This document shows positions 1-64,000 of a stretch of DNA of 64,000 nt, piece by piece. The position numbers were made by a program, and so were the translations under genes. Numbering within the stretch: the first letter of the stretch is position 1; the number at the start of each line of letters is the position of its first letter. The DNA comes from Escherichia coli. Lineage in GTDB: Bacteria > Pseudomonadota > Gammaproteobacteria > Enterobacterales > Enterobacteriaceae. The stretch is taken from assembly GCA_902500055.1 (NCBI GenBank), contig GCA_902500055.1_4131.1; one strand, 5' to 3'. Below the pieces are notes generated by a model. It was given only the letters and a program-made list of their open reading frames with translations. It did not search any database and was not told where the DNA came from.

Positions 1-206
1 TTTACTTTGTATCTCTCTCTGGAGGGCATCAATTAACAACAGTACAGCATTCTCTTGATAGTTTGTTCCTAAGACTGAAAGCATCTTAATCTCATTTACT
101 ACGATCAACTTCTTTGAGCGTTCAATAATGTTACTATTATAAACGGCGTTACGTGCTGGATAAGTTTTTGCAAGACGAACATAATATTCATCTTTACTTA
201 AATTAA
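1..206 (-). CDS. family A small protein, partial (3' end lies beyond window start)
   Basis: Minus-strand ATG at 204-206 abutting stop of next gene; encodes LGTNYQ motif at about 47-66. Confidence 0.4.
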
Positions 207-425
207 TCATTTGCATTTACTTTTAACCTCTTTCTGTAGAGCGTCAATCCATAGATCCACATACATTTGTTGATAGTTTGTGCCTAAGAGTGCACCTACA
301 TAGAGTTCAGTTACTAGTGCGTGCTTAAGGTTAGCTTGGATGCTCTTATCGCTTGATAAGATTTTCCTTCTGCTGGTGCATGTTTTCAGGAGTCTGATGT
401 ATTCAAAGCCTTGTAAATTTCTCAT
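207..425 (-). CDS. family A small protein (C-terminal GTNYQ...SK motif)
   Basis: ORF track 72 aa; motif LGTNYQQMY...KSK shared with neighbours. Confidence 0.6.
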   Translation of the reverse strand: MRNLQGFEYIRLLKTCTSRRKILSSDKSIQANLKHALVTELYVGALLGTNYQQMYVDLWIDALQKEVKSKCK

Positions 426-649
426 ATTTTGGATACCACCTTGTTACGTAAGGCACTTAACAATACGTCAGTGTAGATGTTTTGATAGTTTGTCCCTACG
501 AAAGCACCCAACTTCATTTCAGCTATTATAACACATTTGTCCTCTTGTGCAATAGATTTGTTTAACACAATACTATACACTTTTGATTTGATAGTTTGTA
601 ACCTCCAATGATACTGAAACTCATTTAGTGTTATCATTCTCGTCTCCAT
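422..649 (-). CDS. family A small protein
   Basis: ORF track 75 aa; FVGTNYQNIY motif; stop/start overlap with neighbours. Confidence 0.6.
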   Translation of the reverse strand: METRMITLNEFQYHWRLQTIKSKVYSIVLNKSIAQEDKCVIIAEMKLGAFVGTNYQNIYTDVLLSALRNKVVSKI

Positions 650-870
650 ATCTCGGTTCTAATGTGTTGACATTGTGCTTCGATGAACATATCTATTGAT
701 TTGGCAATTGCTTTTTTATCAGTGCCTGTCATCAGTACAAGCATCTCTGCCTCACTATGAATTAAACGCATGATATCATAGGGTAATATTTCAGATACAG
801 TGTCATAGTGTTTCTGTGCCAGTGTCTGCAATAGTTTACAATACATTTTGTGATTTAGTCTTTGTCGCAT
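634..870 (-). CDS. hypothetical small protein (divergent, inside family A train)
   Basis: ORF track 78 aa, co-oriented and packed in operon. Confidence 0.45.
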   Translation of the reverse strand: MRQRLNHKMYCKLLQTLAQKHYDTVSEILPYDIMRLIHSEAEMLVLMTGTDKKAIAKSIDMFIEAQCQHIRTEIWRRE

Positions 871-1127
871 TGTTTATTCCATTCTTTTTTGGCTCTATGG
901 GTTTTATATTGGATTTGGTTTCTCAATGCTGCCAGGTATCGTAGAATGAACAGTTCTTGATAGTTTGTTCCAATGAATTTCATAAGATAAACATCACCGT
1001 TGATAACATCCAATTCAGGTGCACCATGTAATGCATAGTTTTTTCTAAGGGTGTTAAGAATAGAGAAGAGGGCGGCTTGATACTCAGAGCTTGATAAAGT
1101 TTTCATATTTTTCCACAATTCGTTCAT
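855..1127 (-). CDS. family A small protein
   Basis: ORF track 90 aa; FIGTNYQELF motif; exact start uncertain (overlaps upstream ORF). Confidence 0.55.
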   Translation of the reverse strand: MNELWKNMKTLSSSEYQAALFSILNTLRKNYALHGAPELDVINGDVYLMKFIGTNYQELFILRYLAALRNQIQYKTHRAKKEWNKQCDKD

Positions 1128-1341
1128 TTAGTTTTATCTGTATAAGATCCATTAGTTGTTCAAGATAATCGGTACAATATTTCTCTTGATATTGGGTTCC
1201 CACAAAGTACAGCAACCATAGCTCATGAACTTTAACTTTCATCTCGTTCCATGAAAGTGCATCGTCATCGTAGATTACTCTTGCTTCTGGGGTGAGCTTT
1301 CGAATTCTAAGTGAATATTCATCGTTCGTCAAGTGTTTCAT
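1084..1341 (-). CDS. family A small protein
   Basis: ORF track 85 aa; FVGTQYQEKY motif. Confidence 0.6.
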   Translation of the reverse strand: MKHLTNDEYSLRIRKLTPEARVIYDDDALSWNEMKVKVHELWLLYFVGTQYQEKYCTDYLEQLMDLIQIKLNERIVEKYENFIKL

Positions 1342-1496
1342 TTACATTTATCCCTTATTAGATTTGTGAGTGCAACTATGTGTTCATGGATATAAAAATT
1401 CTGATGAGAAGTTCCAAGAAAGTACAACATCCATCCCTCACTCTGCTCGACTTCTAGTTTAGTATCGAGTTGGTCAGATATGTTAATGAAAACCAT
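1338..1496 (-). CDS. family A small protein (52 aa, below ORF-track cutoff)
   Basis: Manual translation MVFINISDQ...LGTSHQNFY...DKCK; ATGA and TAATG overlaps with flanking genes. Confidence 0.5.
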   Translation of the reverse strand: MVFINISDQLDTKLEVEQSEGWMLYFLGTSHQNFYIHEHIVALTNLIRDKCK

Positions 1497-1720
1497 TAGT
1501 TCTTTTCCTTTCTTTCTATTTGTTTCATAAGAACATTGATATACTCACCCGCAAACCTATTCTGATACTGCGTCCCCATGAATTCCAACATCCATACTTC
1601 AGCAACCTTTTCTTCAATTTCAGTCCATTGTAAGTACATCATAGTGAAGTAAATGGTGTTCTCTTTTTTTCTGGCACTCTTAGCACGGGCCTCGTATTCA
1701 AAGTTATTAATGATGTTCAT
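1496..1720 (-). CDS. family A small protein
   Basis: ORF track (start trimmed to Met12); FMGTQYQNRF motif. Confidence 0.55.
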   Translation of the reverse strand: MNIINNFEYEARAKSARKKENTIYFTMMYLQWTEIEEKVAEVWMLEFMGTQYQNRFAGEYINVLMKQIERKEKN

Positions 1721-1934
1721 TACATTTGTCCATAATGTAATTCTTGAGTGCAACTATGTGTGCAATAACATACTCTTCCTGGAAGTTCGTCCCCAGTACA
1801 GCCATCATGCGTATATCGGTGGTGTTTATCCTGTGTTCTCTTATACATAAACCTTCTTTGTGAGGAAGTGTAAAATATTTGTTTATTGCAGCAATGATAA
1901 TTTTATTCTTCTCGGAATTACTTAAATGTTTCAT
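1707..1934 (-). CDS. family A small protein
   Basis: ORF track 75 aa; VLGTNFQEEY motif. Confidence 0.6.
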   Translation of the reverse strand: MKHLSNSEKNKIIIAAINKYFTLPHKEGLCIREHRINTTDIRMMAVLGTNFQEEYVIAHIVALKNYIMDKCNEHH

Positions 1935-2143
1935 AGTTTACTCCTGATATAATTCTGAAGTGCAATTAAGTATTCCCCTACATAATACACCTGAAAGTCT
2001 GTATCAAGGAATGCACCCATAAGTAAATCTTTTTCTAATACCCTTGATAAGTTAAGGTCTGCATTTGAAAGGTATATAAGTAAGATTTCACCCTGTGCGG
2101 AATTGAAACGTTTCTTATATTCTTCTGGTGTTAAAAAAATCAT
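1931..2143 (-). CDS. family A small protein
   Basis: ORF track 70 aa; FLDTDFQVYY motif; ATGA overlap. Confidence 0.6.
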   Translation of the reverse strand: MIFLTPEEYKKRFNSAQGEILLIYLSNADLNLSRVLEKDLLMGAFLDTDFQVYYVGEYLIALQNYIRSKL

Positions 2144-2355
2144 AATTTGCTCCTGATATATTTCTCAAGAGATGACAAATACTTTTCCTCATAATACTTC
2201 TGATAGTCTGTTCCTAAGAATGCACCCAATAGTATATCATTTTCCAATACCTCGGCTAAGTTTAAATCAGAAGTCTCTTCGTATATTATGAGGATTTCAA
2301 GTTGTCTGGCAGCGATGCGTTCAGTATATTGATATGAGTTTTCTATAATAATCAT
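2140..2355 (-). CDS. family A small protein
   Basis: ORF track 71 aa; FLGTDYQKYY motif; close paralog of 1931-2143. Confidence 0.6.
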   Translation of the reverse strand: MIIIENSYQYTERIAARQLEILIIYEETSDLNLAEVLENDILLGAFLGTDYQKYYEEKYLSSLEKYIRSKL

Positions 2356-2561
2356 AATTTACTCTTTATATCTTCTATTAAAAATCGAATCCATTCTTCA
2401 ACATAATCTTCCTGATGGTTTGTGTTCAGTACAGCTAACATGCGGATCTCTGCTCTTGCAACTTGGATTTCAGTTTTAGGAAGGTCTTTGCTGATATCCA
2501 ACATTAAGTCCATGTATTTCAAGATAAGACCTAATGATTGGGTTCGTGTTATAGTTTTCAT
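2352..2561 (-). CDS. family A small protein
   Basis: ORF track 69 aa; VLNTNHQEDY motif. Confidence 0.6.
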   Translation of the reverse strand: MKTITRTQSLGLILKYMDLMLDISKDLPKTEIQVARAEIRMLAVLNTNHQEDYVEEWIRFLIEDIKSKL

Positions 2562-2764
2562 TGTTTACTCTTTATATCTTTTATTAAATGTAAAATCCAA
2601 TCATTAACAAAACTTTCTTGGAAGTTGGTTCCCAGTCCAGCCATCATCCACCACTCCGATAGAATAAACTTTTTTTCATCCCTAGATAACTCATCTGGTA
2701 TATATATATTCTTTCTATATTCGATCATAAGATTATATAGTTGAAATTGTGTGATAATTTTCAT
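2558..2764 (-). CDS. family A small protein
   Basis: ORF track 68 aa; GLGTNFQESF motif. Confidence 0.6.
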   Translation of the reverse strand: MKIITQFQLYNLMIEYRKNIYIPDELSRDEKKFILSEWWMMAGLGTNFQESFVNDWILHLIKDIKSKQ

Positions 2765-2958
2765 AGTTTACCCGTTATATCTTCAATTAAATATGAAATC
2801 CAATCCTTGACATACCTTTCCTGAAAGTTAGTTCCAATGAATAGTGCCATAACCAATTCACGCTTATATGCAATACCACGGATATGTGACATATGTAGGA
2901 TATATGCCATGTTATTGATAAGTCTTTCGTGATGTTCTGCTTGAGTTAAAATACGCAT
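2761..2958 (-). CDS. family A small protein (first gene of operon)
   Basis: ORF track 65 aa; FIGTNFQERY motif. Confidence 0.6.
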   Translation of the reverse strand: MRILTQAEHHERLINNMAYILHMSHIRGIAYKRELVMALFIGTNFQERYVKDWISYLIEDITGKL

Positions 2959-2983
2959 AGGGACTCCATTAAAAATAATATCA

Positions 2984-3013
2984 ATCCTATAATATACGAT
3001 TCGTATAAAAAGT
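2984..3013 (-). promoter_or_regulatory. candidate sigma70-type promoter for family A operon
   Basis: Minus strand reads TTGACT-16 nt-TATTAT upstream of 2958 start; adjacent AT-rich inverted repeats at about 3100-3180. Confidence 0.4.
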
Positions 3014-3207
3014 CAATAACATTTTATTAGTAATACCCCTTTATCGAAGTCGCTAAGGTTACCCGCAGTTAAGCCCCCTACGCATTTTGCCATAGTCCAA
3101 TCCCTTTTTATTCATAAAAGTCAAGGGATTACCTATGCATTTTTTTAACGCTGAAATTTAAAAATGCCTTGACTTTTTTATGATTCAGTACTAAATCCTT
3201 TTACGCA

Positions 3208-3417
3208 TTAATCCTTCGTTACGCTTACGATTATCTGTGTATCCCCATAGTCCTGCCATACTTCCACGCCAGCCGTCGCCCTGGTTAGTCGTGCTGTCAT
3301 CTGCTTAATGGTCTTAGGCTTTAGTGGAACCTGTTGCAGTACTGTACGCATAGCACTATCGACGTTATCATGTACGCCTGCAATAGTGCCTAGAACGCTG
3401 TATACTGTATAGAACAT
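3208..3417 (-). CDS. hypothetical protein
   Basis: ORF track 69 aa; AGGAGG-like RBS upstream. Confidence 0.55.
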   Translation of the reverse strand: MFYTVYSVLGTIAGVHDNVDSAMRTVLQQVPLKPKTIKQMTARLTRATAGVEVWQDYGDTQIIVSVTKD

Positions 3418-3485
3418 ATGTATGCCCTCCTGATATAGTTAAGGCCGCTAGAGAGCGGCCTATGATGTTTGGTGATGTGTATTGC

Positions 3486-3887
3486 TTACAGCCCTAAGAT
3501 AGTACGTGCTTCGTTACGTTCCTTAGTTTGCTGCATGATGTAAGCTAACTGGTCCTTGCTAATGTATCCCTTGTCCATAGCTTCACGGATAGATACATCA
3601 TAAGCACCGAACCCCGTGCGAACGATACGCACATCATTCAGGTTAGTGTTATAGATACCGCCGAGATCAACGGATTCGAATACTGCATCAACTGTATATT
3701 CGTTGTTACCGTCATTGAAGTTTTCAATCTCAATGTTACGGGACACGGCCCAACGTTTACAGCTTCCAATGATGCGGCAATATTCAGGGTGCATATGACC
3801 ATTACTTACAGCGTGTTCAAGGCCAGCTTTACCAAAAGTCCGGGCCAGTACTAAAACGTCAGCGAAGGAATTGATTGAGAAGGTCAT
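3486..3887 (-). CDS. hypothetical protein
   Basis: ORF track; start trimmed to Met12 (MTFSINSF) with AAGGAG RBS; upstream Met lies in 5' hairpin. Confidence 0.6.
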   Translation of the reverse strand: MTFSINSFADVLVLARTFGKAGLEHAVSNGHMHPEYCRIIGSCKRWAVSRNIEIENFNDGNNEYTVDAVFESVDLGGIYNTNLNDVRIVRTGFGAYDVSIREAMDKGYISKDQLAYIMQQTKERNEARTILGL

Positions 3888-3907
3888 GATAAAACTCCTT
3901 AATTTAG

Positions 3908-3970
3908 GAGGGAGAACCATTTCCCCCTCTCTATGTAAAACATTATACTTGATTCTAAGTACTATGCAAG
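3908..3970 (-). promoter_or_regulatory. promoter plus 5' stem-loop cassette (PeSL-like)
   Basis: Minus strand: -35 TTGCAT (3964-3969), 16 nt, -10 TATAAT (3942-3947), then hairpin GGGAGAACCATTTCCCC. Confidence 0.55.
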
Positions 3971-3976
3971 TACTTT

Positions 3977-4309
3977 TTACATTTTAATACCTGGATTCAG
4001 GTAGCGGTGAGATCCATATTCTGGATCGGTTTCGGTCCAGTACTGTAAATCGATAGTACCTTTCGCGTTAATCTTGTCTACCAGCTTATTCATCTTAGCG
4101 TATACTACATCAGCATCGATGCGTTTAAAGCCAGTGGCTTTAGTGAAGTAGTAGTGATTTGCTTCACTATCATTCAGGATGTACCGAGAACCGTTTGCCG
4201 TTTGTGCGATAATGATTGAGTATTCTACGTTACGGTCGAGGCCGTCGATGAATACAGAGGAAACATTAGTACGGATGAAAGCTTTAACGATAGCGATTGA
4301 AGTAGTCAT
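3977..4309 (-). CDS. hypothetical protein
   Basis: ORF track 110 aa; RBS AGGAG upstream. Confidence 0.6.
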   Translation of the reverse strand: MTTSIAIVKAFIRTNVSSVFIDGLDRNVEYSIIIAQTANGSRYILNDSEANHYYFTKATGFKRIDADVVYAKMNKLVDKINAKGTIDLQYWTETDPEYGSHRYLNPGIKM

Positions 4310-4511
4310 TTTGAATCTCCTAACTTTGTGGGCCGTCGCACCATTGCCGCCCTACGAGATACATTATTGCAGTACTGATATACTTTGTCAATACTTTTTT
4401 TATTAATAGTTTTCACTCCACCAGCAGATAGTTACTCACCGTTATTAACTATATATTTTGGATACACTTATGCACCCTGTGGGCTAGTTTTTGTCTATGC
4501 GTATATAATAG

Positions 4512-4555
4512 CAAAGGGACTGACCGGAGTCAATCCCTTTTTTTATTCTTTTTTG
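4512..4555 (-). terminator. UNCG-tetraloop intrinsic terminator (bidirectional)
   Basis: Hairpin GGGACTGACCGGAGTCAATCCC flanked by A-run and T-run. Confidence 0.5.
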
Positions 4556-4756
4556 TTAGATGATTCTCCAATCATCAACGATCATGGTAAGATACCGAAC
4601 CAGTGATTCGAGTGATTCGTGTTCTCGATAGTCTGCCGCACCGCCAGCGGTACAAGTACAGCCGATTAAGCCGTTTTGCAATTCCTTAATCTGTACATCG
4701 ATAAGGTTGGCTTTAGCTTCTTTCAGTACTTCAACCAGGGCGATAGCGATAGACAT
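4556..4756 (-). CDS. hypothetical protein
   Basis: ORF track 66 aa. Confidence 0.55.
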   Translation of the reverse strand: MSIAIALVEVLKEAKANLIDVQIKELQNGLIGCTCTAGGAADYREHESLESLVRYLTMIVDDWRII

Positions 4757-4778
4757 AATGTTTTACTCCAAACTATTG

Positions 4779-4842
4779 GCGGGAGAACTATTCCCCCGCT
4801 CTATGTAAAACATTATACATTACTGGTTAGTACTGTCAAATA
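4779..4842 (-). promoter_or_regulatory. promoter plus 5' stem-loop cassette (PeSL-like)
   Basis: -35 TTGACA (4835-4840), 17 nt, -10 TATAAT (4812-4817), hairpin GGGAGAACTATTCCCCC. Confidence 0.55.
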
Positions 4843-4846
4843 GTTT

Positions 4847-5104
4847 TTATGAAATATCTTCGATGTAGTCGGCCCATTTCATTTTTTCAGTACTGTCAAG
4901 TGCAATCGGATTGCTAGGATCAAACCATTCACCATTCCCGCAATACATCCCCACGGCGACGGTTTTATATCCATCCTGGGCCGCACTCCACGACATTGCA
5001 CGATAGATATGGCCTTTAACTGGTTGCAGTACTGGTAACGTTTTATGGTCTTCTACGTAGGCCATAGCTTGAGGATTTACCCGATATTGTGTGAATTGAT
5101 CCAT
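4847..5104 (-). CDS. hypothetical protein
   Basis: ORF track 85 aa. Confidence 0.55.
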   Translation of the reverse strand: MDQFTQYRVNPQAMAYVEDHKTLPVLQPVKGHIYRAMSWSAAQDGYKTVAVGMYCGNGEWFDPSNPIALDSTEKMKWADYIEDIS

Positions 5105-5180
5105 TATGTTTCCCCTTGTAGTTAGTAAAGTTATTACATCAGTACTATCAAGCTATGTCAATAGTACTGAAATAAAACTT

Positions 5181-5405
5181 TTAGATTAGATTATTGAGGC
5201 CGTTGATGGTAGACTCGCTTTCTTCTTTCTCCCATTGGCGGTAGTACTTCCATGCTTCATGATATGTGGCGATTAGTTCATCTTTTTGATCCTGGTTACA
5301 TGCCAGTACTGAATCACGGTGAGCGGTGTTATAGATAGAATCGAATGATTTCTTCTCTTCTGCCAGGTTAGCTACTTCCCGCATCAGTTCATCAAAGTTA
5401 GCCAT
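5181..5405 (-). CDS. hypothetical protein
   Basis: ORF track 74 aa. Confidence 0.55.
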   Translation of the reverse strand: MANFDELMREVANLAEEKKSFDSIYNTAHRDSVLACNQDQKDELIATYHEAWKYYRQWEKEESESTINGLNNLI

Positions 5406-5421
5406 TTTATTACTCCTTTTA

Positions 5422-5482
5422 GTGGGGGAGGATATCTCCCCCTATGCAAAACATTATACTTTGTTTTAGTTATTATGCAAGT
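5422..5482 (-). promoter_or_regulatory. promoter plus 5' stem-loop cassette (PeSL-like)
   Basis: -35 TTGCAT (5475-5480), 16 nt, -10 TATAAT (5453-5458), hairpin GGGGGAGGATATCTCCCCC. Confidence 0.55.
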
Positions 5483-5736
5483 ACTTTTTTCATATAAACA
5501 TTAAATTCTACACCGCCGTAACCTTCCACGATGATATGTTTTGCGTTATCACGCTTGCACATAGTGAAACCGTTGTTGATATGTTCTGCATTTTCCAGGG
5601 ATACATCACCGATTGCAGCACATACGGCACTAATAACAGTATTCCGCAAAGTACTGGTATCATTAGCGGTCATAGTAGTTTGCAGTACTACGTTGTCGTA
5701 TACGTGTGCATTGATAGTGATTTCGATAGTGTTCAT
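5473..5736 (-). CDS. hypothetical protein
   Basis: ORF track; start trimmed to Met19 (MNTIEITI) with GGAG RBS. Confidence 0.55.
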   Translation of the reverse strand: MNTIEITINAHVYDNVVLQTTMTANDTSTLRNTVISAVCAAIGDVSLENAEHINNGFTMCKRDNAKHIIVEGYGGVEFNVYMKKVLA

Positions 5737-5754
5737 GGTGTATCTCCTGGACTT

Positions 5755-5818
5755 GAGGGGAAACCATTTCCCCCTCTCGATATAAAACATTATACGTTAA
5801 TCTAACTACAATGCAAGT
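5755..5818 (-). promoter_or_regulatory. promoter plus 5' stem-loop cassette (PeSL-like)
   Basis: -35 TTGCAT (5811-5816), 16 nt, -10 TATAAT (5789-5794), hairpin GGGGAAACCATTTCCCC. Confidence 0.55.
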
Positions 5819-5823
5819 ACTTT

Positions 5824-6015
5824 TTAAATTTTATTTCCGATATAGTCCGGCATGTTCTTTTCAGTCATACGCTTTGCTAATGTCTGCATATGGCTTATAG
5901 CGTTCAAGGTGTCTTCCTCCAGGGATGAATCAAGATAATCAGGATCATTCTTCACCTTGCAATGATTATGATAGCGTAGTACAGCCAGTACTTTTTTAAC
6001 TTCTTCAACTGTCAT
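5824..6015 (-). CDS. hypothetical protein
   Basis: ORF track 63 aa. Confidence 0.5.
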   Translation of the reverse strand: MTVEEVKKVLAVLRYHNHCKVKNDPDYLDSSLEEDTLNAISHMQTLAKRMTEKNMPDYIGNKI

Positions 6016-6284
6016 AATAAGTACCCCACTTCGTTAGCTTTCAGGTTAGTATCAATCATCAGTGGATTTTTGTAGTTCACAAAACGATTAGTTTTCTCGA
6101 TAGCGAATCCCATATAATCCAGCTTGCTTACAGTACATTCATTCTTAAAAACTTCTTTCGCTGTATCGATGGCTGATTGCATGGATAACCGCCCATCTAA
6201 ATTAATGTTTCCAAATGATCCACCAGCAGAAGTAGGATTACCGTTCATATCTTTAATGATCATAGTAGCGGAGTAGCTGGACAT
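6012..6284 (-). CDS. hypothetical protein
   Basis: ORF track 90 aa; ATGA overlap with downstream gene. Confidence 0.55.
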   Translation of the reverse strand: MSSYSATMIIKDMNGNPTSAGGSFGNINLDGRLSMQSAIDTAKEVFKNECTVSKLDYMGFAIEKTNRFVNYKNPLMIDTNLKANEVGYLL

Positions 6285-6372
6285 AATTTTGTTTCCTTTT
6301 ATTGGTGGGGGAGAACTATTCTCCCCTTGATGTAAACTATTATACAGTACTGATATACTTTGTCAAATACTT

Positions 6373-6777
6373 TTATTCGCCCATATAGATTAAGTTATCA
6401 TCGCCTACATAGGGATCGCAAACGTTGATTTCTTCGCAGTACTTCGTGAATACATCGCCATAGTGACCTAAACCACGATCCCAAAAACCAGTTCCGTGAC
6501 CTTCGCGGGTAAGGAACAGATCATGACCAGCTTGCTCATAACCGTAATCAATAAACATACCGCGAACTACTTCCAGATCATTACCGTGTTTCTCAATGAA
6601 GCGAGAACATGCAATCACCGCCGCTTGACGTGCTTCATCAGATAACTCATAATCTTCCAGGTAATCGCCGTTATCATTATGTACAGTACTGAATTGCATA
6701 GCTTCAATGTAACCAGCGACCATTGCAGCATGATTTTTATCGTTGGCGATATTCCGAGCAAGATTAGTAGTAGTCAT
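6373..6777 (-). CDS. hypothetical protein
   Basis: ORF track 134 aa. Confidence 0.6.
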   Translation of the reverse strand: MTTTNLARNIANDKNHAAMVAGYIEAMQFSTVHNDNGDYLEDYELSDEARQAAVIACSRFIEKHGNDLEVVRGMFIDYGYEQAGHDLFLTREGHGTGFWDRGLGHYGDVFTKYCEEINVCDPYVGDDNLIYMGE

Positions 6778-6861
6778 GATTTTATTCCTTTTAGTATCGG
6801 GGAGAACTATTCTCCCCTTGATGTAAACTATTATACAGTACTAAGATACTTTGTCAAATAC

Positions 6862-7083
6862 TTAATTACGTTTAAAATGATATGTACCTTTATCATCCTG
6901 TACGCCCCATACTGATTTACCATCAACACCAGTGAAGCCGGATTGTAATTCAATATGGAAACCATTATTATCAACTACAAAAACTTTTTTATTTTCATCC
7001 CGATAACATTGATATTCTGAATCAACATTAAAGGCCGCATCATTCAGACGATTGGAAGCGTAAATGCAAGTCATTGTAGTCAT
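6862..7083 (-). CDS. hypothetical protein
   Basis: ORF track; start trimmed to Met12. Confidence 0.5.
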   Translation of the reverse strand: MTTMTCIYASNRLNDAAFNVDSEYQCYRDENKKVFVVDNNGFHIELQSGFTGVDGKSVWGVQDDKGTYHFKRN

Positions 7084-7264
7084 GATTTTATTCCTTAATA
7101 TACCAGGGAGAACCATTTCCCCCTCTCGATATAAAACATTATACTTGATTCTAAGTACAATGCAAGTACTTTTTAAAAAATAGTTTTCAGTACTGAATAC
7201 TTATATAATAGATACACTTCCGCACCCTATGGGTCAGTGAGTTATCTCTCAATGGATATATAAT

Positions 7265-7300
7265 AGCAAAGGGACTGACCGGAGTCAATCCCTTTTTTAA
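7265..7300 (-). terminator. UNCG-tetraloop intrinsic terminator (bidirectional)
   Basis: Hairpin GGGACTGACCGGAGTCAATCCC 7271-7292, T-run on plus side. Confidence 0.5.
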
Positions 7301-7306
7301 TCTTTT

Positions 7307-7891
7307 TTATCGTGTTACCTTACTTGCTGCCACATCACGCTTTTTATAGTACTGATTCCAGATATTGCAGGTTAAACCGTAATCAAGTACTTTAATAAGG
7401 CCATTACGATCCTGGCCGATATTCTGTTTTCTGATATCTCTTATCGTTAGTGTTGATAATGTATCATCGACGTGTTGTAGTGCATCAGCAAAGCGGTGCT
7501 GGCGTTCGATTGCATTACGTTTAATATTGTACTTTAATTCATTGCACGCGTTTACGTGCTTCACACTACCTTTGCTTGCAGTACTCAACCGATCCATAAC
7601 GATAAACATATTATCAGGATCGCATAAATGCATATGCACCTTTGCAAAGTACTGTTTCAACTGAGGGCGGTCATAGTCTAAAAAATTCCATACCTTACAT
7701 TCAGTTTCATTTTGTTCTACACCCGCATCACAATTCGCGACCTTAATCACTAACCGATCATTTAAAGCGAAAACTATACGGGAAGAACCAGCACCGATGA
7801 TCTCCAGGCCAGCTAACCGACAAGCTGAAAGGATCTCTTTGTTGGTTTCCATTTCTGACAGTGTACGGATGAATTTAGTATAATTACGCAT
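7307..7891 (-). CDS. eukaryotic-like Ser/Thr protein kinase
   Basis: Gly-rich loop IGAGSSRIVF, VIKV lysine, catalytic loop IRDIRKQNIG, DFG-like IKVLDYG; start trimmed to Met20 with AAGGAGAA RBS. Confidence 0.7.
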   Translation of the reverse strand: MRNYTKFIRTLSEMETNKEILSACRLAGLEIIGAGSSRIVFALNDRLVIKVANCDAGVEQNETECKVWNFLDYDRPQLKQYFAKVHMHLCDPDNMFIVMDRLSTASKGSVKHVNACNELKYNIKRNAIERQHRFADALQHVDDTLSTLTIRDIRKQNIGQDRNGLIKVLDYGLTCNIWNQYYKKRDVAASKVTR

Positions 7892-7922
7892 TGCATGTTC
7901 TCCTTGAGTTAATGAAACTATA

Positions 7923-8165
7923 TTACAGTACTTTACTATCAATGGCAACTACTTTTTTAACATTAACGGCGTGGATCACTTCCTTCGTGTTTTTAGTACT
8001 GAATACTTTCGCCGCTCCTTGTTCGACCGTGATACGATAGCGACCATTAACATCAACCATATTAATAAAGTCCGGCGTGCTGAATGGTGTTGTTTTACAT
8101 TTGAGTACTGTTAACAGTTCCACCAGCGATGTAGTTTCTTTGATACGTTTTTCTAAAGTAATCAT
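7923..8165 (-). CDS. hypothetical protein
   Basis: ORF track; start trimmed to Met20; upstream 57 nt is a repeated promoter (TTGACA-17-TACTAT). Confidence 0.5.
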   Translation of the reverse strand: MITLEKRIKETTSLVELLTVLKCKTTPFSTPDFINMVDVNGRYRITVEQGAAKVFSTKNTKEVIHAVNVKKVVAIDSKVL

Positions 8166-8222
8166 TTTGTTTCCCCCGTGTTGGTATGTACATATAGTAC
8201 TAAAACATTTGAGTACTGTCAA

Positions 8223-8441
8223 TTAGATAATATTATATTTCTTTAAAGATAATGCGTCTTGGGTTGGCTGATACTCGATACCGTTCCCATTATTGACTTC
8301 AACTAATAAACCTTTGTCAATTAGTTTTTTAATAGTACGATACCCCTGTTGAAAATTGGTAAAATGTGAATCATTACGAAAGGTATAACCGTGCTTAACT
8401 GCTTCATCAATAGTTTTCTTTTCGATTTTAGATAATTTCAT
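8223..8441 (-). CDS. hypothetical protein
   Basis: ORF track; start trimmed to Met20; same repeated upstream cassette as 7923-8165. Confidence 0.5.
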   Translation of the reverse strand: MKLSKIEKKTIDEAVKHGYTFRNDSHFTNFQQGYRTIKKLIDKGLLVEVNNGNGIEYQPTQDALSLKKYNII

Positions 8442-8494
8442 TTTGTTTCTCCCGTGTTGGTATGTGTACATAATACTAAAACAATTGAGTACTG

Positions 8495-8749
8495 TCAACG
8501 TGATATTAGTTTTATTTTCTTATTATATTGTTGGTGTTCATATAGGTTTATTTTTCCTGTGTTCTCTATTACTATTCTGTTGTTAGTGTCCACATCGATT
8601 ACACGCAGTTTCCCGTTGCTTAACTTCCTTGGTAATAGGTTACCATTAATAAACTCATTAGCAAGCTGTACGGCCTTTGTGATGATTCTCTTCGGTGCTT
8701 TATAGTGTACCCGTAAGATGTTATCTTTATATAGTTGAACCTTAATCAT
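8495..8749 (-). CDS. hypothetical protein
   Basis: ORF track 84 aa. Confidence 0.5.
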   Translation of the reverse strand: MIKVQLYKDNILRVHYKAPKRIITKAVQLANEFINGNLLPRKLSNGKLRVIDVDTNNRIVIENTGKINLYEHQQYNKKIKLISR

Positions 8750-8761
8750 TTTGTTTGTCCT

Positions 8762-8789
8762 ATAAAAAAGGCGGGATCAGTTCCCGCCG
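8762..8789 (-). terminator. intrinsic terminator
   Basis: Minus strand hairpin GGCGGGAACTGATCCCGCC followed by T-run. Confidence 0.55.
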
Positions 8790-8810
8790 TGTTGTTAGTA
8801 CTGCAAGTTA

Positions 8811-9206
8811 TTAGATAACCTGGCGGCGTTTACTGTATACTGTTACACGATTACCCTTACGATCATGTCGGATCTCTTTCTGGTTGCGAATCAGTTCACT
8901 TGGACGCTTAAGGTTTGCCAGGTGATCCGCGTGAGTCCATGCGGTGTGGTTTACCTGTACTTTGATATCAGAATCAGCGATAAACTCATCTTGTGCGTCA
9001 AGTATTGCCGCCAGCATATCCGCTCGTTTTAGTTCTGCTGCTGTTAGTACTGGCTCAGGTGAATTCACAATATCAGAGATTTCTTTGAACTGTACGGCCC
9101 AGCGTTGACCTTTCGGTGCTGTCGTTCCCATGTCTTTAAATGCTGCTCCTTCCTCGCGTGCAACAATACGGGCAGCTTCACGGGTAGCGTAGAATTTAGT
9201 AATCAT
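8811..9206 (-). CDS. hypothetical protein (paralog of 20866-21132)
   Basis: Shared motifs YFATRE.AR, FKDMG, RWAV, RKGNRVTVY. Confidence 0.6.
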   Translation of the reverse strand: MITKFYATREAARIVAREEGAAFKDMGTTAPKGQRWAVQFKEISDIVNSPEPVLTAAELKRADMLAAILDAQDEFIADSDIKVQVNHTAWTHADHLANLKRPSELIRNQKEIRHDRKGNRVTVYSKRRQVI

Positions 9207-9301
9207 GGTATACATCCTATTAGTTGAGTTAGTACTACAAGTTAGAGTCTATTATAAAGTACTATCTGGGCAATGTCAAATAGTACTTTAAATGGATTCT
9301 A

Positions 9302-9625
9302 TTACATGTCTTTCTTACGTTTTACATCGTAGTAGCGAACTGTTATTTCTTTGTTAATCTCTTTTTCGATGCGGTGAATAACTTTTTCTTTCGGGTTGAA
9401 ACCTATAACGGTTTCTTTAATGATCTCCAAACCAGTGTATTCGCCTTGCGTACCGTAACCGTATGTAAAGGTTTCGTGTCCCAGGTCTTCCCAGCGGTCG
9501 CCAATTAACGCAGACACGTAGCAAGAGTGGTAAGTATTGCCGTTCCGATCAGTCCAGCGATTAACTTTAATGTCAAAGGAGGTTACAATTTTCAATTCCA
9601 CTTTCTGGGTAAGGATCATAGCCAT
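9302..9625 (-). CDS. hypothetical protein (paralog of 15258-15602)
   Basis: ORF track 107 aa; shared YGYG core and C-terminal VKRKKD. Confidence 0.6.
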   Translation of the reverse strand: MAMILTQKVELKIVTSFDIKVNRWTDRNGNTYHSCYVSALIGDRWEDLGHETFTYGYGTQGEYTGLEIIKETVIGFNPKEKVIHRIEKEINKEITVRYYDVKRKKDM

Positions 9626-9712
9626 TTTTATTTCTCTCTCTTTGTTAGGAGGGGAACCATTTCCCCGCCTTGATGTAAACTATTATACAGTACTAAGATA
9701 CTTTGTCAATAC

Positions 9713-9988
9713 TTAAGTATTGTAAATGTCGTGAATAGTGATAAAGTTTTTACGCCCGTAAACCTGTAAATCGGTATTAATGTAATGCTTATCAAGTACA
9801 TCCTCGACGCTTAAAGCCGTGTCGTGAATATCTTCGTAGAATTGAGGATCTACAATCTTGCTTAAGTCATCCGGCGTTAACTTATCGTTAAGCCATTGAA
9901 CCGCCTGGATATCTGCATCACGTTTCCATTGTTCCAGGTTAGTAGTCAGTACTTGTTCGATTTCGTTAGCTGTCAGTAGAATCCGCAT
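9713..9988 (-). CDS. hypothetical protein
   Basis: ORF track 91 aa; preceded by long duplicated leader. Confidence 0.55.
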   Translation of the reverse strand: MRILLTANEIEQVLTTNLEQWKRDADIQAVQWLNDKLTPDDLSKIVDPQFYEDIHDTALSVEDVLDKHYINTDLQVYGRKNFITIHDIYNT

Positions 9989-10002
9989 TTTAATGTTTCC
10001 TT

Positions 10003-10190
10003 ATCAGTGGTTGATGTAAGTATTATACTCGTTTACTTTCTATTGTCAAACTATTTTATCAGGGGAGTTTTTCGTATGTCTTACTCCTGGACTACTTAAC
10101 GGGGTTACTTGTTTCGTTCCCCGTCCTGATGTAAAACATTATACTTGATTCTAAGTACAATGCAAGTACTTTTTAAAAATAGTTTTCAGT
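10003..10190 (-). repeat. duplicated leader cassette with tandem promoters (copy 1 of 2)
   Basis: Near-identical to 20138-20320; contains TTGACA-16-TATAAT plus PeSL-type promoter and two hairpins. Confidence 0.6.
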
Positions 10191-10312
10191 ACTTGATAGT
10201 ACTAGCCACCAGCAAACAATAGATACATTTATGCACCCGGTGGGCTAATTTGTTTCTATGCGTATATAATAGCAAAGGGACTGACCGGAGTCAATCCCTT
10301 TTTCAATTATTT

Positions 10313-10462
10313 TTAAACTTCTTTCGGGTTGCGATAGGTGATAGCGTTCGGGTACATTTGTTTAATGTTATTCCATGCCTGGTTAACATTATAACCACTT
10401 GAGCGAATCAGTTGGTTACTACCGACACCTTGAAACACTACTTCAAATAAGAATTCTTTCAT
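10313..10462 (-). CDS. hypothetical small protein (49 aa, below ORF-track cutoff)
   Basis: Manual translation MKEFLFEVVFQG...; ATGA overlap with upstream gene stop. Confidence 0.4.
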   Translation of the reverse strand: MKEFLFEVVFQGVGSNQLIRSSGYNVNQAWNNIKQMYPNAITYRNPKEV

Positions 10463-10632
10463 GCTTTCACCTCGCTATCTGCTTTGCCTTTACGCCAGGC
10501 CGTTGCTAATTGTTCGCGTTGCCATAAGTCGAGTGATACGTAAAGTTTTGCATTATCACCCTTCGGATATTCGCCAGTAGTACCAATCCGATAAAACAGA
10601 TCTTTCAGTACTGTTAATTCTACCTGGACCAT
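10459..10632 (-). CDS. hypothetical small protein
   Basis: ORF track; start trimmed to Met35 (MVQVELTV) with AGAGGA RBS. Confidence 0.5.
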   Translation of the reverse strand: MVQVELTVLKDLFYRIGTTGEYPKGDNAKLYVSLDLWQREQLATAWRKGKADSEVKA

Positions 10633-10718
10633 TATACTTTCCTCTTTGTTAGGAGGGGAACTATTCCCCTTCCGATATAAAACATTATACACTTTATTCA
10701 GTACAGTGCAAGTACTTT

Positions 10719-10931
10719 TTAATCTTTCAGCCAATGATCCTGAATGAATTTTTCACCGAAACCTTGCTGCATTGATTGTAACAGACGTTCGCGATGAGCG
10801 GCGGCGAATTGCTCAGTACTATGCGTTACACCTGGTTGATATCTGGATTCACCATTGGGGGCGATGTATTGTACATCCCACGGTTTTTCGTTAGTATCAG
10901 ACCATTTACGAACGATTAGTTGACCTTGCAT
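10719..10931 (-). CDS. hypothetical protein
   Basis: ORF track 70 aa. Confidence 0.5.
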   Translation of the reverse strand: MQGQLIVRKWSDTNEKPWDVQYIAPNGESRYQPGVTHSTEQFAAAHRERLLQSMQQGFGEKFIQDHWLKD

Positions 10932-11017
10932 TTTTCTTTCCTCTTAGTGGGGAGAATCATTTTCTCCCCTTCATGTAACTTATTATACAGTACTATAATC
11001 TATTGTCCAGTACTTTT

Positions 11018-11206
11018 TTACAGTTTATGAATTAATTCTTTATCTAAGCGATAGCGTACATTATTAATGGTAACAGCATTATTTTTAATGCTACGCTGTA
11101 CGGGTCCACCAGCAATAACAAACGTTGCTTTATTGCCCCGAACAATGATAGCACTTCCAGGATTACCGAAATCATCTTGTACTAAAATACTTGATAAGTT
11201 TTCCAT
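11018..11206 (-). CDS. hypothetical protein
   Basis: ORF track 62 aa. Confidence 0.5.
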   Translation of the reverse strand: MENLSSILVQDDFGNPGSAIIVRGNKATFVIAGGPVQRSIKNNAVTINNVRYRLDKELIHKL

Positions 11207-11284
11207 TTTTATTTCCTCTTAGTAGGGGAAGATGTTTCCCCTTGATGCAAGTACTATAACAGTACTGAAAACTAAATGCAAGTA

Positions 11285-11641
11285 CTATGATAAAATCATG
11301 ATAGGATATTCACTATCTATCAATACCTCGAATCCGAAACCTTCGTACCATTCTTTAAGATTAAAGGCGTTATCTTCTCCCGTATCGCATTCTAAGATGA
11401 TACAATCTGAATCATCGGCGGCATCGATAAAGGCATTCATTAATTCGTTACCTTCACCATTGCCCCGACTATCAGGATCAACATAAAGAGAATCAATAAA
11501 CGCTACACGGTCATAATCAAGATCCGGTGCAATGATTCCACGTTTAACAAACCAGTACTGCAATTGTGCTACTTTGCCCTGTACCTGATAACCAGTGATC
11601 TCTCCATTGTCAGTAGTACGCGTGATATGTTGTATTCCCAT
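11285..11641 (-). CDS. GNAT-like N-acetyltransferase (putative)
   Basis: Motif YVDPDSRGNGEGNELMNAF (R-G-x-G-x-G acetyl-CoA loop) and C-terminal WYEGFGFE. Confidence 0.45.
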   Translation of the reverse strand: MGIQHITRTTDNGEITGYQVQGKVAQLQYWFVKRGIIAPDLDYDRVAFIDSLYVDPDSRGNGEGNELMNAFIDAADDSDCIILECDTGEDNAFNLKEWYEGFGFEVLIDSEYPIMILS

Positions 11642-11705
11642 GATTACTATCCTCAGTTAAGATATAAAACATTATACACTATCTTTCAGTACTGTCAATT
11701 ACTTT

Positions 11706-11963
11706 TTATCTCATAGATCTATGCCAACAATTACGCGGTTGACGTTTAAAAATACTATCATGATCCTCCTGGCAAGTTATGCAGTACTTACACCCCTTAA
11801 CGACCTGGCGGCGATTCTCAGGGATTTTATCGCCGCAGTCGAGGCAATGTATCAGTGATTCTATTTGTGCGTTAATTTGCGTTCTAGCGTGGTTAACAGC
11901 AGCCTGAATCACTGCGTTAATCTCGTCTTGTTCGGCCCCATCTTTCGCGAATCCTACAGCCAT
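11706..11963 (-). CDS. TraR/DksA-family C4 zinc-finger protein (putative)
   Basis: CLDCGDKIPENRR...CKYCITC four-cysteine motif. Confidence 0.55.
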   Translation of the reverse strand: MAVGFAKDGAEQDEINAVIQAAVNHARTQINAQIESLIHCLDCGDKIPENRRQVVKGCKYCITCQEDHDSIFKRQPRNCWHRSMR

Positions 11964-12293
11964 TATTTTAACCTCATTATAAAAATACTATAGTACTGTA
12001 ATGCGACAATAATATTACTTGTTCTTACTTTTTCCAATCCACATGATACCACATATTCATTACCATATGTGCGGAACGATACACCATGAAAATTTTTATA
12101 CACTTGCACTACTAATCATAACCTTTCGTCTAACCAACTGCATAGAATTATACTACTTTACGCAAATTGATCAAGTATTGATCAGATCATTTTTGATCAA
12201 TATTATACAGTTACATTTGTGCACCCTATGGGTTAGTGACGTTCTCGTCTTGATGTAAGTATTATGCCAGTACTGGATGATATTGTCAATAGA

Positions 12294-12491
12294 TTATTTT
12301 AATTTTTTTCTGTCATTGATTAATGCTTTCAGTACTATACTAATGATTTGCAATGATTCATCAATGACTATAAAATTATTTTCTTTCATTAGATGATAGT
12401 TACCATTGATTGTATATTCTAAGGAGTACTGTTTACGTTTAATTTTTGATAATGTTTCTATTTGTTTTTGTACTGATTTCATGCTAATCAT
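12294..12491 (-). CDS. hypothetical protein
   Basis: ORF track 65 aa. Confidence 0.45.
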   Translation of the reverse strand: MISMKSVQKQIETLSKIKRKQYSLEYTINGNYHLMKENNFIVIDESLQIISIVLKALINDRKKLK

Positions 12492-12596
12492 TGGTAAACG
12501 TCCTGTAACGCATTCTAACGAGATAAACGGTTGAGTACTGGCATTGTATAGGGTAATGAATTAAAGCCCACCAGCGTTAACCAGTGGGCTATAATC

Positions 12597-12740
12597 TTAC
12601 ATCTTGCGGATAATCTTAACAGTATCTTTCACCGATTTACCGTTTTGCTGACATTGCTCGATCATCGCGTATTGTTCTGCGGTCAGATCCTCGCCAGTTT
12701 TTGCCAGTACTGCGTCGATGAATGAATCCAGTGCGATCAT
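12597..12740 (-). CDS. hypothetical small protein (47 aa)
   Basis: Manual translation MIALDSFIDAVLAK...; RBS-like AGAGAGAGAAACAAA upstream; hairpin downstream. Confidence 0.4.
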   Translation of the reverse strand: MIALDSFIDAVLAKTGEDLTAEQYAMIEQCQQNGKSVKDTVKIIRKM

Positions 12741-12832
12741 TTTGTTTCTCTCTCTTAGGTTAAGTTAACTACTGTTTATAAAACTTATTATACAGTACTA
12801 TCAAACGTTGTCAATAGTACTGGTAATATATT

Positions 12833-13045
12833 TTAATTGATGATGGTTAATGTAAAGTTATAATCCCCTGCCTGGTATAGTACTTTATCGCCGAACGTGC
12901 CGACACGTTTCATATTGCAATAGATACCCATAACACTTTTTACATCTTTGATATTCCGAACGCCCGTAATATCCTTGTTTAAATGATCGTGATCAGAAAA
13001 TAAAACTTGTTTTGCATTTTTCAGTACAGTGCAGATATTAGCCAT
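12833..13045 (-). CDS. hypothetical protein
   Basis: ORF track 70 aa. Confidence 0.5.
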   Translation of the reverse strand: MANICTVLKNAKQVLFSDHDHLNKDITGVRNIKDVKSVMGIYCNMKRVGTFGDKVLYQAGDYNFTLTIIN

Positions 13046-13141
13046 TTTGTTTTCTCTCTCTGTTAGTGGGGAGAAGTTTTTCTCCCCTTGATGTAAACTA
13101 TTATACAGTACTATAATCTATTGTCAAACTATTTTTTTATA

Positions 13142-13483
13142 TTATTCGAAATCTTCTGGACCGGACTGATAATCATCTTCACCGTATGCACTTTCTAACT
13201 TCTCGCCAGTGTGATCATCAGTTAGTGAATCATCCTCATAATTCACGTCTACGCCTACAATGTAAAACTGGCTATCGTCTGGATCATTGAAATTAATTTT
13301 CTGAATGTTTACAATAACTGTATTGATGCCCAGGACACAGCCATCAGCCGTTACAAAGTACTGATATTTTTCACAACCGCCTGAATTGAAACCGTAATTA
13401 ATTTCGGCCCGACCATCATTTAAACGCAGTGCCTGGGCGATGATTTCATTTTCAAAGTTAGATTGAGCAATTGAGATAGTCAT
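13142..13483 (-). CDS. hypothetical acidic protein
   Basis: ORF track 113 aa. Confidence 0.55.
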   Translation of the reverse strand: MTISIAQSNFENEIIAQALRLNDGRAEINYGFNSGGCEKYQYFVTADGCVLGINTVIVNIQKINFNDPDDSQFYIVGVDVNYEDDSLTDDHTGEKLESAYGEDDYQSGPEDFE

Positions 13484-13697
13484 GATTTGTTTCCTTATTA
13501 CCAGGGGAAACCGTTTCCCCTTTCGATGTAAAACATTATACGCTTATTGAGATAGTTTGCAAGTACTTTTTAAAAATAGTTTTCAGTACTCAATACTTAT
13601 ATAATAGATACACTTATGCACCCGGTGGGCTAGTGAGCTATCTCTCAATGAATATATAATAGCAAAATGGCTGACCGAAGTCAACCACTTTTTTCAT

Positions 13698-13832
13698 TTA
13701 TTTTTTAGCTTTCAGTACTGCCGCCTTTCGCGTCATGCCTTGCTTAATGTACTCCTTTACTTTCGCTTTACGTGCTTTCGCTTTATCTGCTTTCGTTTTA
13801 GGAGTACTGTAAATTAAACCGTTAGGATTCAT
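13698..13832 (-). CDS. hypothetical small basic protein (44 aa)
   Basis: Manual translation MNPNGLIYSTPKTKADKAKARKAK...; terminator hairpin downstream; weak RBS. Confidence 0.3.
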   Translation of the reverse strand: MNPNGLIYSTPKTKADKAKARKAKVKEYIKQGMTRKAAVLKAKK

Positions 13833-13918
13833 TTAAATCACCATAAAGAATAGATAGGTTACTAACAATGCCGCGATCAATGCACCGATCACCGCTGAAC
13901 TGTAATAAGCTAATGATT

Positions 13919-14071
13919 TCATTTTTTAGCCTGAAAATAATGTTTAATTTGAGCGGCGGTCAGTGCACAATTACGCAGGAAGTTTTCTGTATAACTTTTG
14001 CGAGTACTGAAAGAGAATTGACCTTTGCCGTTACCGATAGTAACATCAAACCGAGCGTTGTATTGTTTCAT
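13919..14071 (-). CDS. hypothetical small protein
   Basis: ORF track; start trimmed to Met11. Confidence 0.45.
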   Translation of the reverse strand: MKQYNARFDVTIGNGKGQFSFSTRKSYTENFLRNCALTAAQIKHYFQAKK

Positions 14072-14152
14072 TTTGTTTCTCCTGTTATTGGGGAGAATCA
14101 TTTCTCCCCTTCATGTAAACTATTATACAGTACTAAAAACTAATTGCAAGTA

Positions 14153-14299
14153 CTATTTTTTAGATTTACGCAAACTTTCTACCATCTCAGGAGTAAGGCC
14201 CGGCGGGTAGGAAACTACTTCATCAACGAAACGTAAAGGGAATACCCCAGCGAAAGGTGAACGTGCTTTCTTAGTATTACTCTTTTTTGATGCTTTCAT
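14153..14299 (-). CDS. hypothetical small basic protein (48 aa)
   Basis: Manual translation MKASKKSNTKKARSPF...; AAGGAA RBS; PeSL upstream. Confidence 0.4.
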   Translation of the reverse strand: MKASKKSNTKKARSPFAGVFPLRFVDEVVSYPPGLTPEMVESLRKSKK

Positions 14300-14368
14300 T
14301 TCATATTCCTTAATTAGTGGGGAGAATCATTTCTCCCCTTCATGTAAAACATTATACGCGTTTAAAAA

Positions 14369-14578
14369 CTAATTGCAAGTACTATTTGAAAGTAAATGCT
14401 CATACGCTGCATTAACTACGTTTTCAATAACCGACTGTACAGAAAGATCCCCCACGTCCTGGCTATAGTAGAAATCGCTTACAGTGGTGTCATCGTATGC
14501 AAATACTTTACCAGGTACGGCATCAATCACATACATATTAACCTTTAAGATGTCGATCTTATCCTGTACAGTAAGCAT
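14369..14578 (-). CDS. hypothetical protein
   Basis: ORF track 69 aa. Confidence 0.5.
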   Translation of the reverse strand: MLTVQDKIDILKVNMYVIDAVPGKVFAYDDTTVSDFYYSQDVGDLSVQSVIENVVNAAYEHLLSNSTCN

Positions 14579-14583
14579 ATTAA

Positions 14584-14856
14584 TTAACCTTTTAAGTACT
14601 GGCTTAAGTAGTCTTGTTGATCTTCGGTGATTGCAGCCATCTTCCCTAGTACTGGATTGATGATATAATCCCCTGTAACGTCCTGTAACGCATTCTCAGG
14701 CGGTTTAACGGCTGGGGTAGCCATAGCCATTGCCTGGACTTGTTCGACGCTGTAACGCTCATATAGGCGGCATTCTTCCGGTGTTAACATAGCATCAGTA
14801 CGCTTCATCGGTTTAATGATGCTTTCGATCTCATTCAGTACTTGATTAACGTTCAT
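14584..14856 (-). CDS. hypothetical protein
   Basis: ORF track 90 aa. Confidence 0.55.
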   Translation of the reverse strand: MNVNQVLNEIESIIKPMKRTDAMLTPEECRLYERYSVEQVQAMAMATPAVKPPENALQDVTGDYIINPVLGKMAAITEDQQDYLSQYLKG

Positions 14857-14907
14857 GGTATAATCCCCAATATAAGCGGCCTGAATCGACCGCTAACGAT
14901 GTTTTGA

Positions 14908-15177
14908 TTAATAGGTGTATGGTTGACGCTCAAACAATGATTGCACGTTGTACGCCCCGCTTATGGGCTTCGCTGGTAAATCAATTTTATATTGTTCACG
15001 CTTAAAGATAATAAAACGGCAATTGTTTTTAACATCAAAATTGATTGAACGTTCCAGGAGTTTACCATCGTGCACAAATACAAGATAACCGCTTGGTACT
15101 TGTTTTGTAGTACTGGTTGCAACCATAGACCGCCGAACATGTGTACCTGCATCGATTAAAGTACTGATATTTTTCAT
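14908..15177 (-). CDS. hypothetical protein
   Basis: ORF track 89 aa. Confidence 0.5.
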   Translation of the reverse strand: MKNISTLIDAGTHVRRSMVATSTTKQVPSGYLVFVHDGKLLERSINFDVKNNCRFIIFKREQYKIDLPAKPISGAYNVQSLFERQPYTY

Positions 15178-15257
15178 TATACGATCCTCTTAAGTTAATT
15201 TAATTTCTTTCCCCTATGCAGACACTATATCAAAGTATCTGCATAAAGTAAAGCTAA

Positions 15258-15602
15258 TTAAAGATCTTTTTTGCGTTTAACATCAGTTACCGAACTGTAA
15301 ACAGTGATATTATTGTCACGGCAAAAACGGGAAAGATAAGAACCGCGTAAAAACTCTTTATCTTCCATATTAATAACCTTGCTAAATTCTTCCATTGCTA
15401 CAGTGTCAAAGTGATCCCCGTATCCATATTGGAACGGCACGTTTACTACTTCAATAAAATTACCATCAATTTCTACGTCTACACTTAAAGAGAAATAAGT
15501 GTTACCATATGAAGCCTGGAACCAACGCCGAGCGGCAATATGTACAACTTCAACAGAAGACAGGTTGATATTTTGTTTTGCGATAGTGTTGATATTAGCC
15601 AT
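15258..15602 (-). CDS. hypothetical protein (paralog of 9302-9625)
   Basis: ORF track 114 aa; shared C-terminal VKRKKD and YGYG core. Confidence 0.6.
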   Translation of the reverse strand: MANINTIAKQNINLSSVEVVHIAARRWFQASYGNTYFSLSVDVEIDGNFIEVVNVPFQYGYGDHFDTVAMEEFSKVINMEDKEFLRGSYLSRFCRDNNITVYSSVTDVKRKKDL

Positions 15603-15690
15603 TTTAATTTCCTCTTAGTTGTCTTGATAAAATCTATTATGCCAGTACTATCAAACTATGTCAATAGTACTGTGATAATATTTTTACTTA
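15603..15690 (-). repeat. about 90 bp promoter-region direct repeat (second copy 15897-15990)
   Basis: TTGTTTCCTCTTAGTTGTCTTGATAAAATCTATTATGCCAGTACTATCAAACTATGTCAATAGTACTGTGATAATATTTTTACTTAC occurs twice. Confidence 0.7.
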
Positions 15691-15896
15691 CTTTCTTTCG
15701 CTGCTTTGTGCGTTGCCACTGCCATAACCACATCAGCACGAACAAAGTTTTTTACCGTGTCAGTGTAGTAATTGATTGCATCGTCAACATCTGTAAAAAT
15801 CCGATACATGCCGCACCACGATACTTTATAACCTTCTTTCACTTCTTCCAGCTTAACCAGTGATTTGTTTACTTTGATTTTTGTGATGATAGCCAT
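15684..15896 (-). CDS. hypothetical protein
   Basis: ORF track 70 aa. Confidence 0.55.
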   Translation of the reverse strand: MAIITKIKVNKSLVKLEEVKEGYKVSWCGMYRIFTDVDDAINYYTDTVKNFVRADVVMAVATHKAAKESK

Positions 15897-15977
15897 TATT
15901 GTTTCCTCTTAGTTGTCTTGATAAAATCTATTATGCCAGTACTATCAAACTATGTCAATAGTACTGTGATAATATTT

Positions 15978-16121
15978 TTACTTACTTTTTGCTTTCTTTG
16001 CTGCTTCCACCTGGTCGGCCCACTCTTTACCCCATACCTGAGCGTTATAGTGATACTGACAAAGAGCAACGCCCCGCTTTAAACCAGTAATAGATTTCTG
16101 ACCACATTGACAAGTTTTCAT
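15978..16121 (-). CDS. hypothetical small Cys-containing protein (47 aa)
   Basis: Manual translation MKTCQCGQKSITGLKRGVALCQYHY...; AAGGAAA RBS. Confidence 0.4.
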   Translation of the reverse strand: MKTCQCGQKSITGLKRGVALCQYHYNAQVWGKEWADQVEAAKKAKSK

Positions 16122-16207
16122 TTTAGTTTCCTTGTAGTGGGGAGAACCATTTTCTCCCCTTGATGTAATGTATTATACTTTATTCGATTTACTTTGCAAG
16201 TACTTTT

Positions 16208-16435
16208 TTAATTTAATTCATCAAGGCAAAGGATACGCTCAACGCCCAAATCAGTTAAACTAATCGACGGCACTTGATAGGTTTCAATGTATGCTACACT
16301 TGCCCACTGACCGAACTCATTAACGGCCCAGGTATTCATTGCATTTTGCAATTCCGCACCTTCCTTGTTGGTAATGACTGCAACTACTTGTTCGTTGCCA
16401 GTAGTACCAGATACGCGAGTAATGATAATAGCCAT
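16208..16435 (-). CDS. hypothetical protein
   Basis: ORF track; start trimmed to Met20. Confidence 0.5.
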   Translation of the reverse strand: MAIIITRVSGTTGNEQVVAVITNKEGAELQNAMNTWAVNEFGQWASVAYIETYQVPSISLTDLGVERILCLDELN

Positions 16436-16669
16436 TGTTTTGATTCCTTTGATTTGGAAGGAGAACCGTTTCCCCCTCTCGATGTAAAACATTATACGCT
16501 AATCTCTTAATCGTGCAAGTACTTTTTATTACTTTTTGCAAAATACTTTAAACGCACTCAATCGCATTCTAACGACTTTAACGCCACCAGCTAGGGCAAT
16601 GCATCAGATAAACAGTTTAATACGTTAGAATCGTTTCTAGGCGGTGCTGGTGGCCTGGTAAACGATAAA

Positions 16670-16700
16670 CACAAAAAAGCCCACTGTATAAGTGGGCTAA
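16670..16700 (-). terminator. intrinsic terminator
   Basis: Minus strand hairpin AGCCCACTTATACAGTGGGCT followed by TTTTTTGTG. Confidence 0.55.
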
Positions 16701-16719
16701 TGATTCAGTACTTTAATTG

Positions 16720-17202
16720 TTATGCTTCAACTTTGCGATGAGCTTCGATCCATTCCTCGCGAGTCATACCACTGGAGTTAATCGCATCCAGTACTACCGC
16801 AATGCAGTTACCACGCACCGGAATCAGATATTCTTCCCCGTTATCAAGTACTACCGCTACACGTTCTTGAATCCATTTTTTAGCTTTTACTTCTGGCTTA
16901 TCTTCACCGTACTTTTTCGCCAGGGCTTTTTGTGCCATCTCTGTAACTACTTCCAGATCCAATCCAACTACTGCCGCCTGAATACTTTCAATTGTTGCTT
17001 GTAGTTCTGCTTCACGGGCCGCCTTTGCCGCTTCAATTTCTGCCGCTTTATTTGCTTGTAGTTCTTTCGCAGTACTGTAAGCGATGTTAAAATTATTGCG
17101 TACCGCTTTCATGGTATCGTTATCCAGTTCAGCCAGGATCTCAGCCGCGACGTTAGTTTCATTTGCTACCAGTGCTTTGATGAATGATTTTACATTAGCC
17201 AT
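16720..17202 (-). CDS. hypothetical Ala-rich coiled-coil protein
   Basis: ORF track; start trimmed to Met6 with GAGGA RBS. Confidence 0.6.
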   Translation of the reverse strand: MANVKSFIKALVANETNVAAEILAELDNDTMKAVRNNFNIAYSTAKELQANKAAEIEAAKAAREAELQATIESIQAAVVGLDLEVVTEMAQKALAKKYGEDKPEVKAKKWIQERVAVVLDNGEEYLIPVRGNCIAVVLDAINSSGMTREEWIEAHRKVEA

Positions 17203-17401
17203 TTTATAAATCCTCAATTAAAGTTTAGTTTACGTTTATTAGTGTATCAAAGTTTTCTCGACGTGTCCAGTTTTTCGTTCGACTTACTGGCGGTCTACTT
17301 AGTGCTCCCCGTCTTGATGTAATACATTCTACGCTTTTCTGCGGTAATGTCAACTACTTTCTTAAAACTATTTTCAAAGTATCTCAGTACTACGATACTA
17401 C

Positions 17402-17431
17402 AAAAACAAAAAAAGCCCACCAGGTGGGCTA
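17402..17431 (-). terminator. intrinsic terminator
   Basis: Minus strand hairpin AGCCCACCTGGTGGGCT followed by TTTTTTTGTTTTTG. Confidence 0.6.
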
Positions 17432-17436
17432 TGTAC

Positions 17437-17667
17437 TTAATCAGTGAGTAAAATATTAAACACTTTACCATTTAACGTTATTGGTGCACTGCTACCAGGC
17501 TCAAGATCCGTTAATATACCTGCAATCGCTTTATCATTGGCGACCTTTCCAGTGTCCAACAGTACTACAGTACTGATAAGATTAACGCTCGTTTCAATAT
17601 CATAATGCACGGCGTTAAGTAGTTGTGTAGTACTGCTTTCGTTAAGTAAAACAATTCGCTTAGTCAT
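17437..17667 (-). CDS. hypothetical protein
   Basis: ORF track 76 aa. Confidence 0.5.
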   Translation of the reverse strand: MTKRIVLLNESSTTQLLNAVHYDIETSVNLISTVVLLDTGKVANDKAIAGILTDLEPGSSAPITLNGKVFNILLTD

Positions 17668-17688
17668 GATGTTACCCCGTAGTATCTA

Positions 17689-17988
17689 TCAACGGCAATT
17701 AATAACGCCGGTATGCGTTACTTTCTCAGTATCCATTACAGTGACCGAACCGCGTTTAGTACTGGCATCATAATAAATTGTCGTGCTACCGTTTTCGTCT
17801 TCTTCATGGAACGGGCCGTTTTTAAATGCTTCCGGCTGAATCTCCAGATCCTTTAATACAATCTCGCCAGTACTTTCATCGGTCATTGCAACAGTGCACT
17901 GAATGAATTTTTCACTACTTACATCTAATGACGCATTAACAGCGAAAGAGGAAACAGATAAAGCCAGGGCGATGATTGTAATTTTCAT
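17689..17988 (-). CDS. secreted protein (signal peptide)
   Basis: N-terminus MKITIIALALSVSSFAVNAS. Confidence 0.55.
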   Translation of the reverse strand: MKITIIALALSVSSFAVNASLDVSSEKFIQCTVAMTDESTGEIVLKDLEIQPEAFKNGPFHEEDENGSTTIYYDASTKRGSVTVMDTEKVTHTGVINCR

Positions 17989-18072
17989 TTGATTATCCTT
18001 AGTTACCAGGGGGAACCGCTCCCCCTTGCGATGTAAAATATTATACAGTACTAAAAACTATTATCAAGTACT

Positions 18073-18309
18073 TTATGATTTTTTATAAAACATTTCAGCA
18101 GTGATATTTTTACCCGTTGGCTGTACTTTATCCAGAATTTTTTGATGCCCTGGTCGTCCAAAGGAATATGATCCGTAAACAGTAAACCAGTAGTTGCCAT
18201 CAGTGTTTACATGTACAGCACAATAGGGTACGCCCCGCGATTCATCACTAGTAAAGTGTGCTACCGTTCCCGTTACATTCGAAGTCGTTGATTTGATTTG
18301 TTCAAGCAT
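18073..18309 (-). CDS. hypothetical protein
   Basis: ORF track 78 aa. Confidence 0.5.
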   Translation of the reverse strand: MLEQIKSTTSNVTGTVAHFTSDESRGVPYCAVHVNTDGNYWFTVYGSYSFGRPGHQKILDKVQPTGKNITAEMFYKKS

Positions 18310-18553
18310 TTTATTATTCCTTAGTTACCAGGGGGAACCGCTCCCCCTATGCAAAACATTATACGCGTTTAAAAACTAATTGCAAGTATTTTAATAAAAA
18401 GTATTTGAAAAATAGTTGTTGACAAGTGCATCCAGTACTGGCATAATTACTACATCAAGACGAAACAGTCACTAACCCACCGGGTGCCGAGATCCGTCTA
18501 TTAAATGATTCAGTACTGAAAAAGTAACGGGGAGTTATTATCTCCCCGCGTTG

Positions 18554-18775
18554 TTATTTTGTAAGGTATAAACAGAAGTCGCCTTTATTTGCTACGCCGC
18601 CAGTGTAACGCGATGAATAGTTAGAAACGTCCTGGACTTCTGCTATTACCAGGGTATCATCATTCAATTCGTCGCAGAAGCAAACGGCTGGATCTTGTAC
18701 GCCGATTTTGTCGGCATGTTCCCGCATAGATTTCACCAGTGCTTCCAGTTGGGAAAGAGTAGTGATATTAGCCAT
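18554..18775 (-). CDS. hypothetical protein
   Basis: ORF track; start trimmed to Met11. Confidence 0.5.
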   Translation of the reverse strand: MANITTLSQLEALVKSMREHADKIGVQDPAVCFCDELNDDTLVIAEVQDVSNYSSRYTGGVANKGDFCLYLTK

Positions 18776-18863
18776 TTTATTTTCCTCATTACCAGGGAGA
18801 ACCATTTCTCCCTTTGATGTAAACCATTATACAGTACTGAAAACTAATTGCAAGTACTTTTTT

Positions 18864-19124
18864 TCAGTATTGTTTATCGTCGTCTTCCTCGATGAATTGA
18901 CCGACGAAATGATCTACTTTCGCTTTGAGGCTTTTATAATCTTCTTCTACTTCCGTTAAACGTTCCTGGTAGTATTCCAGTGCCTCAAGATACGCCGCCT
19001 CAGCAGTTTTTGCACGCATAGCTAAATTCATTCCACGCGTTTCATCATAAAGCCAATAACCATCGGTGCACTGGCTAATAGATAATGACTTGCTTAGTGC
19101 TGTATAGCTAATTACTTTACTCAT
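18864..19124 (-). CDS. hypothetical protein
   Basis: ORF track 86 aa. Confidence 0.5.
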   Translation of the reverse strand: MSKVISYTALSKSLSISQCTDGYWLYDETRGMNLAMRAKTAEAAYLEALEYYQERLTEVEEDYKSLKAKVDHFVGQFIEEDDDKQY

Positions 19125-19181
19125 TAGATAACCCTCAGTAAAGGCGGGAACTATTACCCGCCATTATCTCAGTACTGAATA

Positions 19182-19421
19182 TTACATTCCAACCATTGCA
19201 GCACGGATCGCCGTAGTGCTATACTTGAATCCGTCCGGCGTTGTAGTAGTACCGTTGGCTTTTAATCTGCGGTACATACATTCCGCAGCAATATCTTTCG
19301 TTTTACTTTGTGCGATGCAATTTTGAGCAATCCGGTATAATGATTCATCGTTATTGATCCAAAGGCTTACATTCCAATGAGTTTTGTTTTTGTGCCCGTT
19401 GTAAGTTTTAGTACTAGCCAT
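19182..19421 (-). CDS. hypothetical protein (paralog of 21221-21460)
   Basis: Shared HKNKTHWNVSLWINNDE and TPDGFKYSTTAIRAAMVGM. Confidence 0.6.
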   Translation of the reverse strand: MASTKTYNGHKNKTHWNVSLWINNDESLYRIAQNCIAQSKTKDIAAECMYRRLKANGTTTTPDGFKYSTTAIRAAMVGM

Positions 19422-19511
19422 TTTTAAATCCTCGTTTGAGCGGGGAACCACTCCCCGCCTTGATGTAAAGTATTATACGCTTTTAAACTTAGTTTACAAG
19501 TACTTTTTAAA

Positions 19512-20120
19512 TTAATATTCGATTGATTCCACTACGCCATCAATAACATTGAATTGATATTCGTTACCCTCAATCAGTGCAGTAATGTTTTCAGTAGTGA
19601 ATTGATCCTCATATGCATTCTCTAAATCACGGTACAACTTACGAGATAATTCACGGATCGCATCAGTCAGTAAGTTTTCCAGATCCTCAGCCAATGCCGC
19701 CTGTTTTACAGTTAAATCAGTGTAGCGAGTATCAACGCAACCGCCTACCGTGTTTTCGTGTGCGTAGCGTGATTGGAAACGTTCTACACTCATTTCTAAA
19801 TCATCCTCGTTCAACAGGTGACGGATTGAACGATATTTCGTTAACGCCTTAACCTTGCGTAAAAACTTCTCAGCGTCAACGTGGTTAGTACTGATTGATG
19901 CACCGTCACCTTGCGACCAAAAACCACTGTATTGCAATTCAGCTTCATCTATGCCGTATTCTGGTAGTACTGTTTCTTTATAGTACTCGATAACGCCCTC
20001 AGCAAAGAAATTATCCTCACATGAACGCTCACGATCCCGAACCAGTTCAATAGCCGCCGTTTTTTGTTCTGCGTTCAGTTCAGAAAAAGCCATAACAAAA
20101 GTAGTAGTGATAGTTTTCAT
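19512..20120 (-). CDS. hypothetical acidic protein
   Basis: ORF track 202 aa; GAGGG RBS; preceded by duplicated leader. Confidence 0.6.
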   Translation of the reverse strand: MKTITTTFVMAFSELNAEQKTAAIELVRDRERSCEDNFFAEGVIEYYKETVLPEYGIDEAELQYSGFWSQGDGASISTNHVDAEKFLRKVKALTKYRSIRHLLNEDDLEMSVERFQSRYAHENTVGGCVDTRYTDLTVKQAALAEDLENLLTDAIRELSRKLYRDLENAYEDQFTTENITALIEGNEYQFNVIDGVVESIEY

Positions 20121-20137
20121 TTTGTAACCCTCATTCA

Positions 20138-20320
20138 GTAGTTGATGTAAGTATTATACGCTTTTACTTTCTATTGTCAAACTATTTTATCAGGGGAGTT
20201 TTTCGTGTGCCTTACTCCTGGGCTACTTAACGGGAAGTTACTTATTTCGTTCCCCGTCCTGATGTAAAACATTATACGCCTTTAAACATAGTTTACAAGT
20301 ACTTTTTAAAAATAGTTTTC
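20138..20320 (-). repeat. duplicated leader cassette with tandem promoters (copy 2 of 2)
   Basis: Near-identical to 10003-10190. Confidence 0.6.
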
Positions 20321-20547
20321 AGTACTGAATATTAAAAAAAAGTATTGACAGCATTATCAAGTACTGGCATAATATACCCCATGACAACAGCTAACCCACC
20401 GGGTGCACAATTGTAACTATACTAAACTAATTTTTCTATAGATACACTCCCGCACCCTATGGGCTACGGCTTATCTGCCAATGAATACATTATGCCAGTA
20501 CTGACAAAATAAGTCAATACCGGCAATTGTAAAGATTTGTAAACTGC

Positions 20548-20784
20548 TTATACTGCAATCGCGTCCAGGCTGTAATAATAATAAGTGCCGTATTGGTGTA
20601 CTTTATTACCTTTTATTTCAGTACTGAATGAATCCGAACGGTTTGCATATGATGTTAATTTAAAGTACTTTGATTTGCTGATACGTTGCCATACACCACA
20701 GATCCGCTGTAAGTAAGTAGTTTTATTCGTGGTAGTATCTTTTACGGTTTTAACTTCAGTCATATACATATTAGTCATTTTCAT
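20548..20784 (-). CDS. hypothetical protein
   Basis: ORF track 78 aa. Confidence 0.45.
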   Translation of the reverse strand: MKMTNMYMTEVKTVKDTTTNKTTYLQRICGVWQRISKSKYFKLTSYANRSDSFSTEIKGNKVHQYGTYYYYSLDAIAV

Positions 20785-20865
20785 TACTCCAGGTTATAGG
20801 CGGGAAGAGTTCCCGCTCTCGATGTAAAACATTATACGCTTTTATCAGTACGGTGCAAGTACTTT

Positions 20866-21132
20866 TTATTCAAGTACTGCAATCTTTTTAGTACGGTACA
20901 CGGTCACGCGGTTGCCCTTTCGGTCGAGCTTTATTTCTACCACTCGACGCGATACACTATCGGGACTTTTTAAGGCCGCTAACCAGTACTGTAATGATCT
21001 GGCCGTACTACGCTTTACAATGGCCCAACGTTCACCACTTGCCGATCCCGCTCCCATATCTTTAAACGTTGCCCCGTCCTGGCGTGCGGCGATCCGAGCT
21101 TGTTCACGCGTCGCAAAATACTTAATATTCAT
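20866..21132 (-). CDS. hypothetical protein (paralog of 8811-9206)
   Basis: Start trimmed to Met13; shared motifs with 8811-9206. Confidence 0.6.
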   Translation of the reverse strand: MNIKYFATREQARIAARQDGATFKDMGAGSASGERWAIVKRSTARSLQYWLAALKSPDSVSRRVVEIKLDRKGNRVTVYRTKKIAVLE

Positions 21133-21220
21133 GTTGTTGCCCTTATCGTTGGTGTATGAATAAAACACTATTATAAAGTACTATCCCCGTGCAATAGTAC
21201 TTTAAATAAATTCTATTCTA

Positions 21221-21460
21221 TTACATTCCAACCATAGCCGCACGGATCGCAGTAGTGCTATATTTGAATCCGTCCGGTGTTTTATCTTGTCCAGTCTGTT
21301 CTAAAAATAACATCATATGACGGGCCGCATCATTGCGATTAGTATTGGCGGCAATAAAGTCCAGGGCCAACCGATACAATCCCTCATCGTTATTAATCCA
21401 CAGGCTTACATTCCAATGAGTTTTGTTTTTGTGACCTAAGAACATTTTTGATTTAGCCAT
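21221..21460 (-). CDS. hypothetical protein (paralog of 19182-19421)
   Basis: Start trimmed to Met14; shared motifs. Confidence 0.6.
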   Translation of the reverse strand: MAKSKMFLGHKNKTHWNVSLWINNDEGLYRLALDFIAANTNRNDAARHMMLFLEQTGQDKTPDGFKYSTTAIRAAMVGM

Positions 21461-21552
21461 TTTTTTAATCCTCTTATATAGTGGGGAACTATTCCCCACC
21501 TGATGTAAAACATTATACGCTTTTATTCAGTACTGTCAAACTAATTTTTAAC

Positions 21553-21915
21553 TTATTCGTAAATTTTGCCACTGTCAGCCCATACCAGGAAACGAGGCAT
21601 ATTATCCCATGCATCTTGTTTTAAATTTAAACCGTGTAATACTTCTGTACTTTCCATTCCTGGTACTGGTTTACTATACACCGCGAAATTTTCGCCCATA
21701 TACTGATAAACCATCGTCAAATCACTGGCGATCATCTTATGGATCATCGCATCAAGCATCACGGTGGCGGCGTATTGTTCACGCTTAAGCGGCAGCATTT
21801 TAATCAGTTCGCGGTATGCGTCAATGTGAGTTTTAACCGTTGCCGCCGGAAGATCTTTCATATCGTCGCGGAAGTTAACCAGGTTAGCAATGATTTTAGT
21901 GATTTGAGTCGCCAT
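21553..21915 (-). CDS. hypothetical protein
   Basis: ORF track 120 aa. Confidence 0.55.
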   Translation of the reverse strand: MATQITKIIANLVNFRDDMKDLPAATVKTHIDAYRELIKMLPLKREQYAATVMLDAMIHKMIASDLTMVYQYMGENFAVYSKPVPGMESTEVLHGLNLKQDAWDNMPRFLVWADSGKIYE

Positions 21916-22027
21916 CGTTTTAATCTCTTAAAAGTGAGTAGGGAAGTGTTCCCGCTCTCGATGTAAAACATTATACGCTTTTTTCAGTACTGTGCAAGTA
22001 CTTTCTACAAATACTTTTAAAATAGTT

Positions 22028-22127
22028 TTCTTTCTATATAGGGGAACTATTATTCAGTACTGAATCAATCCAGGGGAACTATCTTTCTATATAGGAGTAC
22101 TATTATTCAGTACTGAATCAATCCACT
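22028..22127. repeat. tandem direct repeat, 2 x about 45 bp
   Basis: TCTTTCTATATAGG(G/A)G..ACTATTATTCAGTACTGAATCAATCCA occurs twice in tandem. Confidence 0.7.
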
Positions 22128-22277
22128 AAATCATCCCTATACCCCGTAAAACGGCCTCAGACGCATTCTAACGCATTAATACACCTAAGCTATACATTTG
22201 CACCATTCTAATCATTCCAGGGCTTTACGGGCCGTTTAAACGCGTTAAATTATTTTCAATTATTTTGTTTTTAGGTA

Positions 22278-22305
22278 TTGACTTGATCCTGAAAAAGCGT
22301 ATAAT
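22278..22305 (+). promoter_or_regulatory. near-consensus sigma70 promoter in non-coding hub
   Basis: TTGACT-16 nt-TATAAT. Confidence 0.5.
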
Positions 22306-22420
22306 TACTACATAGACGCGAGAAAGCGGAAACCCCAGGGGGTGCGGAATTACGCCCAAAATTCAAGATATAAAAAAAGGATACACTCCCGCACCCTAGC
22401 AGGCAAACGCACTTTCTCAG
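22306..22420 (+). ncRNA. candidate small RNA unit 1 (speculative)
   Basis: Downstream of promoter 22278-22305; no ORF; shares CGAGAAAG, GGGTGC and TTACGCCCAAAATTCA blocks with unit 2. Confidence 0.25.
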
Positions 22421-22493
22421 TACTGAAATATAGTACCATAGTCCGGCCCAGGATAGCAAGCAAATTAATTAAAATTTTTTTGCTTCCAGGGTA

Positions 22494-22521
22494 TTGCTTT
22501 ATTTTTTCAGTACTGTATAAT
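22494..22521 (+). promoter_or_regulatory. near-consensus sigma70 promoter with extended -10
   Basis: TTGCTT-16 nt-TG-TATAAT. Confidence 0.5.
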
Positions 22522-22600
22522 AGTTCCATCAAGTCGAGAAAGACTCAAGCCCACCGGGTGCATAGTTACGCCCAAAATTCAGTACTGAAAAAATTTTTAA
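22522..22600 (+). ncRNA. candidate small RNA unit 2 (speculative)
   Basis: Downstream of promoter 22494-22521; paralogous to unit 1; no ORF. Confidence 0.25.
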
Positions 22601-22618
22601 AAATATCCGTCCAGGCCG

Positions 22619-22647
22619 TTGACATTGCCCCCAGTTTATAAGATAAT
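22619..22647 (+). promoter_or_regulatory. near-consensus sigma70 promoter
   Basis: TTGACA-17 nt-GATAAT. Confidence 0.45.
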
Positions 22648-22740
22648 GATTCCAGATTCAGAAAAATCTAACTCCAGATACTGCGGGGAAACTATCCCCA
22701 CGCGGTAGGGGAACTATTGGAAAAAACAAAATAAAATTTT

Positions 22741-22875
22741 GATTTAGCCGTCTATACTTCCAGACGTGTAACCATCTAGCCGTTTAGCCGTCCAAACGTC
22801 TAGCCATCCAGCCATCCAGAAATCTAGCCGTTTAGCCGTCTAGATGGATAGCCATCTTTACTTCCAGACTTCTGG
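22741..22875. repeat. iteron-like short direct and inverted repeat cluster
   Basis: TAGCCGT/TAGCCAT heptamer about 8 times, CTAGCCGTTTAGCCGTC twice, palindrome CCATCTAG/CTAGATGG, ACTTCCAGAC twice. Confidence 0.65.
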
Positions 22876-23925
22876 AGGGCTAGACATATCTACGTCCAAA
22901 ATCCACCCAGGGTAACTACACCCAAAATCCGTCAGTACTATACCATAGATCTATCTTTTGAAAGGGAGTATTCAGTACTGCCATCATAGCCCTCACTATG
23001 TTACCCTAGGAGGATGAAGACCATCATGTAGTACTGAATACTGTTAGAGGGAATCCACCAGCTTGTGCTGGTGGCATAATGCATTAAATTAAAATCAGTA
23101 CTGACACCATTCTGTTAATATCAGTACTGTTTATATTACGAAAAAAGAGGTTATAAAAAGATGTACCACCCATAGGAGGAACTATCCTTTCAGTACTGTC
23201 TCACGACAGGAGGTAGAGTGAATGAATTGTTTGCGGCAACTCATCTCTCTATGTAGAACATTATACAGTACTGAATCATAATGTCAATAGCTTTCTTTCA
23301 TTATTCAGTACTGATATTCTTGAGAACTACCCGACTACAAACATCATTATATCCCACAAATCATAAACGTCCCAACGTAAATTTCAACTTTCGAAGATCC
23401 AACTTTTATTTCATAGGTACTCCAAAATTTTTAGGATCGAGATTTAGGATGGAGTACTAACCAACTTTTTGCTGGAGCCTCAAGGGGTAATGGAATTTTA
23501 CCCCGAAGGGTAAAAGGGTAATTGTAATTAAGGTGAAAGTAATAATTCAGTACTAATCATTGTGTGATTACTTTTGATTACATTTGATGTAATTTGCAAA
23601 ATGGAAAAGGAGCTTGGAAACTACAAAGTACGGCAGACTTCCTCTGCCTACTTAGTGGGATATCAGTACTGAATCATTCACACACATTTCCGTGCATTCT
23701 TGAGCAATCTTGTCTATACTAATCAGTACTGAATCATATATAATCATTCTGTGATTCTACGGTGCTCATATAAATGTTTATATATGATTACTTATGACTA
23801 CCTATGATTACGGGGTTTAGCCTGGGGAGAATCCTAGTGATCGCATTTGTCCAGGCTGAATTTTAACAATTCGCCTGTACATAAAGGTTGTTCACTAGGA
23901 GCTTCCCCTGTCTCTATGTGTTTAA

Positions 23926-24117
23926 TTACTTTCTATATATAAGCATTAAGATATAGTAGTACTGATTATACTGTACATTCTCTTTAATATTATAAGGGTC
24001 TATAGCAATCTCGGTACATCTGTTAAATGCATATCTATTAAATGCCAGTGGAATTATAGATCTAATCCATACTTGTTCATTTTCTTTTAGTTTACTTATA
24101 TAGAAGTTTTTATACAT
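23926..24117 (-). CDS. family B small hypervariable protein
   Basis: ORF track 63 aa; termini MYKNFYISKL...ILMLIYRK. Confidence 0.6.
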   Translation of the reverse strand: MYKNFYISKLKENEQVWIRSIIPLAFNRYAFNRCTEIAIDPYNIKENVQYNQYYYILMLIYRK

Positions 24118-24132
24118 AGTATTCTCTATTAA

Positions 24133-24315
24133 TTAATATGATAGTACTAGTGTTAGTACTGAGCACAATTGTTCTTTATAGTTCTTATGGTATATAGAAT
24201 CTTTTATGCACTCATTGAAGTGCCATAGGTATAATCTTGGGTCGCATTCTTTATATATTCTTACGGGGACGAATGTTAGTTTTCGTATATAGAATTCTTT
24301 ATGTTCTTTATTCAT
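24133..24315 (-). CDS. family B small hypervariable protein
   Basis: ORF track; MNKEHKEFYIRKL...LTLVLSY. Confidence 0.6.
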   Translation of the reverse strand: MNKEHKEFYIRKLTFVPVRIYKECDPRLYLWHFNECIKDSIYHKNYKEQLCSVLTLVLSY

Positions 24316-24316
24316 A

Positions 24317-24505
24317 TTAGTACCTGAATATAAGTAGGATTATGTTATAGTACTGGTTAGTACTGCAATGATTCTCTATACATCGATTAACAGTTATGGA
24401 ATAGCTATATCTGGCGTAAGCATTATCCAGCGGGATTTTACATTGAGCACTTAGAGAAAGTACAGTAGGTAGTGTATTCAAATAGAAGTCTTTGTAATTA
24501 TTCAT
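24317..24505 (-). CDS. family B small hypervariable protein
   Basis: ORF track; MNNYKDFYLNTLP...ILLIFRY. Confidence 0.6.
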   Translation of the reverse strand: MNNYKDFYLNTLPTVLSLSAQCKIPLDNAYARYSYSITVNRCIENHCSTNQYYNIILLIFRY

Positions 24506-24707
24506 ACAGGAATAGTATACCTATGATACCTGAGTACAGGTTAGTACTGTTACCATCTTCGTTTGCGTTTAAAGTCATTTGAATACAATTATTGTAGCAT
24601 ACTCTGCCGAAAAATGTATTAGTACTTAAAGGTGGAGTAGTCCTTAGAAACATTTGTTCTGAGGGGCTGAGGTGTTTGGAGTAGTATTCTTTATGTTCTT
24701 TATTCAT
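24498..24707 (-). CDS. family B small hypervariable protein
   Basis: ORF track; MNKEHKEYYSKHL...ILFLYE. Confidence 0.6.
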   Translation of the reverse strand: MNKEHKEYYSKHLSPSEQMFLRTTPPLSTNTFFGRVCYNNCIQMTLNANEDGNSTNLYSGIIGILFLYE

Positions 24708-24712
24708 ATTAG

Positions 24713-24898
24713 TTAGTGTCTGTATATAAGTAATAGTAAGAATACGTACTGCACTTGTTCATCTTTAGTATTGAGTACTGTACGTATTGCGTCATTAAAC
24801 AAGAATATAGTACTTGGGTCATGAGAATTTAAAGGGGTTCTGGGTACGGCATGTTTGTAGTTCCCTTTAACAAATTGTGTGTAGTATTCTCTATGCAT
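24713..24898 (-). CDS. family B small hypervariable protein
   Basis: ORF track; MHREYYTQF...LLLLIYRH. Confidence 0.6.
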   Translation of the reverse strand: MHREYYTQFVKGNYKHAVPRTPLNSHDPSTIFLFNDAIRTVLNTKDEQVQYVFLLLLIYRH

Positions 24899-24899
24899 A

Positions 24900-25085
24900 T
24901 TAGTACCTATATATTAGGGCGATAATGTAGTACAATTCATATGGAATGTAATTTGGGGTGATCGCACACTGTGTATGGTAAATGAATTGTTCGGTATTTT
25001 TCTTATCCTTGATATCTATTGGGATTAGTGGTATAAGCATTTGGGAGTTTAGATCGAGATGGCTTAAGTAGAATTCTTTATGCAT
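24900..25085 (-). CDS. family B small hypervariable protein
   Basis: ORF track; MHKEFYLSHL...IIALIYRY. Confidence 0.6.
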   Translation of the reverse strand: MHKEFYLSHLDLNSQMLIPLIPIDIKDKKNTEQFIYHTQCAITPNYIPYELYYIIALIYRY

Positions 25086-25094
25086 ATTGTTCTT

Positions 25095-25283
25095 TTAGAA
25101 TACGAAAGCTAGGTACAGGGTATGATACAGTACTCGATGATAGCTATCAAAATCTAGTATACATGCTTTAGTGCACATAGTAAAGTACACTTTATCGTTT
25201 TGTGCAATGATACCGCGAGGTTTATCTAATAGATTAGTACTGAGGTACATTGGGAAATATTTTGTGTAGTATTCTTTATGCAT
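25095..25283 (-). CDS. family B small hypervariable protein
   Basis: ORF track; start trimmed to Met16 (MHKEYYTKYF). Confidence 0.6.
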   Translation of the reverse strand: MHKEYYTKYFPMYLSTNLLDKPRGIIAQNDKVYFTMCTKACILDFDSYHRVLYHTLYLAFVF

Positions 25284-25284
25284 A

Positions 25285-25467
25285 TTAGTACCTGAATATA
25301 AGTAGGATAGTGTTATATAGCTGGTCATAACTACTACTATTTTCTATACTTCGTTCTATGCAGTTATTGAATCCCAGTACTGCCAAATCGTTATCCATAG
25401 GGACTTTGTATCTGGCGTAGTGTTCAAAAATGCTGGGGAGAAATTGTGTGTAGTATTCTTTGTGCAT
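25285..25467 (-). CDS. family B small hypervariable protein
   Basis: ORF track; MHKEYYTQFLP...ILLIFRY. Confidence 0.6.
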   Translation of the reverse strand: MHKEYYTQFLPSIFEHYARYKVPMDNDLAVLGFNNCIERSIENSSSYDQLYNTILLIFRY

Positions 25468-25468
25468 A

Positions 25469-25660
25469 TTAGTACCTATATATTAGTAAAAGGATGTGAT
25501 ACAGTACTCGATTATAGTCTTCAATATATATCGAGGATTTAGTGCACTTAATGAAATAGTCTTTTTCGTAGTCTTTTTCTATACTCAATTGTTTTGTTGG
25601 TACAAGGTGTTGGAGATACATTGGGAGTTTCTCTATGTAGTATTCTTTGTGGTTATTCAT
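25469..25660 (-). CDS. family B small hypervariable protein
   Basis: ORF track; MNNHKEYYIEKLP...LLLIYRY. Confidence 0.6.
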   Translation of the reverse strand: MNNHKEYYIEKLPMYLQHLVPTKQLSIEKDYEKDYFIKCTKSSIYIEDYNRVLYHILLLIYRY

Positions 25661-25668
25661 ATTATGTG

Positions 25669-25848
25669 TTATTTCGTGAAAACAAGGGTTAGTACTGCAT
25701 AGTACAAGTCATACGTATCTTTAGGGTTAATAGCACCTTTAATACATTCTTTCATTACTTCATTATAGATAATTTTAGTACTGAATGTATTGGATGTTAC
25801 TATATCGGAATTAAGGTACGAGAGGTAGAATTCTTTATAAGTATTCAT
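25669..25848 (-). CDS. family B small hypervariable protein (59 aa, below ORF-track cutoff)
   Basis: Manual translation MNTYKEFYLSYL...YYAVLTLVFTK. Confidence 0.5.
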   Translation of the reverse strand: MNTYKEFYLSYLNSDIVTSNTFSTKIIYNEVMKECIKGAINPKDTYDLYYAVLTLVFTK

Positions 25849-25849
25849 A

Positions 25850-26032
25850 TTAGTACCTGAATGTTAGCATTACTACGTAGTACAGCATATATGGATTATC
25901 ATCGTATATGAGCGTGTACTTAGTACATTGTTGGAACATTATCTTTGCGTGATCTTTGATACCCAATGCAACGTTTGGTATATGGTGTTGTAGATGCATT
26001 GGGATTTTATCTTTGTAGTATTCTTTATACAT
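25850..26032 (-). CDS. family B small hypervariable protein
   Basis: ORF track; start trimmed to Met22 (MYKEYYKDKIP). Confidence 0.6.
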   Translation of the reverse strand: MYKEYYKDKIPMHLQHHIPNVALGIKDHAKIMFQQCTKYTLIYDDNPYMLYYVVMLTFRY

Positions 26033-26684
26033 AGTTTGAAATATACGTAATGAGGTGATGAAATTTCTTATCAGTACTGATAAGTTCCTGTACATGTTTT
26101 GTTAGTTTGTACGCGTTTTTATAGAGTTCTGGATTATCGATTACAGTACTGTACATGAATTCTTCTTCTGGTGTTAATTCTTTGTTTTGTAGTTCTTTGA
26201 GGAATTGCAGTACTGTATCAGTTTCGTTAGTACGTTGCTTTTGGAAGAAGTGCATGTTATCGTGTATTTTTTCTGAACCCATGCAGTACATATCGCCGAT
26301 TTGGAATTGTGCAGTACTGATATCATGGGTGCTATTACAATTCCCGAAGAAGTATACATTCCCGAAAGATAGAATTATAGTGCACGGGATATTATCCATG
26401 TGTATATAGATAGATGCATTCTTTAGTGCTTTTGTGCTGGTATTAGTACTCAATACTTTTAAATCAGTATGATAGATATTAATAAAAGCAAGAGCTATAT
26501 TATTTTTCTTCAAGTACGATTTGAGGTTCTTAGATACGAGAACATTTCTGGATTTTTTCTTTTTATTTCGTTTCTTTAGTACATTAGGGTGATACGTATA
26601 TGCAGATGTAATAGATTCTGCTTGAATACTGTTGAGGTACTTAAAGTGCTTAAGGTATTGTTTGCTGTGTGCATTAAGTTTCAT
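26025..26684 (-). CDS. hypothetical protein (219 aa) embedded in family B array
   Basis: ORF track; long ORF in AT-rich DNA; no family B motifs. Confidence 0.55.
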   Translation of the reverse strand: MKLNAHSKQYLKHFKYLNSIQAESITSAYTYHPNVLKKRNKKKKSRNVLVSKNLKSYLKKNNIALAFINIYHTDLKVLSTNTSTKALKNASIYIHMDNIPCTIILSFGNVYFFGNCNSTHDISTAQFQIGDMYCMGSEKIHDNMHFFQKQRTNETDTVLQFLKELQNKELTPEEEFMYSTVIDNPELYKNAYKLTKHVQELISTDKKFHHLITYISNYV

Positions 26685-26694
26685 TTGGTTTCCT

Positions 26695-26874
26695 TTATAC
26701 AGATGCTAGTGCGAGGATTTCCCTGAAGGGATTATCTTTTGTTAGTGCGTGATGAATGCAGCTATTGAGATTAATATTTTTAGTACTGTTAGTTGCCAGG
26801 TTGTAGTACTTCACGAAGGTGTCGTACATGAAACGGTCTTTAATGCTTATGTGTTCTATATAGTATTCTTGCAT
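26695..26874 (-). CDS. family B-like small protein
   Basis: ORF track; start trimmed to Met26 (MQEYYIEHIS). Confidence 0.5.
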   Translation of the reverse strand: MQEYYIEHISIKDRFMYDTFVKYYNLATNSTKNINLNSCIHHALTKDNPFREILALASV

Positions 26875-26882
26875 ATTATTCC

Positions 26883-27062
26883 TTACATAGAGATGAGTTT
26901 CAGTACTTCTCTGTACGTGTACTTTTCGTTTTGTGCTTCTACTGTACATGATAGAAAGTATCGTTTTTTATCTCTTTTGTTCCCGACTGTGTAGTACCTT
27001 TGGAATTTATTATAGTTGTATCTATCTTTGTGCTGAAGTTTATAGATATAGAATTCTTGCAT
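26883..27062 (-). CDS. family B-like small protein (59 aa, below ORF-track cutoff)
   Basis: Manual translation MQEFYIYKLQHKDRY...EVLKLISM. Confidence 0.5.
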   Translation of the reverse strand: MQEFYIYKLQHKDRYNYNKFQRYYTVGNKRDKKRYFLSCTVEAQNEKYTYREVLKLISM

Positions 27063-27070
27063 AGAGTACC

Positions 27071-27256
27071 TTAGATAGAGATTAGTTTCAGTACTTCAAT
27101 ATATGTGCGGTACTCTGCTTTAATTAAATTTGTACACACTGTAAGGGAATTTCTTTGTATAAGTTTATTGCCGCTTTTATACGCATTTCTCCACACATAG
27201 AGATGAGATCTTTCTGGCATAGATAGTTTATTTGTATAGTACTCAAATGTATTCAT
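27071..27256 (-). CDS. family B-like small protein
   Basis: ORF track; start trimmed to Met8 (MNTFEYYTNKL). Confidence 0.55.
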   Translation of the reverse strand: MNTFEYYTNKLSMPERSHLYVWRNAYKSGNKLIQRNSLTVCTNLIKAEYRTYIEVLKLISI

Positions 27257-27266
27257 AGTATTCTCT

Positions 27267-27452
27267 TTACATATCAATAAGTTTCAGTACTGCTCTGTAC
27301 GTGTACTTAGTTGTTAGTGTTTCTTTTATAGCAGTACTGAAGTAATGTTGTTTGTCCCTTATACTACCGCGTTTGTAGTACCATACATGGGAGTTGTGGG
27401 TGTACTTGTCCCTGTCGGATAGATTTTGGTAATAGTATAATATATGATTCAT
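27267..27452 (-). CDS. family B-like small protein
   Basis: ORF track; MNHILYYYQNL...AVLKLIDM. Confidence 0.55.
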   Translation of the reverse strand: MNHILYYYQNLSDRDKYTHNSHVWYYKRGSIRDKQHYFSTAIKETLTTKYTYRAVLKLIDM

Positions 27453-27661
27453 GGTAATGTAATTAGCCTTATTATGTTAAAGTACTCGGTTCCTGGTACA
27501 CCTTGTAGAATATTATCAACTACATTTTCTTGGTGCAGGATTAATACATTCGGTGCGGTTCTTTTAAGGTTTTTTAAAGTACTGTATTCTTGTTTAAGGA
27601 TGAACTGTACATCTTTAGGGAGAATATCTAAGTAGTACTGGTGTATGTTCATAGTTTTCAT
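27449..27661 (-). CDS. family B-like small protein
   Basis: ORF track; MKTMNIHQYYLDILP... Confidence 0.55.
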   Translation of the reverse strand: MKTMNIHQYYLDILPKDVQFILKQEYSTLKNLKRTAPNVLILHQENVVDNILQGVPGTEYFNIIRLITLP

Positions 27662-27672
27662 ATAGTACTCTT

Positions 27673-27858
27673 TTAGAACTTAAAGATGAGGTTCATGATA
27701 GATAAGTACTTAGTTTCAGGAAATTGATGTTCTATTGCATAACGTGTCTCCAGTCTGAAGTCAAATTTATAAAAGGGACTATTCATATCCATAGGTTCAT
27801 TGGGAAATGAATCTCTGTATTGTTTGTGCAGCTTACTACAGTAGAATTCTTTATACAT
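27673..27858 (-). CDS. family B-like small protein
   Basis: ORF track; MYKEFYCSKL...IMNLIFKF. Confidence 0.55.
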   Translation of the reverse strand: MYKEFYCSKLHKQYRDSFPNEPMDMNSPFYKFDFRLETRYAIEHQFPETKYLSIMNLIFKF

Positions 27859-27859
27859 A

Positions 27860-28072
27860 TTAGTGCTCGATTAAAAGGGTTAGGATGTAATAGTATTGCA
27901 TACTTTCTACCCCTTGTACAGCATTTCTTATTTTATTATTCCTGTACGAGTTCAAGAGTTTAGGACAATGTTTGAAGTTTATATAATTATTTTGTGTATA
28001 CAGTAGGCTTTCTCGTAGACCTTTTGTTGGTAGTGCATCGATGTAGTACTGTTCAATGTTCATAGTGTTCAT
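27860..28072 (-). CDS. family B-like small protein
   Basis: ORF track; MNTMNIEQYYIDALP... Confidence 0.55.
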   Translation of the reverse strand: MNTMNIEQYYIDALPTKGLRESLLYTQNNYINFKHCPKLLNSYRNNKIRNAVQGVESMQYYYILTLLIEH

Positions 28073-28296
28073 AGAGCTACCAGTACTAAGATTTTTGATA
28101 ATTGTTTATTGCTATCCCCGCAGATGGTGCTGTGTAAAATACTCACTACAAGGGTATCAAGTGCATTGTTCAGCATAAGGTTACATCCAGTACTGTTATG
28201 TGTTTTTAGCTCTATTAGCCACGAACAATCCGCGAGAAACTTACCGTACTCTAGTTCATTTAGAGTATTAATGTAGTACTTAAGTGTAGCTGTCAT
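28069..28296 (-). CDS. family B-like small protein (first gene of minus array)
   Basis: ORF track; start trimmed to Met19 (MTATLKYYINTL). Confidence 0.5.
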   Translation of the reverse strand: MTATLKYYINTLNELEYGKFLADCSWLIELKTHNSTGCNLMLNNALDTLVVSILHSTICGDSNKQLSKILVLVAL

Positions 28297-28398
28297 GTGT
28301 AGTTCTCCTTGTATTCCTTCTATAGTACACCAGTACTGAAAGGATGTCAAGGGTTTTGTTTATGGGGTAAATATGATATAATGAATAAAGGAGGAAAT

Positions 28399-29304
28399 AT
28401 GTTACCTTTTGTTAGAATGTTTGATTATGGGAATGAAGCTCCATTACCAGCCCCAAATGGTGGTATACGAACTCAATTTACCACATCACCAGTACCTTCA
28501 GCACGAAATAACTTTGGTTATACGTATGATGCATCAAGAAATACTGCTTATATATTTGGTGGTATAATGAATACTTCGAACCAGGATAATCAGTTATGGA
28601 GTTTTAATTTAAATTCTAGAATATGGGTACAATTATCATCACCACCAGTATCCACCTATGGAAGTGCATTGTGTGCCTATCAAGGAAAAATATATTTGTT
28701 CGGTGGTTTAGGTGCAGCGAATGTTGCTAATAATAATTTTTATGTATATGACATAAGCTCTGATACATGGACACTGAATAATACAAGTGTTGGCAAACCT
28801 AACCAGGCAGTATATAGTAAGATGATTACTACAGGGGATAAGATATATTTGTGGGGTTCACCGTCTAATACTGCATTATATAGTTATACGCCGAGTACTA
28901 ATACATGGGCATCGTTAGGTACTACTGGGAATACAACAAACAATGGTGGTGGTGATATGTGCACTGATGGTACTTACATATATTTTACAGGACAAGGATC
29001 TACTCCTGCACAAAAATATCACATAGAGAGTGCGGTTTGGTCAAGAATGGCAGCAGTTGGTGGAGCTAACCCTAGTAAGATAATTTACAATAGATATGAC
29101 AAAGGTATATATGCAGTATCTTATGGTGCATTAAATTTATTAAAATATGATGCCGAGCAAAACAAATGGATACCATTAGCTATCAATACAACGTTGAGTA
29201 ATAGTACTGGTGCATTATTTGGCTCTAATAATAGTGCTGAAATATTTTACGTACTTGGTTACGACAACGGGACACGTGTTAATACGCAGTATGTTTTTAA
29301 ATAA
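28399..29304 (+). CDS. family C member 1: conserved N-terminal peptide + Kelch-like beta-propeller
   Basis: AGGAGGAAAT-ATG; N-terminus MLPFVRMFDYGNEAP; six blades with IY.FGG/W pattern. Confidence 0.8.
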   Translation: MLPFVRMFDYGNEAPLPAPNGGIRTQFTTSPVPSARNNFGYTYDASRNTAYIFGGIMNTSNQDNQLWSFNLNSRIWVQLSSPPVSTYGSALCAYQGKIYLFGGLGAANVANNNFYVYDISSDTWTLNNTSVGKPNQAVYSKMITTGDKIYLWGSPSNTALYSYTPSTNTWASLGTTGNTTNNGGGDMCTDGTYIYFTGQGSTPAQKYHIESAVWSRMAAVGGANPSKIIYNRYDKGIYAVSYGALNLLKYDAEQNKWIPLAINTTLSNSTGALFGSNNSAEIFYVLGYDNGTRVNTQYVFK

Positions 29305-29316
29305 TTTGGAGGAAAT

Positions 29317-30466
29317 ATGTTACCTTTTGTAAGAATGTTTGATTATGGGAATGAAGCACCTACCAACTCTGGGCGTTTTAAAATATATTCCAGTGATTCT
29401 ATGTATCTTCATGATACTTATACTGATAAGTTGTATGCATCTTCTGCGACGAATTGGGGTACTGGTACAGGTGTAGCATCGAGTAAATTTATTCTTTGTG
29501 CGGAGAATGTTAAACGAGTTCTATTGGAAGATAACAGTAGTGATTGTCAATTGTATGAAGAGAAAGGTACTGGAAAAGTTTTTATCACTGGTAACACGAA
29601 GGCATTCACTGGTGTAACTGATAGAAAAACTTTGTGGACGGACTGTACTACGTGGATAACATCAAGTGGTATTAATGTTTCTGATATAAAATACATGAGT
29701 AGTTTTTATGATATGAAGGTGAATTTGATAACAAACGATGGTACATTGTATTGTTGTGGAACTAACAATATATCGAACATATCATCATTTGGTGATGGCA
29801 CAAACATTAATTCTTTTAACACATTCAAAAGAGTAGATACTATAACTTCGGTTAAAAAGGCAGTTGGTAACATTTATTTGCGAGAAGATAATACTTTATG
29901 GGGTTGTGGTTTTAACTATTACTACCAGTTGGGTACTGGTAATCAAACTTCGATTACTGGGGTGACGATGATTTCTTCGGATGTTATAGATTTTGATGTA
30001 AGTTATCAGAGTACATTTTTTTATCAAATCGGATAATAATTTGTACGCATGTGGGAAGCAGTACGGAGCACAATATGGTAATGAATTTGGCACAGGTGGA
30101 ACATCTACTAGTACTGATATTCAATACAAGACTCCTACATTATTGAGTACAGGGGTATATGGTGTATATGCATGTGTTGCTAACATGGCATCACATATTG
30201 TCAAAGCAGATGAAGTTCTATATGCTTCTGGATCGAATGGGTTTGGGCAATTAGGTGTTGGTAATAATAATAATCAGTACTCCTATACTCCTTCATATAC
30301 TTCGTTTAATACTTCGTGTAATTTGGTACGCACTCCATCTGGTTCACTTATACTTACTGACACTTCGAAGTTATATTATTCGGGTGCTTCATTTGTAGTA
30401 ATGGGTGGTAGTGCTGGACAGAACGTTCTTAATTATACCGAAGTCGATATGTCATTTGTGCAGTAA
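29317..30466 (+). pseudogene. family C member 2, interrupted by frameshift at T7 tract (pseudogene, phase-variable or sequencing error)
   Basis: ORF 29317-30036 (MLPFVRMFDYGNEAP...) continues in +1 frame as 30041-30466 with RCC1-like repeats; T7 run at 30016-30022; a T6 run would fuse them into about 383 aa. Confidence 0.6.
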
Positions 30467-30475
30467 ATTAATATA

Positions 30476-30502
30476 CCAGTACTTGATACTGGCTTTTTTT
30501 GA
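30476..30502 (+). terminator. family C cassette terminator hairpin
   Basis: CCAGTACTTGATACTGG followed by T7. Confidence 0.6.
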
Positions 30503-30534
30503 TTAAATATAGTATAATGAATAAAGGAGGAAAT

Positions 30535-31644
30535 ATGTTACCTTTTGTAAGAATGGTTAAGTACGGGAATATTGCACCAGTACCGAAAAAAATAAAGAAA
30601 GTTATAGCAGGATATGATAATTTATATGTACTATATGGTGATGGTTCGCTATATGGTTGTGGAATCAATAACTATCAACAGTTAAATATTGATGGAACTG
30701 CTACACAAAATAATTGGGTACTAATTACCAATGGTGTTAGTAATGCATGGGCTGGTGGATACAATATTTTATATTTGAAAGAAGATAAATTTATAATGCA
30801 CGGAACTAATGTCTCATTAGGTTTAGGAAATACTACAATTCCATTAGGTGGAGTAGATGTAACTTCTTCATTCCCAGATATCTCTAATATTAAAATGATA
30901 TCCATTGGTTTTGATTCAATGCACTATGTTAGTGCTGATGGTACAACTGTATATGGAAGAGGTATGAACACAAATGGTTCTGTTGGTTCAGGTAGTACTT
31001 ACTCACAGAGTACTTTCACTTCAGTACTGAATAATGGAACTAATCAGGTTATTGATATATTTGGTAACGTTAATAATACAGTGCTTCTAACATCGAATGG
31101 TGAGCTTCGAGCATGTGGGACAAGTGCTTATGGTTCTATAGGAAATGAAACTGGTAAGTGGACATCGTTTGGTTTAAAATTATCTGGCACTAAAATAATG
31201 GGTGGTAATGGGTATAGTACGCTTGCATATACAAATTCGGGAATGTACCACTCAGGGTGGCAGTTAAATGGGGAACTAGGAAATGGTTTAGATACTAACG
31301 TACAGGTATATCCATTTCAATTTAACTCTAAAACGATAGATAGCAAGATAGATAAAATTGCCAAATCATCATCTGGGTCATATGTTAACATGTACTCAAC
31401 AACAGAAGGAAAGATATATACGACAGGTTCGTTTGGTAAAAACGGGTCAACTACTGCATTGAATTTGTTCACCAATACATTAACACTTATAAATTACAAT
31501 CCAGATACCGCCTCGTTGTATACGTGCACAAACTTCAGTGTTGTGTATGATGGTAATGAAACTATTGCTGTAAGTGGTAGTCCTACATATGTACCAGGGG
31601 GCGTTGCCGCTAATAGATGGACTACAATTCCATTACCCAAGTAA
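30535..31644 (+). CDS. family C member 3: N-terminal peptide + RCC1-like beta-propeller
   Basis: TATAAT, AGGAGG, MLPFVRMVKYGN; repeats LYGCGINNYQQL, VYGRGMNTNGSVG. Confidence 0.8.
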   Translation: MLPFVRMVKYGNIAPVPKKIKKVIAGYDNLYVLYGDGSLYGCGINNYQQLNIDGTATQNNWVLITNGVSNAWAGGYNILYLKEDKFIMHGTNVSLGLGNTTIPLGGVDVTSSFPDISNIKMISIGFDSMHYVSADGTTVYGRGMNTNGSVGSGSTYSQSTFTSVLNNGTNQVIDIFGNVNNTVLLTSNGELRACGTSAYGSIGNETGKWTSFGLKLSGTKIMGGNGYSTLAYTNSGMYHSGWQLNGELGNGLDTNVQVYPFQFNSKTIDSKIDKIAKSSSGSYVNMYSTTEGKIYTTGSFGKNGSTTALNLFTNTLTLINYNPDTASLYTCTNFSVVYDGNETIAVSGSPTYVPGGVAANRWTTIPLPK

Positions 31645-31650
31645 TACTAT

Positions 31651-31678
31651 GCCAGTACTTGATACTGGCTTTTTTTGA
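31651..31678 (+). terminator. family C cassette terminator hairpin
   Basis: GCCAGTACTTGATACTGGC followed by T-run. Confidence 0.6.
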
Positions 31679-31711
31679 TTAAATATAGTATAATGAATAA
31701 AGGAGGGAATT

Positions 31712-32839
31712 ATGTTACCTTTTGTTAGAATGTTTGATTATGGGAATATAATCGAAGTTAATAATATAAAGAAAAGTGTTGTTAGTTACACTCTTGAAAT
31801 GTTTCTAATGCAAGATGGCACTGTATATGCACACGGTGAAGATTCAAACTATAATGCGGGTTTAAGTACAAAGTTTGTATCGTTAGGAGCAGTTCAACAA
31901 ATCACAACTGAAGTTGATGACTTATGGTTAGGATCGTTTTCCGTTGTTATTAAAGGTGATAAAATATATGGTTCAGGTTCAACATATGCATTCACGAATT
32001 CTAATACTTTCCAACAAGGATATACTGACTGGGCTGTGTATTTCACTGGTATAGATGTTACCCAAATTAAAAAAATGTTATGTGGTTATACAGCATTTAC
32101 ATTAATGAAAGACGGAACACTTTATGGAAGAGGATGGAATCGAAGTGGTTCATTAGGTTTAGGACATAAAAATTATGTTTCAGCGTGGACTGTACTTGAC
32201 ACTAATGTGGATAATATATTTGGCGGTTACCTTGGCGATACATTGTTTAAGATTAAAAACGATGGAACTGTATATGGTTCAGGTTCAAATAACAGCTTTC
32301 AAGTTAAAGCAACATCGGGTGATGCAACCACATTTGTTCCGTTGTTTGATGATATATCTTATGATATAAAATGCAGTTTTGTTTCTGGTGTTGGTTTTGT
32401 AATGATAACATCTGATAATAAAATATATGCAACTGGAACTACTTTTGCTGGTAGTGGTGCACATAGTAAAGTTTTTGATGTTGGTTTTACTATAGGTGAT
32501 ATGAGTAATATATATCATCCTGATTCGTTGGACTATTCGACTAGTGTTGTATTTTTAATTAATGCAGATACAAACAAACTAATAGCAACTGGGCATACCC
32601 CATTTACGGGAAGTAGTTCAAGTTCCCTTCCATATTTTACAGCATTTCAAGAATTCAATTTTACATCGTTCAATTCGAATACACGATATAGTGGGTCTTT
32701 ATACTGGAATACATTTTACGAAGGTAATAATGTATGGATGAATGGATATAATCCTAAAAATACGGGTGGAAAGAATTTCTCATTGTGTTCAATACCGTTA
32801 GATACTATTATTACTAAGCAAATTGATTTACCTTTTTGA
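31712..32839 (+). CDS. family C member 4: N-terminal peptide + RCC1-like beta-propeller
   Basis: MLPFVRMFDYGN; repeats LYGRGWNRSGSLGLG. Confidence 0.8.
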   Translation: MLPFVRMFDYGNIIEVNNIKKSVVSYTLEMFLMQDGTVYAHGEDSNYNAGLSTKFVSLGAVQQITTEVDDLWLGSFSVVIKGDKIYGSGSTYAFTNSNTFQQGYTDWAVYFTGIDVTQIKKMLCGYTAFTLMKDGTLYGRGWNRSGSLGLGHKNYVSAWTVLDTNVDNIFGGYLGDTLFKIKNDGTVYGSGSNNSFQVKATSGDATTFVPLFDDISYDIKCSFVSGVGFVMITSDNKIYATGTTFAGSGAHSKVFDVGFTIGDMSNIYHPDSLDYSTSVVFLINADTNKLIATGHTPFTGSSSSSLPYFTAFQEFNFTSFNSNTRYSGSLYWNTFYEGNNVWMNGYNPKNTGGKNFSLCSIPLDTIITKQIDLPF

Positions 32840-32846
32840 ATACTAT

Positions 32847-32877
32847 GCCAGTACTCAAGTACTGGCTTTTATTTTTG
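32847..32877 (+). terminator. family C cassette terminator hairpin
   Basis: GCCAGTACTCAAGTACTGGC followed by T-run. Confidence 0.6.
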
Positions 32878-32911
32878 ATTAAATATAGTATAATGAATAA
32901 AGGAGGGAAAT

Positions 32912-34105
32912 ATGTTACCTTTTGCTAGAATGGTTAAATACGGGAATAAACTGCCTATTCCTGATCCAGTTGAGTTCACTGATGTTTTACAGCAACATTA
33001 TACTAATGCTATGTATCTACATAAGCCCACGAATACACTATACGGTTATGGTGGTAATAACTTGAGCCAATTAGGTCTAGGGAATCGATCGGCAGTTTCT
33101 ACTTTTACAGTACTGGCAACGCACTGTGCAGCCTTTTGGTTAGGCGTTCATGGATCATTGATGATTGACTTGGATAATAGAATATATTTCACAGGGAATA
33201 CAGTAGCATTCCCCGATTATGGAGATGCAACTCCAGTTAATGGTTATTTTAGAACATGGACTGATGTTACTGCCGCATTTAACAAAATAAATGTACACGC
33301 TAATTTAATCAAGAGTGTACATATAGGTGAAAGTACTAGAATATTACTACACGATGGAAGAGTCGTTGTTTGTGGTAAAAATGCAAATGCCGAATGTGGA
33401 ACAGGTAACCAAAATCCCATTCCAGTACTAACAGTTGTTACTGGTATGGGTGAAGTTTCTCAATTGGCGTGTTCATTACAGGGTACGCACTATCTCAAAA
33501 CAAATAAAGAAGCATGGTTTTGTGGTAAGGATAACTTTGGTGAAAGTGGTGGTGGGACTAGCTCATACGTTTTTACTAATAAATTAATACGAACCAACGT
33601 CGATTATATAAGTACTACTTATGATGTTACCTGGTGGTTTACTGCCGGTAGGGTGTACTGGAGTGGTAGAAACAATTCTGGACAAGCTGGGAATGGTACT
33701 ACTTCAACTACAAACCAATTAACTACAGTTCAGAATTCACAGGTTATAGTGAATATTAGTGATGGTTTCCTGTGTCCTAGTAATATGGGTAACTCAACAA
33801 TTGGTGCACCTATGGCTCAATACCCATCATATGTCAGGAGTGCAGGCATCAATACATATGGTCAAGAAGGGACGGGAAATACAACAATAATTACTTCGTG
33901 GGGGGCGTTTTCTTTAAGTGCGATACAGGGTGGATATGACAATGTTCTTATGGCATCCAAAGACTGGTCCAGAACAATAATTATAACTAAAGATTATAAA
34001 TTATATGCATGTGGGGGCTTTAACGGTTCAGGTAGTAAATTACCGGATGGTACTTACTTAATTAAAACATTAACATTAATGCCAACGCAGTTATGGCAAT
34101 CATAG
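32912..34105 (+). CDS. family C member 5: N-terminal peptide + RCC1-like beta-propeller
   Basis: MLPFARMVKYGN; repeats LYGYGGNNLSQLGLGN, VYWSGRNNSGQAGNG. Confidence 0.8.
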   Translation: MLPFARMVKYGNKLPIPDPVEFTDVLQQHYTNAMYLHKPTNTLYGYGGNNLSQLGLGNRSAVSTFTVLATHCAAFWLGVHGSLMIDLDNRIYFTGNTVAFPDYGDATPVNGYFRTWTDVTAAFNKINVHANLIKSVHIGESTRILLHDGRVVVCGKNANAECGTGNQNPIPVLTVVTGMGEVSQLACSLQGTHYLKTNKEAWFCGKDNFGESGGGTSSYVFTNKLIRTNVDYISTTYDVTWWFTAGRVYWSGRNNSGQAGNGTTSTTNQLTTVQNSQVIVNISDGFLCPSNMGNSTIGAPMAQYPSYVRSAGINTYGQEGTGNTTIITSWGAFSLSAIQGGYDNVLMASKDWSRTIIITKDYKLYACGGFNGSGSKLPDGTYLIKTLTLMPTQLWQS

Positions 34106-34114
34106 GAGAAAATC

Positions 34115-35224
34115 ATGTTACCTTTTGTTAGAATGTTTGATTATGGGAATATCACACCTGGTCCTAAAAATATAATTAAAGTTGGTGCTTCTACACAGGG
34201 TCAATTCTTATTGACAGATTCACATGATTTATATTACATAGGTAGAAATCAAGGTGGTGAATCTGGAAATGGAAATACCAACACAGTATCCTCATGGATA
34301 TTAGTAAGTACAGATGTTTCTAATTTTTTCGTGGGTGATCGTACACTTGTTATTATTAAAAATGATAATACGATATGGTCATCAGGTCAAACGTACTGGT
34401 TCACATCTTCCACAACTACTTCTTACAGTACTGTATTAGTTGATAGAACCAGTTGGTTCACAAATGCAATACCAGTAAGTGAAATTGCTAATATTGTATG
34501 TACATATGGTTTAATATTTGTACTTAGCACTAATTCAGTACTCTATGGTGCAGGGGCTAATGGATATCGTGGTGCTTTAGGTATTGGTTCATCATCAATT
34601 TACACATTAACTCAATGTGCTACTAATGTGCGTAAAGTAATGACGAATTCAAATGACAGTATGTATATTACATTAGATAATAAGTTATATAGTTCTGGGT
34701 GGAATGACAGGGGTCAGCATGGCACGGGGAACCGAACACAAATTAACACGTGGGGATTACGTAGTACTGGAGTAATAGATGCAGCTATTGGTGGACATAC
34801 ACTCAATTACTATAATGGTACATCATATTTCACATGTGGTACAACTCCAAACTTTCTTAGTTCAGATTCAACTACATTCAAAGCAGTTCCTGTAAGTACT
34901 TTACCTAATAATTCACCTTTGTTTATGACAAATTCAGAGGCAACAAGCACGGCTACGCAAATTATATTAACTAGTGCATATCAGAAAGGTATTGGGGGAA
35001 ACCGTGGTTTGGGATTAAACAATTCTCAAACGGGTGCTATCTATAGTGCTGCTAATTTACAATTACCTGTAGAAGTTAGTGAGATTAGTGATGTTGCTTT
35101 TAGTGACGGATTAACATCATTATTAACCAAAGACGGGAATGTATATAGTACTGGATCGTATTACGCCATTCCAGGTGCAAGTGCAGATGTTGCAGTCTTT
35201 ACTAAAATTGATTTACCAAAATAA
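34115..35224 (+). CDS. family C member 6: N-terminal peptide + RCC1-like beta-propeller
   Basis: MLPFVRMFDYGN; follows member 5 with no terminator (co-transcribed); repeats LYSSGWNDRGQHGTGN. Confidence 0.8.
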   Translation: MLPFVRMFDYGNITPGPKNIIKVGASTQGQFLLTDSHDLYYIGRNQGGESGNGNTNTVSSWILVSTDVSNFFVGDRTLVIIKNDNTIWSSGQTYWFTSSTTTSYSTVLVDRTSWFTNAIPVSEIANIVCTYGLIFVLSTNSVLYGAGANGYRGALGIGSSSIYTLTQCATNVRKVMTNSNDSMYITLDNKLYSSGWNDRGQHGTGNRTQINTWGLRSTGVIDAAIGGHTLNYYNGTSYFTCGTTPNFLSSDSTTFKAVPVSTLPNNSPLFMTNSEATSTATQIILTSAYQKGIGGNRGLGLNNSQTGAIYSAANLQLPVEVSEISDVAFSDGLTSLLTKDGNVYSTGSYYAIPGASADVAVFTKIDLPK

Positions 35225-35230
35225 CATAAT

Positions 35231-35260
35231 GCCAGTACTCAAGTACTGGCATTTCTTTTT
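35231..35260 (+). terminator. family C cassette terminator hairpin
   Basis: GCCAGTACTCAAGTACTGGC followed by T-rich run. Confidence 0.6.
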
Positions 35261-35295
35261 GGGGTAAATATAGTATAATGAATAAAGGAGGAATT

Positions 35296-44526: not shown

Positions 44527-44889
44527 TTATTTCCTCATACCCAAACGTTGGTGGATTTCAGAGATCTTTATATACAATAGTACCACAAGGTGCAGTACTA
44601 AACAACATATAATTACGGCTAATACCAATGAACATATCATAAGACCGAAGGTTATTGTATTCAAAGAGGATGTGAACAGTCCAATTATTAATACAATAAA
44701 ACCAAAATTGAATACTGTACCCAACACAGTATATGCTGGACTATATCTCTTTTGGATTACATCATATATATTTGATAATGGTCGCTTATGGAAGTACTTC
44801 CCAATGCACACGAATGCATTCAGTGAGAAGATAAATGTATACGCCATTACTAGTAATTGACCAACGAAAGATAATTCTATCCCGTTCAT
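44527..44889 (-). CDS. family D small polytopic membrane protein
   Basis: ORF track; start trimmed to Met22; hydrophobic helices. Confidence 0.6.
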   Translation of the reverse strand: MNGIELSFVGQLLVMAYTFIFSLNAFVCIGKYFHKRPLSNIYDVIQKRYSPAYTVLGTVFNFGFIVLIIGLFTSSLNTITFGLMICSLVLAVIICCLVLHLVVLLYIKISEIHQRLGMRK

Positions 44890-44890
44890 A

Positions 44891-45259
44891 CTAACCTCGT
44901 TTACGTTTTTTAATTGTACTGTGCATCTTTTCGAAATAGGGAACCAAAACATATTGAACAGTTTGCCAGATAACCATTAGATTATGCACTGCACCACCAA
45001 GGATACCAAACACTAGAACAATAATTGCCATAATAGGATCACCGTCTACCATACCCCATTTAAAGATATGTAAAATCCAAGCAATGACTAGACAAAATAA
45101 ACTAAGCCAATACGTAATGAAAAATCCGGCTTGTAGTTCATAATCATCAGCAATTTCATCGTATACCGTTTCTAAAAATGATACACAAAAGAATTTACCA
45201 ATTATAACCACAGTACTAATAAACAACATAGCAGTTAAGATAATAAGAGCAATTTCCAT
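44891..45259 (-). CDS. family D small polytopic membrane protein
   Basis: ORF track 122 aa; C-terminal basic tail KKRKRG. Confidence 0.6.
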   Translation of the reverse strand: MEIALIILTAMLFISTVVIIGKFFCVSFLETVYDEIADDYELQAGFFITYWLSLFCLVIAWILHIFKWGMVDGDPIMAIIVLVFGILGGAVHNLMVIWQTVQYVLVPYFEKMHSTIKKRKRG

Positions 45260-45573
45260 TACATCCCTCGTTTACGCTTTTGATTGCGTCTAAATTCTGT
45301 TAGTCCACGGCTAATCGGCGGCATCAGACTACATAAAAAAGTAACAGTTGTTGGTAGTAACATCAAGTCAATCATTGCAGTGTTATCTGGTGGATCAAAA
45401 ACCAAAAAATACACACAAGAAACACTAATAATGGTTGAACCGATAAAAGGAATACAAAATTCTTTTATCTGTTTTTCAACATAATCAAACATCTTGAGTA
45501 CAAATAAAAATCCAACCCAACACATAATGAAATAGAATGAATACAACGTGTAAATCAATGTTACTATATCCAT
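45259..45573 (-). CDS. family D small polytopic membrane protein
   Basis: ORF track 104 aa; C-terminal tail RRNQKRKRGM. Confidence 0.6.
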   Translation of the reverse strand: MDIVTLIYTLYSFYFIMCWVGFLFVLKMFDYVEKQIKEFCIPFIGSTIISVSCVYFLVFDPPDNTAMIDLMLLPTTVTFLCSLMPPISRGLTEFRRNQKRKRGM

Positions 45574-45911
45574 TAGTACCTCGCATCAGGAACTTTAGCA
45601 CGTAACTTATGAACGACTGGGAACAACAACAAACTTACATATGCAATAGTTGAACCCCAATAGAATACTAATACAATTGGTTCACCATTAGAACGGAAAC
45701 CTCTACTAATCATTGAGTAGTGAATAATAGGCATAATCATCGCCATACCAAACCATGCGTGTAATTTTAATTGCAGCATGTTATCAGCGATGAATACTGA
45801 AATTGGTCGTTTAAAGAACCACATCAGAAAGTAGAATCCAGCACTAATAATATAGTACATGGTACTAACTTTCATATACCACGGCAGTAAATCAATAAAG
45901 TACTCCATCAT
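45573..45911 (-). CDS. family D small polytopic membrane protein
   Basis: ORF track 112 aa; FFKRP after TM, C-terminal KVPDARY. Confidence 0.6.
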   Translation of the reverse strand: MMEYFIDLLPWYMKVSTMYYIISAGFYFLMWFFKRPISVFIADNMLQLKLHAWFGMAMIMPIIHYSMISRGFRSNGEPIVLVFYWGSTIAYVSLLLFPVVHKLRAKVPDARY

Positions 45912-46255
45912 TCCTCCGGTATCTTATTTCGAAGTTCAATCATAACACAACAAATTTTAATGGTCAATATAAAAGTTAAACATATCATCCCAAGTGTGCC
46001 GTAAACTGCGGAAAAAGCTGGTAGTACCTTTCCTGTGAGTGTTGCTACAATACATGCAATCAATGTTGATGCAAACAACGATTGATTAATGGCAGAATTC
46101 ATAAAATCTTCACCATTACGTTTATAGAATTGTCGTTTAAAATACCATCCTAGAAACATAACTACCCAAAATGATACATAAGTTGTTAGAATAATCCCTG
46201 CAAGTGAATGTGCAACTGAACTACTCCTTAAAAACTCAAGATAAGCTTCAAACAT
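45908..46255 (-). CDS. family D small polytopic membrane protein
   Basis: ORF track 115 aa; YFKRQ, C-terminal RNKIPEE. Confidence 0.6.
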   Translation of the reverse strand: MFEAYLEFLRSSSVAHSLAGIILTTYVSFWVVMFLGWYFKRQFYKRNGEDFMNSAINQSLFASTLIACIVATLTGKVLPAFSAVYGTLGMICLTFILTIKICCVMIELRNKIPEE

Positions 46256-46593
46256 TAGAAGTCTCCGCGAATTTTATCTCTACCATGAATAATGAGATGG
46301 ATTAAGTATACAACTAACCAAATGAACAACCCAAAGAATACAATATATTGTGAGATTGAGTTCAAGTGAGGATTGGCACAATAAATTAAGTGTGCCATAA
46401 GACCAACAATTGCAAACAAACCTTGAACTAGTGTGTAAAGAACTAGTGATGAATTCCTTACTGGATACAGTTTAAAAACAATTTTCTTTTTAAAATACCA
46501 CAGTACTACAACCAGTGCATGATAAAAGAAAAAACCAAACAGATAAATCAAAGTAATACTAATCATTGTATCTGAATTAAAAAACTCAAGCAT
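46255..46593 (-). CDS. family D small polytopic membrane protein
   Basis: ORF track 112 aa; YFKKK after TM. Confidence 0.6.
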   Translation of the reverse strand: MLEFFNSDTMISITLIYLFGFFFYHALVVVLWYFKKKIVFKLYPVRNSSLVLYTLVQGLFAIVGLMAHLIYCANPHLNSISQYIVFFGLFIWLVVYLIHLIIHGRDKIRGDF

Positions 46594-46660
46594 ATCGTAT
46601 CTCCGGTGGTGAATATTAAGTTATAGTACTACCATAGTGTAGTACTGTCAATACATGTAA

Positions 46661-47434
46661 TTAAATTTTCTCAAGGAACATATTCTCTGCCATTGATTCC
46701 CAATCGTATGGGAATTTATTATACAAACCAGCGATCAGTACTGGCATACGCAGTGATGGACTACGCAAACGTTCTTCGTTGTTCAGCATCCAATTCAGGA
46801 TTGCTTTACAACCATTTTTGTTAACACCATTGTTTTCAAGGATGTTAGTTTTGTTCATGATGTTCTCAATGTGAATCATCACTTCTTCGTTGGTGAACAG
46901 TTGCAGGTCAACAAAGATACTACGAGTGATCAGTGCATCGATGTGTGGTGCTAAGCTGCTTTTACCTTTAGCAATCTGTGACAGGTTTTTGTTAGTCAGA
47001 AAGATTACTTTACCACGGAATTCAAACTGCTTAGGGATACCCTGCTGTTCCAGGTACTTAGCAGAAGTCGCGTAAGAAACTACACGCTTCTCTGACGTAT
47101 CCAACACAGCTTTAAGCAAATCAATATTAGTCTCGTCAGAGAAGATATCAACGTCATCAAGTAACAGTACTGATGCGGCATGACGTGAACGATACAGTGC
47201 TTCGTACAGACCCAAAGTAGTTACTTTACCACTGATTTTCTTGTAGTCGATTTCAAAGTTATCATCAGCTTTCTGTAACCGTTGGTCAACGTTATAAGTT
47301 TTACCAACACCACCTTTACCTGATACGATCAGAGAGTTGATAGAGTTAGCTTGTGTATCAAGAAGGCATTCCAGTGCAGCCATCATGCTATTGAAGTTTT
47401 TTTCGATTTGGATTGCTTTCTCTTGACGGGTCAT
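46661..47434 (-). CDS. P-loop ATPase with deviant Walker A (ParA/MinD-like)
   Basis: SGKGGVGKT Walker A and VLLLDDVD Walker B. Confidence 0.6.
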   Translation of the reverse strand: MTRQEKAIQIEKNFNSMMAALECLLDTQANSINSLIVSGKGGVGKTYNVDQRLQKADDNFEIDYKKISGKVTTLGLYEALYRSRHAASVLLLDDVDIFSDETNIDLLKAVLDTSEKRVVSYATSAKYLEQQGIPKQFEFRGKVIFLTNKNLSQIAKGKSSLAPHIDALITRSIFVDLQLFTNEEVMIHIENIMNKTNILENNGVNKNGCKAILNWMLNNEERLRSPSLRMPVLIAGLYNKFPYDWESMAENMFLEKI

Positions 47435-47469
47435 GGTTTGTCTCCTTCGTTTCGATATAGATATAATAG

Positions 47470-47505
47470 CAAAAGGGCCGACCTAAGTCAACCCTTTTTT
47501 TATTC
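47470..47505 (-). terminator. UNCG-type tetraloop terminator (bidirectional)
   Basis: GGGCCGACCTAAGTCAACCC with T-run. Confidence 0.45.
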
Positions 47506-47864
47506 TATTCTAACTCACTCATTGTGGTGATAGTTAATCCCATTTCTTCTGCAATGTTGCATAGCAAACCAACTGCATTGCGAAGAATATCAGTGTTATC
47601 CACCGAGAATGATGAGTTTTCATTTACAGTTGAAGACTCAATGTAGTACTCAAAATAACGAGAAGTTGAACGGACAACTTTAACACCTTCATACTTCTGT
47701 AGTTCAGAGTTGATACGCTCGATGAGCGAATCTTCCAGTACTCGATAGTCACCATTCATTCCACGTTTCCATCCATCAGCAGGACGGAAGTAAAACGTCT
47801 TGGTGCGTTGAACAGTACTAATTACCAGTGGATTCAGTTCAGTGATTTCAGATAAAGATGCCAT
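47505..47864 (-). CDS. hypothetical protein
   Basis: ORF track 119 aa. Confidence 0.55.
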   Translation of the reverse strand: MASLSEITELNPLVISTVQRTKTFYFRPADGWKRGMNGDYRVLEDSLIERINSELQKYEGVKVVRSTSRYFEYYIESSTVNENSSFSVDNTDILRNAVGLLCNIAEEMGLTITTMSELE

Positions 47865-47929
47865 TTCCGATTCCTCATTAGTTGGTGTACATACATAATA
47901 CAGTTAAATGAGTACGGTGTCAATACCTT

Positions 47930-48265
47930 TTACTCAACAATTCCCAACTTAACAATCTCATACCCATCGAGTTGCCCGTGGGGACACTCAGGTGTTTCAT
48001 AAGATGAACCATCATGGATGTCCTGGCATTGACTTTTGGAATTCTCAAGCAATCGTTGCAGTACTGATACGTCATCAAGAACGTAATACAAGTTAGCATA
48101 TAAGTCCGTTACAATACAGTACTCCAACATGTCAAATGTATCAATCGAAATTTCAACCTTAGCAAATCGTTTCTTTTCTTTATTATACAGTGCGTACATA
48201 TTAATCTCCATAATCAAGTTTAACCAACTTACCACACAGATACCCAAAGTTTTCTGGCTTCGCAT
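47930..48265 (-). CDS. hypothetical protein
   Basis: ORF track 111 aa (alternative start at Met19). Confidence 0.5.
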   Translation of the reverse strand: MRSQKTLGICVVSWLNLIMEINMYALYNKEKKRFAKVEISIDTFDMLEYCIVTDLYANLYYVLDDVSVLQRLLENSKSQCQDIHDGSSYETPECPHGQLDGYEIVKLGIVE

Positions 48266-48311
48266 CTGAATAGAAGAAGTCAGTACTTAACTCTGAATCC
48301 AATGCTAAAGC

Positions 48312-48572
48312 TCACAACTCCACCCAAAATAAACCCCTATGTTGTACTGGCTTACAACGTTTCTGTACAGTTACTAGTCCAGTACATGATGACCACAACG
48401 TAGGGCAGATACCACTATTACTACGCTTGGAGTACTGCATCCACGAACGTTCATTGAGGTTAGCTATCATCCCTGTTAAGAATAGCTTCCAACTTTTAAA
48501 GGTTGGAATCTTGATAGCATATTCCCCAATGAGTATGACAGTTCGTGTTGCACCTTTCAAATCTATATTCAT
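48312..48572 (-). CDS. hypothetical protein
   Basis: ORF track; start trimmed to Met17. Confidence 0.45.
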   Translation of the reverse strand: MNIDLKGATRTVILIGEYAIKIPTFKSWKLFLTGMIANLNERSWMQYSKRSNSGICPTLWSSCTGLVTVQKRCKPVQHRGLFWVEL

Positions 48573-48583
48573 ATTTTTTTTAA

Positions 48584-48835
48584 TTAGAAGAACACAAACC
48601 AAGTCCAGAATAAATTCCACACTACAAATAAAGACATAGTGGTTTTATGTACAATATCAGCAGTACTGGTCCATCCTCCACCGTGTCCTATTCCATTTAT
48701 GAATAGAACTAAGAACAAGATACCATTTACTACAATAGTACATAGTAAGTACACAAACACATTCCATGCAAGTTCAGGGGATACTAACGTAAATGGTAAA
48801 ACAATTAGTAGTATTAGAACTAATAAAATTTTCAT
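48584..48835 (-). CDS. small membrane protein
   Basis: ORF track 83 aa; two hydrophobic helices. Confidence 0.5.
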   Translation of the reverse strand: MKILLVLILLIVLPFTLVSPELAWNVFVYLLCTIVVNGILFLVLFINGIGHGGGWTSTADIVHKTTMSLFVVWNLFWTWFVFF

Positions 48836-48902
48836 TTATCGCCTCACTTAATTAACGTGACAATTAGTACGAATCAGATTCCCAGTACTCGATTGCTTCT
48901 TT

Positions 48903-49040
48903 CAGCAATTCTTTAGCACGTTGTTTTGCAATGCGAGCGGGAAACTGATATGTGTACATTAACTGACGCTTCACTTCATTCAGCGAAAGCTGTTCATGGT
49001 ACAGTGCATCCATCAGTCGATTACGAGTACGTAGTTTCAT
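48903..49040 (-). CDS. hypothetical small protein (45 aa)
   Basis: Manual translation MKLRTRNRLMDALYHEQ...; AAGGA RBS. Confidence 0.3.
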
Positions 49041-49051
49041 ATAAGTTATCC

Positions 49052-49606
49052 TTATTTCAAAGAATCATAGTAAGCAGTGTCAAAGATTGGAGTCATAATA
49101 ACATAGTCAATACGGTCAATGTAAGTTGAACTCCACATTTCTGGTTTGTCATATAACTGACGCTCGCGTTCATTCATACGAGTCAGTACTTCTTCCAATT
49201 TACTACGTGAAGCCATCAATGTATTACGCGATCCATAAGTGAAGTACTCAGTCCATTGATATTCATATTCAGTACTGATAGATTGAATAGTACCATCTTT
49301 GAAATGAGCTAATGCATAACCTTTCTCTACAAAGTTATCAGGTGGAAGAACACCATCTGGATTAGTTTTCAATGCTTTTTCTAACTTTTCTTTAATTTCA
49401 GTTAACGTGCATACTGAACGAATGTTCTTCAGGTTTGATACTTGAAAATCACTGTACTTTCCAAAGAAAAATACACGCCAATCTTTAGGTTCATTATCAG
49501 ATACGGTAACATCAGGATGATGGGCGAGTAAACGAAGAAGGCCAGCTTTGTGACCGTTAATGTAGATTTCATGGATGTGGTTAGCAGTTTTCTTAAAAGT
49601 AATCAT
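49052..49606 (-). CDS. hypothetical protein
   Basis: ORF track 184 aa. Confidence 0.6.
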   Translation of the reverse strand: MITFKKTANHIHEIYINGHKAGLLRLLAHHPDVTVSDNEPKDWRVFFFGKYSDFQVSNLKNIRSVCTLTEIKEKLEKALKTNPDGVLPPDNFVEKGYALAHFKDGTIQSISTEYEYQWTEYFTYGSRNTLMASRSKLEEVLTRMNERERQLYDKPEMWSSTYIDRIDYVIMTPIFDTAYYDSLK

Positions 49607-49682
49607 GGTAGTTCCTCGATTGTAGGGATGAGAAGTTCATCCCCTTGATAAGCATTATACAGTACTGAATGTGTTTGTCAAC

Positions 49683-50078
49683 TCAAAATAAATTCATTTC
49701 ATGTGCGTATTGTGGTTCAAGATAAGATAAGTTTTTGAAACTGTCTTTCAATTCCGCATCATCTACGTACACAGTACCAGGTACATTCCCCATAGTGAAG
49801 CCAACCCAAACAGTCATGTTTCCAGTTCCTAAGCGGGGCATTGATAGCGTCCCGTCAGGTGAAACATCAAACGCTACACTAAAGTCATCCGTTACAACTT
49901 CCGACCCATTTTCCAGAATAATACAACCACGTTCTTTAAGCTTCTGAATGTGGATAGCAGCCTCTACAGCACGTTTAAAGTTATAATAAGACTCTTTATC
50001 CTCGAACATTGATTGTTTAACCAGACGCTTGTTTAGCTCGGTTACTTTGTGCATTTGACGCATTACTTCAACTCCCAC
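49683..50078 (-). CDS. hypothetical protein
   Basis: ORF track 131 aa. Confidence 0.55.
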   Translation of the reverse strand: MGVEVMRQMHKVTELNKRLVKQSMFEDKESYYNFKRAVEAAIHIQKLKERGCIILENGSEVVTDDFSVAFDVSPDGTLSMPRLGTGNMTVWVGFTMGNVPGTVYVDDAELKDSFKNLSYLEPQYAHEMNLF

Positions 50079-50317
50079 AGTTGTAGAATTTCATAAGAGC
50101 CTGGTGGTGCTGGATTGATAATCTCAGGGTATTCAGTACTGTTAGGATTACCACCAGCATTGAACTCAGCAAGTAATAATTCGAGTTCATTCCTATCATG
50201 AACAACAAACACGCAATATCCAGTTCCTTCTTCAAGAACTGTAGTTGATCCCGCACAATCCCATACGGTATCAATACATAATAATTCTTTAGTGTTTTTA
50301 TTACGCAACGCAAACAT
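50063..50317 (-). CDS. hypothetical protein
   Basis: ORF track 84 aa; AGGAGA RBS; preferred over overlapping 50068-50481 frame. Confidence 0.55.
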   Translation of the reverse strand: MFALRNKNTKELLCIDTVWDCAGSTTVLEEGTGYCVFVVHDRNELELLLAEFNAGGNPNSTEYPEIINPAPPGSYEILQLWELK

Positions 50318-50326
50318 ATATGTCTC

Positions 50327-50695
50327 CTATCGATTCGGCATATTCTTTCGTAGTCGCAAGAGAAATTCAACCACTGACCATGTTGTAATGAAGGCAATAT
50401 AAGTTGCAAGGAATCCAGTAAGAATAAATGCAACCAGCGTACTACCATTTGGGGAATCAGTTTTAATGCCGATGACACCATCGGCTACAGTGAAACATGT
50501 AGCCATTAATGTGTAACCTACGTACAACACAAAGAAAAACTCATTCTCCATTGAAGGATAGAAACGGTTAAACACTTTATAAAATTTAAAGTACAGTAGG
50601 ATTATACCAACAAAGGCATAGAATGTAAACAGTGTTGTTATAATATATGAGATTAGGTTCAAATTATACATATCAACGCTCCGGTAGATTATCAC
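50327..50695 (-). CDS. family D small polytopic membrane protein
   Basis: ORF track 122 aa; C-terminal RLRKNMPNR. Confidence 0.6.
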   Translation of the reverse strand: MIIYRSVDMYNLNLISYIITTLFTFYAFVGIILLYFKFYKVFNRFYPSMENEFFFVLYVGYTLMATCFTVADGVIGIKTDSPNGSTLVAFILTGFLATYIAFITTWSVVEFLLRLRKNMPNR

Positions 50696-51020
50696 GTAAT
50701 GTTTTAATTCGATGATACATTTTCATACCAATATTACCAAAGATACCATATCCAAGTACTAAAATGTATGCAATAAGCATAGTAATAATTACTATAGTGC
50801 CAAAACTATAATGTACACTACTGATACCCATTGTAGTTTCAACGATTATTTGAGAAACTGAAAGAATCAAAAGTACAACTACAATTGGATGATTTGGGTA
50901 CATTCGGTTGAACAACGTTTTGTACTTAAAGAAGCACAGTACTCCACCGAATAAGAAGTAAACAATGTAAATGCAAGCAACAGCATAGGCAAACATGTTA
51001 GTGTAATAAATCATTTCCAA
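50673..51020 (-). CDS. family D small polytopic membrane protein
   Basis: ORF track 115 aa; C-terminal LRDNLPER. Confidence 0.6.
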   Translation of the reverse strand: MEMIYYTNMFAYAVACIYIVYFLFGGVLCFFKYKTLFNRMYPNHPIVVVLLILSVSQIIVETTMGISSVHYSFGTIVIITMLIAYILVLGYGIFGNIGMKMYHRIKTLRDNLPER

Positions 51021-51023
51021 TCC

Positions 51024-51362
51024 TTACTTTTCAGGGATATTAGAACGCCATATATCAATGCGATGAACTAGTCCAAAGAACAACCATACTGGAACGGCAG
51101 CTATCATAACAACAAATGAAAACCCAGTCAACACCGATACCAGATTTAATTCATCAGTACTATACCCACATATCAGTACTTCTAATATTCCCCACGTACA
51201 TGCACAAAACATCAAGAATGAAATTGGGGCATCATAGTAGATACGTTCATATAAAGTAGTATATCGGAAGAATGCAATAATATAGCAAAACATATAATAC
51301 ACCCAAACCAAAGATACTACATAAAATGATACTTTGTTTATTAATTCAAAATATTGTTCCAT
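51024..51362 (-). CDS. family D small polytopic membrane protein
   Basis: ORF track 112 aa; C-terminal WRSNIPEK. Confidence 0.6.
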   Translation of the reverse strand: MEQYFELINKVSFYVVSLVWVYYMFCYIIAFFRYTTLYERIYYDAPISFLMFCACTWGILEVLICGYSTDELNLVSVLTGFSFVVMIAAVPVWLFFGLVHRIDIWRSNIPEK

Positions 51363-51364
51363 TT

Positions 51365-51646
51365 TTACCCCAATATATATTCAGAGAGTAATGTATTAGC
51401 TTCATCTTTGTTCTTAAGGTAATACATGTAATATAGATTCGGTTCACCATCTTTAGAACTCAAATCGAAGTACTTTAAACTATGTACTTTCATAGTAAAA
51501 ACAAATAATGACTTAAAACCAATCTCACCGTACTTAATAAACAGTTCATCCAAATGAATGTAACTTTTTGATTTGGATAATTCTTTAACGTCTGCATCAA
51601 TTTCAGATAAAAGATGCTTACCTATTAAGTTTTCAAATGAACGCAT
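51365..51646 (-). CDS. hypothetical protein
   Basis: ORF track 93 aa. Confidence 0.5.
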   Translation of the reverse strand: MRSFENLIGKHLLSEIDADVKELSKSKSYIHLDELFIKYGEIGFKSLFVFTMKVHSLKYFDLSSKDGEPNLYYMYYLKNKDEANTLLSEYILG

Positions 51647-51707
51647 GATTTTATCCTTTACCGCAATTTTTATGGTTTATTAAGAATACACCAGAACATC
51701 AGTTCTG

Positions 51708-52349
51708 TCAATAAAAAACTGGATCTTCTTCAGTAACTGGTATTTCTCTACGTACATCACACGAAAGAGGATCAGTAATGAATACATTGCCATCTTTATC
51801 CATCATCACATTACTTGAATGAATGTCTGGTACAAAACGCCCGTGAAACTCTTTCATGATGTTAGCAGCGACCGTTGCAATAGCAATCTCTTCAGAATTT
51901 CCACGCATATCATTCACTGAAGTAGCGTACTGACCAGCATGTGCATAAGAATATAAATCTCCAATTTTAGTACTAACAAAGTCATCATAATTATTTTTTT
52001 GTTTAATTATAGGATAGTACTTGTCCATCTCATACCATCCAAAGTTTCCTTGTTCGTTGGCACTGTAGATCACTGGAAGAAACTTGGTTCCTGCGTTTTC
52101 AATGCAGTACTTTGCATAAGCACGAAAACCATCCCAGCGTGAAGTGGTTACTTTAAATGCACGTCCAGGATAGTTTTTATGTTCAACTACTACAGAGTAC
52201 ATCCCCATTCCAAGCAAAGTAAGTCCAGCAGCTTTAACTTGTGGAAAGATTACGCGTTCAGCATAAGGAATATCAAACTCCATCGCACAACGAGTTTTTG
52301 ATGGACGCAAAATGTCAATTAAAGTTTTGAATATGTCTTGCTTAGTCAT
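51708..52349 (-). CDS. protein-kinase-like phosphotransferase (putative)
   Basis: Gly-rich LGMGMYSVVV, AFKV lysine, catalytic DIHSSNVMMD, FITDP; start trimmed to Met12 with AGAGGA RBS. Confidence 0.5.
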   Translation of the reverse strand: MTKQDIFKTLIDILRPSKTRCAMEFDIPYAERVIFPQVKAAGLTLLGMGMYSVVVEHKNYPGRAFKVTTSRWDGFRAYAKYCIENAGTKFLPVIYSANEQGNFGWYEMDKYYPIIKQKNNYDDFVSTKIGDLYSYAHAGQYATSVNDMRGNSEEIAIATVAANIMKEFHGRFVPDIHSSNVMMDKDGNVFITDPLSCDVRREIPVTEEDPVFY

Positions 52350-52382
52350 TACTTTATCCTCTGTAGTTAATACCAACATCAT

Positions 52383-52420
52383 AACAAAAAAGGCTGACCG
52401 AAGTCAACCTTTTGTTTTAT
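52383..52420 (-). terminator. UUCG-tetraloop intrinsic terminator (bidirectional)
   Basis: Minus strand GGTTGACTTCGGTCAGCC followed by TTTTTTGTT. Confidence 0.6.
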
Positions 52421-53679
52421 CATTTACCGTATTTGCTCATGATATCCTTTTCCCAAGGAGTTACATTTCCATTTTCGTAATCACGGAAAGAGTCATCAAG
52501 TGTAGTCAATGCATAATCATATGCCTCACCGGATTCAACATCAATGTCAACAGCACCATTCACTACATCAGTCCACGCTTTTTGTAGTTTACGAGCGTTG
52601 TTACCAACTTTATCTTTAATCCAACTAAGATTTCGGTTTATACTCTTCTTATCAGCACCAGCTTTTTCACCAACATCTGCAACCCATTGCATTAATTTCT
52701 GTAGTTCGTTATGGGATTTTTCAGTCATTTGGCGGTCTTGTGACAGTTCAGCTTCCATGTCATCAATTTCTTCGTCTGAATGAACATCATTCTGTTCTAC
52801 TGCACCTTCTTCATCATCACGCATCAGATAACCATCTCGTGTAACCTTCTCACCATGATCAGCTTCATACTTTTTCATAGTATTGAATGCAGCATCCATT
52901 GCAGTTACAAAACGACTCTTTTCACCTTGTACATAAGATTTAAGTGCATCGTTAACTGCATCAGATACTAATTTAATCTTATCGTCTTTACCTTCCAGAC
53001 GGTTTTCTAACTTAGCTAGTACATTCTTAACTTGTTGAGCATTAGCACGGTCTTCTTTACCAATACTATCAAATGTTTTAAGTACGCTTTCAAGACTTAC
53101 TTCCTCTTGTGCAGGCACATCACCTTGTTGCGTACCTTCAAGTGCACGCATTATAGTACTGAATACTTCAGTTGGTTCAGTACTGGTATTTCCACTCATT
53201 GCATCAAGTACAGCTTGTGCTTTGACTTTTAATTCTTCTTTAGGTACAGATTGCAATTCTTTCACAATACCTTGGATAAGTTGTGGTTTATTAGCAAAAA
53301 TCTTACCTAACTTATCAGACAGTTCTTTGACAGGGTTAACCGCCTTTGGTGCTTCTTGTTTTGGTTCTTCTTTCGCAGGAGCAGACTTTTCTTTTTCTTC
53401 ACGTTCCATATCAGCTAGACGTTGTTTTTGTGTAGCATTAAGAAGTCCCAATGAATTAACATAACGTAGCTTTTCTAGCTCAGTCATGTTCTCAGTACTC
53501 TTAACTTCACCTGCTTCTGCGTTTGCCTTACCAGCAAGTCCCGTTCCTTGGTTTCTGGAACCACGTGAACCTTGTCCTGCTTGATAACTATTTTTGCGAC
53601 GATTTCGGTCGGCCCATTTATCCGAGTGTTGTACTAGTCCACCATTACGATGTTTCATATCCCCATTATCTTGTGGCAT
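52420..53679 (-). CDS. hypothetical acidic coiled-coil protein with basic N-terminus
   Basis: ORF track 419 aa; shares YVNSLGLL region with 55024-55407. Confidence 0.65.
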   Translation of the reverse strand: MPQDNGDMKHRNGGLVQHSDKWADRNRRKNSYQAGQGSRGSRNQGTGLAGKANAEAGEVKSTENMTELEKLRYVNSLGLLNATQKQRLADMEREEKEKSAPAKEEPKQEAPKAVNPVKELSDKLGKIFANKPQLIQGIVKELQSVPKEELKVKAQAVLDAMSGNTSTEPTEVFSTIMRALEGTQQGDVPAQEEVSLESVLKTFDSIGKEDRANAQQVKNVLAKLENRLEGKDDKIKLVSDAVNDALKSYVQGEKSRFVTAMDAAFNTMKKYEADHGEKVTRDGYLMRDDEEGAVEQNDVHSDEEIDDMEAELSQDRQMTEKSHNELQKLMQWVADVGEKAGADKKSINRNLSWIKDKVGNNARKLQKAWTDVVNGAVDIDVESGEAYDYALTTLDDSFRDYENGNVTPWEKDIMSKYGK

Positions 53680-53683
53680 ATTT

Positions 53684-54226
53684 TTAATCCTCTATCCATG
53701 TTTGATTGTATAAAATACGACGTATTGTTTTTTTACATACACGGTATTTATTACAATTTTCTCGTGCATATTCTATCACATCATTATAATTATCATTATA
53801 ATCTTTTCTTATTTCTCTTACAATTTCCCATGTCAACACAGCAGCACCACGATTAGTTGTTGCGTTACCATGTGAATAAGAATATAGTACGTTTTCAGAT
53901 GCTGTGTTCCATTCCAAATTCAAATAGTGATTGTTACTTCTATTACAATCTTTATGGTTTATGTGAACAACTTTTTTCTTTGTTCTACTCGCCCACTGTA
54001 ACTGTTTCTGTGTGGGTGGTGGTAAAAATGCTTCAGCTACTAGTCGATGAATCGCCTTTCTATTTTTCACAGAATTGCGATACAAATCGACCTTCACATA
54101 CCCATCTTTATTTTTAAATCCACAACTTATATATCCAGTTTGTTCGTTTCTTACTCTTCCATGATCAGAAATTGAATAGTCATAATCAGGAATTAATTTC
54201 CAACGTTCCATGTTTATTTCTTCCAT
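53684..54226 (-). CDS. HNH homing endonuclease
   Basis: N-terminal WKLIPDY...YSISDHGRVRN, HRLVAEAF, HINH.D..R.NN...NLEW. Confidence 0.75.
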   Translation of the reverse strand: MEEINMERWKLIPDYDYSISDHGRVRNEQTGYISCGFKNKDGYVKVDLYRNSVKNRKAIHRLVAEAFLPPPTQKQLQWASRTKKKVVHINHKDCNRSNNHYLNLEWNTASENVLYSYSHGNATTNRGAAVLTWEIVREIRKDYNDNYNDVIEYARENCNKYRVCKKTIRRILYNQTWIED

Positions 54227-54229
54227 TAT

Positions 54230-54265
54230 ATATAAAGGTTGACCGAAGTCAACCCTATTTTCACT
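54230..54265 (-). terminator. UUCG-tetraloop intrinsic terminator
   Basis: GGTTGACCGAAGTCAACC perfect hairpin. Confidence 0.5.
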
Positions 54266-54276
54266 GTACTATACCA

Positions 54277-54573
54277 TTAGTAGTTACAGTCAGCTTTCGC
54301 TGTGAATGTTTTACTTTCTCCGCGTTGTGTGGTGATTCGTCCGAGTAAAGTAGTTTTGTCAATAGTCATTGTAGTTAGTACTGGAACATTACCTTCAAAG
54401 TCAATAGCTTTGAAATTGTAGGTGGTTTCATTCTCCACTACACTTGGACCAAAGAGTTCATATGTGTTGATTTCAAGTGTGTCACCATCTGAACGCAACA
54501 GTGTGCAGTCCAGATTAGGAGTAGCCAGTACAGGGAAAGCCAAACACATTATCATTGCTATAATTAATTTCAT
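54277..54573 (-). CDS. secreted protein (signal peptide)
   Basis: N-terminus MKLIIAMIMCLAFPVLA. Confidence 0.55.
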   Translation of the reverse strand: MKLIIAMIMCLAFPVLATPNLDCTLLRSDGDTLEINTYELFGPSVVENETTYNFKAIDFEGNVPVLTTMTIDKTTLLGRITTQRGESKTFTAKADCNY

Positions 54574-54833
54574 TTCACTTCTCCTGATTTTTTCTTAGGA
54601 TCAACCAATGACCAAATGAAGAATCCGAGAATTACAAGTACCCACAGAATCATGATAAAGAAAGCAAACAGTACAATAGTATTTGTCAAAAAGAAATACA
54701 ATAGAATGTTCGACCCAATACTACATACAATCAATGCAGCTTCATGTTTAACAACACGAATGGCTGTAATGAGTGCGGGAAGAAATCCGACAAATAACAG
54801 TACTAACGCATATAGTGATAATGTTTCAGCCAT
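54570..54833 (-). CDS. small membrane protein
   Basis: ORF track 87 aa; hydrophobic helices. Confidence 0.5.
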   Translation of the reverse strand: MAETLSLYALVLLFVGFLPALITAIRVVKHEAALIVCSIGSNILLYFFLTNTIVLFAFFIMILWVLVILGFFIWSLVDPKKKSGEVK

Positions 54834-54989
54834 GATATCCCTTATTTGGTTTGTTCAACACTAGGTGTATTGATATAGGTGTCAATTGAATAACATACTG
54901 TACCCACTACAACAGCAGCGATTAGGGCAGCAACTACAAATTTCAAACCTTGCATATATGATACCTCAGTTATATTGAGAAGTTATGAT

Positions 54990-55030
54990 ACAACAAAGGG
55001 CTGACCTTAGTCAACCATTTTTATTACTTC
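54990..55030 (-). terminator. tetraloop intrinsic terminator
   Basis: GGCTGACCTTAGTCAACC with flanking A/T runs. Confidence 0.45.
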
Positions 55031-55407
55031 TTGAACTTATGTTTTTCACTTTCGATTGCATTCACGATTTCATCATGAATTTTACGAAGATTGTGAGTTT
55101 TCTTTAGAGAATCATGCAATGCACGGAATGCAGAGTGTACAGTTGCTTTAAAGTGCTCTTTAGGAGTTACTTTAAGTTTCTCGATAATATCACGTACATA
55201 GATTGGGTGATCCTCAAACACACGATTAAGCTCATGGCCTAGTGATTCTAGGCTAAATGCTTTTTCACGGGATGGACGATCATGTGCAAGACTTTGGTCT
55301 GGTTTTAGAAGACCTAGTGAATCTAGATACTTGTGCTTATGTGCATTGTCTAGACCAGAAATATCAACATCATGTGATGGATCTTTCTTATTCCATTTAC
55401 CAACCAT
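55024..55407 (-). CDS. hypothetical protein (shares domain with 52420-53679)
   Basis: KYLDSLGLLKPDQ and HPIYVRDIIEKLKVTPKEHFKA parallel RYVNSLGLLNATQ and KPQLIQGIVKELQSVPKEELKV. Confidence 0.6.
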   Translation of the reverse strand: MVGKWNKKDPSHDVDISGLDNAHKHKYLDSLGLLKPDQSLAHDRPSREKAFSLESLGHELNRVFEDHPIYVRDIIEKLKVTPKEHFKATVHSAFRALHDSLKKTHNLRKIHDEIVNAIESEKHKFKK

Positions 55408-55522
55408 TTTTATAACTCCTATAAGAGATAAATTTTACTATAATATTTATAGTTCCGTTGTCATTTATATCGAATGACATAAAACATTATATCATAATAA
55501 GAATGGTTGTCCCAAAGTTAAA

Positions 55523-55966
55523 TTAGTACTGATCAAGTTCAGATGTAAAAATGAATGCATCCATGTCTTCCAACGTAAGTTTTAAGTCTGGTACATACTT
55601 AAGAATAACGCACTCTGGCTTCTTAATAGCAGCTTGATAAGCAGCAATGGCAAGGGATTCCAACTGCTGTGCTGTATAATTTTTCCGTTCTGCATTAAAA
55701 ACTTTGTTTTTGATATCACCACCTGGGAGTTTTTCAAACTCACGCATAACTGCGGCAAGAACATCGTCGGCAGTGTTACTATATACCCATTGGGGTAATT
55801 GCATTACATTATAAATCACACCACTATCATCCATCAAAGAGATCCATTTATATCCATCACTCGCACTGAACAAACGCCCTTTTAGTACTGTATTATTGGT
55901 TAAATTTACAAATGCAAAAATATCTTGTTCGTTAAGTTCAATACTATTAACATTTACCCAACTCAT
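55523..55966 (-). CDS. hypothetical protein
   Basis: ORF track; start trimmed to Met11. Confidence 0.55.
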   Translation of the reverse strand: MSWVNVNSIELNEQDIFAFVNLTNNTVLKGRLFSASDGYKWISLMDDSGVIYNVMQLPQWVYSNTADDVLAAVMREFEKLPGGDIKNKVFNAERKNYTAQQLESLAIAAYQAAIKKPECVILKYVPDLKLTLEDMDAFIFTSELDQY

Positions 55967-55979
55967 TACGATTCCCCAT

Positions 55980-56552
55980 TCATAAATCACGAACAATATT
56001 CATTAAACACAATTTAGGCTTTATAGAATTCAAAACCCATATGCACTCTTTGTAAGTAGCTATTATATCATCTAAATGCTCAGTCACAATACTTTCTTGA
56101 AAATATTCTTCATCATTGAGCTTTGCTAATTTAGTAACATCACATGTAGGCACTATAGGTCTGGATTGTACACCCATTCCATTATTGATATTAGTGAAAT
56201 GTACAAAATGGTACTTCACAACACCTTTATCTAGATTTATTATACATGACAAATTTTCCAACTCAGTTAGTTTTTTATTACAAGTAACATTAATGAAACC
56301 AGCATTATAGGCTCTATAATCATCTACTGATATCTCAAAATCATTACGTTCAAATATAAGTGAAATGAGTTGGTCCAGTGGTTTGACATTCATATATTTT
56401 AATGAATTTACGTATGATACTTCAATCTTAGATGAAATTATCTTTTTACTAAGTGCAGTTAAATCTTTGTTAGATTTAACTGTTAAAACAATAGGTTTAA
56501 ACCTAGAACTTTTGTTCTTTTTTGATACTTTAAAACGACCTTTACGATTCAT
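55980..56552 (-). CDS. hypothetical protein
   Basis: ORF track; start trimmed to Met9. Confidence 0.5.
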   Translation of the reverse strand: MNRKGRFKVSKKNKSSRFKPIVLTVKSNKDLTALSKKIISSKIEVSYVNSLKYMNVKPLDQLISLIFERNDFEISVDDYRAYNAGFINVTCNKKLTELENLSCIINLDKGVVKYHFVHFTNINNGMGVQSRPIVPTCDVTKLAKLNDEEYFQESIVTEHLDDIIATYKECIWVLNSIKPKLCLMNIVRDL

Positions 56553-56559
56553 AATTTCC

Positions 56560-56781
56560 TCAATTAATAATTTCACATTTAACGTGTGGTTTATATAGCA
56601 TAATTAACCCATTTTTAAGTACAATGATTGTTGCTCTGTTAGTAATCGAAACGTTTTTAATTATACTTTTTTTATATGTTTCAACATATTTCTCTTCATA
56701 ATTTATACATTTAACATATTCTTTTTGTTTAGCACTTACAACAGTACTGAATAATATCAGTACAAGTACTATATATTTCAT
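56560..56781 (-). CDS. secreted small protein (signal peptide)
   Basis: N-terminus MKYIVLVLILFSTVVSA. Confidence 0.5.
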   Translation of the reverse strand: MKYIVLVLILFSTVVSAKQKEYVKCINYEEKYVETYKKSIIKNVSITNRATIIVLKNGLIMLYKPHVKCEIIN

Positions 56782-56833
56782 TACTATACCTTATAAACAA
56801 AAAGGAATTCATTTAAGAATTCCTATTTTACAA

Positions 56834-57127
56834 TCATTTATCTAACATACCATTGTGTAAACGTTCATATACTTCAGTTCGACGCAAATTCACAATATCT
56901 TCTGCGTATTTTAATGTAAATGCCCATGCTTTTGGATGTACGTTAAGCTTCATACGAATTCGATTTTTCATCAACTCTCCACTTAAACGAATAAATTCGT
57001 GTACACCACGACTACCGTATTCAGTAATTAAATCATTAATGTACATATCACGAAGAGTTTCATCTGCACATTCTTTAACCATTTCTACGTCAGCGACGAT
57101 GCTTTCATTAACTGAAGTACTGATCAT
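56834..57127 (-). CDS. hypothetical protein
   Basis: ORF track 97 aa. Confidence 0.5.
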   Translation of the reverse strand: MISTSVNESIVADVEMVKECADETLRDMYINDLITEYGSRGVHEFIRLSGELMKNRIRMKLNVHPKAWAFTLKYAEDIVNLRRTEVYERLHNGMLDK

Positions 57128-57138
57128 TTTAATTTACC

Positions 57139-57405
57139 TTATTTAAATTCGACTGTAATTTTATCACCTTCAACTACGAACTTACAGTTGTAGCGACGTG
57201 CCATATCCATGTACATATGCTCAGAGTACCAAGGAACATCAATAATCGGATGCTCTGCATATTGTAGAACTTCACGGTCGCCCACTGTAGTAATGATGAA
57301 AGGAATGTTCATCTCTCGTAAAAACAGTTCAGCACCAGGAGAACGATTAATAAATTCAGTATCATTACGTAAAGTAAATCCATTATATTGTAATTTAAGC
57401 TTCAT
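57139..57405 (-). CDS. hypothetical protein
   Basis: ORF track 88 aa. Confidence 0.5.
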   Translation of the reverse strand: MKLKLQYNGFTLRNDTEFINRSPGAELFLREMNIPFIITTVGDREVLQYAEHPIIDVPWYSEHMYMDMARRYNCKFVVEGDKITVEFK

Positions 57406-57419
57406 ATGTTATCCTCTAT

Positions 57420-57764
57420 TCAATACCATTCTTTAAAACCATTAAGTTCGGCTACGTGAGTGATTATAACACATATAACATTCAGGTCAAGTATAATTTG
57501 ATCATAATTTAATTTTATACGATCATCATTATATGCTCTAAAAACTACATCGTAATCAAAGAAATTTGCGTTTTCATCATTCATTGAAACGATTCGGTAT
57601 CTACGTCTTCCATCTGTATTGAATATAGTTAAACACTGTTGAAACTTTCTCATTAACTGTTTAGATAGGATATTATAATATTCAATATCTTTTTGTGAAT
57701 TACGTGGGTCATCAGGAAGATAGAATGAAACAAATTTCTTTAATTCTATTTGAGTTTTATCCAT
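57420..57764 (-). CDS. hypothetical protein
   Basis: ORF track 114 aa. Confidence 0.5.
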   Translation of the reverse strand: MDKTQIELKKFVSFYLPDDPRNSQKDIEYYNILSKQLMRKFQQCLTIFNTDGRRRYRIVSMNDENANFFDYDVVFRAYNDDRIKLNYDQIILDLNVICVIITHVAELNGFKEWY

Positions 57765-58197
57765 ATATTACCTCATGTGTTTCTCTTTTACTTTGTCGGA
57801 ACTCATCCTTTGCTTCCTTAACTGACATGATACGAACTAATTTAGCACTACCGCAATAGTACTGAACCTGATTACGACCAATGTCTACATGGTGGTCTGG
57901 AACTTCATATACAGATATAGCAAACCCAGCACGATGCAATTTACCTAAGTCCATAGTGAAGAATCTGAACAAATCTTTCAAACTTTGACAGCCAAATACC
58001 CATCCACTTTTGATTGAATAGATCCCATCCTCAGTTGGTTCAGGTTGGAATTGAGAAGGTGTAGTCATGAGCAAACGGTCAAATCCATTTTTAGTACTGT
58101 ATCTGGTTGAATACCGTGCAAACGGACCTACAGTTCGTGCAGGATCTAAGTTAGGTTCAATGTAACTAAATTTAAGTTCAAAACGATATACATACAT
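57757..58197 (-). CDS. hypothetical protein
   Basis: ORF track 146 aa. Confidence 0.55.
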   Translation of the reverse strand: MYVYRFELKFSYIEPNLDPARTVGPFARYSTRYSTKNGFDRLLMTTPSQFQPEPTEDGIYSIKSGWVFGCQSLKDLFRFFTMDLGKLHRAGFAISVYEVPDHHVDIGRNQVQYYCGSAKLVRIMSVKEAKDEFRQSKRETHEVIYG

Positions 58198-58231
58198 AAT
58201 TAAAATCCTCTAATTTATTAAGAGAATTATA

Positions 58232-58268
58232 ACAAAAAAGGCTGACCGAAGTCAACCTTTGTTTTGAA
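58232..58268 (-). terminator. UUCG-tetraloop intrinsic terminator (bidirectional)
   Basis: AAAAAAGGCTGACCGAAGTCAACCTTTGTTTTG. Confidence 0.55.
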
Positions 58269-58443
58269 GTTCTTGAACTAATTGTCGTACTTCGTTAATA
58301 TTATTACACTGCTTTACAGTGAAGTAATCATACTTACGACCATAGGTTCTTGGGTCATCACCTTCCATATACTGCTGCACATCAAAGATTTGTAAGTAGG
58401 GATGCTGCATAACACGAATATTTTCACTTTGATAAATCAACAT
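58252..58443 (-). CDS. hypothetical small protein
   Basis: ORF track; start trimmed to Met19; stop lies in terminator stem. Confidence 0.4.
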   Translation of the reverse strand: MLIYQSENIRVMQHPYLQIFDVQQYMEGDDPRTYGRKYDYFTVKQCNNINEVRQLVQELQNKG

Positions 58444-58447
58444 AATA

Positions 58448-58798
58448 TCAATCCTTATATTTACACAAGCCACCAAAACTAGTTTCTTTAGCACCACGAC
58501 GCATCATAACTAATTTAGCATATTGTGTACCATTACTATCTTCATATACATCTACTTCAATAAACGCTAAGAAGTTAGGGTCTGTGTCGTTAGAAAACTC
58601 AGTGAAGCTAATGTCGCCTACTGTATGCTCTTTAACAAACGTATATGATTGTCCATCAATATATACAATATCTCGATCGTCACTATCACCTTGATAGATA
58701 TGTTTAATATTACCATCTGTACAAACTAAACCTTCCAATGGTTCAGCATATGACAATCCACACATTAACATACATACAAAAAATAAAATAATTTTCAT
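58448..58798 (-). CDS. secreted protein (signal peptide)
   Basis: N-terminus MKIILFFVCMLMCGLSYAEP. Confidence 0.55.
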   Translation of the reverse strand: MKIILFFVCMLMCGLSYAEPLEGLVCTDGNIKHIYQGDSDDRDIVYIDGQSYTFVKEHTVGDISFTEFSNDTDPNFLAFIEVDVYEDSNGTQYAKLVMMRRGAKETSFGGLCKYKD

Positions 58799-58800
58799 GA

Positions 58801-59178
58801 TTATTTTCCTCCAACGTTAAGTGATTTCTTGTACTGATATTCTTTATAAGTACTATACCATATATCACCAACGTAAATCAAGTACCACGTAGCAGGATAA
58901 AGAGCCAATCCAGTACTGATGTATACGAACTTTTGGTCAAGGACATCAAATACATGCAGAAGGAAAGTTACTCCCATAATGCAAGAACAAATTAACCATA
59001 AGTTATAAGCCATTGAATCGCAAGCAAAAATAGAATCAAGCTTAGAAATTAGGACATATTTGTTTGTTAAAATAAAATGAATTACTGCAACTAAACAATA
59101 TCCTGCCATAAAAATAGAAATTAAAAAAGACAGAATAATTGGAATATTCAACAACAAAAGTAAAATAGTGTTTACCAT
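58801..59178 (-). CDS. polytopic membrane protein
   Basis: ORF track 125 aa; several hydrophobic helices. Confidence 0.55.
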   Translation of the reverse strand: MVNTILLLLLNIPIILSFLISIFMAGYCLVAVIHFILTNKYVLISKLDSIFACDSMAYNLWLICSCIMGVTFLLHVFDVLDQKFVYISTGLALYPATWYLIYVGDIWYSTYKEYQYKKSLNVGGK

Positions 59179-59190
59179 TTTTTTTAAGTC

Positions 59191-59550
59191 CTATATTTCA
59201 CAGTGTAAGTTCAATTTATCTATATCTAGGTCACGGCGTACCGATGAGTCCAAGTAAATTACTATATAGATATCACCATTACCAGTTCTTGGGTCTACAA
59301 TTAATATTACGTTTGCTAATGTACCAGAATCATCTCTATAAGTCGAGATTTTTTTATTACCGATAATACTTTCTACTTTAAAACGATAAATCACACCATC
59401 AACAACTATATTTTTACCATTTCTAGGGTCGTTAGTCAATACATGCCACGTTCCCTTAGTACTACGACAATATGTTTCTGCTGCTACACCATAACTAAAA
59501 CATGAAAATAATGCACACACAAGTGCTATTAATTTTATATAGCTTTTCAT
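59191..59550 (-). CDS. secreted protein (signal peptide)
   Basis: N-terminus MKSYIKLIALVCALFSCFSYGVAA. Confidence 0.55.
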   Translation of the reverse strand: MKSYIKLIALVCALFSCFSYGVAAETYCRSTKGTWHVLTNDPRNGKNIVVDGVIYRFKVESIIGNKKISTYRDDSGTLANVILIVDPRTGNGDIYIVIYLDSSVRRDLDIDKLNLHCEI

Positions 59551-59628
59551 AACAAACCTCTAACGAGAAATACTTCTGTACTATATATATGTACAGAAGT
59601 ATTTAATACTATAGAGGTATTTTGACTG

Positions 59629-59955
59629 TTACATCTTATTCGTGAACTTGAATTTGATAATATCAATCCAAATTTTAACATTTCCTGCAAATAGTGCTTT
59701 GATTAGCCACATAATTGCAACAAAGTTCTCAACTAAATCCAAAGTTTTAACTACTGCACCGAGTGGGAAGATAAAACTCAAAACCCATACAATTACTGAA
59801 ACCACAACGACTGTATAGAAAATACGCACAATCGGTGAATCAAGCATAAACAACTCAGAGAACTCTTTTTTATCATTATCATCAGTAATAAAGCATTCGT
59901 AAACCAGAAGCCAAATCAGAATTAAAGACGGAATTGAAATTAGTACTGATAGCAT
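59629..59955 (-). CDS. membrane protein
   Basis: ORF track 108 aa; hydrophobic helices. Confidence 0.5.
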   Translation of the reverse strand: MLSVLISIPSLILIWLLVYECFITDDNDKKEFSELFMLDSPIVRIFYTVVVVSVIVWVLSFIFPLGAVVKTLDLVENFVAIMWLIKALFAGNVKIWIDIIKFKFTNKM

Positions 59956-60015
59956 ATTTTTTACCTCAAGTTTAAGTGTTAAGTTTCAGACTACAGGAAC
60001 CATTATACAGTACTA

Positions 60016-60255
60016 CTAATTGTTGTCAACTGGTTTTTCTTCAATAAGCATAAGATAACTGATTACGAAGAGTAATACCGACACAATATCAATAACAGTA
60101 AAGCTCACGGGAATGATAATAGAAACCAGTACTAATGCCACGTTTAGCAAGAATACAGTAGTGATATCTACAATCGGTCGTTTAGTGGCTAATGCTACTA
60201 GTGTAGGATAAAACATAAACAATAGTGCAACAACAAAACTTAGTACTAGATACAT
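60016..60255 (-). CDS. small membrane protein
   Basis: ORF track 79 aa; two hydrophobic helices. Confidence 0.5.
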   Translation of the reverse strand: MYLVLSFVVALLFMFYPTLVALATKRPIVDITTVFLLNVALVLVSIIIPVSFTVIDIVSVLLFVISYLMLIEEKPVDNN

Positions 60256-60833
60256 TTCTTTTTCACCTTAATAAAATTATAACACAAAACCACATCAACA
60301 TCTGGTTCATCATACAAGTACTCAAAACGTTCTTTACTTCGTTTAGTACCAATATAATCACCATTCTTATGCCAACGCCATCCACCATCCTTTGGTTGTT
60401 CAGACTTCAGTACTGGGTGATAGCACAGGACAATTTCTTCTGGACCTTCAATTAGGTTCTTGTACTTATTCATAATCTGTTCAAGCGTATCTGCTACACC
60501 ATAAGATGGATGCATAAGATAAGACTCAGGACGTGGACGTCCACTTGGTAGAATATCATCAGTACTATTAAAGATAGCACGGAAGTCTTCAGATGTGTAT
60601 AGACTTCCATCTTCATGGATCATTGGGTATTCATCCACTACATCGTAATCAGTGAAGTGTTCAATTGCATGTCCAGGTCGATAACCTGCAAGGATACCTG
60701 CATGTTTAGTCTGGACAATAGTCATAACAGATGTATTGTTGTTTACAGTTGGATCATGAATTTCAGCCCAGAACGGATGATTTGGGTCAAAAGTTGCATT
60801 TACCAATGTACACTCACCAATGTAATCAAACAT
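60246..60833 (-). CDS. hypothetical protein
   Basis: ORF track; start trimmed to Met32 (MFDYIGECT) with AAGGAAACT RBS. Confidence 0.55.
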   Translation of the reverse strand: MFDYIGECTLVNATFDPNHPFWAEIHDPTVNNNTSVMTIVQTKHAGILAGYRPGHAIEHFTDYDVVDEYPMIHEDGSLYTSEDFRAIFNSTDDILPSGRPRPESYLMHPSYGVADTLEQIMNKYKNLIEGPEEIVLCYHPVLKSEQPKDGGWRWHKNGDYIGTKRSKERFEYLYDEPDVDVVLCYNFIKVKKKCI

Positions 60834-60939
60834 AGTTTCCTTGAAGTTTAAAGAAACCCCACGTAATGCCCAGTCAGGTGAAGTGATGAAATTAAGATTA
60901 ACTAACATAAGTATCCTCAGATGCAATTTTTTGATGTGG

Positions 60940-61155
60940 TTATTGTATCAAAGATGTATCGATTTGTACAACATTTATTGTAACTATTTCGTACATATAG
61001 TCAGGTGCATTGAACTCAGCATACCACTCAATGATCTCACAGGCAGCATCAACTTGGTTGTTCGCATTAACACGTCTTGCATAGGTACTAGACATTTTAT
61101 ATCTACCATTTACATACACGTTATATACACCATGACACCACCACATCTTAGTCAT
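60940..61155 (-). CDS. hypothetical protein
   Basis: ORF track 71 aa. Confidence 0.45.
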   Translation of the reverse strand: MTKMWWCHGVYNVYVNGRYKMSSTYARRVNANNQVDAACEIIEWYAEFNAPDYMYEIVTINVVQIDTSLIQ

Positions 61156-61366
61156 TTATGCTAGGCCATACTTTGTATTGTAAGTTCTGGTATTGAAATT
61201 TACCAATTTCATTTTTCTTACGGAATGATTCATCTACTTGAATTTCCGCATCGTACTGACCATCAGCCTGTACAACGTACTTAAATTCTTCTACGTGTGA
61301 AAAACGTTGACCTTCACCTTCTGGTTTATAGACTTGTACTAAACCTTCAACTAGATATAAATTCAT
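61148..61366 (-). CDS. hypothetical protein
   Basis: ORF track 72 aa. Confidence 0.5.
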   Translation of the reverse strand: MNLYLVEGLVQVYKPEGEGQRFSHVEEFKYVVQADGQYDAEIQVDESFRKKNEIGKFQYQNLQYKVWPSIND

Positions 61367-61369
61367 TTA

Positions 61370-61591
61370 TCATTCCTCATCACTTTCAGTTAGCATAATG
61401 CTATGTACAGTTTCCACATAGCGGTGTGTTTTAGGTGTGTTATACTTTGTAATTTCATCAAACAATTTAAACAGTGCATCTACTTCACTAAGAGCACGAA
61501 TGAATACATCCATCTTGGTGACTACTCTGGAAAACCCGCGTATGTTATTAAATTCAGAGACGTGTTCATACACAACATAGTATCTATTCAT
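61370..61591 (-). CDS. hypothetical protein
   Basis: ORF track 73 aa. Confidence 0.5.
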   Translation of the reverse strand: MNRYYVVYEHVSEFNNIRGFSRVVTKMDVFIRALSEVDALFKLFDEITKYNTPKTHRYVETVHSIMLTESDEE

Positions 61592-62106
61592 ATATTAAAA
61601 AGTTCCATGAATTCATTGAATAAAGAAGTTCTAATGCACATAACAAATTCAAAGTCAACATCGATGGTGTCAAGTAGTTTGAACAACTTTGGTACTAATG
61701 GATCATTCACCTCAAAGTTATAAATCAAACTTTGTTGAAACACATTTTCTTCAGTACTATAATCAATAACAAAATATTCAGCAATACCAGGTGGTGTGTA
61801 AACATCATATAAAATATGGCGGTGATGATTTGTTTTAGAACTAGGGGAATATATAAGTTCTATTTCATAAGATTTATCAGCACTGCGTGCGTAACAAACA
61901 ATATCAGTACTTGTTATTTCTGAACCATCACTTCTCTCTGAAAAACAAATATCAGCATATCGTTTTCCAGAAAGATTCAAAAGATCATGAGTTGTTTTAC
62001 CATAACAGAAATCAGTTTCAATGCGTATCACATCTTGATATTCAATTGGTCTTGTATCGCGGCGTTCACGATTAAACACTAATGTCAACAACTCATTAAT
62101 ATCCAT
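61588..62106 (-). CDS. hypothetical protein
   Basis: ORF track 172 aa; ATGA overlap with downstream gene. Confidence 0.55.
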   Translation of the reverse strand: MDINELLTLVFNRERRDTRPIEYQDVIRIETDFCYGKTTHDLLNLSGKRYADICFSERSDGSEITSTDIVCYARSADKSYEIELIYSPSSKTNHHRHILYDVYTPPGIAEYFVIDYSTEENVFQQSLIYNFEVNDPLVPKLFKLLDTIDVDFEFVMCIRTSLFNEFMELFNI

Positions 62107-62306
62107 TACTTAGTCTCAATAACCTTTAGATTTACAAAGTCACCTTTAACCTTCATACATTTGTATTCAGTGCGAGTTTCATCACCAGCATCACGAGGCC
62201 AATGAGTTGCAGAGTAACACTGATCAGGTGTTTTATATACACCTTCACCAACGGTGCGAGTGATTTCACCATTAGTTAGTACTACTGCAAGATATAAAGT
62301 AAACAT
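62106..62306 (-). CDS. hypothetical protein
   Basis: ORF track 66 aa. Confidence 0.5.
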   Translation of the reverse strand: MFTLYLAVVLTNGEITRTVGEGVYKTPDQCYSATHWPRDAGDETRTEYKCMKVKGDFVNLKVIETK

Positions 62307-62457
62307 ATTAGTCCTTACAATAATTTATTAATAATAATAGCACCCAAACCAAGTACTGCAATAATTGCAGATACCCACATTACCGCGTTCACTGTACCTG
62401 TGAGTTCTTTATCAAACTCTCGGCACTTCTTGCGGTAATCTTCCCACTCTTTGTTAT

Positions 62458-62673
62458 TCACACTGCCACTCCTAATAGGTCGGTAGCTTTCTTGAGTACT
62501 ACGTCAATGGTTTCCAGTACTGCACCTTTGTGTTCAATTGATACAATATTATTATAAGTATCAAGGTCCAAGTACTCCATATATTCAGTTTTGAATACAC
62601 GAACATCAGTACTAGTGATTTTAATATCACAACCTTTATCCCAAATAACCTGCATCATTTCATTGGTAGTCAT
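62458..62673 (-). CDS. hypothetical protein
   Basis: ORF track 71 aa. Confidence 0.5.
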   Translation of the reverse strand: MTTNEMMQVIWDKGCDIKITSTDVRVFKTEYMEYLDLDTYNNIVSIEHKGAVLETIDVVLKKATDLLGVAV

Positions 62674-62948
62674 TATTCAACCTTATCATAAACAAGTTTG
62701 TGTGTGCTTAGTACTTTGTTGTGATGTCCAGGGCATTCATATACATACAATCGCTCCTGTCGTTTTTCCCAACCACCACAGATACGACCTGATTGTGTAC
62801 ATACCTCATACTCGTTAATAAAAGACTTACCTGTGAATGTACAATCCTGACGAACTAAGTCTTTTGCACTAAACCTGCCGTCATCATTACATGCTGTAAG
62901 AAACATTGTACAGAATACAAAGACAACTGTCAATAGTTTTTTAATCAT
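62673..62948 (-). CDS. lipoprotein (putative)
   Basis: N-terminus MIKKLLTVVFVFCTMFLTACNDD with lipobox-like LTAC. Confidence 0.55.
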   Translation of the reverse strand: MIKKLLTVVFVFCTMFLTACNDDGRFSAKDLVRQDCTFTGKSFINEYEVCTQSGRICGGWEKRQERLYVYECPGHHNKVLSTHKLVYDKVE

Positions 62949-63313
62949 TGAACATCACCCCAACGGAAGCCATTCATATAATTCAAATTCACCTCAACGA
63001 GTTCATGTGTTTTTGTACACCAAATTGATAGAGTTTTTGTAACATCACCAGGTGAACTTTCATACTTCACACAATACCCTTCAATGCGAAGAGTTTTGTT
63101 AGTCCAATGTTGCCACTCAATCCAAATTTCATTAGGATAATAAACCATATCTTCCTTGAACCTATGGTATTGATCCATCGGTAAGTGACCTTCAACTTCA
63201 ATTACTTCAGCACTTCGAGCCAGTTTTTCAAGCTTGTACTTTATTTCAGCAAGATATTCTTCATCATTCAGACGAGTTAATAAATCTGCTGCACGTGTTG
63301 TATCAAGGCTCAT
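62945..63313 (-). CDS. hypothetical protein
   Basis: ORF track 122 aa. Confidence 0.55.
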   Translation of the reverse strand: MSLDTTRAADLLTRLNDEEYLAEIKYKLEKLARSAEVIEVEGHLPMDQYHRFKEDMVYYPNEIWIEWQHWTNKTLRIEGYCVKYESSPGDVTKTLSIWCTKTHELVEVNLNYMNGFRWGDVQ

Positions 63314-63315
63314 TG

Positions 63316-63561
63316 TTATTCTCCATGAATTACGGAAGTGTTGATTCGTGTTTTACCGCTAGTGTATCCAGTACTTGTATTTGCATTAGGACAGTACACA
63401 GTGTATAAAGTCGCACCAGCACCATCTTGTTGCATACGATAAATCTTACACCCTGCTTCTTTTAATTCAGCAGGTAGAACAAAATCACTTGTACGTTCTT
63501 TGGTAGAAGCATCACATGCAGTGAGTAGAAATGCGACGAGTACTGCTACAATGTATTTCAT
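63316..63561 (-). CDS. lipoprotein (putative)
   Basis: N-terminus MKYIVAVLVAFLLTACDAS with lipobox LTAC. Confidence 0.55.
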   Translation of the reverse strand: MKYIVAVLVAFLLTACDASTKERTSDFVLPAELKEAGCKIYRMQQDGAGATLYTVYCPNANTSTGYTSGKTRINTSVIHGE

Positions 63562-63869
63562 TAACGAACCTCCACTTCTTGAGAAAGAGCATGAGTCAGT
63601 GCATTTGAATTCGAACCATTCATTTCACGCTGACATACAAACATAATGGCATCTTGTACTGAACCTGCGATTTCATACTCACGACCTTCTGGATCAGTTA
63701 CCAGATGTTCAACGATACAACCACCTCTCAGTACAGAAGCACCAGTACTTACACTAATCCTGTAACCTAAAAAATCAAACTGCATACATGCGTCAGTAGG
63801 TTTCATCCAATAACCGCTGTTTTGATTCAAATCGATGATTACAAAACCTTGAGTGTTAGTTTGAAACAT
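63561..63869 (-). CDS. hypothetical protein
   Basis: ORF track 102 aa. Confidence 0.55.
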   Translation of the reverse strand: MFQTNTQGFVIIDLNQNSGYWMKPTDACMQFDFLGYRISVSTGASVLRGGCIVEHLVTDPEGREYEIAGSVQDAIMFVCQREMNGSNSNALTHALSQEVEVR

Positions 63870-63894
63870 AGTTAATTCCTCATTTAATTTAAAA

Positions 63895-63990
63895 GGGCGG
63901 GAACGCAGTGACGAGTACGATTATGCTGTCTTTCCTTTCACTGCATTCCCTTTGATATAAACATTATACTGCTATTATTCAGTACTGTCA
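63895..63990 (-). promoter_or_regulatory. promoter plus long 5' stem-loop cassette (PeSL-like variant)
   Basis: Long hairpin GGGAACGCAGTGA...TCACTGCATTCCC then TTTGATATAAACATTATAC signature. Confidence 0.45.

Positions 63991-64000: not shown

Follow-up and report, generated by a model that had tools for sequence, protein, structure and literature searches.

The left terminal repeat of phage T5 carries, as Repeat Region 3 with its injection stop signal (iss), a large non-coding region rich in repeats and palindromes, which lies across the boundary between direct terminal repeat (DTR) and unique DNA and is conserved better than the neighbouring ORFs (10.1101/866236). By analogy, this appears to be the closest counterpart of the DNA studied here, positions 21916-23925 of a 64,000-nucleotide stretch (the window). 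In both phages, a long exact DTR bears the first-expressed genes and an untranslated region of 1.7-2.0 kb extends over the DTR/unique boundary, with an overrun of 270 bp in T5 and 273 bp here. Both regions are well conserved across relatives compared with adjacent ORFs and both contain the physical end of the mature genome; the leader fits the iss architecture in being untranslated, rich in repeats and palindromes, and placed across the boundary. A mirror-image analogy was dropped, because T5 genes 1-6022 are transcribed rightward (10.1101/866236). The two regions share no sequence similarity, however. The eight paired DnaA boxes of the T5 iss are absent from this leader, which, unlike T5, combines near-consensus sigma70 promoters on both strands with structured RNA modules, a double-Chi hairpin and the CAGTACTG palindrome. 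The phages themselves also differ, T5 being a T5-like siphovirus and this phage a RaK2-like myovirus, for which two-step injection is not known.

The left end of T7, reportedly described by Dunn & Studier in 1983, holds a terminal repeat, an adjoining short-repeat array (SRL), a leftward promoter A0 and the strong early promoters A1-A3. Like T7, the leader has strong host-polymerase promoters clustered within about 1 kb of the end, at least one of them facing the end, and short-repeat arrays beside the terminal-repeat boundary; as in T7, duplication by a nick-and-displace model would fit the cut sites found at both boundaries of the repeat. The T7 repeat is only 160 bp long and gene-free, whereas the one here spans 20.6 kb with about 55 genes, and the leader lacks the phage RNA polymerase promoter and the concatemer-junction pause signal of T7. 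Within the same broad clade as our phage, the Pseudomonas jumbo phage PA5oct has a 39 kb DTR full of early genes and depends on host RNA polymerase, with TTGAC/TATAATA promoters; RNA-seq revealed two ORF-free DTR transcripts, 8 and 22 kb into the DTR, each contributing 1.2-5.1% of phage reads (PMC7318152). Both phages thus have a long early-gene DTR, but no sequence similarity has been reported or was found, and the PA5oct ncRNAs, for which no structure is described, do not lie at the end.

Judged by its nucleotide matches, the window is DNA of an Asteriusvirus (PBECO4/121Q-type, RaK2-like) jumbo coliphage. In a nucleotide search, 44 phage records matched 21916-23925, 34 of them over at least 80% of its length; those listed among the matches show 88-97% identity, and all matches are PBECO4/121Q-type (Asteriusvirus-like) jumbo phages. 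Published DTR lengths are about 20-21 kb (PMC13070987; PMC6563267), based on PhageTerm and restriction digests for fEgEco12 (PMC13070987) and on read coverage for G17 (PMC6563267), and evidence on the DTR terminus is also published for Sharanji. The records of fEgEco12, G17, Ec-M-J and other phages carry both DTR copies, with window 3056-23652 at either end, and the Ec-M-J record annotates the DTR as repeat_region. The ends of mature genomes in close relatives place the physical left end within the stretch, at 23652|23653, and the stretch consists of the first 1,737 bp of the DTR, counted from this end, and 273 bp of unique DNA. Termini of the relatives are fixed and not circularly permuted: eight GenBank records start or end at AGTAGGCAGAGGAAGTCTGCC with identical first 21 nt, although some of them were possibly re-oriented to match an earlier record and not independently determined, and the right end is common to two records (fEgEco12, G17). 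In this isolate, where the window runs continuously over the boundary, the terminus would lie at the same position by homology.

A preliminary description of this DNA had regarded the stretch as a gene-free 'hub' of non-coding transcription. The hub gives way to the boundary of a 20.6-kb DTR with a physical genome end inside, and we consider it quite probable that the stretch is a non-coding leader at the left physical end, straddling the boundary between the unique right arm and the DTR. The position of the end has already been published; for the anatomy of the leader we found no description in the literature, and literature on CAGTACTG or AGTACT in jumbo phages and on promoters of PBECO4, 121Q and phAPEC6 does not describe the region. 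The features of the leader and its surroundings are as follows.

3056..23652: DTR, 20,597 bp; nt 1 of fEgEco12 maps to window 23652, the right ends of fEgEco12 and G17 to window 3056
21553..21915, minus strand: first DTR gene (g01 homologue, hypothetical protein)
21941..21997, minus strand: putative g01 promoter TTGCAC-16-TATAAT with CAGTACTG over the -35, and a 5' leader hairpin; conserved in relatives
22029..22125: tandem 53-bp repeat with CAGTACTG and halves of the leader-hairpin motif; relatives differ in the number of copies
22278..22400, plus strand: unit 1, with outward promoter TTGACT-16-TATAAT (22278-22305, 11/12 match), CATAGAC, hairpin 1, ACCC-loop-GGGT, hairpin 3 and AAAATTC; terminal long-range stem GGGTGCGG/CCGCACCC
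22378..22397, minus strand: terminator-like hairpin with T7 run for inward transcripts; degenerate minus-strand unit core
22494..22590, plus strand: unit 2, promoter TTGCTT-16-TATAAT and structured 5' domain; Asteriusvirus/Alcyoneusvirus-specific duplicate
22619..22718, plus strand: outward promoter TTGACA-17-GATAAT (22619-22647, 11/12 match) and leader with GGGG...CCCC hairpin (leader fold z -3.1), reading into the AT tract and 8-mer array
22719..22744: AT-rich tract; its minus strand matches the IHF consensus exactly at 22732-22744 (AATCAAAATTTTA), and the window has just one other exact match
22745..22900: tandem 8-mer array (TCYAGCCR) with about 13-20 units; indels among relatives are multiples of 8
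23055..23074: hairpin CCACCAGC-TTGT-GCTGGTGG, formed by two inverted Chi sites
23096..23129: inverted pair of CAGTACTG, then ATTTTAATTT on the minus strand; terminator-like hit, invariant in relatives
23140..23254, minus strand: structured ncRNA candidate from the 23287 promoter, with a hairpin at the 5' end, a second one with GNRA loop (CUGUC-GUGA-GACAG) and a stem with U-run; fold z -2.3
23287-23260, minus strand: promoter TTGACA-16-TATAAT, inward toward the early genes; 12/12 match, conserved in relatives
23361..23480: near-invariant block without assigned feature; 77-100% invariant columns per 30-nt bin
23484..23545: hairpin GGGGTAA-TGGAATT-TTACCCC, then GGGTAAnn 8-bp repeats, read from the sequence; tandem-repeat finder row 23506-23521
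23565..23598, minus strand: GTAATCA repeats with 10-bp period, inside the end; one additional 10-bp unit in Ec-M-J
23632..23648: terminal inverted repeat (GGCAGA-CTTCC-TCTGCC) at a distance of 5-21 nt from the end; folding energy -14.8 kcal/mol with z -3.4
23641..23664, minus strand: left-end cut site GATATCCCACTA|AGTAGGCAGAGG, cut between 23653 and 23652
23783..23811, minus strand: outer GTAATCA-type 10-bp repeats in unique DNA, 131-159 bp outside the cut, in the same orientation as the inner set

Our comparison with relatives bears out the earlier view that no credible ORF lies here. The curated annotations of 121Q, A4, ph0011, PBECO4, CRJP21, Ec-M-J and BF17 leave the stretch empty, and each of the ORFs of 42-99 aa is interrupted by stops or frameshifts, or has lost its start, in 2-9 of 11 relatives. 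It is extremely improbable that decayed early genes or small translated ORFs account for the conservation. Automatic annotations in some relatives do place 7-12 'hypothetical proteins' in the stretch, and a 44-aa ORF at 22225-22359 on the minus strand is intact in 10 of 12 genomes, but besides the broken ORFs and the empty curated records, indels of 1, 7, 8 and 10 nt are tolerated, and conservation tracks promoter hexamers and hairpins, not codons. A 19-aa ORF with a good Shine-Dalgarno sequence (about 23224-23283) was rejected because insertions of 7-8 nt interrupt it in G17 and BF17; such insertions in these two phages also exclude coding within 23140..23254. An apparent '1.2-kb insertion' in PBECO4 and the Salmonella SD phages was rejected as a second, paralogous blast piece, the non-coding stretch there also measuring about 2.0 kb. 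Several blocks of the leader are near-invariant, with conservation at least equal to that of the adjacent g01 coding stretch, and RaK2-like phages of four genera retain colinear blocks. In Muenster, XbC2, Serratia BF and pEa_SNUABM_12, the left end has a gene-free leader of 1.3-1.8 kb with colinear blocks and with GAAGTC at nt 12-17.

The leader contains more near-consensus sigma70-type promoters than expected. At a loose threshold, promoter-like sites show no excess (18 versus 19.4 in shuffles). At a match of at least 11/12, the stretch has three sites versus 0.108 in 500 Markov simulations, none of which reached three, and the whole window has 37 versus about five simulated. Of the 37, the DTR holds 26, and the 24 kb past the boundary are free of them. 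The preliminary description had named three near-consensus plus-strand promoters, of which those at 22278 and 22619 hold; the one at 22494 is weaker (9/12 overall, -35 only 3/6), and its TG does not form a canonical TGnTATAAT extended -10, because it abuts the hexamer. This site is nevertheless conserved in 12/12 aligned relatives. The minus-strand promoter proposed near 23262-23290 was confirmed as the perfect match at 23287, with CAGTACTG adjoining its -10 hexamer, and the g01 promoter at 21941..21997 is paralogous to a perfect promoter at 21539. In 12 genomes, the hexamers at 22278, 22494 and 22619 are invariant, while the spacers carry 5-14 substitutions (about 14 in the 22619 spacer of 121Q) or 1-nt indels; with hexamers constrained and spacers free, the alignment indicates that these promoters are under selection. 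None of the three plus-strand promoters faces a gene; all point outward, toward the DNA end. Once the DNA has entered the cell, host sigma70 RNA polymerase would use the near-consensus promoters, with the inward 23287 promoter and the g01 promoter starting early-gene expression and the three outward promoters yielding non-coding transcripts toward the DNA end, which in concatemers would run across the junction. A transcriptome of this phage genus was not found in the literature, and we infer promoter use, RNA ends and RNA abundance in the leader from the sequence.

Units 1 and 2 had been described as a paralogous couple sharing CGAGAAAG, GGGTGC and TTACGCCCAAAATTCA. These strings are present in both units, which are true paralogues, but they are not a pair: the motif CCC-N(2-5)-GGGTG occurs at ten distinct loci (11 regex hits; fewer than one by chance, as estimated from base composition), each about 30-45 nt downstream of a -10 hexamer. 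By this motif, units 1 and 2 are members of a DTR-wide promoter-leader cassette family of at least ten copies, each of which would combine a strong promoter with a short structured 5' RNA domain. Unit 1 was found in four genera. The core pairs of helix 1 are formed in 34 of 42 cells with 4-5 double-sided changes per pair, in stems of just 3-5 bp, and helix 3 is paired in 67/70 cells (95.7%) on the transcribed strand versus 42/70 on the complement. The unit structure, which was derived from the same sequences and has alternative pairings, is 81.7% paired versus at most 50% in slid controls. The 5' hairpins of the units appear to covary and are strand-specific, which argues for RNA; single-sequence folds (z -1.8 for unit 1 and -1.4 for unit 2) are indistinguishable from shuffles. 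A terminator scan found no plus-strand intrinsic terminator anywhere in 21916-23925, and units 1 and 2 therefore resemble the 5' parts of longer transcripts that run off or read through. What remains of the 'small RNA' proposal is conserved, strand-specific RNA-type structure with short stems, but no plus-strand terminator that would delimit a product of 80-110 nt. Also suggested had been a search of Rfam; Rfam 15 gave no gathering-threshold match in the whole window and chance-level matches alone at E<=5.

RNA elements that lie close to a promoter and act on the transcribing polymerase are known as boxB in the lambda nut site and as put in phage HK022. The unit hairpins resemble these in their purine-rich loops (GAGAAA, AGAUAA, GGACACAA) 10-45 nt past early promoters and in being repeated at many of these. 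This is a resemblance only: the unit stems have 3-4 bp and not 5, no N-like protein was identified, and of the lambda-type boxA (CGCTCTTA) the form CGCTCTT[AT] is absent from the window, relaxed matches all lying far from the units. On the minus strand, the G17 record annotates the counterpart of 22378..22397 as an ARNOLD terminator (-16.5). The putative RNA from 23287 has stem-plus-U-run terminator candidates, and JNE01 shows compensatory changes in hairpins 1 and 2 of the 23140..23254 candidate.

The motif CTA|AG of the left cut is repeated, inverted, at the right DTR boundary (window 3055/3056), which reads CT|TAGC in the window and in Klebsiella phage Muenster. In the alignment of relatives, the junction and the DNA inside the cut are conserved, whereas the DNA immediately outside is hypervariable with indels. 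At nt 12-17, the terminal inverted repeat includes GAAGTC (minus strand, 23641-23636), and GAAGTC or AAGTC stands at an equal distance from the end in XbC2, Serratia BF, pEa_SNUABM_12 and Muenster; phage A4 has lost the terminal hairpin. GAAGTC near both cuts is asymmetrically placed, so it was rejected as a motif of both and is treated as a left-end motif only. Part of the block at 23361..23480 is conserved in XbC2 and GAP32 (blastn). A packaging nuclease might cut replicating concatemers at CTA|AG beside the terminal hairpin, and the mirror-image site at window 3055/3056 would generate the other genome end; the 10-bp and 8-bp repeat arrays flanking the cut probably bind packaging or end-binding proteins.

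Genome-wide, the CAGTACTG palindrome has its densest cluster in the leader. Chi sites are also frequent, with 15 in the window versus 0.71 expected, ten of them in the DTR and seven of these intergenic. In the hairpin at 23055..23074, the plus-strand Chi is 586 bp from the left end and oriented for RecBCD entering there, and at 0.6 kb from the end, a double-Chi hairpin would weaken an attack by RecBCD. Among relatives the loop of this hairpin is flipped (TTGT/ACAA), and phage A4 keeps a compensated hairpin at the locus with both Chi sites absent. Mimasvirus and Eneladusvirus also have the 8-mer array, about as far from the end, and the promoter-leader-array module at 22619 is conserved in four genera. 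Given a promoter reading into an AT tract and repeat array with this degree of conservation, the 'transcription-activated element' put forward in the preliminary description was a fair guess.

This module could serve a transcription-activated replication origin, in which transcription from 22619 would run through an AT-rich tract for unwinding, with its IHF site, and into the 8-mer array as iteron-like repeats, to prime or open an origin near the end. Conservation of the module in four genera, the exact IHF consensus, variation of the array by whole 8-bp units and the position of the tandem direct repeats (22745-22900) next to the AT-rich tract (22719-22744) would fit, as would the window's cumulative GC-skew minimum at about 23,000-23,500. 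This minimum is ambiguous, because skew elsewhere follows gene strand, and the unusual composition of the adjacent array of small ORFs can account for the switch. DnaA boxes, moreover, are not enriched (three one-mismatch matches, where the density in the window predicts 3.6), iterons do not typically have an 8-bp period, and there is no adjacent initiator gene, the flanking genes being small hypotheticals, all of which makes an origin unlikely. Better placed, and possible while not the reading we favour, are stand-alone small-RNA genes: units 1 and 2, and perhaps the 23287 RNA, would be discrete, abundant, trans-acting sRNAs with host or phage targets. Strong conserved promoters, missing ORFs and apparently covarying, strand-specific 5' hairpins in four genera agree with this, and so do the putative 23287 transcript with its three hairpins, compensatory changes and U-run, a plus-strand unit at 18419 that ends at a bidirectional terminator, and the two DTR ncRNAs of PA5oct, a jumbo phage related to ours, at 1.2-5.1% of its phage reads (PMC7318152). 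However, the stretch has no plus-strand intrinsic terminator, Rfam is without a match, and most members of the unit family are leader-like, lying upstream of gene-proximal promoters.

A T5-type injection-stop or first-step-transfer region, in which the DTR would enter first from the window 3056 side and pause at the repeat-rich leader during expression of its early genes, is very doubtful: paired DnaA boxes are missing, the lineage is unrelated to T5, two-step transfer is not reported for these phages in the literature searched, and the gene orientation is equally consistent with left-end-first entry, as in T7. The likeness to T5 Repeat Region 3 / iss (10.1101/866236) speaks for such a function, as do the orientation of 8 of the 10 DTR Chi sites toward a nuclease entering from the window-3056 end and the concentration of strong host promoters in the DTR (26 of 37 in the window, none in the 24 kb beyond the boundary). 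Elements of several readings could be combined if the non-coding leader that we favour served RaK2-like jumbo phages as a single integrated device for 'end-management'. Transcripts running outward from the unit and 22619 promoters across the 8-mer array would then activate a cis function at the DNA end, which may be packaging or the processing of concatemer junctions, an origin with an R-loop or a pause in DNA transfer as in T5, and the unit RNAs together with CAGTACTG would exert clade-specific control of early transcription. We rate this combination as quite unlikely; if true, it would include a control system of unit RNA and CAGTACTG without a described counterpart.

Work toward therapy is yielding many isolates of RaK2/PBECO4-group jumbo phages, whose cis-acting DNA is unannotated. 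Our map of the non-coding leader at the left physical end corrects the annotation of a stretch that automatic pipelines fill with spurious 'hypothetical proteins', shows the start point of the genome and tells engineers which 2 kb to leave undisturbed. It furthermore yields candidates for packaging signals, for RecBCD evasion through Chi in the DTR and for early ncRNAs. The parallel with the still-unexplained iss region of T5 suggests, by analogy, a common solution in unrelated phages with long DTRs.

The gene-free stretch at 21916-23925 (2,010 bp) matched 44 phage records, 34 of which cover at least 80% of it, with 88-97% identity among the matches listed. All of these records are PBECO4/121Q/phAPEC6/G17-type jumbo coliphages that belong to the genus Asteriusvirus or are closely related to it, and their genomes measure ~350 kb. 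The preliminary description had seen no credible ORF here, and comparison with relatives bears this out: the 99-, 62-, 60-, 59- and 42-aa ORFs are broken or lack their start codon in 4-9 relatives, 2 relatives have a broken 44-aa ORF, and no ORF of the stretch survives. Small translated ORFs are very unlikely to explain its conservation, and curated annotations of the relatives leave it empty. In some relatives (e.g. E9.1, BAU.Micro_ELP-22, SD Salmonella phages, WPEC3), automatic pipelines have called 7-12 'hypothetical proteins' here, which, having failed the conservation test, are probably spurious. We interpret the stretch as a non-coding control leader at the physical left end of the phage genome.

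According to PhageTerm and restriction digests, the linear genome of phage fEgEco12 (374,733 bp) carries direct terminal repeats (DTRs) of 20,993 bp (PMC13070987). Its nucleotide 1 maps to window 23652, minus strand. An identical AGTAGGCAGAGGAAGTCTGCC opens, or ends in opposite orientation, eight deposited genomes (fEgEco12, E9.1, BAU.Micro_ELP-22, CRJP21, Ec-M-J, BF17, G17 and WPEC3), and the Ec-M-J record carries an annotated repeat_region. This comparison of genome ends shows the left end to lie at 23652|23653, hereafter the cut. As window 3056 corresponds to the right end in fEgEco12 as well as in G17, the DTR spans window 3056-23652. The stretch comprises the first 1,737 bp of the DTR, which form the leader ahead of the first DTR gene, g01 (21553-21915, minus strand), and 273 bp of the unique right arm. 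Conservation shifts abruptly at the cut: outside (23665-23760) the alignment is indel-rich, while it is conserved inward from GATATCCCACTA|AGTAGGCA. The right boundary, ...CT|TAGC, is common to the window and Klebsiella phage Muenster, so both boundaries read CTA|AG, inverted, from outside into the repeat. In the T7 model, nicks on opposite strands are followed by displacement synthesis, and by analogy the inverted boundaries would fit such a process. The right physical end at window 3056 falls in a short intergenic gap (...GGGTAACCT|TAGCGACTTC), and the TTGACT-16-TATTAT promoter of the first unique gene lies ~40 bp past it.

Elements of the leader from the end inward, i.e. towards the early genes (genome coordinate g = 23653 minus window coordinate)
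g 5-21: inverted repeat with a 6-bp stem (folding z -3.4)
nt 12-17 from the end: GAAGTC, inside the terminal inverted repeat
both sides of the cut: GTAATCA triplets with a 10-bp period, same orientation
inward of the GTAATCA repeats: GGGGTAA hairpin, then GGGTAAnn 8-bp repeats
inward of the GGGTAAnn repeats: near-invariant 120-bp block (conservation table)
23287, minus strand: perfect inward promoter, after the near-invariant block
inward of the 23287(-) transcript region: CAGTACTG pair forming a hairpin
23055-23074: hairpin CCACCAGC-TTGT-GCTGGTGG, two inverted Chi sites
inward of the Chi hairpin: ~13-20 tandem 8-mers (TCYAGCCR), indels among relatives in multiples of 8
inward of the 8-mers: AT tract with one of the window's two exact IHF consensus matches
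inward of the AT tract, plus strand: three outward promoters (towards the DNA end) and their units
inward of the units: 53-bp repeat of variable copy number
innermost: g01 promoter and leader hairpin

Genomes differ in the 4-nt loop of the Chi hairpin, which reads either TTGT or ACAA, a loop inversion between otherwise identical Chi arms. Folding predicts for the 23287(-) transcript a 5' hairpin, a GNRA-loop hairpin and a stem with U-run, and JNE01 carries compensatory changes in it.

The promoter scan upheld two of the three near-consensus plus-strand promoters described earlier, 22278 (TTGACT-16-TATAAT) and 22619 (TTGACA-17-GATAAT), each scoring 11/12, whereas 22494 (TTGCTT-16-TATAAT) has a poor -35 and lacks a canonical extended -10. 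The minus-strand promoter suspected near 23262-23290 is a perfect 12/12 site at 23287 (TTGACA-16-TATAAT). The plus-strand promoters lie at g 1034-1375, aimed at g 1, the DNA end, and the perfect one at g 366, aimed inward. At a loose threshold the stretch holds no excess of promoter-like sites (18 vs 19.4 in shuffles), but its 3 sites of at least 11/12 compare with 0.108 simulated, a number reached in 0 of 500 simulations. The whole window has 37 such sites (~5 simulated), 26 of them, 14 perfect, within the 20.6-kb DTR (3056-23652), against none in the 24 kb right of the boundary (23653-47900). Predicted host-polymerase promoters are essentially confined to the DTR and a second block past 47.9 kb. 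Across 12 aligned genomes (the window and 11 relatives), the hexamers of the three plus-strand promoters are invariant and the spacers vary freely, with ~14 substitutions in the 22619 spacer of 121Q and a 1-nt insertion in the 22494 spacer of three genomes; this alignment shows the hexamers to be under selection.

Units 1 and 2, the paralogous stretches downstream of 22278 and 22494, do share the strings reported for them, and on sequence comparison they are members of a family, not just a pair. CCC-N(2-5)-GGGTG has 11 regex matches at 10 distinct loci in the window (<1 expected by chance from base composition), each ~30-45 nt downstream of a -10 hexamer. The aligned copies share an A-rich upstream element, a strong promoter, a CAT-type start region and a short variable segment followed by an invariant core. 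Six copies share the strand of the genes (minus), and most of these precede a second, gene-proximal promoter by ~100 bp; the four plus-strand copies (18419, 20345, 22278, 22494) are all within 5.3 kb of the left end, with no ORF downstream of any of them. Four genera carry a recognisable unit 1 (Asteriusvirus, Alcyoneusvirus, Mimasvirus and Eneladusvirus). At 20345-20530, two unit-type promoters face each other ~170 bp apart, and their predicted short transcripts are fully overlapping and complementary; in distant genera unit 1 has the same convergent partner, with core GCACCCTGTGGGC, which is degenerate in the window. Many minus-strand gene-proximal early promoters (e.g. 6345, 11260, 18832, 21528, 49660) are followed by ACATCAA and then a 5' leader hairpin of type GGGGAGAA-tag-TTCTCCCC, halves of which are the GGGGAACTAT strings in the stretch.

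Two helices were tested in a 14-sequence alignment of orthologues and paralogues. In helix 1, a 3-4 bp stem with purine-rich loop (CGC/GCG, CGA/TCG, GTC/GAC, CGG/CCG, GGAG/CTCC, GACG/CGTC), the three core pairs form in 34 of 42 cells, with 4-5 double-sided changes per pair. Helix 3 is paired in 67 of 70 cells through G-C to G-U and U-G to U-A changes, against 42 of 70 on the complementary strand. The whole structure, itself derived from these 14 sequences, is 81.7% paired, with slid controls at 50% or less, and its covariation score was above that of every shuffle. Helix covariation and strand specificity point to an RNA made in the promoter's direction; the stems are short, however, alternative pairings exist and single-sequence fold z-scores of both units are ordinary. 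Rfam yielded no family at gathering thresholds in the whole window and only chance-level matches in a permissive scan of the stretch. Because a terminator scan found no plus-strand terminator in the stretch, the supposed 80-110 nt units are better described as structured 5' domains of longer predicted transcripts.

The palindrome CAGTACTG occurs 72 times in the window (1.03 expected), and its core AGTACT 296 times (~22 expected from base composition). Since 41 of the 72 copies lie inside ORFs, the motif is genome-wide. The leader has 6.9 copies per kb, the coding DTR 1.4/kb and the DNA past 30 kb 0.65/kb, and there are none in 1-3055. The palindrome's placement in early promoters is fixed to one of two registers: it either abuts the -10 hexamer or overlaps the -35. 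Muenster and XbC2 also carry it in their first 100 nt. A clade-specific DNA-binding protein may use it as an operator. Chi (GCTGGTGG) is present 15 times (0.71 expected), at 4418-23074 in the DTR and at 30751-50158. Ten sites are in the DTR, 7 of them intergenic and 8 on the minus strand, oriented for RecBCD entering at the right genome end, from which the first Chi is met 1.36 kb in; two pairs are inverted (16584/16646 and 23055/23067). Tightly packed, apparently paralogous minus-strand ORFs of ~60 aa fill 23926-28300. Their GC skew (+0.2, plus strand) runs counter to that of every other minus-strand gene, which explains the window's cumulative-skew minimum at ~23,000-23,500.

The cut-site region and flanking repeat arrays could serve terminase or end-binding proteins, and host sigma70 polymerase would fire from the leader promoters right after DNA entry. 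RpoD-like early promoters in the related phage CBB (PMC5259590) and the dependence of PA5oct on host polymerase (PMC7318152) fit this step. Inward promoters would start early-gene expression. Non-coding RNA from the outward promoters would extend as far as the DNA end or, in concatemers, through the junction, its transcription converging with that from the inward promoter. The plus-strand Chi at g 586 may attenuate RecBCD that comes in from the left end; the majority of the remaining DTR Chi sites face the right end.

Other explanations must be weighed against such a control leader. Discrete trans-acting sRNAs are a tentative alternative, and a transcription-activated origin is rather unlikely. 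The T7 left end is a partial parallel. Closest in architecture is T5 Repeat Region 3/iss, a 1,662-bp untranslated, repeat- and palindrome-rich region that overruns the terminal-repeat boundary by 270 bp and is better conserved than neighbouring ORFs, its mechanism still being unexplained (10.1101/866236). The paired DnaA boxes that define T5 iss are absent from the leader, which is therefore an analogue and not a member, and a T5-type injection-stop region is improbable. Each of these three alternatives would be compatible with a control leader; none excludes it. Decayed genes or micro-ORFs, given the broken reading frames, are highly improbable. The DTR ncRNAs of PA5oct (PMC7318152) offer a further partial parallel. 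Terminal repeat and ends are already published; in the literature searched we found neither the leader anatomy nor the unit RNA family described, nor the outward promoters, nor the enrichment of Chi and CAGTACTG.

A distant-mode search recovered leader pieces in Klebsiella, Xanthomonas, Serratia, Erwinia, Yersinia and Cronobacter jumbo phages. The first 1.3-1.8 kb are gene-free in Muenster (DTR annotated from PhageTerm), XbC2, Serratia BF and pEa_SNUABM_12, whose records start at the repeat's left end, and their blastn blocks (g 176-244, 670-976, 1109-1354, 1616-1755) are colinear with the window at similar end distances. The 22619-type promoter, leader, AT tract and 8-mer array recur together in Asteriusvirus, Mimasvirus and Eneladusvirus. 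The ANI of fEgEco12 to compared phages outside Asteriusvirus is only 23-29% (PMC13070987), and conservation of non-coding DNA over such a distance argues for an essential cis-acting role of the leader in these jumbo phages.

Follow-up and report, generated by a model that had tools for sequence, protein, structure and literature searches.

Tandem small paralogous genes beside the terminal repeat of an Asteriusvirus coliphage: a possible early operon of helical binders

Organization of the array and its flanks

The DNA analysed here (the window, 64,000 nucleotides in all) derives from an Asteriusvirus jumbo coliphage of the 121Q/PBECO4 group. Between 23926 and 28296, the minus strand carries 19 small ORFs of 59-75 aa, tightly packed, the gaps ranging from −8 to +20 nt; the original prediction of about 19 packed minus-strand genes in this size range was thus borne out for every one of them. 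ORFs of at least 55 aa that start with ATG on this one strand cover 97% of the interval, compared with 7% on average, and never more than 26%, in 300 shuffled sequences.

All of the following features are on the minus strand. A putative sigma-70-type promoter at 28322-28350 (TTGACA, a 17-nt spacer with CAGTACTG, and TACTAT) is followed by a 5′ leader (28297-28321) in which AAGGAGAA is the Shine-Dalgarno sequence; this leader precedes m19 (28069-28296; 75 aa, type IV), the first gene of the proposed operon. The assignment of m19 to the family is without statistical support; its ortholog heads each of the five arrays that were compared. Next come m18 (27860-28072; type III, 70 aa, or 67 aa if translation begins at the second ATG), m17 (27673-27858; 61 aa, type I) and m16 (27449-27661; type III, with the same two possible lengths as m18). 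The four type II genes are m15 (27267-27452) and m14 (27071-27256), both encoding basic proteins of 61 aa with a pI of 9.6, m13 (26883-27062; 59 aa, basic, charge +6.6) and m12 (26695-26874; 59 aa), the start of which matches the annotation of phage E9.1. The rest of the small genes are of type I: m11 (25850-26032; 60 aa), m10 (25669-25848; 59 aa), a cassette missing in 121Q and Sharanji, m09 (25469-25660; 63 aa), m08 (25285-25467; 60 aa), m07 (25095-25283; 62 aa), m06 (24900-25085; 61 aa), m05 (24713-24898; 61 aa), m04 (24498-24707; 69 aa), m03 (24317-24505; 62 aa), m02 (24133-24315; 60 aa) and m01 (23926-24117; 63 aa), which is the last gene of the array.

An ORF of 219 aa (26025-26684), absent from the earlier description, splits the array between m12 and m11. 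It matches phrog_29152 (E = 1.9e-113) and no Pfam family, is unrelated to the small-gene family, has an array-like third-position GC skew (−0.32), and was found in every phage compared.

A G+C-rich, terminator-like hairpin, GGCAGAGGAAGTCTGCC, lies 274 bp downstream of the array (23632-23652), and no internal terminators were found within the array. The same distance separates the end of the array from the inner boundary of a direct terminal repeat of about 20.6 kb, a boundary that in fEgEco12 forms the physical end of the genome. Base 353741 of fEgEco12, which is the first base of its right repeat, aligns to window position 23652, at the hairpin, and the genome termini of fEgEco12 were verified experimentally (PMC13070987).

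On its other side the array lies back to back with a family of 13 beta-propeller paralogs on the plus strand (28399-43468), outside the operon, in the layout originally described; the spacer is 103 bp long (28297-28399). One of the propellers is Kelch-type and the rest of those tested are RCC1-like, and they share the N-terminus MLPFVRMFDYGN. Their promoter consists of TAAATAT and TGATATAAT without a −35 element, in contrast to the TTGACA-type promoter of the array, and their relatives are virion proteins of phage phAPEC6 (PMC7247149). Because the propellers are virion-associated and have a different type of promoter, the proposal that the two families form one island holds for their adjacency and not for a functional unit.

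Family relationships, predicted fold and selection

The profile search of phage databases that was suggested with the prediction led to phrog_11711, a PHROG of unknown function, whose profile HMM matched 12 of the 19 ORFs (m01-m11 and m17; E ≤ 0.01, best 5e-26) over positions 1-62 of its 62; the other 7 gave no match. When profiles were compared with hhalign, type I was linked to type II (m12-m15) with P = 1.2e-6 and a probability of 91%, type II to type III (m16 and m18) with P = 4.8e-4, and type I to type III with P = 3.5e-3, and type IV (m19) gave P ≥ 0.015 with each of the other types. With the type-I HMM alone, the other types were not separable from shuffled, composition-matched decoys. 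Judged by these profile comparisons, no fewer than 16 of the 19 small proteins are paralogs of one family, and ancient ones because their synonymous sites are saturated. The single family originally proposed for all 19 is therefore supported for m01-m15 and m17, weakly so for m16 and m18, and without statistical support for m19. By sequence, m01-m11 and m17 are already catalogued as phrog_11711, with a full-length match that makes them the same family in PHROG terms, whereas types II-IV (7 ORFs) lie outside any PHROG and are joined to the family here by profile-profile comparison alone.

The N-terminal, C-terminal and F..C motifs that had been described as shared are real but not universal. 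One Tyr is invariant across the 19 ORFs; the other elements are found in 58-95% of them (the L of the C-terminal helix in 95%, the elements of K-E-(Y/F)-Y in 58-68%, and the F and C of F..C in 63% each), and the mean pairwise identity among the array ORFs is 21%. None of six members tested matched Pfam, the best hits in NCBIfam (E = 0.031) and PADLOC (E = 0.0027) each involved a single member, the best hit in a PDB profile search had E = 0.97, and a fold search of BFVD returned the family itself only. The prediction of a family of unknown function thus withstood searches of Pfam, NCBIfam, PADLOC, PDB, PHROG and BFVD, in which no well-characterised family was matched.

Structure prediction, also suggested as a check, gave a confident helical bundle for types I and II. 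The AlphaFold models of m08 (pLDDT 93.4, pTM 0.78; helices 3-7, 12-20, 27-42 and 46-58) and m13 (pLDDT 95.0; helices 2-7, 11-26, 29-43 and 49-58) have an identical helix order, with the caveat that high pLDDT values are common in short helical sequences and that the alignment held paralogs only. The products of types I and II are predicted to be bundles of about 7 kDa, in which a short N-terminal helix that belongs to the modelled fold (pLDDT 89-94 in m08 and m13) is followed by three longer helices. The conserved columns are 84-100% hydrophobic, and the Y/F-Y pair, L11, F33, C36, I41 and the Y..IL.LI motif would build the core; what varies among paralogs and stays constant within each ortholog would be the loops and the surface residues of helices 2 and 3. 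No structural similarity of the models to a helix-turn-helix or other known DNA-binding fold was found. A membrane anchor was rejected: a membrane span needs a hydrophobic stretch of about 18 or more residues, and the C-terminal hydrophobic run is only about 9-10 residues long (for example, VFLLLLIY) and in the models packs into the bundle as a helix.

Comparison with four phages gave dN/dS values of 0.30-0.35, with 155, 95 and 220 differences at the first, second and third codon positions, and the reading frames are open and intact in five or more other phage genomes. The selection, the third-position bias and the intact frames argue against the possibility, raised at the outset, that the ORFs are untranslated. 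The core had been described as hypervariable, and this description was not upheld. Orthologs are on average 92% identical within groups, compared with 27% between groups, and dN/dS in the middle of the protein is 0.39 with a dS similar to that of the ends; the core differs among paralogs and is maintained among orthologs. Synonymous codon matches at the conserved core columns are near chance (F, 36/75; C, 34/72). A DGR-type or otherwise actively hypervariable locus was rejected on the grounds of the ortholog identity, the similar dS of middle and ends, and the fact that variation takes the form of whole cassettes.

Operon structure, gene junctions and cassette turnover

The 19 small genes and the 219-aa gene would form one polycistronic operon, transcribed leftward from the promoter at 28350-28322. 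The promoter scores 10/12 and is conserved, as is the Shine-Dalgarno sequence, in six Asteriusvirus genomes; its class (TTGACA...AGTACT...TA..AT) also precedes small genes of the terminal repeat. Across the window the hexanucleotide AGTACT is in 13-fold excess; it reaches its highest density in the array (8.4 per kb, in all three frames) and is located in early-type promoters and terminator stems. The window is depleted of a T4-like late motif, TATAAATA (1 occurrence compared with 13 expected).

Because the stop-to-start distance is 1-10 nt, translation of the array genes is likely to be coupled. The conserved ends carry the junction signal …AGG TAC TAA T ATG…, in which the AGG Arg codon precedes the following ATG by 7 nt; the fixed opening codons are AAA GAA TAC, with synonymous sites conserved in 56/56 cases for K and 87/87 for Y/F. 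The fixation of N-terminal codons at synonymous sites points to an initiation signal at the RNA level and not to a peptide signal. We suggest that the conserved ends have three roles, serving as part of the fold, as initiation and ribosome-binding signals for the next gene, and as homology for recombination.

Arrays of 16-22 copies, labelled "hypothetical", are present in about 36 GenBank phages, and several array ORFs are skipped in many of the annotations, such as those of Sharanji and BF17. A tblastn search with m09 found 36 phage records, all of them Escherichia or Salmonella phages, and 32 clusters were found among 1.84 billion representatives; on the sequence record searched, the family is confined to Asteriusvirus. 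The arrays of five phages that were compared comprise 26 orthogroups, and one cassette has moved. Phage 121Q lacks m03 and m04 as a single 392-bp cassette indel, the ends of which lie within a 28-nt repeat, ACTAATATGAATAAAGAACATAAAGAAT. Junction repeats are 26-69 nt long and recur every 190 nt or so. The conserved gene ends probably supply the homology for unequal recombination, by which cassettes are added, deleted and moved, and this turnover leaves each phage with 16-22 copies out of some 30 types in the pool.

Possible functions of the array proteins

Phages of this group have a sigma factor but no RNA polymerase of their own (PMC11895373), and early synthesis of the array proteins would depend on the RNA polymerase of the host. 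In relatives, terminal-repeat genes are early by RNA-seq (PA5oct, PMC7318152), as is the adjacent small-ORF region in the promoter map of CBB (PMC5259590); a literature search found no Asteriusvirus transcriptome. By analogy, the type of the promoter and the proximity of the terminal repeat fit early genes for host takeover or anti-defence, and it is from promoter type and analogy that we infer early timing.

One could envision a coupled early operon of paralogous helical binders that serve host takeover or anti-defence, and this is the reading that we tentatively favor, although we place it a little short of an even chance; the binding and the targets, like the timing, are inferred. The proteins would be small single-domain binders, each with a different host target, functioning in takeover or in the inhibition of defences that vary between strains. 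The idea of small binders, put forward originally, remains the best hypothesis because the genes are real coding genes, are lineage-restricted, are predicted to present divergent surfaces on a hydrophobic scaffold, lack a characterised match, and lie in an early-type context. A bolder version, in our view unlikely, treats the array as a natural library, encoded in the genome, of some 20 affibody-like binders drawn from the pool of about 30, each neutralising a different defence or host factor of E. coli or Salmonella and carried on a swappable cassette. If this is true, then the array would be a plug-and-play anti-defence system on one scaffold, the gene ends would function as adaptors for recombination and translation, and co-infecting phages could swap cassettes with the operon unbroken.

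Other functions were considered. The small proteins could be chaperones, adaptors or inhibitors of the adjacent virion propellers, the two families then being one functional module. Both diverge from a spacer that is kept in six phages, both have conserved termini, and their copy numbers increase in parallel in the three genomes counted (small genes and propellers number 22 and about 16, 19 and 13, and 16 and about 12, respectively), but three genomes do not make a correlation, and larger genomes may expand both families. The unlike promoter classes and the lack of one-to-one pairing of cassettes speak against such a partnership, as does the finding that phAPEC6 virions contained propellers and, among 62 proteins, no member of the small family, with the proviso that mass spectrometry can miss small proteins (PMC7247149); we consider it improbable. 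There is also little likelihood that the products serve the phage itself as nucleic-acid-binding regulators or in an architectural role, acting for example on AGTACT sites or early mRNAs. Type II is strongly basic (pI 9.6, charge +4.6 to +6.6), the excess of AGTACT in the array and its presence in early-type promoters and terminator stems would provide sites, and Iyer et al. proposed that the roughly 35 zinc ribbons of phage G act as transcription factors or as structural proteins that bind DNA (PMC7824862). However, most members are neutral or acidic (pI 5.5-8.8), DNA-binding families of Pfam and NCBIfam were not matched, and 19 specificities for one motif would be unparsimonious.

The internal protein (IP) locus of T-even phages is polymorphic, with small genes that share an N-terminal segment, have unrelated bodies and are exchanged as cassettes between related phages; the IPs are packaged and proteolytically processed, and at least one of those of T4, IPI*, is an anti-restriction protein. 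The conserved N-terminal decapeptide on otherwise differing small proteins and the cassette polymorphism recall this locus, and the array products might be internal virion proteins that are ejected with the DNA, the N-terminus being a capsid signal and the variable body acting against host nucleases. We think that this is quite unlikely: none was detected in phAPEC6 virions, in which a protein of 4.66 kDa was seen (PMC7247149), the N-terminal helix is confidently placed in the predicted fold, conservation is just as strong at the C-terminus, the promoter is of the sigma-70 type and not of the late type, and the synonymous conservation of the first codons suggests an RNA-level initiation signal. 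That conservation, together with the regular junction repeats and the ORFs skipped in annotations, would also suit regulatory or recombinational DNA repeats with spacers, in which the ORFs are incidental or decaying. This explanation is already disfavoured, and we regard it as very improbable, given that 19/19 frames are open, likewise in five other phages, that purifying selection extends over the full length including the non-repeated middle, that indels take out whole genes in frame, and that the predicted fold is consistent and confident.

Host-takeover or pre-early modules within and beside long terminal repeats are known from the large lytic phages SPO1 (gp37-60), T5 (pre-early genes) and Staphylococcus phage K ('Tre' genes). 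The array resembles these modules and those of PA5oct and CBB in its many small genes, strong sigma-70-type promoters read by the host polymerase and position within or beside the repeat, but they consist mostly of unrelated genes, whereas the array, known here from sequence, has 16-19 paralogs of one predicted fold in a single coupled operon. Lineage-specific tandem expansions, such as the multigene families (MGF) of ASFV, a large eukaryotic DNA virus, are usually taken as a sign of host-virus conflict. Among jumbo phages, Bacillus phage G has a lineage-specific expansion of about 35 zinc-ribbon paralogs (PMC7824862). The array is similar to both in being a tandem expansion in one lineage with copy-number differences between isolates; it differs from the zinc ribbons in its domain, predicted to be an all-helical orphan fold without metal ligands, and in belonging to another group of phages.

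Several observations bear on the binder reading. In an arms race of binders, a raised dN/dS would be expected in the variable middle, where the value is 0.39 and not >1, and no PHROG or BFVD match resembles known anti-defence or host-takeover proteins. The array genes use ATA (45%), CTA (33%) and AGA plus AGG (73%), all rare codons in E. coli, and such richness would be odd for abundant immediate-early products. The copy number of 16-22, the indel and the move of cassettes and the restriction to Asteriusvirus support an accessory role of the conflict type.

A tandem array of small coding genes

Nineteen ORFs of 59 to 75 aa fill positions 23926-28296 of the minus strand, from m19 (28069-28296), the first gene of the operon, to m01 (23926-24117), the last, with intergenic gaps of −8 to +20 nt. 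Over this interval, ATG-initiated ORFs of 55 aa or more take up 97% of one strand, as compared with a mean of 7% and a maximum of 26% in 300 shuffled sequences. The tandem small ORFs of the original prediction are thus present, and they are packed end to end as described, but a 219-aa ORF that splits the array (26025-26684; phrog_29152, a PHROG without function) went unmentioned.

The frames are open in all five of the other phages compared. The dN/dS of the array against four other phages is 0.30 to 0.35, with 155, 95 and 220 differences at codon positions 1, 2 and 3, respectively. Because the neighbouring genes have values of 0.08 to 0.22 in the better-sampled comparisons, the array is somewhat relaxed, yet clearly under purifying selection. 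Within the genes, dN/dS is 0.22 in the first 12 codons, 0.39 in the middle and 0.31 in the last 15 codons. The open frames and the dN/dS values speak for real genes and, together with in-frame cassette insertions and deletions, rule out a non-coding repeat-and-spacer array. Evolutionary evidence thus indicates that the array genes are real, and unusual in number, and the observation behind the prediction is sound.

The 6.5 kb around the array are 91-96% identical to approximately 37 GenBank Asteriusvirus jumbo coliphages, including BF17, vB_Ec-M-J, 121Q, PBECO4, G17, Sharanji and fEgEco12. The GenBank records label the array ORFs as hypothetical proteins, often with ORFs skipped (for example, gp249-gp265 of 121Q, and 21 genes in E9.1). 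The family is, therefore, already in public annotations and in PHROGs, without a name, and full-text searching found no description of the array in the literature. We regard the array as a lineage-specific expansion of small phage genes that are probably early.

Relatedness, predicted fold and age of the paralogs

The array proteins were said to share both termini and a central motif. One Tyr is invariant among the 19 ORFs and a Leu in the C-terminal helix is conserved in 95%, K-E-(Y/F)-Y is found in 58-68%, and the F and C of the central motif are each found in 63%; mean pairwise identity is 21%. The motifs are real, but they are statistical and not present in every ORF. By sequence, the ORFs fall into four types. 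Twelve (m01-m11 and m17, assigned by sequence type to type I) match phrog_11711. Type II (m12-m15) aligned with type I over the full length in hhalign (P=1.2e-6, probability 91%), whereas type III (m16 and m18) is weakly linked (P=4.8e-4 to type II and 3.5e-3 to type I), and m19 (type IV, 75 aa) has no significant similarity to types I-III in hhalign. The type I HMM alone fails to set the other types apart from composition-matched decoys. A single family is, therefore, supported for types I and II and weakly for type III, but not for m19.

The family HMM, run over the whole window, found no additional member beyond the array; a partial match at 47083-47220 (E=1.5e-4) is probably spurious. Searches of Pfam (six members tested), NCBIfam, PADLOC and PDB-sequence profiles returned nothing significant for the array proteins; no well-characterised family was matched, and neither sequence nor fold searching yielded a functional lead. 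An exhaustive family-profile search of 1.84 billion representative proteins yielded 32 clusters, all of 44-75 aa. The named members checked among them all belong to Asteriusvirus-type Escherichia phages, and the remainder are unnamed metagenome or assembly sequences. tblastn located the family in 36 records of phages, 32 of them from Escherichia and 4 from Salmonella. The total family pool is small.

AlphaFold models of m08 (type I; pLDDT 93.4, pTM 0.78) and m13 (type II; pLDDT 95.0, pTM 0.77) have an identical helix order, one short helix followed by three longer ones; the input alignments consisted of paralogs only, and short helical proteins often score high. The models support, but do not prove, a common fold for types I and II. 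A C-terminal transmembrane anchor was rejected, as the hydrophobic run is too short to span a membrane and is packed in the AlphaFold model. The array proteins are rich in Tyr (11%, twice the window background) and poor in Gly (1.6%, one fifth of the background), and their pI ranges from 5.5 to 9.6.

The core of the proteins had been described as hypervariable, a view that the comparison among phages contradicts. Mean identity is 92% between orthologs and 27% between different orthogroups, and what varies between phages is cassette content. Ortholog conservation rules out ongoing hypervariation or a DGR-like mechanism. Synonymous codon matches in the conserved core columns do not exceed what codon usage alone would give (F, 36/75; C, 34/72; the invariant Y, 87/171), and the paralogs are therefore old, each with a fixed, selected sequence. 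The apparent hypervariability is ancient paralogy combined with cassette shuffling. 121Q carries 16 copies, Sharanji 17, the window 19, E9.1 21 and BF17 22. The arrays of these five phages resolve into 26 collinear orthogroups; the phages differ in which cassettes they carry, and one cassette has changed position. In 121Q, m03 and m04 are missing through a 392-bp indel whose two ends fall within the same 28-nt repeat sequence, ACTAATATGAATAAAGAACATAAAGAAT, which comprises the junction and first codons of two cassettes; the genes flanking the indel are intact.

The conservation of the gene ends has three overlapping causes, namely structure, translation and recombination. In the conserved columns, 84-100% of residues are hydrophobic or aromatic; these columns lie in helices 1 and 4 and at F33, C36 and I41 of helix 3. 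At seven type I junctions the sequence reads …(TTC/TAT) AGG TAC TAA T ATG…, and thus the AGG Arg codon of the C-terminal "(Y/F)RY" lies 7 nt before the next start and is Shine-Dalgarno-like. The codons after ATG are fixed even synonymously (AAA 56/56, GAA 67/79, TAC/TTC 87/87). The break points of the cassette indels are these same junction repeats.

Promoter, terminal repeat and the divergent propeller genes

The only consensus-grade promoter facing the array lies at 28350-28322 on the minus strand. It consists of TTGACA, a 17-nt spacer containing CAGTACTG, and TACTAT; AAGGAGAA then leads up to the ATG of m19. Both the promoter and the ribosome-binding site are conserved across six phages. 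Inside the array there is no consensus-grade sigma-70 promoter and no terminator-like site; a 10/12 sigma-70 site is found at 25150-25122. The first terminator-like site downstream is the hairpin GGCAGAGGAAGTCTGCC (23651-23632). In fEgEco12, restriction digestion confirmed direct terminal repeats of 20,993 bp (PMC13070987), which map onto 3056-23652 of the window (~20.6 kb). This leaves 274 bp between the end of the array and the repeat boundary, and the hairpin GGCAGAGGAAGTCTGCC is positioned exactly on that inner boundary, at 23652.

The architecture of the array promoter is that of the class TTGACA-N9-AGTACTG-TATAAT, which precedes the small genes of the terminal repeat. These phages encode a sigma factor only, without an RNA polymerase of their own (PMC11895373). 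In the relative PA5oct the early genes are the terminal-repeat genes (PMC7318152), and in CBB RpoD-like promoters cluster where small ORFs adjoin the repeat (PMC5259590). From the promoter class, the position beside the repeat, the lack of a phage RNA polymerase and the PA5oct and CBB precedents, we infer that the array would be transcribed early by the host RNA polymerase.

Sites of the promoter class recur in the window. Eight on the minus strand, with −35 hexamers starting at 6366, 6857, 9709, 12814, 13127, 23287, 49681 and 60029, match 12 of 12 consensus positions, and two on the plus strand (18419 and 20345) match 11 of 12, with CATAAT. Many are followed by (A/G)TTTACATCAAGGGGAGAA…TTCTCCCC, a conserved 5'-leader hairpin that no Rfam family matches; the window contains no Rfam family and no tRNA. 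Beside the inner repeat boundary, about 2 kb (21971-23925) lack any ORF of at least 60 aa and contain 14 copies of CAGTACTG, perfect promoters on each strand and, at 22749-22900, a tandem repeat with a period of 8 nt. The T4-type late-promoter word TATAAATA occurs once in the whole window as compared with 13.35 expected. In the relatives CBB and GAP32, a related motif has been proposed as the late promoter (PMC5259590); that the word is avoided here may indicate that the window is not a late region.

Across a 103-bp spacer, 13 beta-propeller paralogs with the common N-terminus MLPFVRMFDYGN diverge from the array on the plus strand (28399-43468). The first (28399-29304) is a Kelch propeller, and three of three others tested are RCC1-like. 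An element without a −35 hexamer, (G)TAAATAT(G/A)(A/G)TATAATGAATAAAGGAGG, lies upstream of three of the five propeller genes read, including the first, across the spacer. Two of these three upstream regions also carry a terminator whose stem is formed by inverted AGTACT copies. Hairpins of this build, resembling intrinsic terminators, lie between propeller genes at 31651-31669 and 35231-35250 of the plus strand (stems GCCAGTACT…AGTACTGGC, then a T-run), directly upstream of the −35-less element TAAATATAGTATAATGAATAAAGGAGG. Relatives of the propellers in phAPEC6 were detected in virions and interpreted as DNA-condensation proteins (PMC7247149). Surface or fibre proteins would be another fit for interchangeable propellers that share an N-terminal anchor. 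The array family is absent from the published list of 62 phAPEC6 virion proteins (PMC7247149).

Possible function and sequence features of the region

One interpretation of the array is that its products would be an early-made battery of small binders, each for a different host target. We favour it tentatively, as a possibility somewhat short of even. A conserved core, surfaces that are paralog-specific and conserved among orthologs, probable early expression, cassette turnover and restriction to one clade would be best explained in this way. Two observations count against it: the variable middle gives no signal of positive selection (dN/dS 0.39), and ATA (45%), CTA (33%) and AGA plus AGG (73%), codons that are rare in E. 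coli, are heavily used. A different question is whether the array and the propeller genes act together, as the "one island" of the original prediction might imply. In the three genomes for which both families were counted, more copies of one go with more copies of the other, but three are too few to mean much. The promoter types differ, as do the destinations of the products as far as known. We consider a functional link quite improbable; the shared divergent spacer is real, and the island is positional rather than a functional unit.

Should the array proteins prove to be binders that act on the host early, a single operon of 4.4 kb would hold about 20 ready-made inhibitors built on one 60-residue scaffold, and each could serve to probe a defence system or an essential process of E. 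coli. The array would then also be a clear parallel, in a bacterial virus, to the multigene families found in large eukaryotic DNA viruses. If they are dispensable, this is merely another jumbo-phage orphan family. The natural presence and absence of cassettes among sequenced phages offers a direct route to target mapping: cassette content could be compared with host range, or single genes could be cloned against panels of defence systems. The small, Gly-poor, Tyr-rich and confidently predicted scaffold may also interest binder engineering.

In base composition, the array and the 219-aa gene within it stand apart from every other gene of the window. At codon position 3, the GC skew of the coding strand is −0.33 in the array and −0.32 in the 219-aa gene, as compared with −0.12 to +0.12 elsewhere, and both favour TAC, CTA, ATA and AGA/AGG codons. 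The reversed skew was rejected as a replication signal, being mainly a product of amino-acid composition (Gly 1.6%, few Ala, Val and Asp) and of a preference for C- and A-ending codons. Total GC skew switches at approximately 23423, near the terminal-repeat boundary, and not at the strand switch at 28300.

Outside the array itself, the most surprising observation is the over-representation of the palindrome AGTACT (296 copies in the window against ~22 expected, 13-fold) and of CAGTACTG (72 against ~1, about 70-fold; no shuffle exceeded 4). The motifs are absent from 1-2000 and densest in 4000-28000, and AGTACT occurs in promoter spacers, terminator stems and all three frames of coding DNA, at 8.4 per kb in the array versus 3.0 per kb in other ORFs. 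It could be the binding site of an abundant phage protein; full-text searching found no paper tying the motif to jumbo phages. Two further tightly packed minus-strand runs, each of similarly sized genes, may be other paralog families: one at 1-2800, equivalent to fEgEco12 g057-g070 (52-85 aa, many 4-nt overlaps, just past the terminal repeat), and one at 44154-46593 with seven ORFs of 104-141 aa.

Follow-up and report, generated by a model that had tools for sequence, protein, structure and literature searches.

A 219-codon gene of Asteriusvirus jumbo coliphages is probably a resident around which arrays of small genes multiplied

Overview

The 219-codon gene at 26025-26684 of the window (the whole 64,000-nt stretch of DNA analysed here), hereafter the BIG gene, is a genuine gene, probably vertically inherited and non-structural, and probably a resident around which the neighbouring small genes multiplied, with a likely place in an early-type operon and a proposed intracellular binding role. 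The window matches the Asteriusvirus (121Q/PBECO4-like) jumbo coliphages, with 90-97% nucleotide identity over 23800-28400. The evidence comes from the layout of the locus, the comparison of the array among related phages, and the discovery of distant relatives of the BIG gene at a homologous promoter junction.

Layout of the locus

As the initial annotation of this DNA had described, an ORF of 219 codons lies within the small-gene array. It runs from ATG to TAA on the minus strand. Its orthologues in 121Q and phAPEC6 are gp256 (YP_009101843.1) and gp544c (QDF14167.1), respectively. The features of the locus are as follows.

23926..26032, minus strand: downstream small-paralog block of 11 genes (59-69 aa), the 'd' subfamily, matching phrog_11711; its members end in ...LLIYRY
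26025..26032, minus strand: 8-nt overlap, ATGTATAA, of the end of the BIG gene with the start of the small gene that follows
26025..26684, minus strand: BIG gene (219 aa), ATG at 26684, TAA at 26027-26025; matches phrog_29152
26690..26695, minus strand: Shine-Dalgarno-like AAGGAA, 6-11 nt 5' of the BIG ATG
26695..28299, minus strand: upstream small-paralog block of 8 genes (59-76 aa), mostly of the 'u' subfamily, for which a PHROG search gave no match and whose members end in ...VLKLISM
27673..27858, minus strand: 'd'-like small gene within the upstream block (MYKEFYCSKL...LIFKF)
28322..28350, minus strand: sigma70-like promoter TTGACA-17-TACTAT heading the minus-strand operon, with CAGTACTG in its spacer at 28331-28338
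28399..43468, plus strand: cluster of 13 ORFs of at least 110 codons for RCC1-like/Kelch-like beta-propellers, the first three starting MLPFVRM(F/V)
43449..44111, minus strand: 220-aa ORF, phrog_34359, a very distant paralog of the BIG gene, overlapping the last RCC1-like gene by 20 nt in convergent orientation

The 19 small genes, each of 59-76 codons, follow one another with start-to-start distances of 184-227 nt, the sole exception being the 652-nt step over the BIG gene, so that the reported break in a periodicity of roughly 190 bp is real. The reported 8-nt overlap with the neighbouring start was likewise found, the downstream small gene starting at 26032 and ATGTATAA being common to both genes, as is also annotated in 121Q. 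The BIG gene shares the orientation of the small genes, with a 10-nt gap at its upstream junction and -8 nt at its downstream junction. Its AAGGAA motif runs into the stop codon (26695-26697) of the small gene before it, an arrangement in keeping with closely packed genes that are transcribed together as one operon. The promoter, these two junctions and the Shine-Dalgarno-like site together point to a single transcript, on which the BIG gene is most likely carried with the small genes.

Conservation of the BIG gene

The BIG gene is conserved and under purifying selection, and it is not a chance ORF; an open frame of 219 codons would arise by chance at ~33% G+C with a probability of ~1e-7. The phrog_29152 profile matches the BIG protein with an E value of 1.9e-113, aligning residues 1-219 to profile positions 1-223 of 223, and it also matches 11 of 19 diverse relatives. 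The BIG gene is thus a plain member of this ORFan family, which every record annotates as hypothetical protein. In tblastn, 36 phage records, 32 of them from Escherichia phages and 4 from Salmonella phages, each gave a single copy (35-98% identity). The deposited Asteriusvirus proteins are 71-98% identical to the BIG protein and lie at the same genomic position, the divergent orthologue being that of the JNE01/Turkey5 lineage (36% identity). A search of 5.8 billion proteins returned matches only from the 121Q-like phage group. Over all searches, there are 24 close and ~16 distant homologues, down to ~20% identity.

The dN/dS of the BIG gene is 0.50 against 121Q and 0.30 against JNE01, the range over the orthologues being 0.5 to 0.2-0.3. 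Constraint is distributed unevenly, the identity between the window and JNE01 being 81% over residues 1-37 and 27% over residues 93-219. Among the first 37 codons in this comparison, 18 are identical, 12 differ synonymously and 7 non-synonymously, showing that the N-terminal conservation reflects constraint at the protein level. The BIG alleles also have a mosaic make-up along the gene.

Relation to the small paralogs

The initial annotation held the BIG gene to be unrelated to the small paralogs, and the homology tests support this view. The small paralogs are marked by a length of 59-76 aa, an N-terminal (H/Y)K(E)(Y/F)Y..L and a hydrophobic C-terminal tail, Y..(I/L)L.L(I/V); this length and these motifs are absent from the 219-aa BIG protein, which has only the loose look-alikes SKQYLKHF and HHLITYIS. 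HMMs of the 'd' genes, the 'u' genes and both together pick up all members of the array in the window, 121Q, phAPEC6, JNE01 and Turkey5, but neither the BIG protein nor any of 24 relatives, with E values of 5-25 and negative bit scores for the BIG protein under hmmsearch --max. HMM searches between the BIG family and the small paralogs were non-significant in both directions, and whole-family hhalign gave a probability of 0.4%. Segment-wise tests of the N-terminal, middle and C-terminal parts against profiles of 76 'd' and 36 'u' sequences gave a best P of 0.064, and the segment comparisons overall gave P values no better than 0.015-0.075 over 10-40 columns.

A different origin was weighed against these results, namely that the BIG gene is a fused or expanded small paralog, or conversely that the small genes are stand-alone copies or decay products of a BIG domain, e.g., of the 65-residue C-terminal bundle. 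Short collinear look-alikes speak for it, pairing SKQYLKHF with HKEYYTQF at the N-terminus, EEFMYSTVI with DRFMYDTFV of the adjacent 'u' gene, and hLITYIS with VLKLIS at the C-terminus. The best scores are an hhalign P of 0.015 for the N-terminal segment, P values of 0.064-0.075 with larger profiles, and an hmmsearch E of 0.029 between the gene at 26695-26874 and BIG family positions 167-208. In addition, outgroup phages carry 3-4 tandem BIG copies where core Asteriusvirus has small genes. However, none of these scores is significant (probabilities of 0.1-3%), the aligned stretches shrink to 10-16 columns as the profiles are enlarged, and the small-paralog HMMs match none of the 25 BIG family members. 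The look-alike terminal motifs are therefore non-significant and serve as a lead only, and a shared origin by fusion, expansion or decay, which the homology searches did not find, seems quite improbable.

The two kinds of small gene do match each other, e.g., the gene at 27673-27858 is hit by the 'd' HMM with an E value of 3.7e-10, showing that 'd' and 'u' are two subfamilies of one family. This family (phrog_11711 and its 'u' relatives) resembles the BIG gene in operon, strand, codon style and tight spacing, but its members are 3.5 times shorter and its phylogenetic range is narrower, being confined to core Asteriusvirus.

Two observations concern the small genes themselves. The gene at 27673-27858 is of the 'd' type within the 'u' block; this block also holds one or two such genes in 121Q, phAPEC6 and the Salmonella phages, a sign that genes may occasionally pass from one half of the array to the other. 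An ORF at 47083-47220 on the minus strand, ~19 kb from the array, weakly matches the combined small-paralog HMM (E 2.3e-4) and may be a stray member of the family.

The array within Asteriusvirus

Comparison of the array among related phages showed that the BIG gene is never missing and never moves: it is single-copy and sits at the same boundary between 'u' and 'd' genes in 36 of 36 Asteriusvirus records. What varies is how many small genes surround it: the upstream count runs from at least 4 up to 10, the downstream count from 9 to 12. The counts below were taken from the genomes inspected, the upstream value for JNE01 and Turkey5 being a lower bound.

Window: 8 small genes upstream, 11 downstream
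BF17: 10 upstream, 12 downstream
phAPEC6: 8 upstream, 10 downstream
121Q: 7 upstream, 9 downstream
Salmonella SD phages: 6 upstream, 9 downstream
JNE01 and Turkey5: at least 4 upstream, 10 downstream

The initial annotation had proposed that the BIG gene looks like an insertion into an otherwise uniform array, which would mean that horizontal transfer or illegitimate recombination placed it among pre-existing small paralogs. The gene is indeed 3.5 times as long as the genes next to it, no sequence test relates it to them, and the ~190-nt period is broken at it. Moreover, such an event would pre-date the split of JNE01, so that presence or absence in core Asteriusvirus is, taken alone, compatible with insertion. 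However, none of the 36 Asteriusvirus records lacks the gene or has it elsewhere, and its composition is normal (G+C of 0.337 vs. 0.32-0.33 in the neighbours). The borders, checked for a split small gene, a flanking repeat or target duplication, and a nuclease, integrase or mobile-element gene, showed none of these, and the usual marks of an inserted or mobile gene (patchy presence, odd composition, repeats, a nuclease or integrase) are missing from the BIG gene. Nor is the array uniform across the site, since the small genes on the two sides belong to different subfamilies. The view of the gene as a foreign insert is thus unsupported, and a further argument against it comes from the outgroup phages described next; overall, we judge an insertion to be very unlikely.

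Distant relatives and a conserved promoter junction

An exhaustive HMMER search of 1.84 billion representatives detected five distant relatives of the BIG protein (P0026-P0030, E 2e-11 to 3e-4), and a profile search added eleven further distant relatives. In Escherichia phage EJP2, tblastn located four BIG copies, three of them as a tandem that converges on one end of the RCC1-like cluster and one at its other end. Erwinia phage Hallingskeid has two tandem copies by tblastn, where a search with the Hallingskeid copy as query found itself only, and two uncultured (metagenomic) contigs, L014 and L015, have 3 and 4 tandem copies. BIG members are the first genes past the divergent RCC1-like junction in Hallingskeid, L014, L015 and at one end of EJP2. 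Searched with the small-paralog HMMs, the loci of EJP2, Hallingskeid, L014 and L015 yielded nothing, and tblastn with a small-gene query at E <= 1 found no small paralog in the outgroup genomes, returning only the same 36 core Asteriusvirus records. The BIG family is therefore phylogenetically wider than the small-gene family.

An alignment of the junction from seven lineages shows a constant order, in which the RCC1-like start codon is followed by TATTTACC, a T(T/A)GACA -35 element, a spacer carrying CAGTACTG, and a TAnnAT -10 element; the CAGTACTG in the spacer is imperfect in JNE01, reading CTGGACTG, and the spacer is 17 nt long. Outside core Asteriusvirus, the BIG gene follows this promoter directly, the promoter lying 30-40 nt before a BIG-family ATG, and in the core clade the small genes follow it. 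The promoter of the window (28350->28322) accordingly precedes the first small gene, and it is homologous to those before the BIG genes in EJP2, Hallingskeid and the two uncultured contigs.

The occurrence of the BIG family at a homologous promoter in outgroups with no detectable small paralogs argues against an insertion into a pre-existing array, and it favours the expansion of small genes around a resident gene. The alternative polarity, in which EJP2, Hallingskeid and the two contigs lost their small genes rather than core Asteriusvirus having gained them, is less parsimonious. In the expansion reading, the ancestral position of the BIG gene or genes would be at the head of an operon transcribed from a sigma70-like promoter that diverges from the RCC1-like cluster. 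In core Asteriusvirus, genes of ~60 codons belonging to two subfamilies would then have multiplied by tandem duplication, the 'u' genes arising between the promoter and the BIG gene and the 'd' genes behind it, so that the BIG gene would only look embedded.

One further feature of the junction concerns the other strand. The invariant element TATTTACC reads GGTAAATA on the strand of the RCC1-like genes, and it may be a T4-late-like promoter of these genes.

A second paralog at the far end of the RCC1-like cluster

The BIG family HMM matches the 220-aa ORF at 43449..44111 weakly but end to end (E 0.009), and when this ORF was combined with its BF17 and JNE01 orthologues, hhalign aligned it to the BIG family over 185 columns with a probability of 96.65% and an E value of 4.8e-10. 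Its family, phrog_34359, resembles the BIG gene in length, in an FQYS...Y motif, in strand and in flanking the RCC1-like cluster; unlike the BIG gene, it has neither the IPC motif nor the MKLN N-terminus, is assigned to a separate PHROG, and shows pairwise identity of only ~12-20%. Thus phrog_29152, phrog_34359 and the relatives from EJP2, Hallingskeid and the metagenomic contigs form a superfamily with collinear profile similarity over the whole length and a common C-terminal motif, (S/T)EEExFQxS(T/L)(V/I)I...Y. Members of this superfamily flank the RCC1-like cluster on the opposite strand in the window, EJP2 (both ends), Hallingskeid, L014 and L015. In the window, as in EJP2, they bracket the cluster on both sides, and in core Asteriusvirus the small genes intervene between the BIG gene and the cluster at one end.

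Among Asteriusviruses, the ORF at 43449..44111 falls into three sharply different allelic classes (~98%, 44% and 32% identity), which do not co-vary with the alleles of the BIG gene.

Predicted protein structure

An AlphaFold model based on 17 close homologues reached a pLDDT of 54.6, too low to be of use; the structure described here is a moderately confident model from 25 diverse sequences, with a pLDDT of 75.3 and a pTM of 0.65. The model predicts an N-terminal helix (residues 5-21), a disordered linker (residues 33-62) with 12 K/R, no D/E and a pI of 11.4, an alpha/beta domain (residues ~52-130) carrying a conserved (D/N)N(I/V/T)PC motif, and an acidic helical bundle (residues 153-218, pI 5.2). 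The bundle bears the motif EEExF(M/Q)xSTVIxNPxLY, which across the family reads (S/T)EEExFQxSTVIxNPxLY. For the BIG protein and 19 diverse relatives, Pfam-A gave a best score of 15.3 bits against a cut-off of 24 bits, PADLOC gave no match, and a sequence-profile search of the PDB gave a best E of 0.082. A Foldseek search of the model against the PDB gave a best E of 1.2 (cut-off E <= 1e-3), and against BFVD it retrieved one unnamed viral protein only (E 5e-4).

Natural variants of the protein occur in Salmonella-infecting relatives. The orthologues in Salmonella phages SD-15_S21 (L009) and SD-2_S15 (L010) have in-frame internal deletions, leaving 190 and 137 aa, respectively, and that of Salmonella phage SD-6_S16 (P0023) is frameshifted after residue 91. 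Three of the four Salmonella-infecting relatives have therefore lost the central part of the protein, with the N-terminal 91 residues and the small-gene array intact; the two in-frame-deleted orthologues also keep a C-terminal part of at least 45 residues.

The CAGTACTG palindrome

The palindrome CAGTACTG occurs 72 times in the 64-kb window, compared with ~1 copy expected and a maximum of 4 in 100 shuffles. It is the commonest 8-mer of the window, AGTACT is contained in all ten top 8-mers, and the copies are densest at 21985-23731. In ten cases, the palindrome falls within the spacer of a strict sigma70-like promoter, e.g., TTGACAAAGTATATCAGTACTGTATAAT at 6345 on the minus strand. The uncultured contigs L014 and L015 are also rich in it, with 35 copies in 16.7 kb and 29 in 11.7 kb, respectively. 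An operator or a sigma-specificity element is a possible function for CAGTACTG. The four copies inside the BIG gene were considered as a functional feature of the gene and rejected, as the orthologues carry 4, 1-2 or 0 copies and the sites are unconserved.

The abundance of CAGTACTG in the window and its presence within the promoter that drives the BIG genes in all lineages examined give rise to a more speculative reading, in which the BIG family would be a new type of regulator acting at CAGTACTG in the spacers of sigma70-like promoters, auto-regulating or switching off early promoters. Its basic linker would then lie on DNA and its N-terminal helix on RNA polymerase or the phage sigma factor, within a novel fold. 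We regard this reading as a long shot.

An imperfect tandem repeat of 8-nt periodicity (CGTCTAGC / CATCCAGC ...) occupies 22749-22900. The ~1.9 kb around it (22000-23900), where the cumulative GC skew reaches its minimum, abounds in CAGTACTG and inverted repeats and has no ORF of 110 codons or longer.

Expression and proposed role

The timing of the operon can be approached by analogy with the Rak2-like phage CBB. In CBB, RpoD-like promoters cluster in a region of mostly short hypothetical ORFs (PMC5259590), and the authors suspect that this region contains early host-takeover genes (PMC5259590). Like the BIG operon, the CBB_390-546 region (PMC5259590) is short-gened, mostly ORFan and non-structural, with RpoD-like promoters. 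The BIG operon differs from early blocks such as CBB_390-546 in the CAGTACTG palindrome within its promoter spacer, and its own early timing is putative. Asteriusviruses encode an RpoD-like sigma factor of their own (PMC11895373), so a sigma70-like promoter could be middle rather than early. An early-type operon is thus inferred here by analogy with CBB. Neither CAGTACTG, nor the BIG gene, nor the small-gene array is mentioned in the published accounts of Asteriusvirus, phAPEC6, CBB, Sharanji and fEgEco12 or in a review of jumbo phages.

Mass spectrometry of phAPEC6 virions identified 62 proteins, including the RCC1-like gp549 and gp551 (PMC7247149). Two members of the RCC1-like cluster of the window have virion proteins as their phAPEC6 orthologues. 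The BIG orthologue, gp544c, is missing from these 62 proteins in this one published data set (PMC7247149).

The main rival to a host-directed role is that the BIG family is tied to the RCC1-like virion proteins it flanks, as an assembly factor or chaperone or as a regulator of the cluster, rather than as a host-directed early protein. BIG-family genes abut the RCC1-like cluster in core Asteriusvirus (at both ends), EJP2 (at both ends), Hallingskeid, L014 and L015, and this linkage, spanning at least five lineages, has outlasted divergence to ~20% identity. However, the BIG genes always lie on the opposite strand behind a promoter that is sigma70-like rather than T4-late-like, the BIG gene of core Asteriusvirus stands apart from the junction by at least 4 to 10 small genes, and the central BIG domain is deleted in Salmonella phages that keep RCC1-like genes beside the array. 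Genes for phage fibre chaperones, moreover, usually follow immediately downstream and on the same strand, another point against such a tie. A function bound to the RCC1-like proteins is accordingly considered unlikely, if still the most serious competitor.

The preferred reading remains a host-directed role. The BIG protein would be made, like the products of the small genes, from one polycistronic transcript of early type and would act inside the infected cell by binding a host or phage factor, a mode of action that we infer from the features above. The constrained N-terminal helix and the acidic C-terminal bundle would make conserved contacts, and the basic linker with the central alpha/beta domain would be the fast-evolving, host-specific part, eroded in the Salmonella-infecting relatives.

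Implications

The BIG gene was already catalogued as a hypothetical protein of 121Q-like phages, and the present analysis changes little for biology at large. What is new here is the polarity of the history, with a resident gene and an expanding array, the link between two PHROGs and the outgroup relatives, and the conserved promoter junction. The array is better seen as a conserved landmark gene with a small-gene expansion on either side than as one array with a foreign insert. PHROGs 29152 and 34359, together with the relatives from EJP2, Hallingskeid and uncultured phages, become one fast-evolving superfamily, tied to a conserved promoter junction beside a cluster of RCC1-like virion proteins. 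Among phages with no function assigned to more than 80% of their genes, the BIG gene is thus a defined, conserved and probably early-expressed candidate for knockout and interaction studies.

Follow-up and report, generated by a model that had tools for sequence, protein, structure and literature searches.

The second of twelve tandem propeller genes in an Asteriusvirus jumbo phage was found to be divided at a homopolymer that contains one T more than in any relative read, and the lesion is probably an ordinary and very recent slippage mutation, in phage DNA that would itself carry the seven T residues. The sequence analyzed, referred to below as the window, is a stretch of 64,000 nucleotides from a contig deposited within an Escherichia coli draft assembly, and positions are counted from its first letter. 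The features of the interrupted gene and of its immediate surroundings are collected in Table 1.

Table 1. Features of the interrupted gene, its surroundings and its closest intact alleles (positions in the window, unless given as nucleotides of the gene)
Feature	Position	Strand	Description
Upstream MLPF-tagged Kelch-propeller gene	28399–29304	+	301 aa; Kelch Pfam families above cut-off
5′ part of the interrupted RCC1-like gene	29317–30036	+	239-aa ORF; accession nos. VVZ33380.1 / WP_210765901.1
T7 homopolymer, frameshift site	30016–30022	+	One T above the T6 (Phe-Phe, TTT TTT) of every relative read
3′ part, +1 frame	30023–30466	+	147 codons and TAA (30464–30466); part of blade 5, blades 6–7 and closing strand
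Premature TAA, shifted frame	30034–30036	+	Read from the sequence
Annotated 141-aa protein (accession no. VVZ33402.1)	from TTG at 30041	+	Annotation of the 3′ part
Terminator-like hairpin (CCAGTA-cttga-TACTGG), then T run	30476–30500	+	Closes the two-gene unit 28399–30466
First part of the mosaic	gene nt 1–614		Closest intact allele BF17, vB_Ec-M-J; 99.7–99.8% identical
Second part of the mosaic	gene nt 551–900		Closest intact allele L018 (metagenome, accession no. OERD01000139.1); one substitution and the extra T
Third part of the mosaic (last 281 nt)	gene nt 870–1150		Closest intact allele BF17; 100% identical

The run of seven T residues is bordered by A on either side. The ORF in which it lies has an ATG start codon at 29317, begins with MLPFVRMFDYGN and encodes a 239-aa product with the C-terminus ...SYQSTFFYQIG, the final four residues of which (YQIG) result from out-of-frame read-through into the premature TAA. 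The +1 frame (...IKSDNNLYACGKQYGAQYGNEFG...) stays open until the second TAA. Deletion of one T produces a single ORF of 382 codons plus a stop codon, with the junction peptide ...SYQSTFFIKSDNNLYACGK in the intact frame, as against ...STFFYQIG in the T7 frame. The tract, the premature stop and the open +1 frame had been described in an earlier note made from the sequence alone, and all three were confirmed. The same note had proposed that a T6 run would restore one protein of 383 aa, typical of the family; a single protein of typical size is indeed restored, but it comprises 382 aa, the number 383 having included the stop codon.

A stretch of 149 stop-free codons in the +1 frame has a chance probability of about 3e-5 at the base composition of the window, and its product shows 88–96% identity to the C-terminal third of intact orthologues (residues 1–235 are 98–99% identical to the same proteins). 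On these grounds, the downstream continuation is genuine coding sequence. Independent translation of the 141-aa ORF annotated in the 3′ part is unlikely: no Shine-Dalgarno sequence precedes its TTG start codon, and approximately 47 codons separate this start from the first in-frame ATG.

The repaired 382-aa protein scored above the cut-offs of two RCC1 repeat families of the Pfam database, PF00415 (34.5 bits; cut-off 21.7) and PF13540 (33.3 bits; cut-off 22), in agreement with the RCC1-like character that the earlier note had ascribed to the +1 continuation; with PF25390 it reached 69 bits, under the cut-off of 150. A match to phrog_4219 was also obtained (E = 1.4e-112). The fold was examined on an intact, 92%-identical orthologue (P0002) and not on the window's own split sequence. 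The AF2 model of this orthologue (pLDDT 91.2, pTM 0.88) consists of a disordered tag (residues 1–17) followed by one propeller (residues 21–375), and Foldseek aligned it over the full length (approximately 390 columns) with UVR8, the HERC2 RLD (RLD2), RPGR and RCC1, with TM scores of 0.70–0.74 and with only 13–19% identity to these eukaryotic RCC1 proteins. The intact protein is predicted to be a single seven-bladed RCC1-like propeller. Since the break occurs after residue 235, within a strand (232–237) counted as part of the fifth blade of the model, the 239-aa product would be without blades 6 and 7 and the closing strand, and, judging by this predicted fold, it is almost certainly non-functional.

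Mass spectrometry of purified phAPEC6 virions detected the orthologue of this phage, gp549, by 4 unique peptides (PMC7247149), and therefore the intact gene is expressed. The label “DNA condensation” attached to members of this family is an annotation transfer only, from eukaryotic RCC1, and the function it alludes to is guanine-nucleotide exchange or binding to chromatin; according to the authors of the phAPEC6 study, such proteins have no known function in prokaryotic systems (PMC7247149).

The window (36% GC) shows 90–98% nucleotide identity, in a mosaic pattern, to the Asteriusvirus jumbo coliphages (121Q, PBECO4, phAPEC6, BF17 and others), and no record identical to it was found in the phage collection. 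Judged by this similarity, the window belongs to an Asteriusvirus (a 121Q/PBECO4-like jumbo coliphage) present within an E. coli draft assembly. By exact-sequence look-up, the two gene halves were located on one contig of 353,697 bp that is deposited under “Escherichia coli”. This contig is a lytic phage genome sequenced alongside the bacterial isolate; 189 Asteriusvirus-like contigs have been documented in bacterial assemblies, and lytic phages of this kind are common in those of E. coli (PMC12768965). No matches to the gene were found in complete E. coli RefSeq genomes, nor did the tract pattern match any of the GTDB representative genomes. The databases list the phage proteins, among them those from both halves of the broken gene, under E. 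coli, since the 353.7-kb contig of the phage forms part of a bacterial draft assembly.

Twelve genes lie in tandem at 28399–42243 on the + strand, and the interrupted gene is the second among them. All twelve start with MLPF[VAGP]R[ML]xxY[GA]N. The array is composed of one Kelch propeller, ten RCC1-like proteins (369–401 aa) and one 245-aa member to which no family was assigned. The interrupted gene starts 12 nt past the stop codon of the Kelch gene, with neither a terminator-like site nor a promoter cassette between them, and the arrangement suggests that the two genes are probably co-transcribed. The terminator-like hairpin downstream of the pair is part of a cassette (30476–30534) that recurs in the spacers preceding positions 31712, 32912, 35296, 36537, 37800, 38609, 39797 and 41038, and is made up of the hairpin CCAGTACT...AGTACTGGC with a T run, followed by TTGATTAAATATAGTATAATGAATAAAGGAGG. 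Since its TTGATT and TATAAT motifs are separated by only 8 nt, the cassette is not a standard sigma-70 promoter, and it may represent a phage-specific one. The genes at 29317 and 34115, which adjoin the preceding gene, are without the cassette.

The N-terminal tag is shared across the twelve genes, though the bodies of the proteins represent different propeller folds, and several members of the tagged family are present in phAPEC6 virions; the tag may be a common peptide for virion incorporation or docking. The DNA encoding it is identical over 30 nt at 28405–28434, 31718–31747 and 34121–34150, and these repeats could plausibly act as crossover points for shuffling of the array. Head-to-head with the propeller genes lies a second large family of paralogues (23926–28350, − strand), comprising about 18 small tandem ORFs (59–93 aa) with the pattern M..KE[FY]Y...C...Y..[IL]L.LI[FY]R[YH], whose products are hypothetical in the annotation of all the relatives.

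In 12 of 12 phage genomes the orthologue of the interrupted gene is annotated as a 1149-nt CDS. Alignment of 13 sequences revealed that the extra T is the sole indel, the 12 relatives all reading ACA-TTTTTT-AT. A run of six T was also read in phAPEC6, Salmonella phage SD-1_S14 and four metagenome contigs, one from JGI and three, with an identical neighboring Kelch protein, from ENA. This length was read in all 18 distinct relatives, with no other length among them, and T7 was seen only in the window and in a Logan contig described below. A tblastn search with the repaired protein identified an uninterrupted orthologue in 27 of 28 phage records, and the representatives of the homologue clusters in a collection of 5.8 billion proteins are all 380–388 aa long. 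The ancestral tract is of six T.

The exception among the 28 records is SD-1_S14 (accession no. OR699183.1; position 1501–2638), in which an unrelated 11-bp deletion (gene nt 411–421) is accompanied by the annotation of three fragments. The adjacent RCC1-like gene of this phage also appears truncated, and the breaks could reflect either true decay or poor assembly. The record of BAU.Micro_ELP-22 (accession no. OR699282.2) contains, at positions 2646–8631, several short, adjacent or overlapping CDSs annotated as “regulator of chromosome condensation” (e.g. 7479–7703 with 7735–8631, and 5046–5855 with 5906–6076 and 6097–6225), which suggests that split family members occur there as well; when checked for a family-wide tendency to frameshifting, these genes were uninformative with the loci in hand. 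About 8 of the approximately 36 Asteriusvirus records are without an orthologue (28 contain one), and the gene is thus accessory. This distribution, together with the mosaic structure of the gene, makes the “fast-turnover family” of the earlier note a reasonable description.

Slipped-strand phase variation, one of three explanations among which the earlier note made no choice, is not supported by these comparisons. As a contingency locus, the tract would switch a virion-associated propeller ON (T6) or OFF (T7) by slipped-strand mispairing and so diversify the phage population. The lesion does fall exactly on a homopolymer, within a tandem, mosaic and variable array, some members of which are virion-associated in phAPEC6, and phage phase variation is known in such variable genes, for example in the polyG tracts of receptor-binding genes in Campylobacter phages. 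However, neither the 18 distinct relatives nor the 27 uninterrupted records display any length polymorphism, so that no ON/OFF recurrence of the tract is observed among relatives, and the only other broken orthologue has the deletion mentioned above. Moreover, the ancestral run, at six T, is much shorter than tracts with switch-like rates, and such runs are common: the 64-kb window contains 47 T6, 21 T7, 6 A7, 2 T8 and 2 A8 tracts, among which the T7 run by itself is unremarkable and not unusually long. The tract does not interrupt the Logan contig, which suggests that the assembly graph retained no abundant second allele. As in phase-variable tracts (bacterial contingency loci and the Campylobacter phage polyG tracts), the homopolymer lies inside a gene whose family is variable and possibly exposed on the virion surface, and its length sets the frame ON or OFF; in comparison with those tracts, the one in the window is short (6–7 bases), composed of T rather than G or C, and invariant across relatives. 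We consider a contingency locus to be very improbable.

A second assembly bears on the reality of the seventh T. The Logan contig of run ERR3555814, produced from the raw reads by separate k=31 de Bruijn assembly, is 2101 bp long and 100% identical to window positions 28405–30505, T7 included, and it ends on true 30-nt repeats encoding the MLPF tag. Because T7 is reproduced by this assembly, an artefact of one assembler or polisher is unlikely, although the Logan and deposited contigs, which probably share one read set, are independent assemblies rather than independent data. The clean k=31 graph suggests accurate (short) reads and no abundant second allele in ERR3555814. A literature search returned no publication that refers to this run. 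A base-by-base census of indels proved too noisy (intergenic indels, compensating gaps) and frame breaks were therefore counted at the protein level: across the part of the window that relatives cover (~47.6 kb), no other true CDS has a broken frame. The coding ORFs contain 64 homopolymers of at least 6 bases, and the other 63 (among them 18 runs of 7 and one of 8) break no frame, a result that speaks against a platform with a tendency to such errors at homopolymers.

If the extra T had arisen as an error in the reads or in their consensus, the phage would truly carry T6 and an intact 382-aa gene. Homopolymers are classic sites of indel errors, all the relatives read have T6, and an allele without any other private change is just what an artefact would look like. 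Nevertheless, the second assembler also returned T7, within a contig whose only breaks are at true repeats, and the frames at the remaining 63 coding homopolymers are intact. Short accurate reads seldom give a wrong majority consensus at a 7-mer. Such an error is rather unlikely, but it deserves serious consideration. Two options of the earlier note survive: a recent inactivating mutation, favored by the presence of T7 in a second assembly and by the lack of any other broken coding homopolymer, and, less favored, a homopolymer sequencing error.

The gene is a mosaic of three parts, each with its own closest intact allele (Table 1). The pattern indicates recombination inside a single propeller domain; the region of gene nt 551–900, almost identical to the metagenomic allele, shows only ~87% identity to cultured phages. 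Apart from the extra T, the gene has no private lesion and has accumulated no decay, and for this reason the frameshift is either very young or not real. One disabling change in comparison with intact orthologues, in a sequence otherwise free of decay, is the picture of a recent frameshift pseudogene. A dN/dS analysis of substitutions seemingly unique to the window, which had hinted at purifying selection past the break, was superseded, as these changes were inherited from an L018-like allele.

The interrupted arrangement was also considered as a case of purposeful decoding, in which transcriptional slippage on U7, or +1 ribosomal frameshifting on UUU-UUU-U, would provide a useful full-length protein beside the short form. 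Slippage by E. coli RNA polymerase is detectable from seven T residues on: in a reporter study, approximately 5% rescue was obtained by insertion on T7/T8 and 10% by deletion on T8 (PMC6260861). On UUU U, tRNA-Phe can in addition re-pair in the +1 frame, and a real T7 gene would thus probably show some leaky repair. However, the out-of-frame arrangement is conserved in no homologue, being unique to one genome, and the run of 7 is shorter than the 9 A or T residues typical of runs selected for slippage (PMC1088944). Inspection of the tract context revealed no upstream Shine-Dalgarno-like stimulator, the A-site codon (UAU, the next in line) is neither slow nor a stop, and the 100 nt downstream (30023–30122) fold no better than shuffled sequences (z = +0.38). 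A −1 ribosomal frameshift was rejected, because it leads to the wrong frame and the phasing ACA UUU UUU UAU forms no X XXY YYZ heptamer.

The resemblance to genes rescued by slippage (Citrobacter rodentium tssM, endosymbiont poly(A) genes and the A9 runs of IS elements) consists in a frameshift within an A/T run that is miscopied by RNA polymerase. In those cases, the run is usually of at least 9 bases and the disrupted arrangement is conserved, whereas the run in the window has 7 bases, at the detection threshold for the E. coli enzyme, and is found in one genome only. Purposeful decoding is thus highly unlikely, and any full-length protein made from a real T7 gene would plausibly be small in amount and incidental, not programmed. 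There is also very little likelihood of T7 being a genuine allele, heritable and easily reversed, that acts as a crude dosage or ON/OFF switch by allowing a few percent of full-length protein; if true, this would be the first A/T-tract phase variation in a jumbo coliphage, affecting a virion-associated propeller of a phage in the carrier state.

Taken as a whole, the lesion is best explained as an accident and not as a regulatory device, and this is the reading we hold to be likely. A T6 ancestor would have gained one T by replication slippage (a Streisinger-type +1 insertion, as we infer from the tract) very recently and in one phage lineage, that of an Asteriusvirus persisting in, and sequenced with, the E. 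coli isolate. The 382-aa seven-bladed propeller would thereby be split at residue 235, leaving the 239-aa fragment as the main product. Loss of the gene would be tolerated because it is one of 12 tandem propeller genes and is absent from some relatives, and colony purification of the culture would impose a population bottleneck in which fixation is possible. RNA polymerase slippage on T7 would contribute an incidental correction of at most a few percent of transcripts.

Like other Streisinger-type homopolymer frameshifts and young pseudogenes, the interrupted gene has a one-base insertion in a mononucleotide run as its single lesion relative to intact orthologues, a stop 4 codons downstream and a perfectly kept downstream frame, and there is no difference in kind, provided that the lesion is in the DNA rather than in the reads alone. 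The repaired protein is 92–98% identical to members of the “DNA condensation” family (phAPEC6 gp549 and its paralogues, 121Q gp248), with which it shares the location at the head of a tandem array, the MLPF N-terminus and the seven-bladed propeller; the window copy differs in being split.

Comparison with close relatives has settled most of what the earlier note expected read-level data to decide. For the databases, the finding means that VVZ33380.1/WP_210765901.1 and VVZ33402.1 are halves of one phage gene, whose annotation should read frameshifted pseudogene. The biological significance of the lesion is small, as it disables a single accessory paralogue of twelve in one phage lineage; should T7 be real, a virion-associated RCC1-like protein would be dispensable for persistence of the phage in E. 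coli culture.

Follow-up and report, generated by a model that had tools for sequence, protein, structure and literature searches.

Two groups of phage proteins lend themselves to comparison with the family analyzed here, namely the inner-body proteins of phiKZ (gp89, gp90, gp93, gp95, gp97 and gp162) and the internal proteins IPI, IPII and IPIII of T4 together with Alt. Those of phiKZ are processed extensively, at S/A/G-x-E, by a protease different from that of the phage described here. In T4, the genes for the internal proteins are placed apart from the head and tail modules, and the capsid-targeting sequence is about 10 residues long and ends in an L/I-x-E cleavage site. Among phages close to the present one, a radiation-sensitive inner body has been seen in 121Q and phAPEC6 (PMC5646251, PMC7247149).

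The DNA that we analyzed (a stretch of 64 kb, here called the window) belongs to an Asteriusvirus-type jumbo coliphage of the 121Q/PBECO4/phAPEC6 group, and the two genes under study are listed with their surroundings in Table 1. Orthologues of the long gene are phAPEC6 gp035c, 121Q gp201 and RaK2 gp275, and those of the short gene are phAPEC6 gp037c and 121Q gp199; identity to family members from E. coli phages was 96-100% for the long protein (100% to P0001 and 96% to the phAPEC6 protein P0005) and 98% for the short one. The long protein matched PHROG 20398 (E = 8.7e-170) and, over residues 12-182, PHROG 16530 (E = 4.2e-33), which was also matched by the short protein (E = 3.5e-56). The two PHROGs carry the label "virion structural protein", and CBB_38 and BF_0027 belong to the same family. 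Virion proteins of this kind were already known, and the PHROG matches by themselves reveal the paralogy.

Gene order in the window was the same as for the known members, and compared with relatives the window lacked three small genes downstream of the long gene, on the side of the kinase. The long gene is flanked by this kinase gene and small ORFs and is distant from the sheath and baseplate genes; both family genes are outside the head and tail modules, beside early-type genes such as that of a T7 gp0.7-like kinase. Matches by tblastn were found in Asteriusvirus, Alcyoneusvirus, Eneladusvirus, Mimasvirus, Munch-like and Xanthomonas jumbo phages, and when 1.84 billion representative proteins were searched with a profile, 36 clusters only were returned, with no enzyme fusions. 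A few long matches in the latter search ran via short repeated segments and are presumed to reflect low complexity. Neither protein had a significant family in Pfam or NCBIfam, Foldseek against BFVD returned RaK2-like family members alone, and the Pfam, NCBIfam, profile and Foldseek searches together found no sequence or fold link outside the family. By these searches, the family is confined to RaK2/121Q-like jumbo phages.

Table 1. Features of the locus and of the long protein, with positions in the 64-kb window
Feature	Position	Strand	Description and basis
Long-form gene, putative virion protein	52420..53679	-	419 aa, 46.7 kDa, pI 5.15; ORF list
Residues 1-60, basic, Gly/Arg-rich, predicted disordered (..HSDKW..NRR.NS..AGQGSRGSRNQGTG..)	53500..53679	-	composition, pLDDT <50
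Residues 66-80, short helix with invariant K-x-x-Y-x-x-x-L-G-L-L (EKLRYVNSLGLL)	53440..53484	-	alignment and AF2
Residues 116-183, four-helix bundle common to the 127-aa protein (..PVKELSDKLGKIF..P..I..IV..L...PKE..)	53131..53334	-	alignment, AF2
Residues 186-304, acidic helical middle region	52768..53124	-	occupancy map, charge
Residues 305-419, C-terminal helical domain of all long forms	52423..52767	-	pLDDT >90, occupancy map
Intrinsic-terminator-like hairpin AGGTTGAC-TTCG-GTCAGCCT and T-run	52386..52410	-	directly 3' of long gene; sequence read
Predicted homing-endonuclease gene (NUMOD4 and HNH_3), not of the family	53684..54226	-	Pfam, PHROG 59
Similar hairpin GGTTGAC-TAAG-GTCAGCC	54999..55016	-	directly 3' of short gene
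Short-form paralogue gene	55024..55407	-	127 aa, pI 9.25; ORF list
TATAAATA, T4-type (gp55) late promoter	55444..55451	-	36 nt upstream of the short gene's ATG

In pairwise BLASTP the long and short proteins aligned over 93 residues at 26% identity (E = 4e-8), and they are true paralogues. The domain that the initial annotation had proposed to be shared between them was thus borne out, by this alignment and by the match of both to PHROG 16530. The family's own profile, run against the six-frame translation of the window, detected these two ORFs only (E = 1e-77 and 2e-39; next E = 1.9); the window and the phAPEC6 head module yielded no other paralogue and no other protein with the motifs. The two proteins carry RYVNSLGLL (long, residues 72-80) and KYLDSLGLL (short, residues 26-34), followed by I...L...PKE at residues 138-148 and 74-84 respectively. 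Within the pattern KxxLxxxIxxxLxxxPKE originally ascribed to both, the I..L..PKE part was present in each, whereas the leading KxxL was present in the long protein (KPQL) but not in the short one (HPIY). Homology exceeds the two motifs: the 127-aa protein can be aligned over its full length to residues ~20-183 of the long one, and both have a KxxYxxxLG(L/I)(L/M) helix and then a four-helix bundle with L..F..P..I..L..PKE (alignment and AF2). The columns invariant across 30 members are, in long-protein numbering, K70, Y73, L77, G78, L124, F128, P132, I138, L142 and K151.

The common unit of the family is an N-terminal module composed of a basic disordered RG-rich segment, the KxxYxxxLGLL helix and the four-helix bundle, and most members, of about 155-180 aa, contain nothing else. 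In the 127-aa protein, the module has kept the LGLL helix and the bundle but has lost the RG-rich segment by deletion; the AF2 model of this protein (pLDDT 68.9) has helices at residues 53-63, 68-79, 83-103 and 107-126. In the 419-aa protein, acidic helical cassettes and then a conserved C-terminal helical domain are appended to the module. A targeting module fused to diverse cargo was also considered but not supported, as the search of 1.84 billion proteins returned stand-alone modules and one long-form architecture only.

The N-terminus of the long protein is basic and Gly/Arg-rich, as first described (residues 1-60: net charge +5, pI 10.3, 17% Gly). This segment was kept in all RaK2-like genera (tblastn, 70 phage records; alignment) and is part of the same ancestral module as the shared domain. 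In the AF2 model, helix 67-76 had a pLDDT of about 80-87 and the bundle helices were at residues 116-127, 132-144, 147-163 and 169-180. In the middle region, extra cassettes of ~80-100 aa are present or absent among relatives; across an occupancy map of 54 homologues, long forms ranged from 412 to 606 aa, with indels of whole cassettes between otherwise >80-90% identical phages. The net charge was -18 for residues 186-419 and -14 for the whole protein, which is acidic (pI 5.15); the "highly acidic" body of the initial annotation holds for about residues 270-320 and 370-410 only. The coiled-coil body was not supported: the AF2 model consists of bundled helices of 10-20 residues (the longest has 20), without long coiled coils. 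The possibility that the body is made of repeats of the shared bundle was rejected as well, with hhalign probabilities of <2% between family sub-alignments.

Orthologues from three phages have been detected in virions by mass spectrometry (MS) in independent studies, which bear on the window's phage through these relatives. In phAPEC6, gp035c was identified by 8 peptides (28.8% coverage) and gp037c by 5 peptides (48% coverage) (PMC7247149), and these two are 96-98% identical to the window proteins. RaK2 gp275 was identified by 20 peptides (34.3% coverage; PMC3622015 Table S3), a number of unique peptides surpassed only by the tail sheath (PMC3622015), and CBB_38 by 9 peptides (56.6% coverage; PMC5259590). 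Because the C-terminal bundle alone could give at most 42% coverage of CBB_38, at least part of its N-half is retained in the particle. With significant homology between the two proteins, orthologues of the family in the virions of phAPEC6, RaK2 and CBB and a late promoter upstream of the short gene, the assignment of both window genes as encoding predicted virion proteins is supported.

The late promoter TATAAATA occurred once in the 64-kb window, as compared with 13.4±3.8 expected matches. In phAPEC6 it lies 17-48 nt upstream of the genes for the major capsid protein (MCP), the scaffold and four other late genes, and 6/6 copies in the head/baseplate module are intergenic and on the correct strand. 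It also precedes the two family genes of phAPEC6, the two of 121Q, RCIP178 and Munch_040, so that the family gene has a gp55-type promoter in RCIP0023 as well as in Munch; the family genes of RaK2 and L013/L014 have a one-mismatch version, and CBB_38 and BF_0027 have a sigma-70-like promoter in its place. In the window no TATAAATA was found upstream of the 419-aa gene, where the HNH gene occupies the promoter position, and late expression of this gene is assumed. The hairpin element downstream of the long gene also occurs in other intergenic regions.

The stop codon of the HNH gene (Pfam HNH_3, E = 3.6e-7; NUMOD4, E = 4e-7) precedes the start of the long gene by 4 nt, at a position where relatives carry a hairpin-adjacent late promoter (comparison with phAPEC6 and fEgEco12). 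The HNH gene replaced the late promoter and the first 17 codons of the long gene, with the breakpoint versus phAPEC6 at 53628/53629. Unlike the catalogued family members, the window's long gene thus has an HNH gene in place of the late promoter and a variant 17-codon N-terminal allele that travels with it, an arrangement common to phage EC.P1 and the contigs encoding P0033. Homing-endonuclease genes of two types were observed at the 5' end of this same virion gene, each with its own 5'-end allele. Like free-standing homing endonucleases in T4-like phages (intronless homing, e.g. of the Seg/Mob type), the HNH gene lies between genes and directly adjoins a highly conserved coding sequence, and it is accompanied by a divergent allele of the neighbouring presumed target. 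The HNH insertion is a feature of the locus and not of the function of the protein family.

Since the mass predicted for the MCP cleaved after L-T-E43 (37.2 kDa) fits the reported 37 kDa and the scaffold is enriched in the motif (24 sites, 3.4-fold), [LI]xE is likely the prohead-protease site of the phage. The 419-aa protein has none (0 observed versus 4.0 expected, P = 0.016), and the long forms, which are homologous and hence non-independent sequences, together have 8 versus 38 expected (ratio 0.21), with D, K and Q enriched at the E position; the ratio in the window's other ORFs was 0.95. However, [LI]xxE was also low in the long forms (0.32) and the short forms were not depleted of [LI]xE (the 127-aa protein has one, IIE at residues 74-76 within the bundle). 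With related sequences, a low [LI]xxE count and undepleted short forms, the depletion was rejected as proof of an internal location and is kept as a hint only. An [LIVM]xE site at residues 117-119 of the long protein is conserved in 45/54 sequences and is not kept in the window-type short forms of 125-127 aa. Propeptide removal at this site (after the E of V-K-E-L) was not supported, though long forms might still undergo it: Val at P3 is atypical for the protease, the site is absent from CBB_38, and the MS coverage of CBB_38 requires peptides from the N-half.

The initial annotation held the features of the long protein compatible with an ejected or internal virion protein, and the evidence for such a location is indirect and no more than suggestive. 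We tentatively favour the reading, at somewhat less than even confidence, that the two proteins are paralogous virion structural proteins of a RaK2/121Q-like jumbo myovirus, anchored by the module and most probably inside the head. The conserved N-terminal module would bring the protein into the particle or anchor it there, and the variable acidic body of the long form would be tolerated "cargo". The proteins would then reside in or alongside the inner body, would probably be untrimmed by the prohead protease at canonical L/I-x-E sites and, if internal, may leave with the DNA. Several hints point to an internal location: i) the inner body itself; ii) the [LI]xE depletion; iii) the variation in length by cassettes; iv) the placement of the genes outside the head and tail modules. 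A role as lattice component or ruler is hard to reconcile with long forms that differ by whole-cassette indels. On the other hand, RCC1-like proteins were the inner-body candidates preferred in the phAPEC6 study (PMC7247149), which counts against our proposal, as do the sigma-70-like promoters of CBB_38 and BF_0027, the lost late promoter of the window's long gene and the limits of the depletion signal given above. A stronger version, which we consider doubtful, is that the family is or nucleates the inner body of 121Q/RaK2-like phages, with the N-module docking, the RG tail contacting DNA, the long form injected and its acidic cassettes acting on the host; such host-acting cassettes would account for both cassette turnover and avoided protease sites.

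Likeness to the phiKZ inner-body proteins is functional and hypothetical: in both cases abundant, non-lattice virion proteins of jumbo phages form small paralogous families, and bubblegrams reveal an inner body in the head. No sequence or fold similarity to them was found (PMC7247149 authors; BFVD search), and unlike in phiKZ the window-type phage has a T4 gp21-like protease, whose motif is not used but avoided. With T4 IPI/IPII/IPIII and Alt the family shares a phage background of gp21-like protease, gp23-like MCP and gp55-type late promoter, genes outside the main head module and an N-terminal element common to otherwise different virion proteins. Unlike in T4, this element spans about 120-180 aa as a module, lacks an L/I-x-E end site and is at least partly retained in virions; a short capsid-targeting sequence of the T4 type was not found in the N-terminus of the 419-aa protein.

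The retention in virions would also be expected of prohead-core or assembly proteins that, like T4 gp67/gp68, associate with the scaffold, build or size the T=28 head and persist as leftovers. The phage has a T4-type scaffold and protease, the proteins are predicted to be late-expressed and are virion-associated, and the small conserved module could dock on scaffold, portal or MCP; however, the genes of such proteins normally sit in the head module and their products are degraded at many protease sites (24 [LI]xE sites in the scaffold versus 0 in the 419-aa protein), and an essential assembly role fits poorly with cassette turnover and with the loss of the late promoter in the window, which makes this unlikely. 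We regard as rather improbable an external location in an appendage or decoration, for instance as part or anchor of the hair-like capsid or tail fibres of phAPEC6, 121Q and CBB. These phages do carry fibres and decoration densities (PMC7247149 figure legends; PMC5259590), and the long protein is helical, acidic and length-variable like some fibre proteins and fairly abundant in MS. Yet the AF2 model shows compact bundles of short helices, neither a fibre nor a trimeric coiled coil; lattice-bound decoration proteins are normally fixed in length; and [LI]xE depletion is unexpected for an outside protein added after maturation. Moreover, CBB_38 has a homologue in GAP32 (GAP32_032), whereas the CBB tail-hair genes are expected among those absent from GAP32, if GAP32 is indeed hairless (PMC5259590).

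It is very unlikely that the proteins are non-structural DNA- or particle-binding proteins that co-purify with virions, as the published label "chromosome segregation protein/SMC" might imply. Contamination does occur, as the virion lists of phAPEC6 and RaK2 include SSB, RecA-like, PhoH-like and thymidylate synthase proteins (PMC7247149, PMC3622015), and the basic RG-rich N-terminus could bind DNA; but detection in three phages and laboratories with high peptide counts, and a canonical late promoter common to the family and capsid genes, argue otherwise. For the SMC label itself (GenBank, phAPEC6 gp035c), the best Pfam match was an unrelated DUF (E = 0.035), no SMC, ATPase or other Pfam domain was matched, and an SMC coiled coil would need longer helices than those predicted. 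Least credible, and barely so, is a long form acting as a tail-internal or tape-measure-like protein: it is all-helical and had very weak matches to NCBIfam RcGTA_tape (E = 0.064) and in Foldseek against BFVD (E = 0.2-0.5), but these are at noise level. Against a tape measure speak a length varying by as much as 190 aa among close relatives and a gene far from the tail module; in addition, the 127-aa paralogue and the single-module forms of 155-180 aa cannot be rulers.

As found, the two genes matter little, their products being near-identical to catalogued virion proteins. What is added is a description of the domains (an N-module and a C-terminal domain, both conserved, with variable cassettes between them) and grounds for dropping the published "chromosome segregation/SMC" label. 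The locus also offers a tidy natural example of homing-endonuclease genes at a conserved virion gene. For the biology of 121Q-type phages, the family is a concrete, testable candidate for inner-body or internal proteins, and if the long form is indeed injected, its acidic cassettes could be DNA mimics or anti-defence factors.

Both open reading frames of the initial annotation, encoding proteins of 419 and 127 aa, were found on the minus strand, and the domain they were proposed to share was confirmed by pairwise BLASTP (E=4e-8, 26% identity across 93 aligned positions). Both proteins matched PHROG 16530 and the long protein also matched PHROG 20398, the label of each being "virion structural protein"; moreover, a family profile built from 30 members and run on the six-frame translation of the window picked out exactly these two ORFs. 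The two motifs originally singled out were the best-conserved portions of the family (invariant positions K70, Y73, L77 and G78, followed by L124, F128, P132, I138, L142 and K151), but the homology is not confined to them and spans the whole short protein. The basic Gly/Arg-rich N-terminus of the long protein is likewise present but not a separate feature: it belongs to the ancestral module, because stand-alone homologues in other genera have it (BF_0027 of a Serratia phage, 155 aa; CBB_38, 172 aa; Munch_040, 177 aa; and metagenomic proteins P0084-P0097). Aligned to this module, the 127-aa copy has a clean ~29-residue deletion and has lost the first ~20 residues.

In the AF2 model of the long protein (54-sequence alignment, mean pLDDT 72.9), residues 1-60 were disordered and were followed by a short LGLL-motif helix, a low-confidence Pro/Lys/Glu-rich linker, a four-helix bundle (116-180) and two more all-helical regions, with pLDDT >90 in the final one (302-419); the same LGLL helix and four-helix bundle were predicted for the short protein. 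The body had been described as a coiled coil, which the model does not support since no AF2 helix exceeds 20 residues; that it consists of repeats of the shared bundle was rejected by profile-profile comparison. Among the 54 homologues compared, long forms ranged from 412 to 606 aa, with whole cassettes of ~80-100 aa there or missing between otherwise very similar phages and with the N-terminal module and C-terminal domain constant. Structure and fold searches found no solved structure or informative fold match among relatives.

The 51.5-56.6 kb part of the window is 93-98% identical in nucleotides to Asteriusvirus-type jumbo coliphages, including phAPEC6, 121Q, PBECO4, SP27 and G17. For the 419-aa protein, identity was 100% with a database entry encoded on a 354-kb contig that bears the label E. 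coli and 96% with phAPEC6 gp035c; the 127-aa protein shares 98.4% identity with phAPEC6 gp037c and with 121Q gp199. With the N-terminal 90 residues as tblastn query, the module was present in 70 phage records, usually once per genome, from Asteriusvirus, Alcyoneusvirus (RaK2, K64-1), Eneladusvirus (BF, fHe-Yen9-04, pEa_SNUABM), Mimasvirus (CBB, GAP32), Munch-like Salmonella phages and Xanthomonas jumbo phages. When 1.84 billion representative proteins were searched exhaustively with a profile, only 36 clusters matched; therefore the family is narrow and clade-specific.

The proposal of a virion protein was supported by promoter evidence and by published proteomics of orthologues: i) in phAPEC6 virions, 8 unique peptides covered 28.8% of gp035c and 5 peptides covered 48% of gp037c (PMC7247149); ii) RaK2 gp275 yielded 20 peptides (34.3%), a virion count exceeded by the tail sheath alone (PMC3622015 Table S3); iii) CBB_38 yielded 9 peptides (56.6%) (PMC5259590); its C-terminal bundle could by itself give no more than 42% coverage, and therefore part of its N-terminal half is in the mature particle. 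The 419-aa and 127-aa proteins are already catalogued as structural components of the virion, with no function assigned.

Copies of the T4 gp55-type late promoter TATAAATA are strongly depleted from the window (one versus 13.4±3.8 expected), and the single copy precedes the short gene. In 50 kb of phAPEC6 with head and baseplate genes and a gp55-like sigma factor, all six copies were intergenic, correctly oriented and 17-48 nt upstream of genes, including major capsid and scaffold, and all six precede late or structural genes. Each of the phAPEC6 and 121Q loci has just two copies, one upstream of each family gene; the RCIP0023 and Munch homologues have it at -42, those of RaK2 and contigs L013/L014 have it with one mismatch, and CBB_38 and BF_0027 carry a consensus sigma-70-type promoter in its place. 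The RCC1-like beta-propeller repeat genes, whose products are called "DNA condensation proteins" in phAPEC6, have no TATAAATA upstream, and several of their products are seen in virions at low coverage.

Features of the family locus and its surroundings (L numbers are compared phage loci or contigs)
Feature	Window position	Strand	Remark
RCC1-like gene array	28309-43468	+	~13 tandem paralogues, 240-415 aa
Tandem paralogous small membrane proteins	50327-51362	-	three; 112, 115 and 122 aa
T7 gp0.7-like protein kinase gene	51708-52382	-	directly downstream of long gene
Junction of ~1-kb absence	52383-52433		L001 2434-3471; between kinase and long virion genes
GC-rich hairpin copies	52386-52410, 54237-54255, 54999-55016	-	
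Long gene (419 aa)	52420-53679	-	
Segment differing from phAPEC6	53629-54911		1283 nt, versus 201 nt in phAPEC6
Endonuclease-like gene and linked allele of long gene's 5' end	53629-54226	-	two gene types, also L011/L012, L013/L014, L007, L009
HNH gene	53684-54226	-	
Hairpin with TTGACT, 16 nt, TATAAT overlapping TATATATA	54227-54255	-	abuts annotated HNH ATG
98-aa signal-peptide or lipoprotein-like protein	54277-54573	-	between paralogues
87-aa membrane protein	54570-54833	-	between paralogues
Short gene (127 aa)	55024-55407	-	
TATAAATA late promoter	55444-55451	-	36 nt upstream of short gene's ATG

A phiKZ-like inner body has been seen by bubblegram in 121Q (PMC5646251) and in phAPEC6, where it measures 91 x 18 nm and where the authors guessed RCC1-like proteins as its components (PMC7247149); a 2026 review mentions inner-body proteins for phiKZ alone. 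For the present family "internal or ejected", as first suggested, is a reasonable guess, and we hold a place in the inner body or among ejected proteins tentatively, at somewhat less than an even chance; the main rivals are a core protein retained in the particle and an external appendage. The phage has a T4 gp21-like prohead protease, with [LI]xE as its likely site: cleavage of the capsid protein after L-T-E43 would leave 37.2 kDa, in agreement with the reported 42.2 to 37 kDa shift, and the scaffold has 24 sites versus 7 expected. The 419-aa protein has none versus 4.0 expected (P=0.016), and eight diverse long forms, whose sequences are related, together have 8 versus 38 expected (ratio 0.21), while D, K and Q at the same offset are enriched 1.26-1.62 in long forms and the [LI]xE ratio in other window ORFs is 0.95. 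[LI]xxE is likewise depleted in long forms (0.32); no [LI]xE depletion was seen in short forms. The depletion hints at a flexible protein that would share the prohead with active protease and need to survive it, and the variation in length by whole cassettes speaks against a part in a lattice, as decoration or as tape measure.

T4-type internal proteins in the strict sense carry a short CTS ending in L/I-x-E, and this identity was rejected since the family proteins have no such CTS; nor do phiKZ inner-body proteins show homology to the family. The GenBank label "chromosome segregation protein/SMC" has no support either: neither an ATPase nor an SMC domain was found, and the AF2 model shows no long coiled coil.

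In the fEgEco12/BF17 clade the order is intergenic hairpin, TATAAATA, long gene; in the window, as in phage EC.P1, exactly this position is taken by a NUMOD4/HNH_3 endonuclease gene, which in the window ends 4 nt before the long gene. As the HNH gene occupies the promoter position, the long gene in the window is without its own late promoter, so that its transcription would have to come either from the hairpin-embedded TTGACT-16 nt-TATAAT/TATATATA element upstream of the HNH gene or from read-through. On related contigs gene callers chose the second ATG of the HNH gene (175 aa). The 98-aa and 87-aa ORFs are confined to the fEgEco12/BF17/EC.P1 subclade; in one record their annotation reads "immunity to superinfection / membrane protein".

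Successive genes are followed by near-identical copies of a GC-rich hairpin, GGTTGAC-TTCG/TAAG-GTCA(A/G)CC, which also marks indel junctions relative to phAPEC6 and 121Q, because of which it may act as a terminator and at the same time as a hotspot of recombination. About 1 kb with three small genes (121Q genes 202-204, phAPEC6 gp032c-gp034c) is missing from the window, with the junction in this repeated element. The kinase gene (PHROG 15752, E=2.5e-97) adjoins the long gene, and thus an early-type host-takeover gene lies beside late virion genes. The tandem small membrane proteins have similar basic tails (..RSNIPEK, ..RDNLPER, ..RKNMPNR); a Pfam search of the 112-aa and 115-aa proteins gave no matching family.

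The long gene has three N-terminal alleles, each with its own upstream neighbour: i) the canonical allele, with the late promoter and no upstream endonuclease gene; ii) the MPQDNGDMKHRNGG allele, linked to the HNH gene, also on a 121Q-like 497-aa background; iii) the MPSDYNNGDMKHRNGA allele, linked to a 394-398-aa gene with CapR, treble-clef and DUF723 domains in RaK2 and E. coli-phage contigs. In the window, which has the HNH gene, the first 17 codons are a non-canonical allele, with 79% DNA identity to Klebsiella phage RCIP0023. Furthermore, Munch_039, an HNH protein 30% identical to that of the window, is encoded immediately upstream of Munch_040. In different phages, two endonuclease-like gene types hence share one site, directly preceding the long gene, and the divergent alleles linked to them cover the first ~20-50 codons. 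This linkage looks like intronless homing with co-conversion, and the pattern fits homing endonucleases that would target the strongly conserved 5' end of the long gene, the flanking allele being co-converted.
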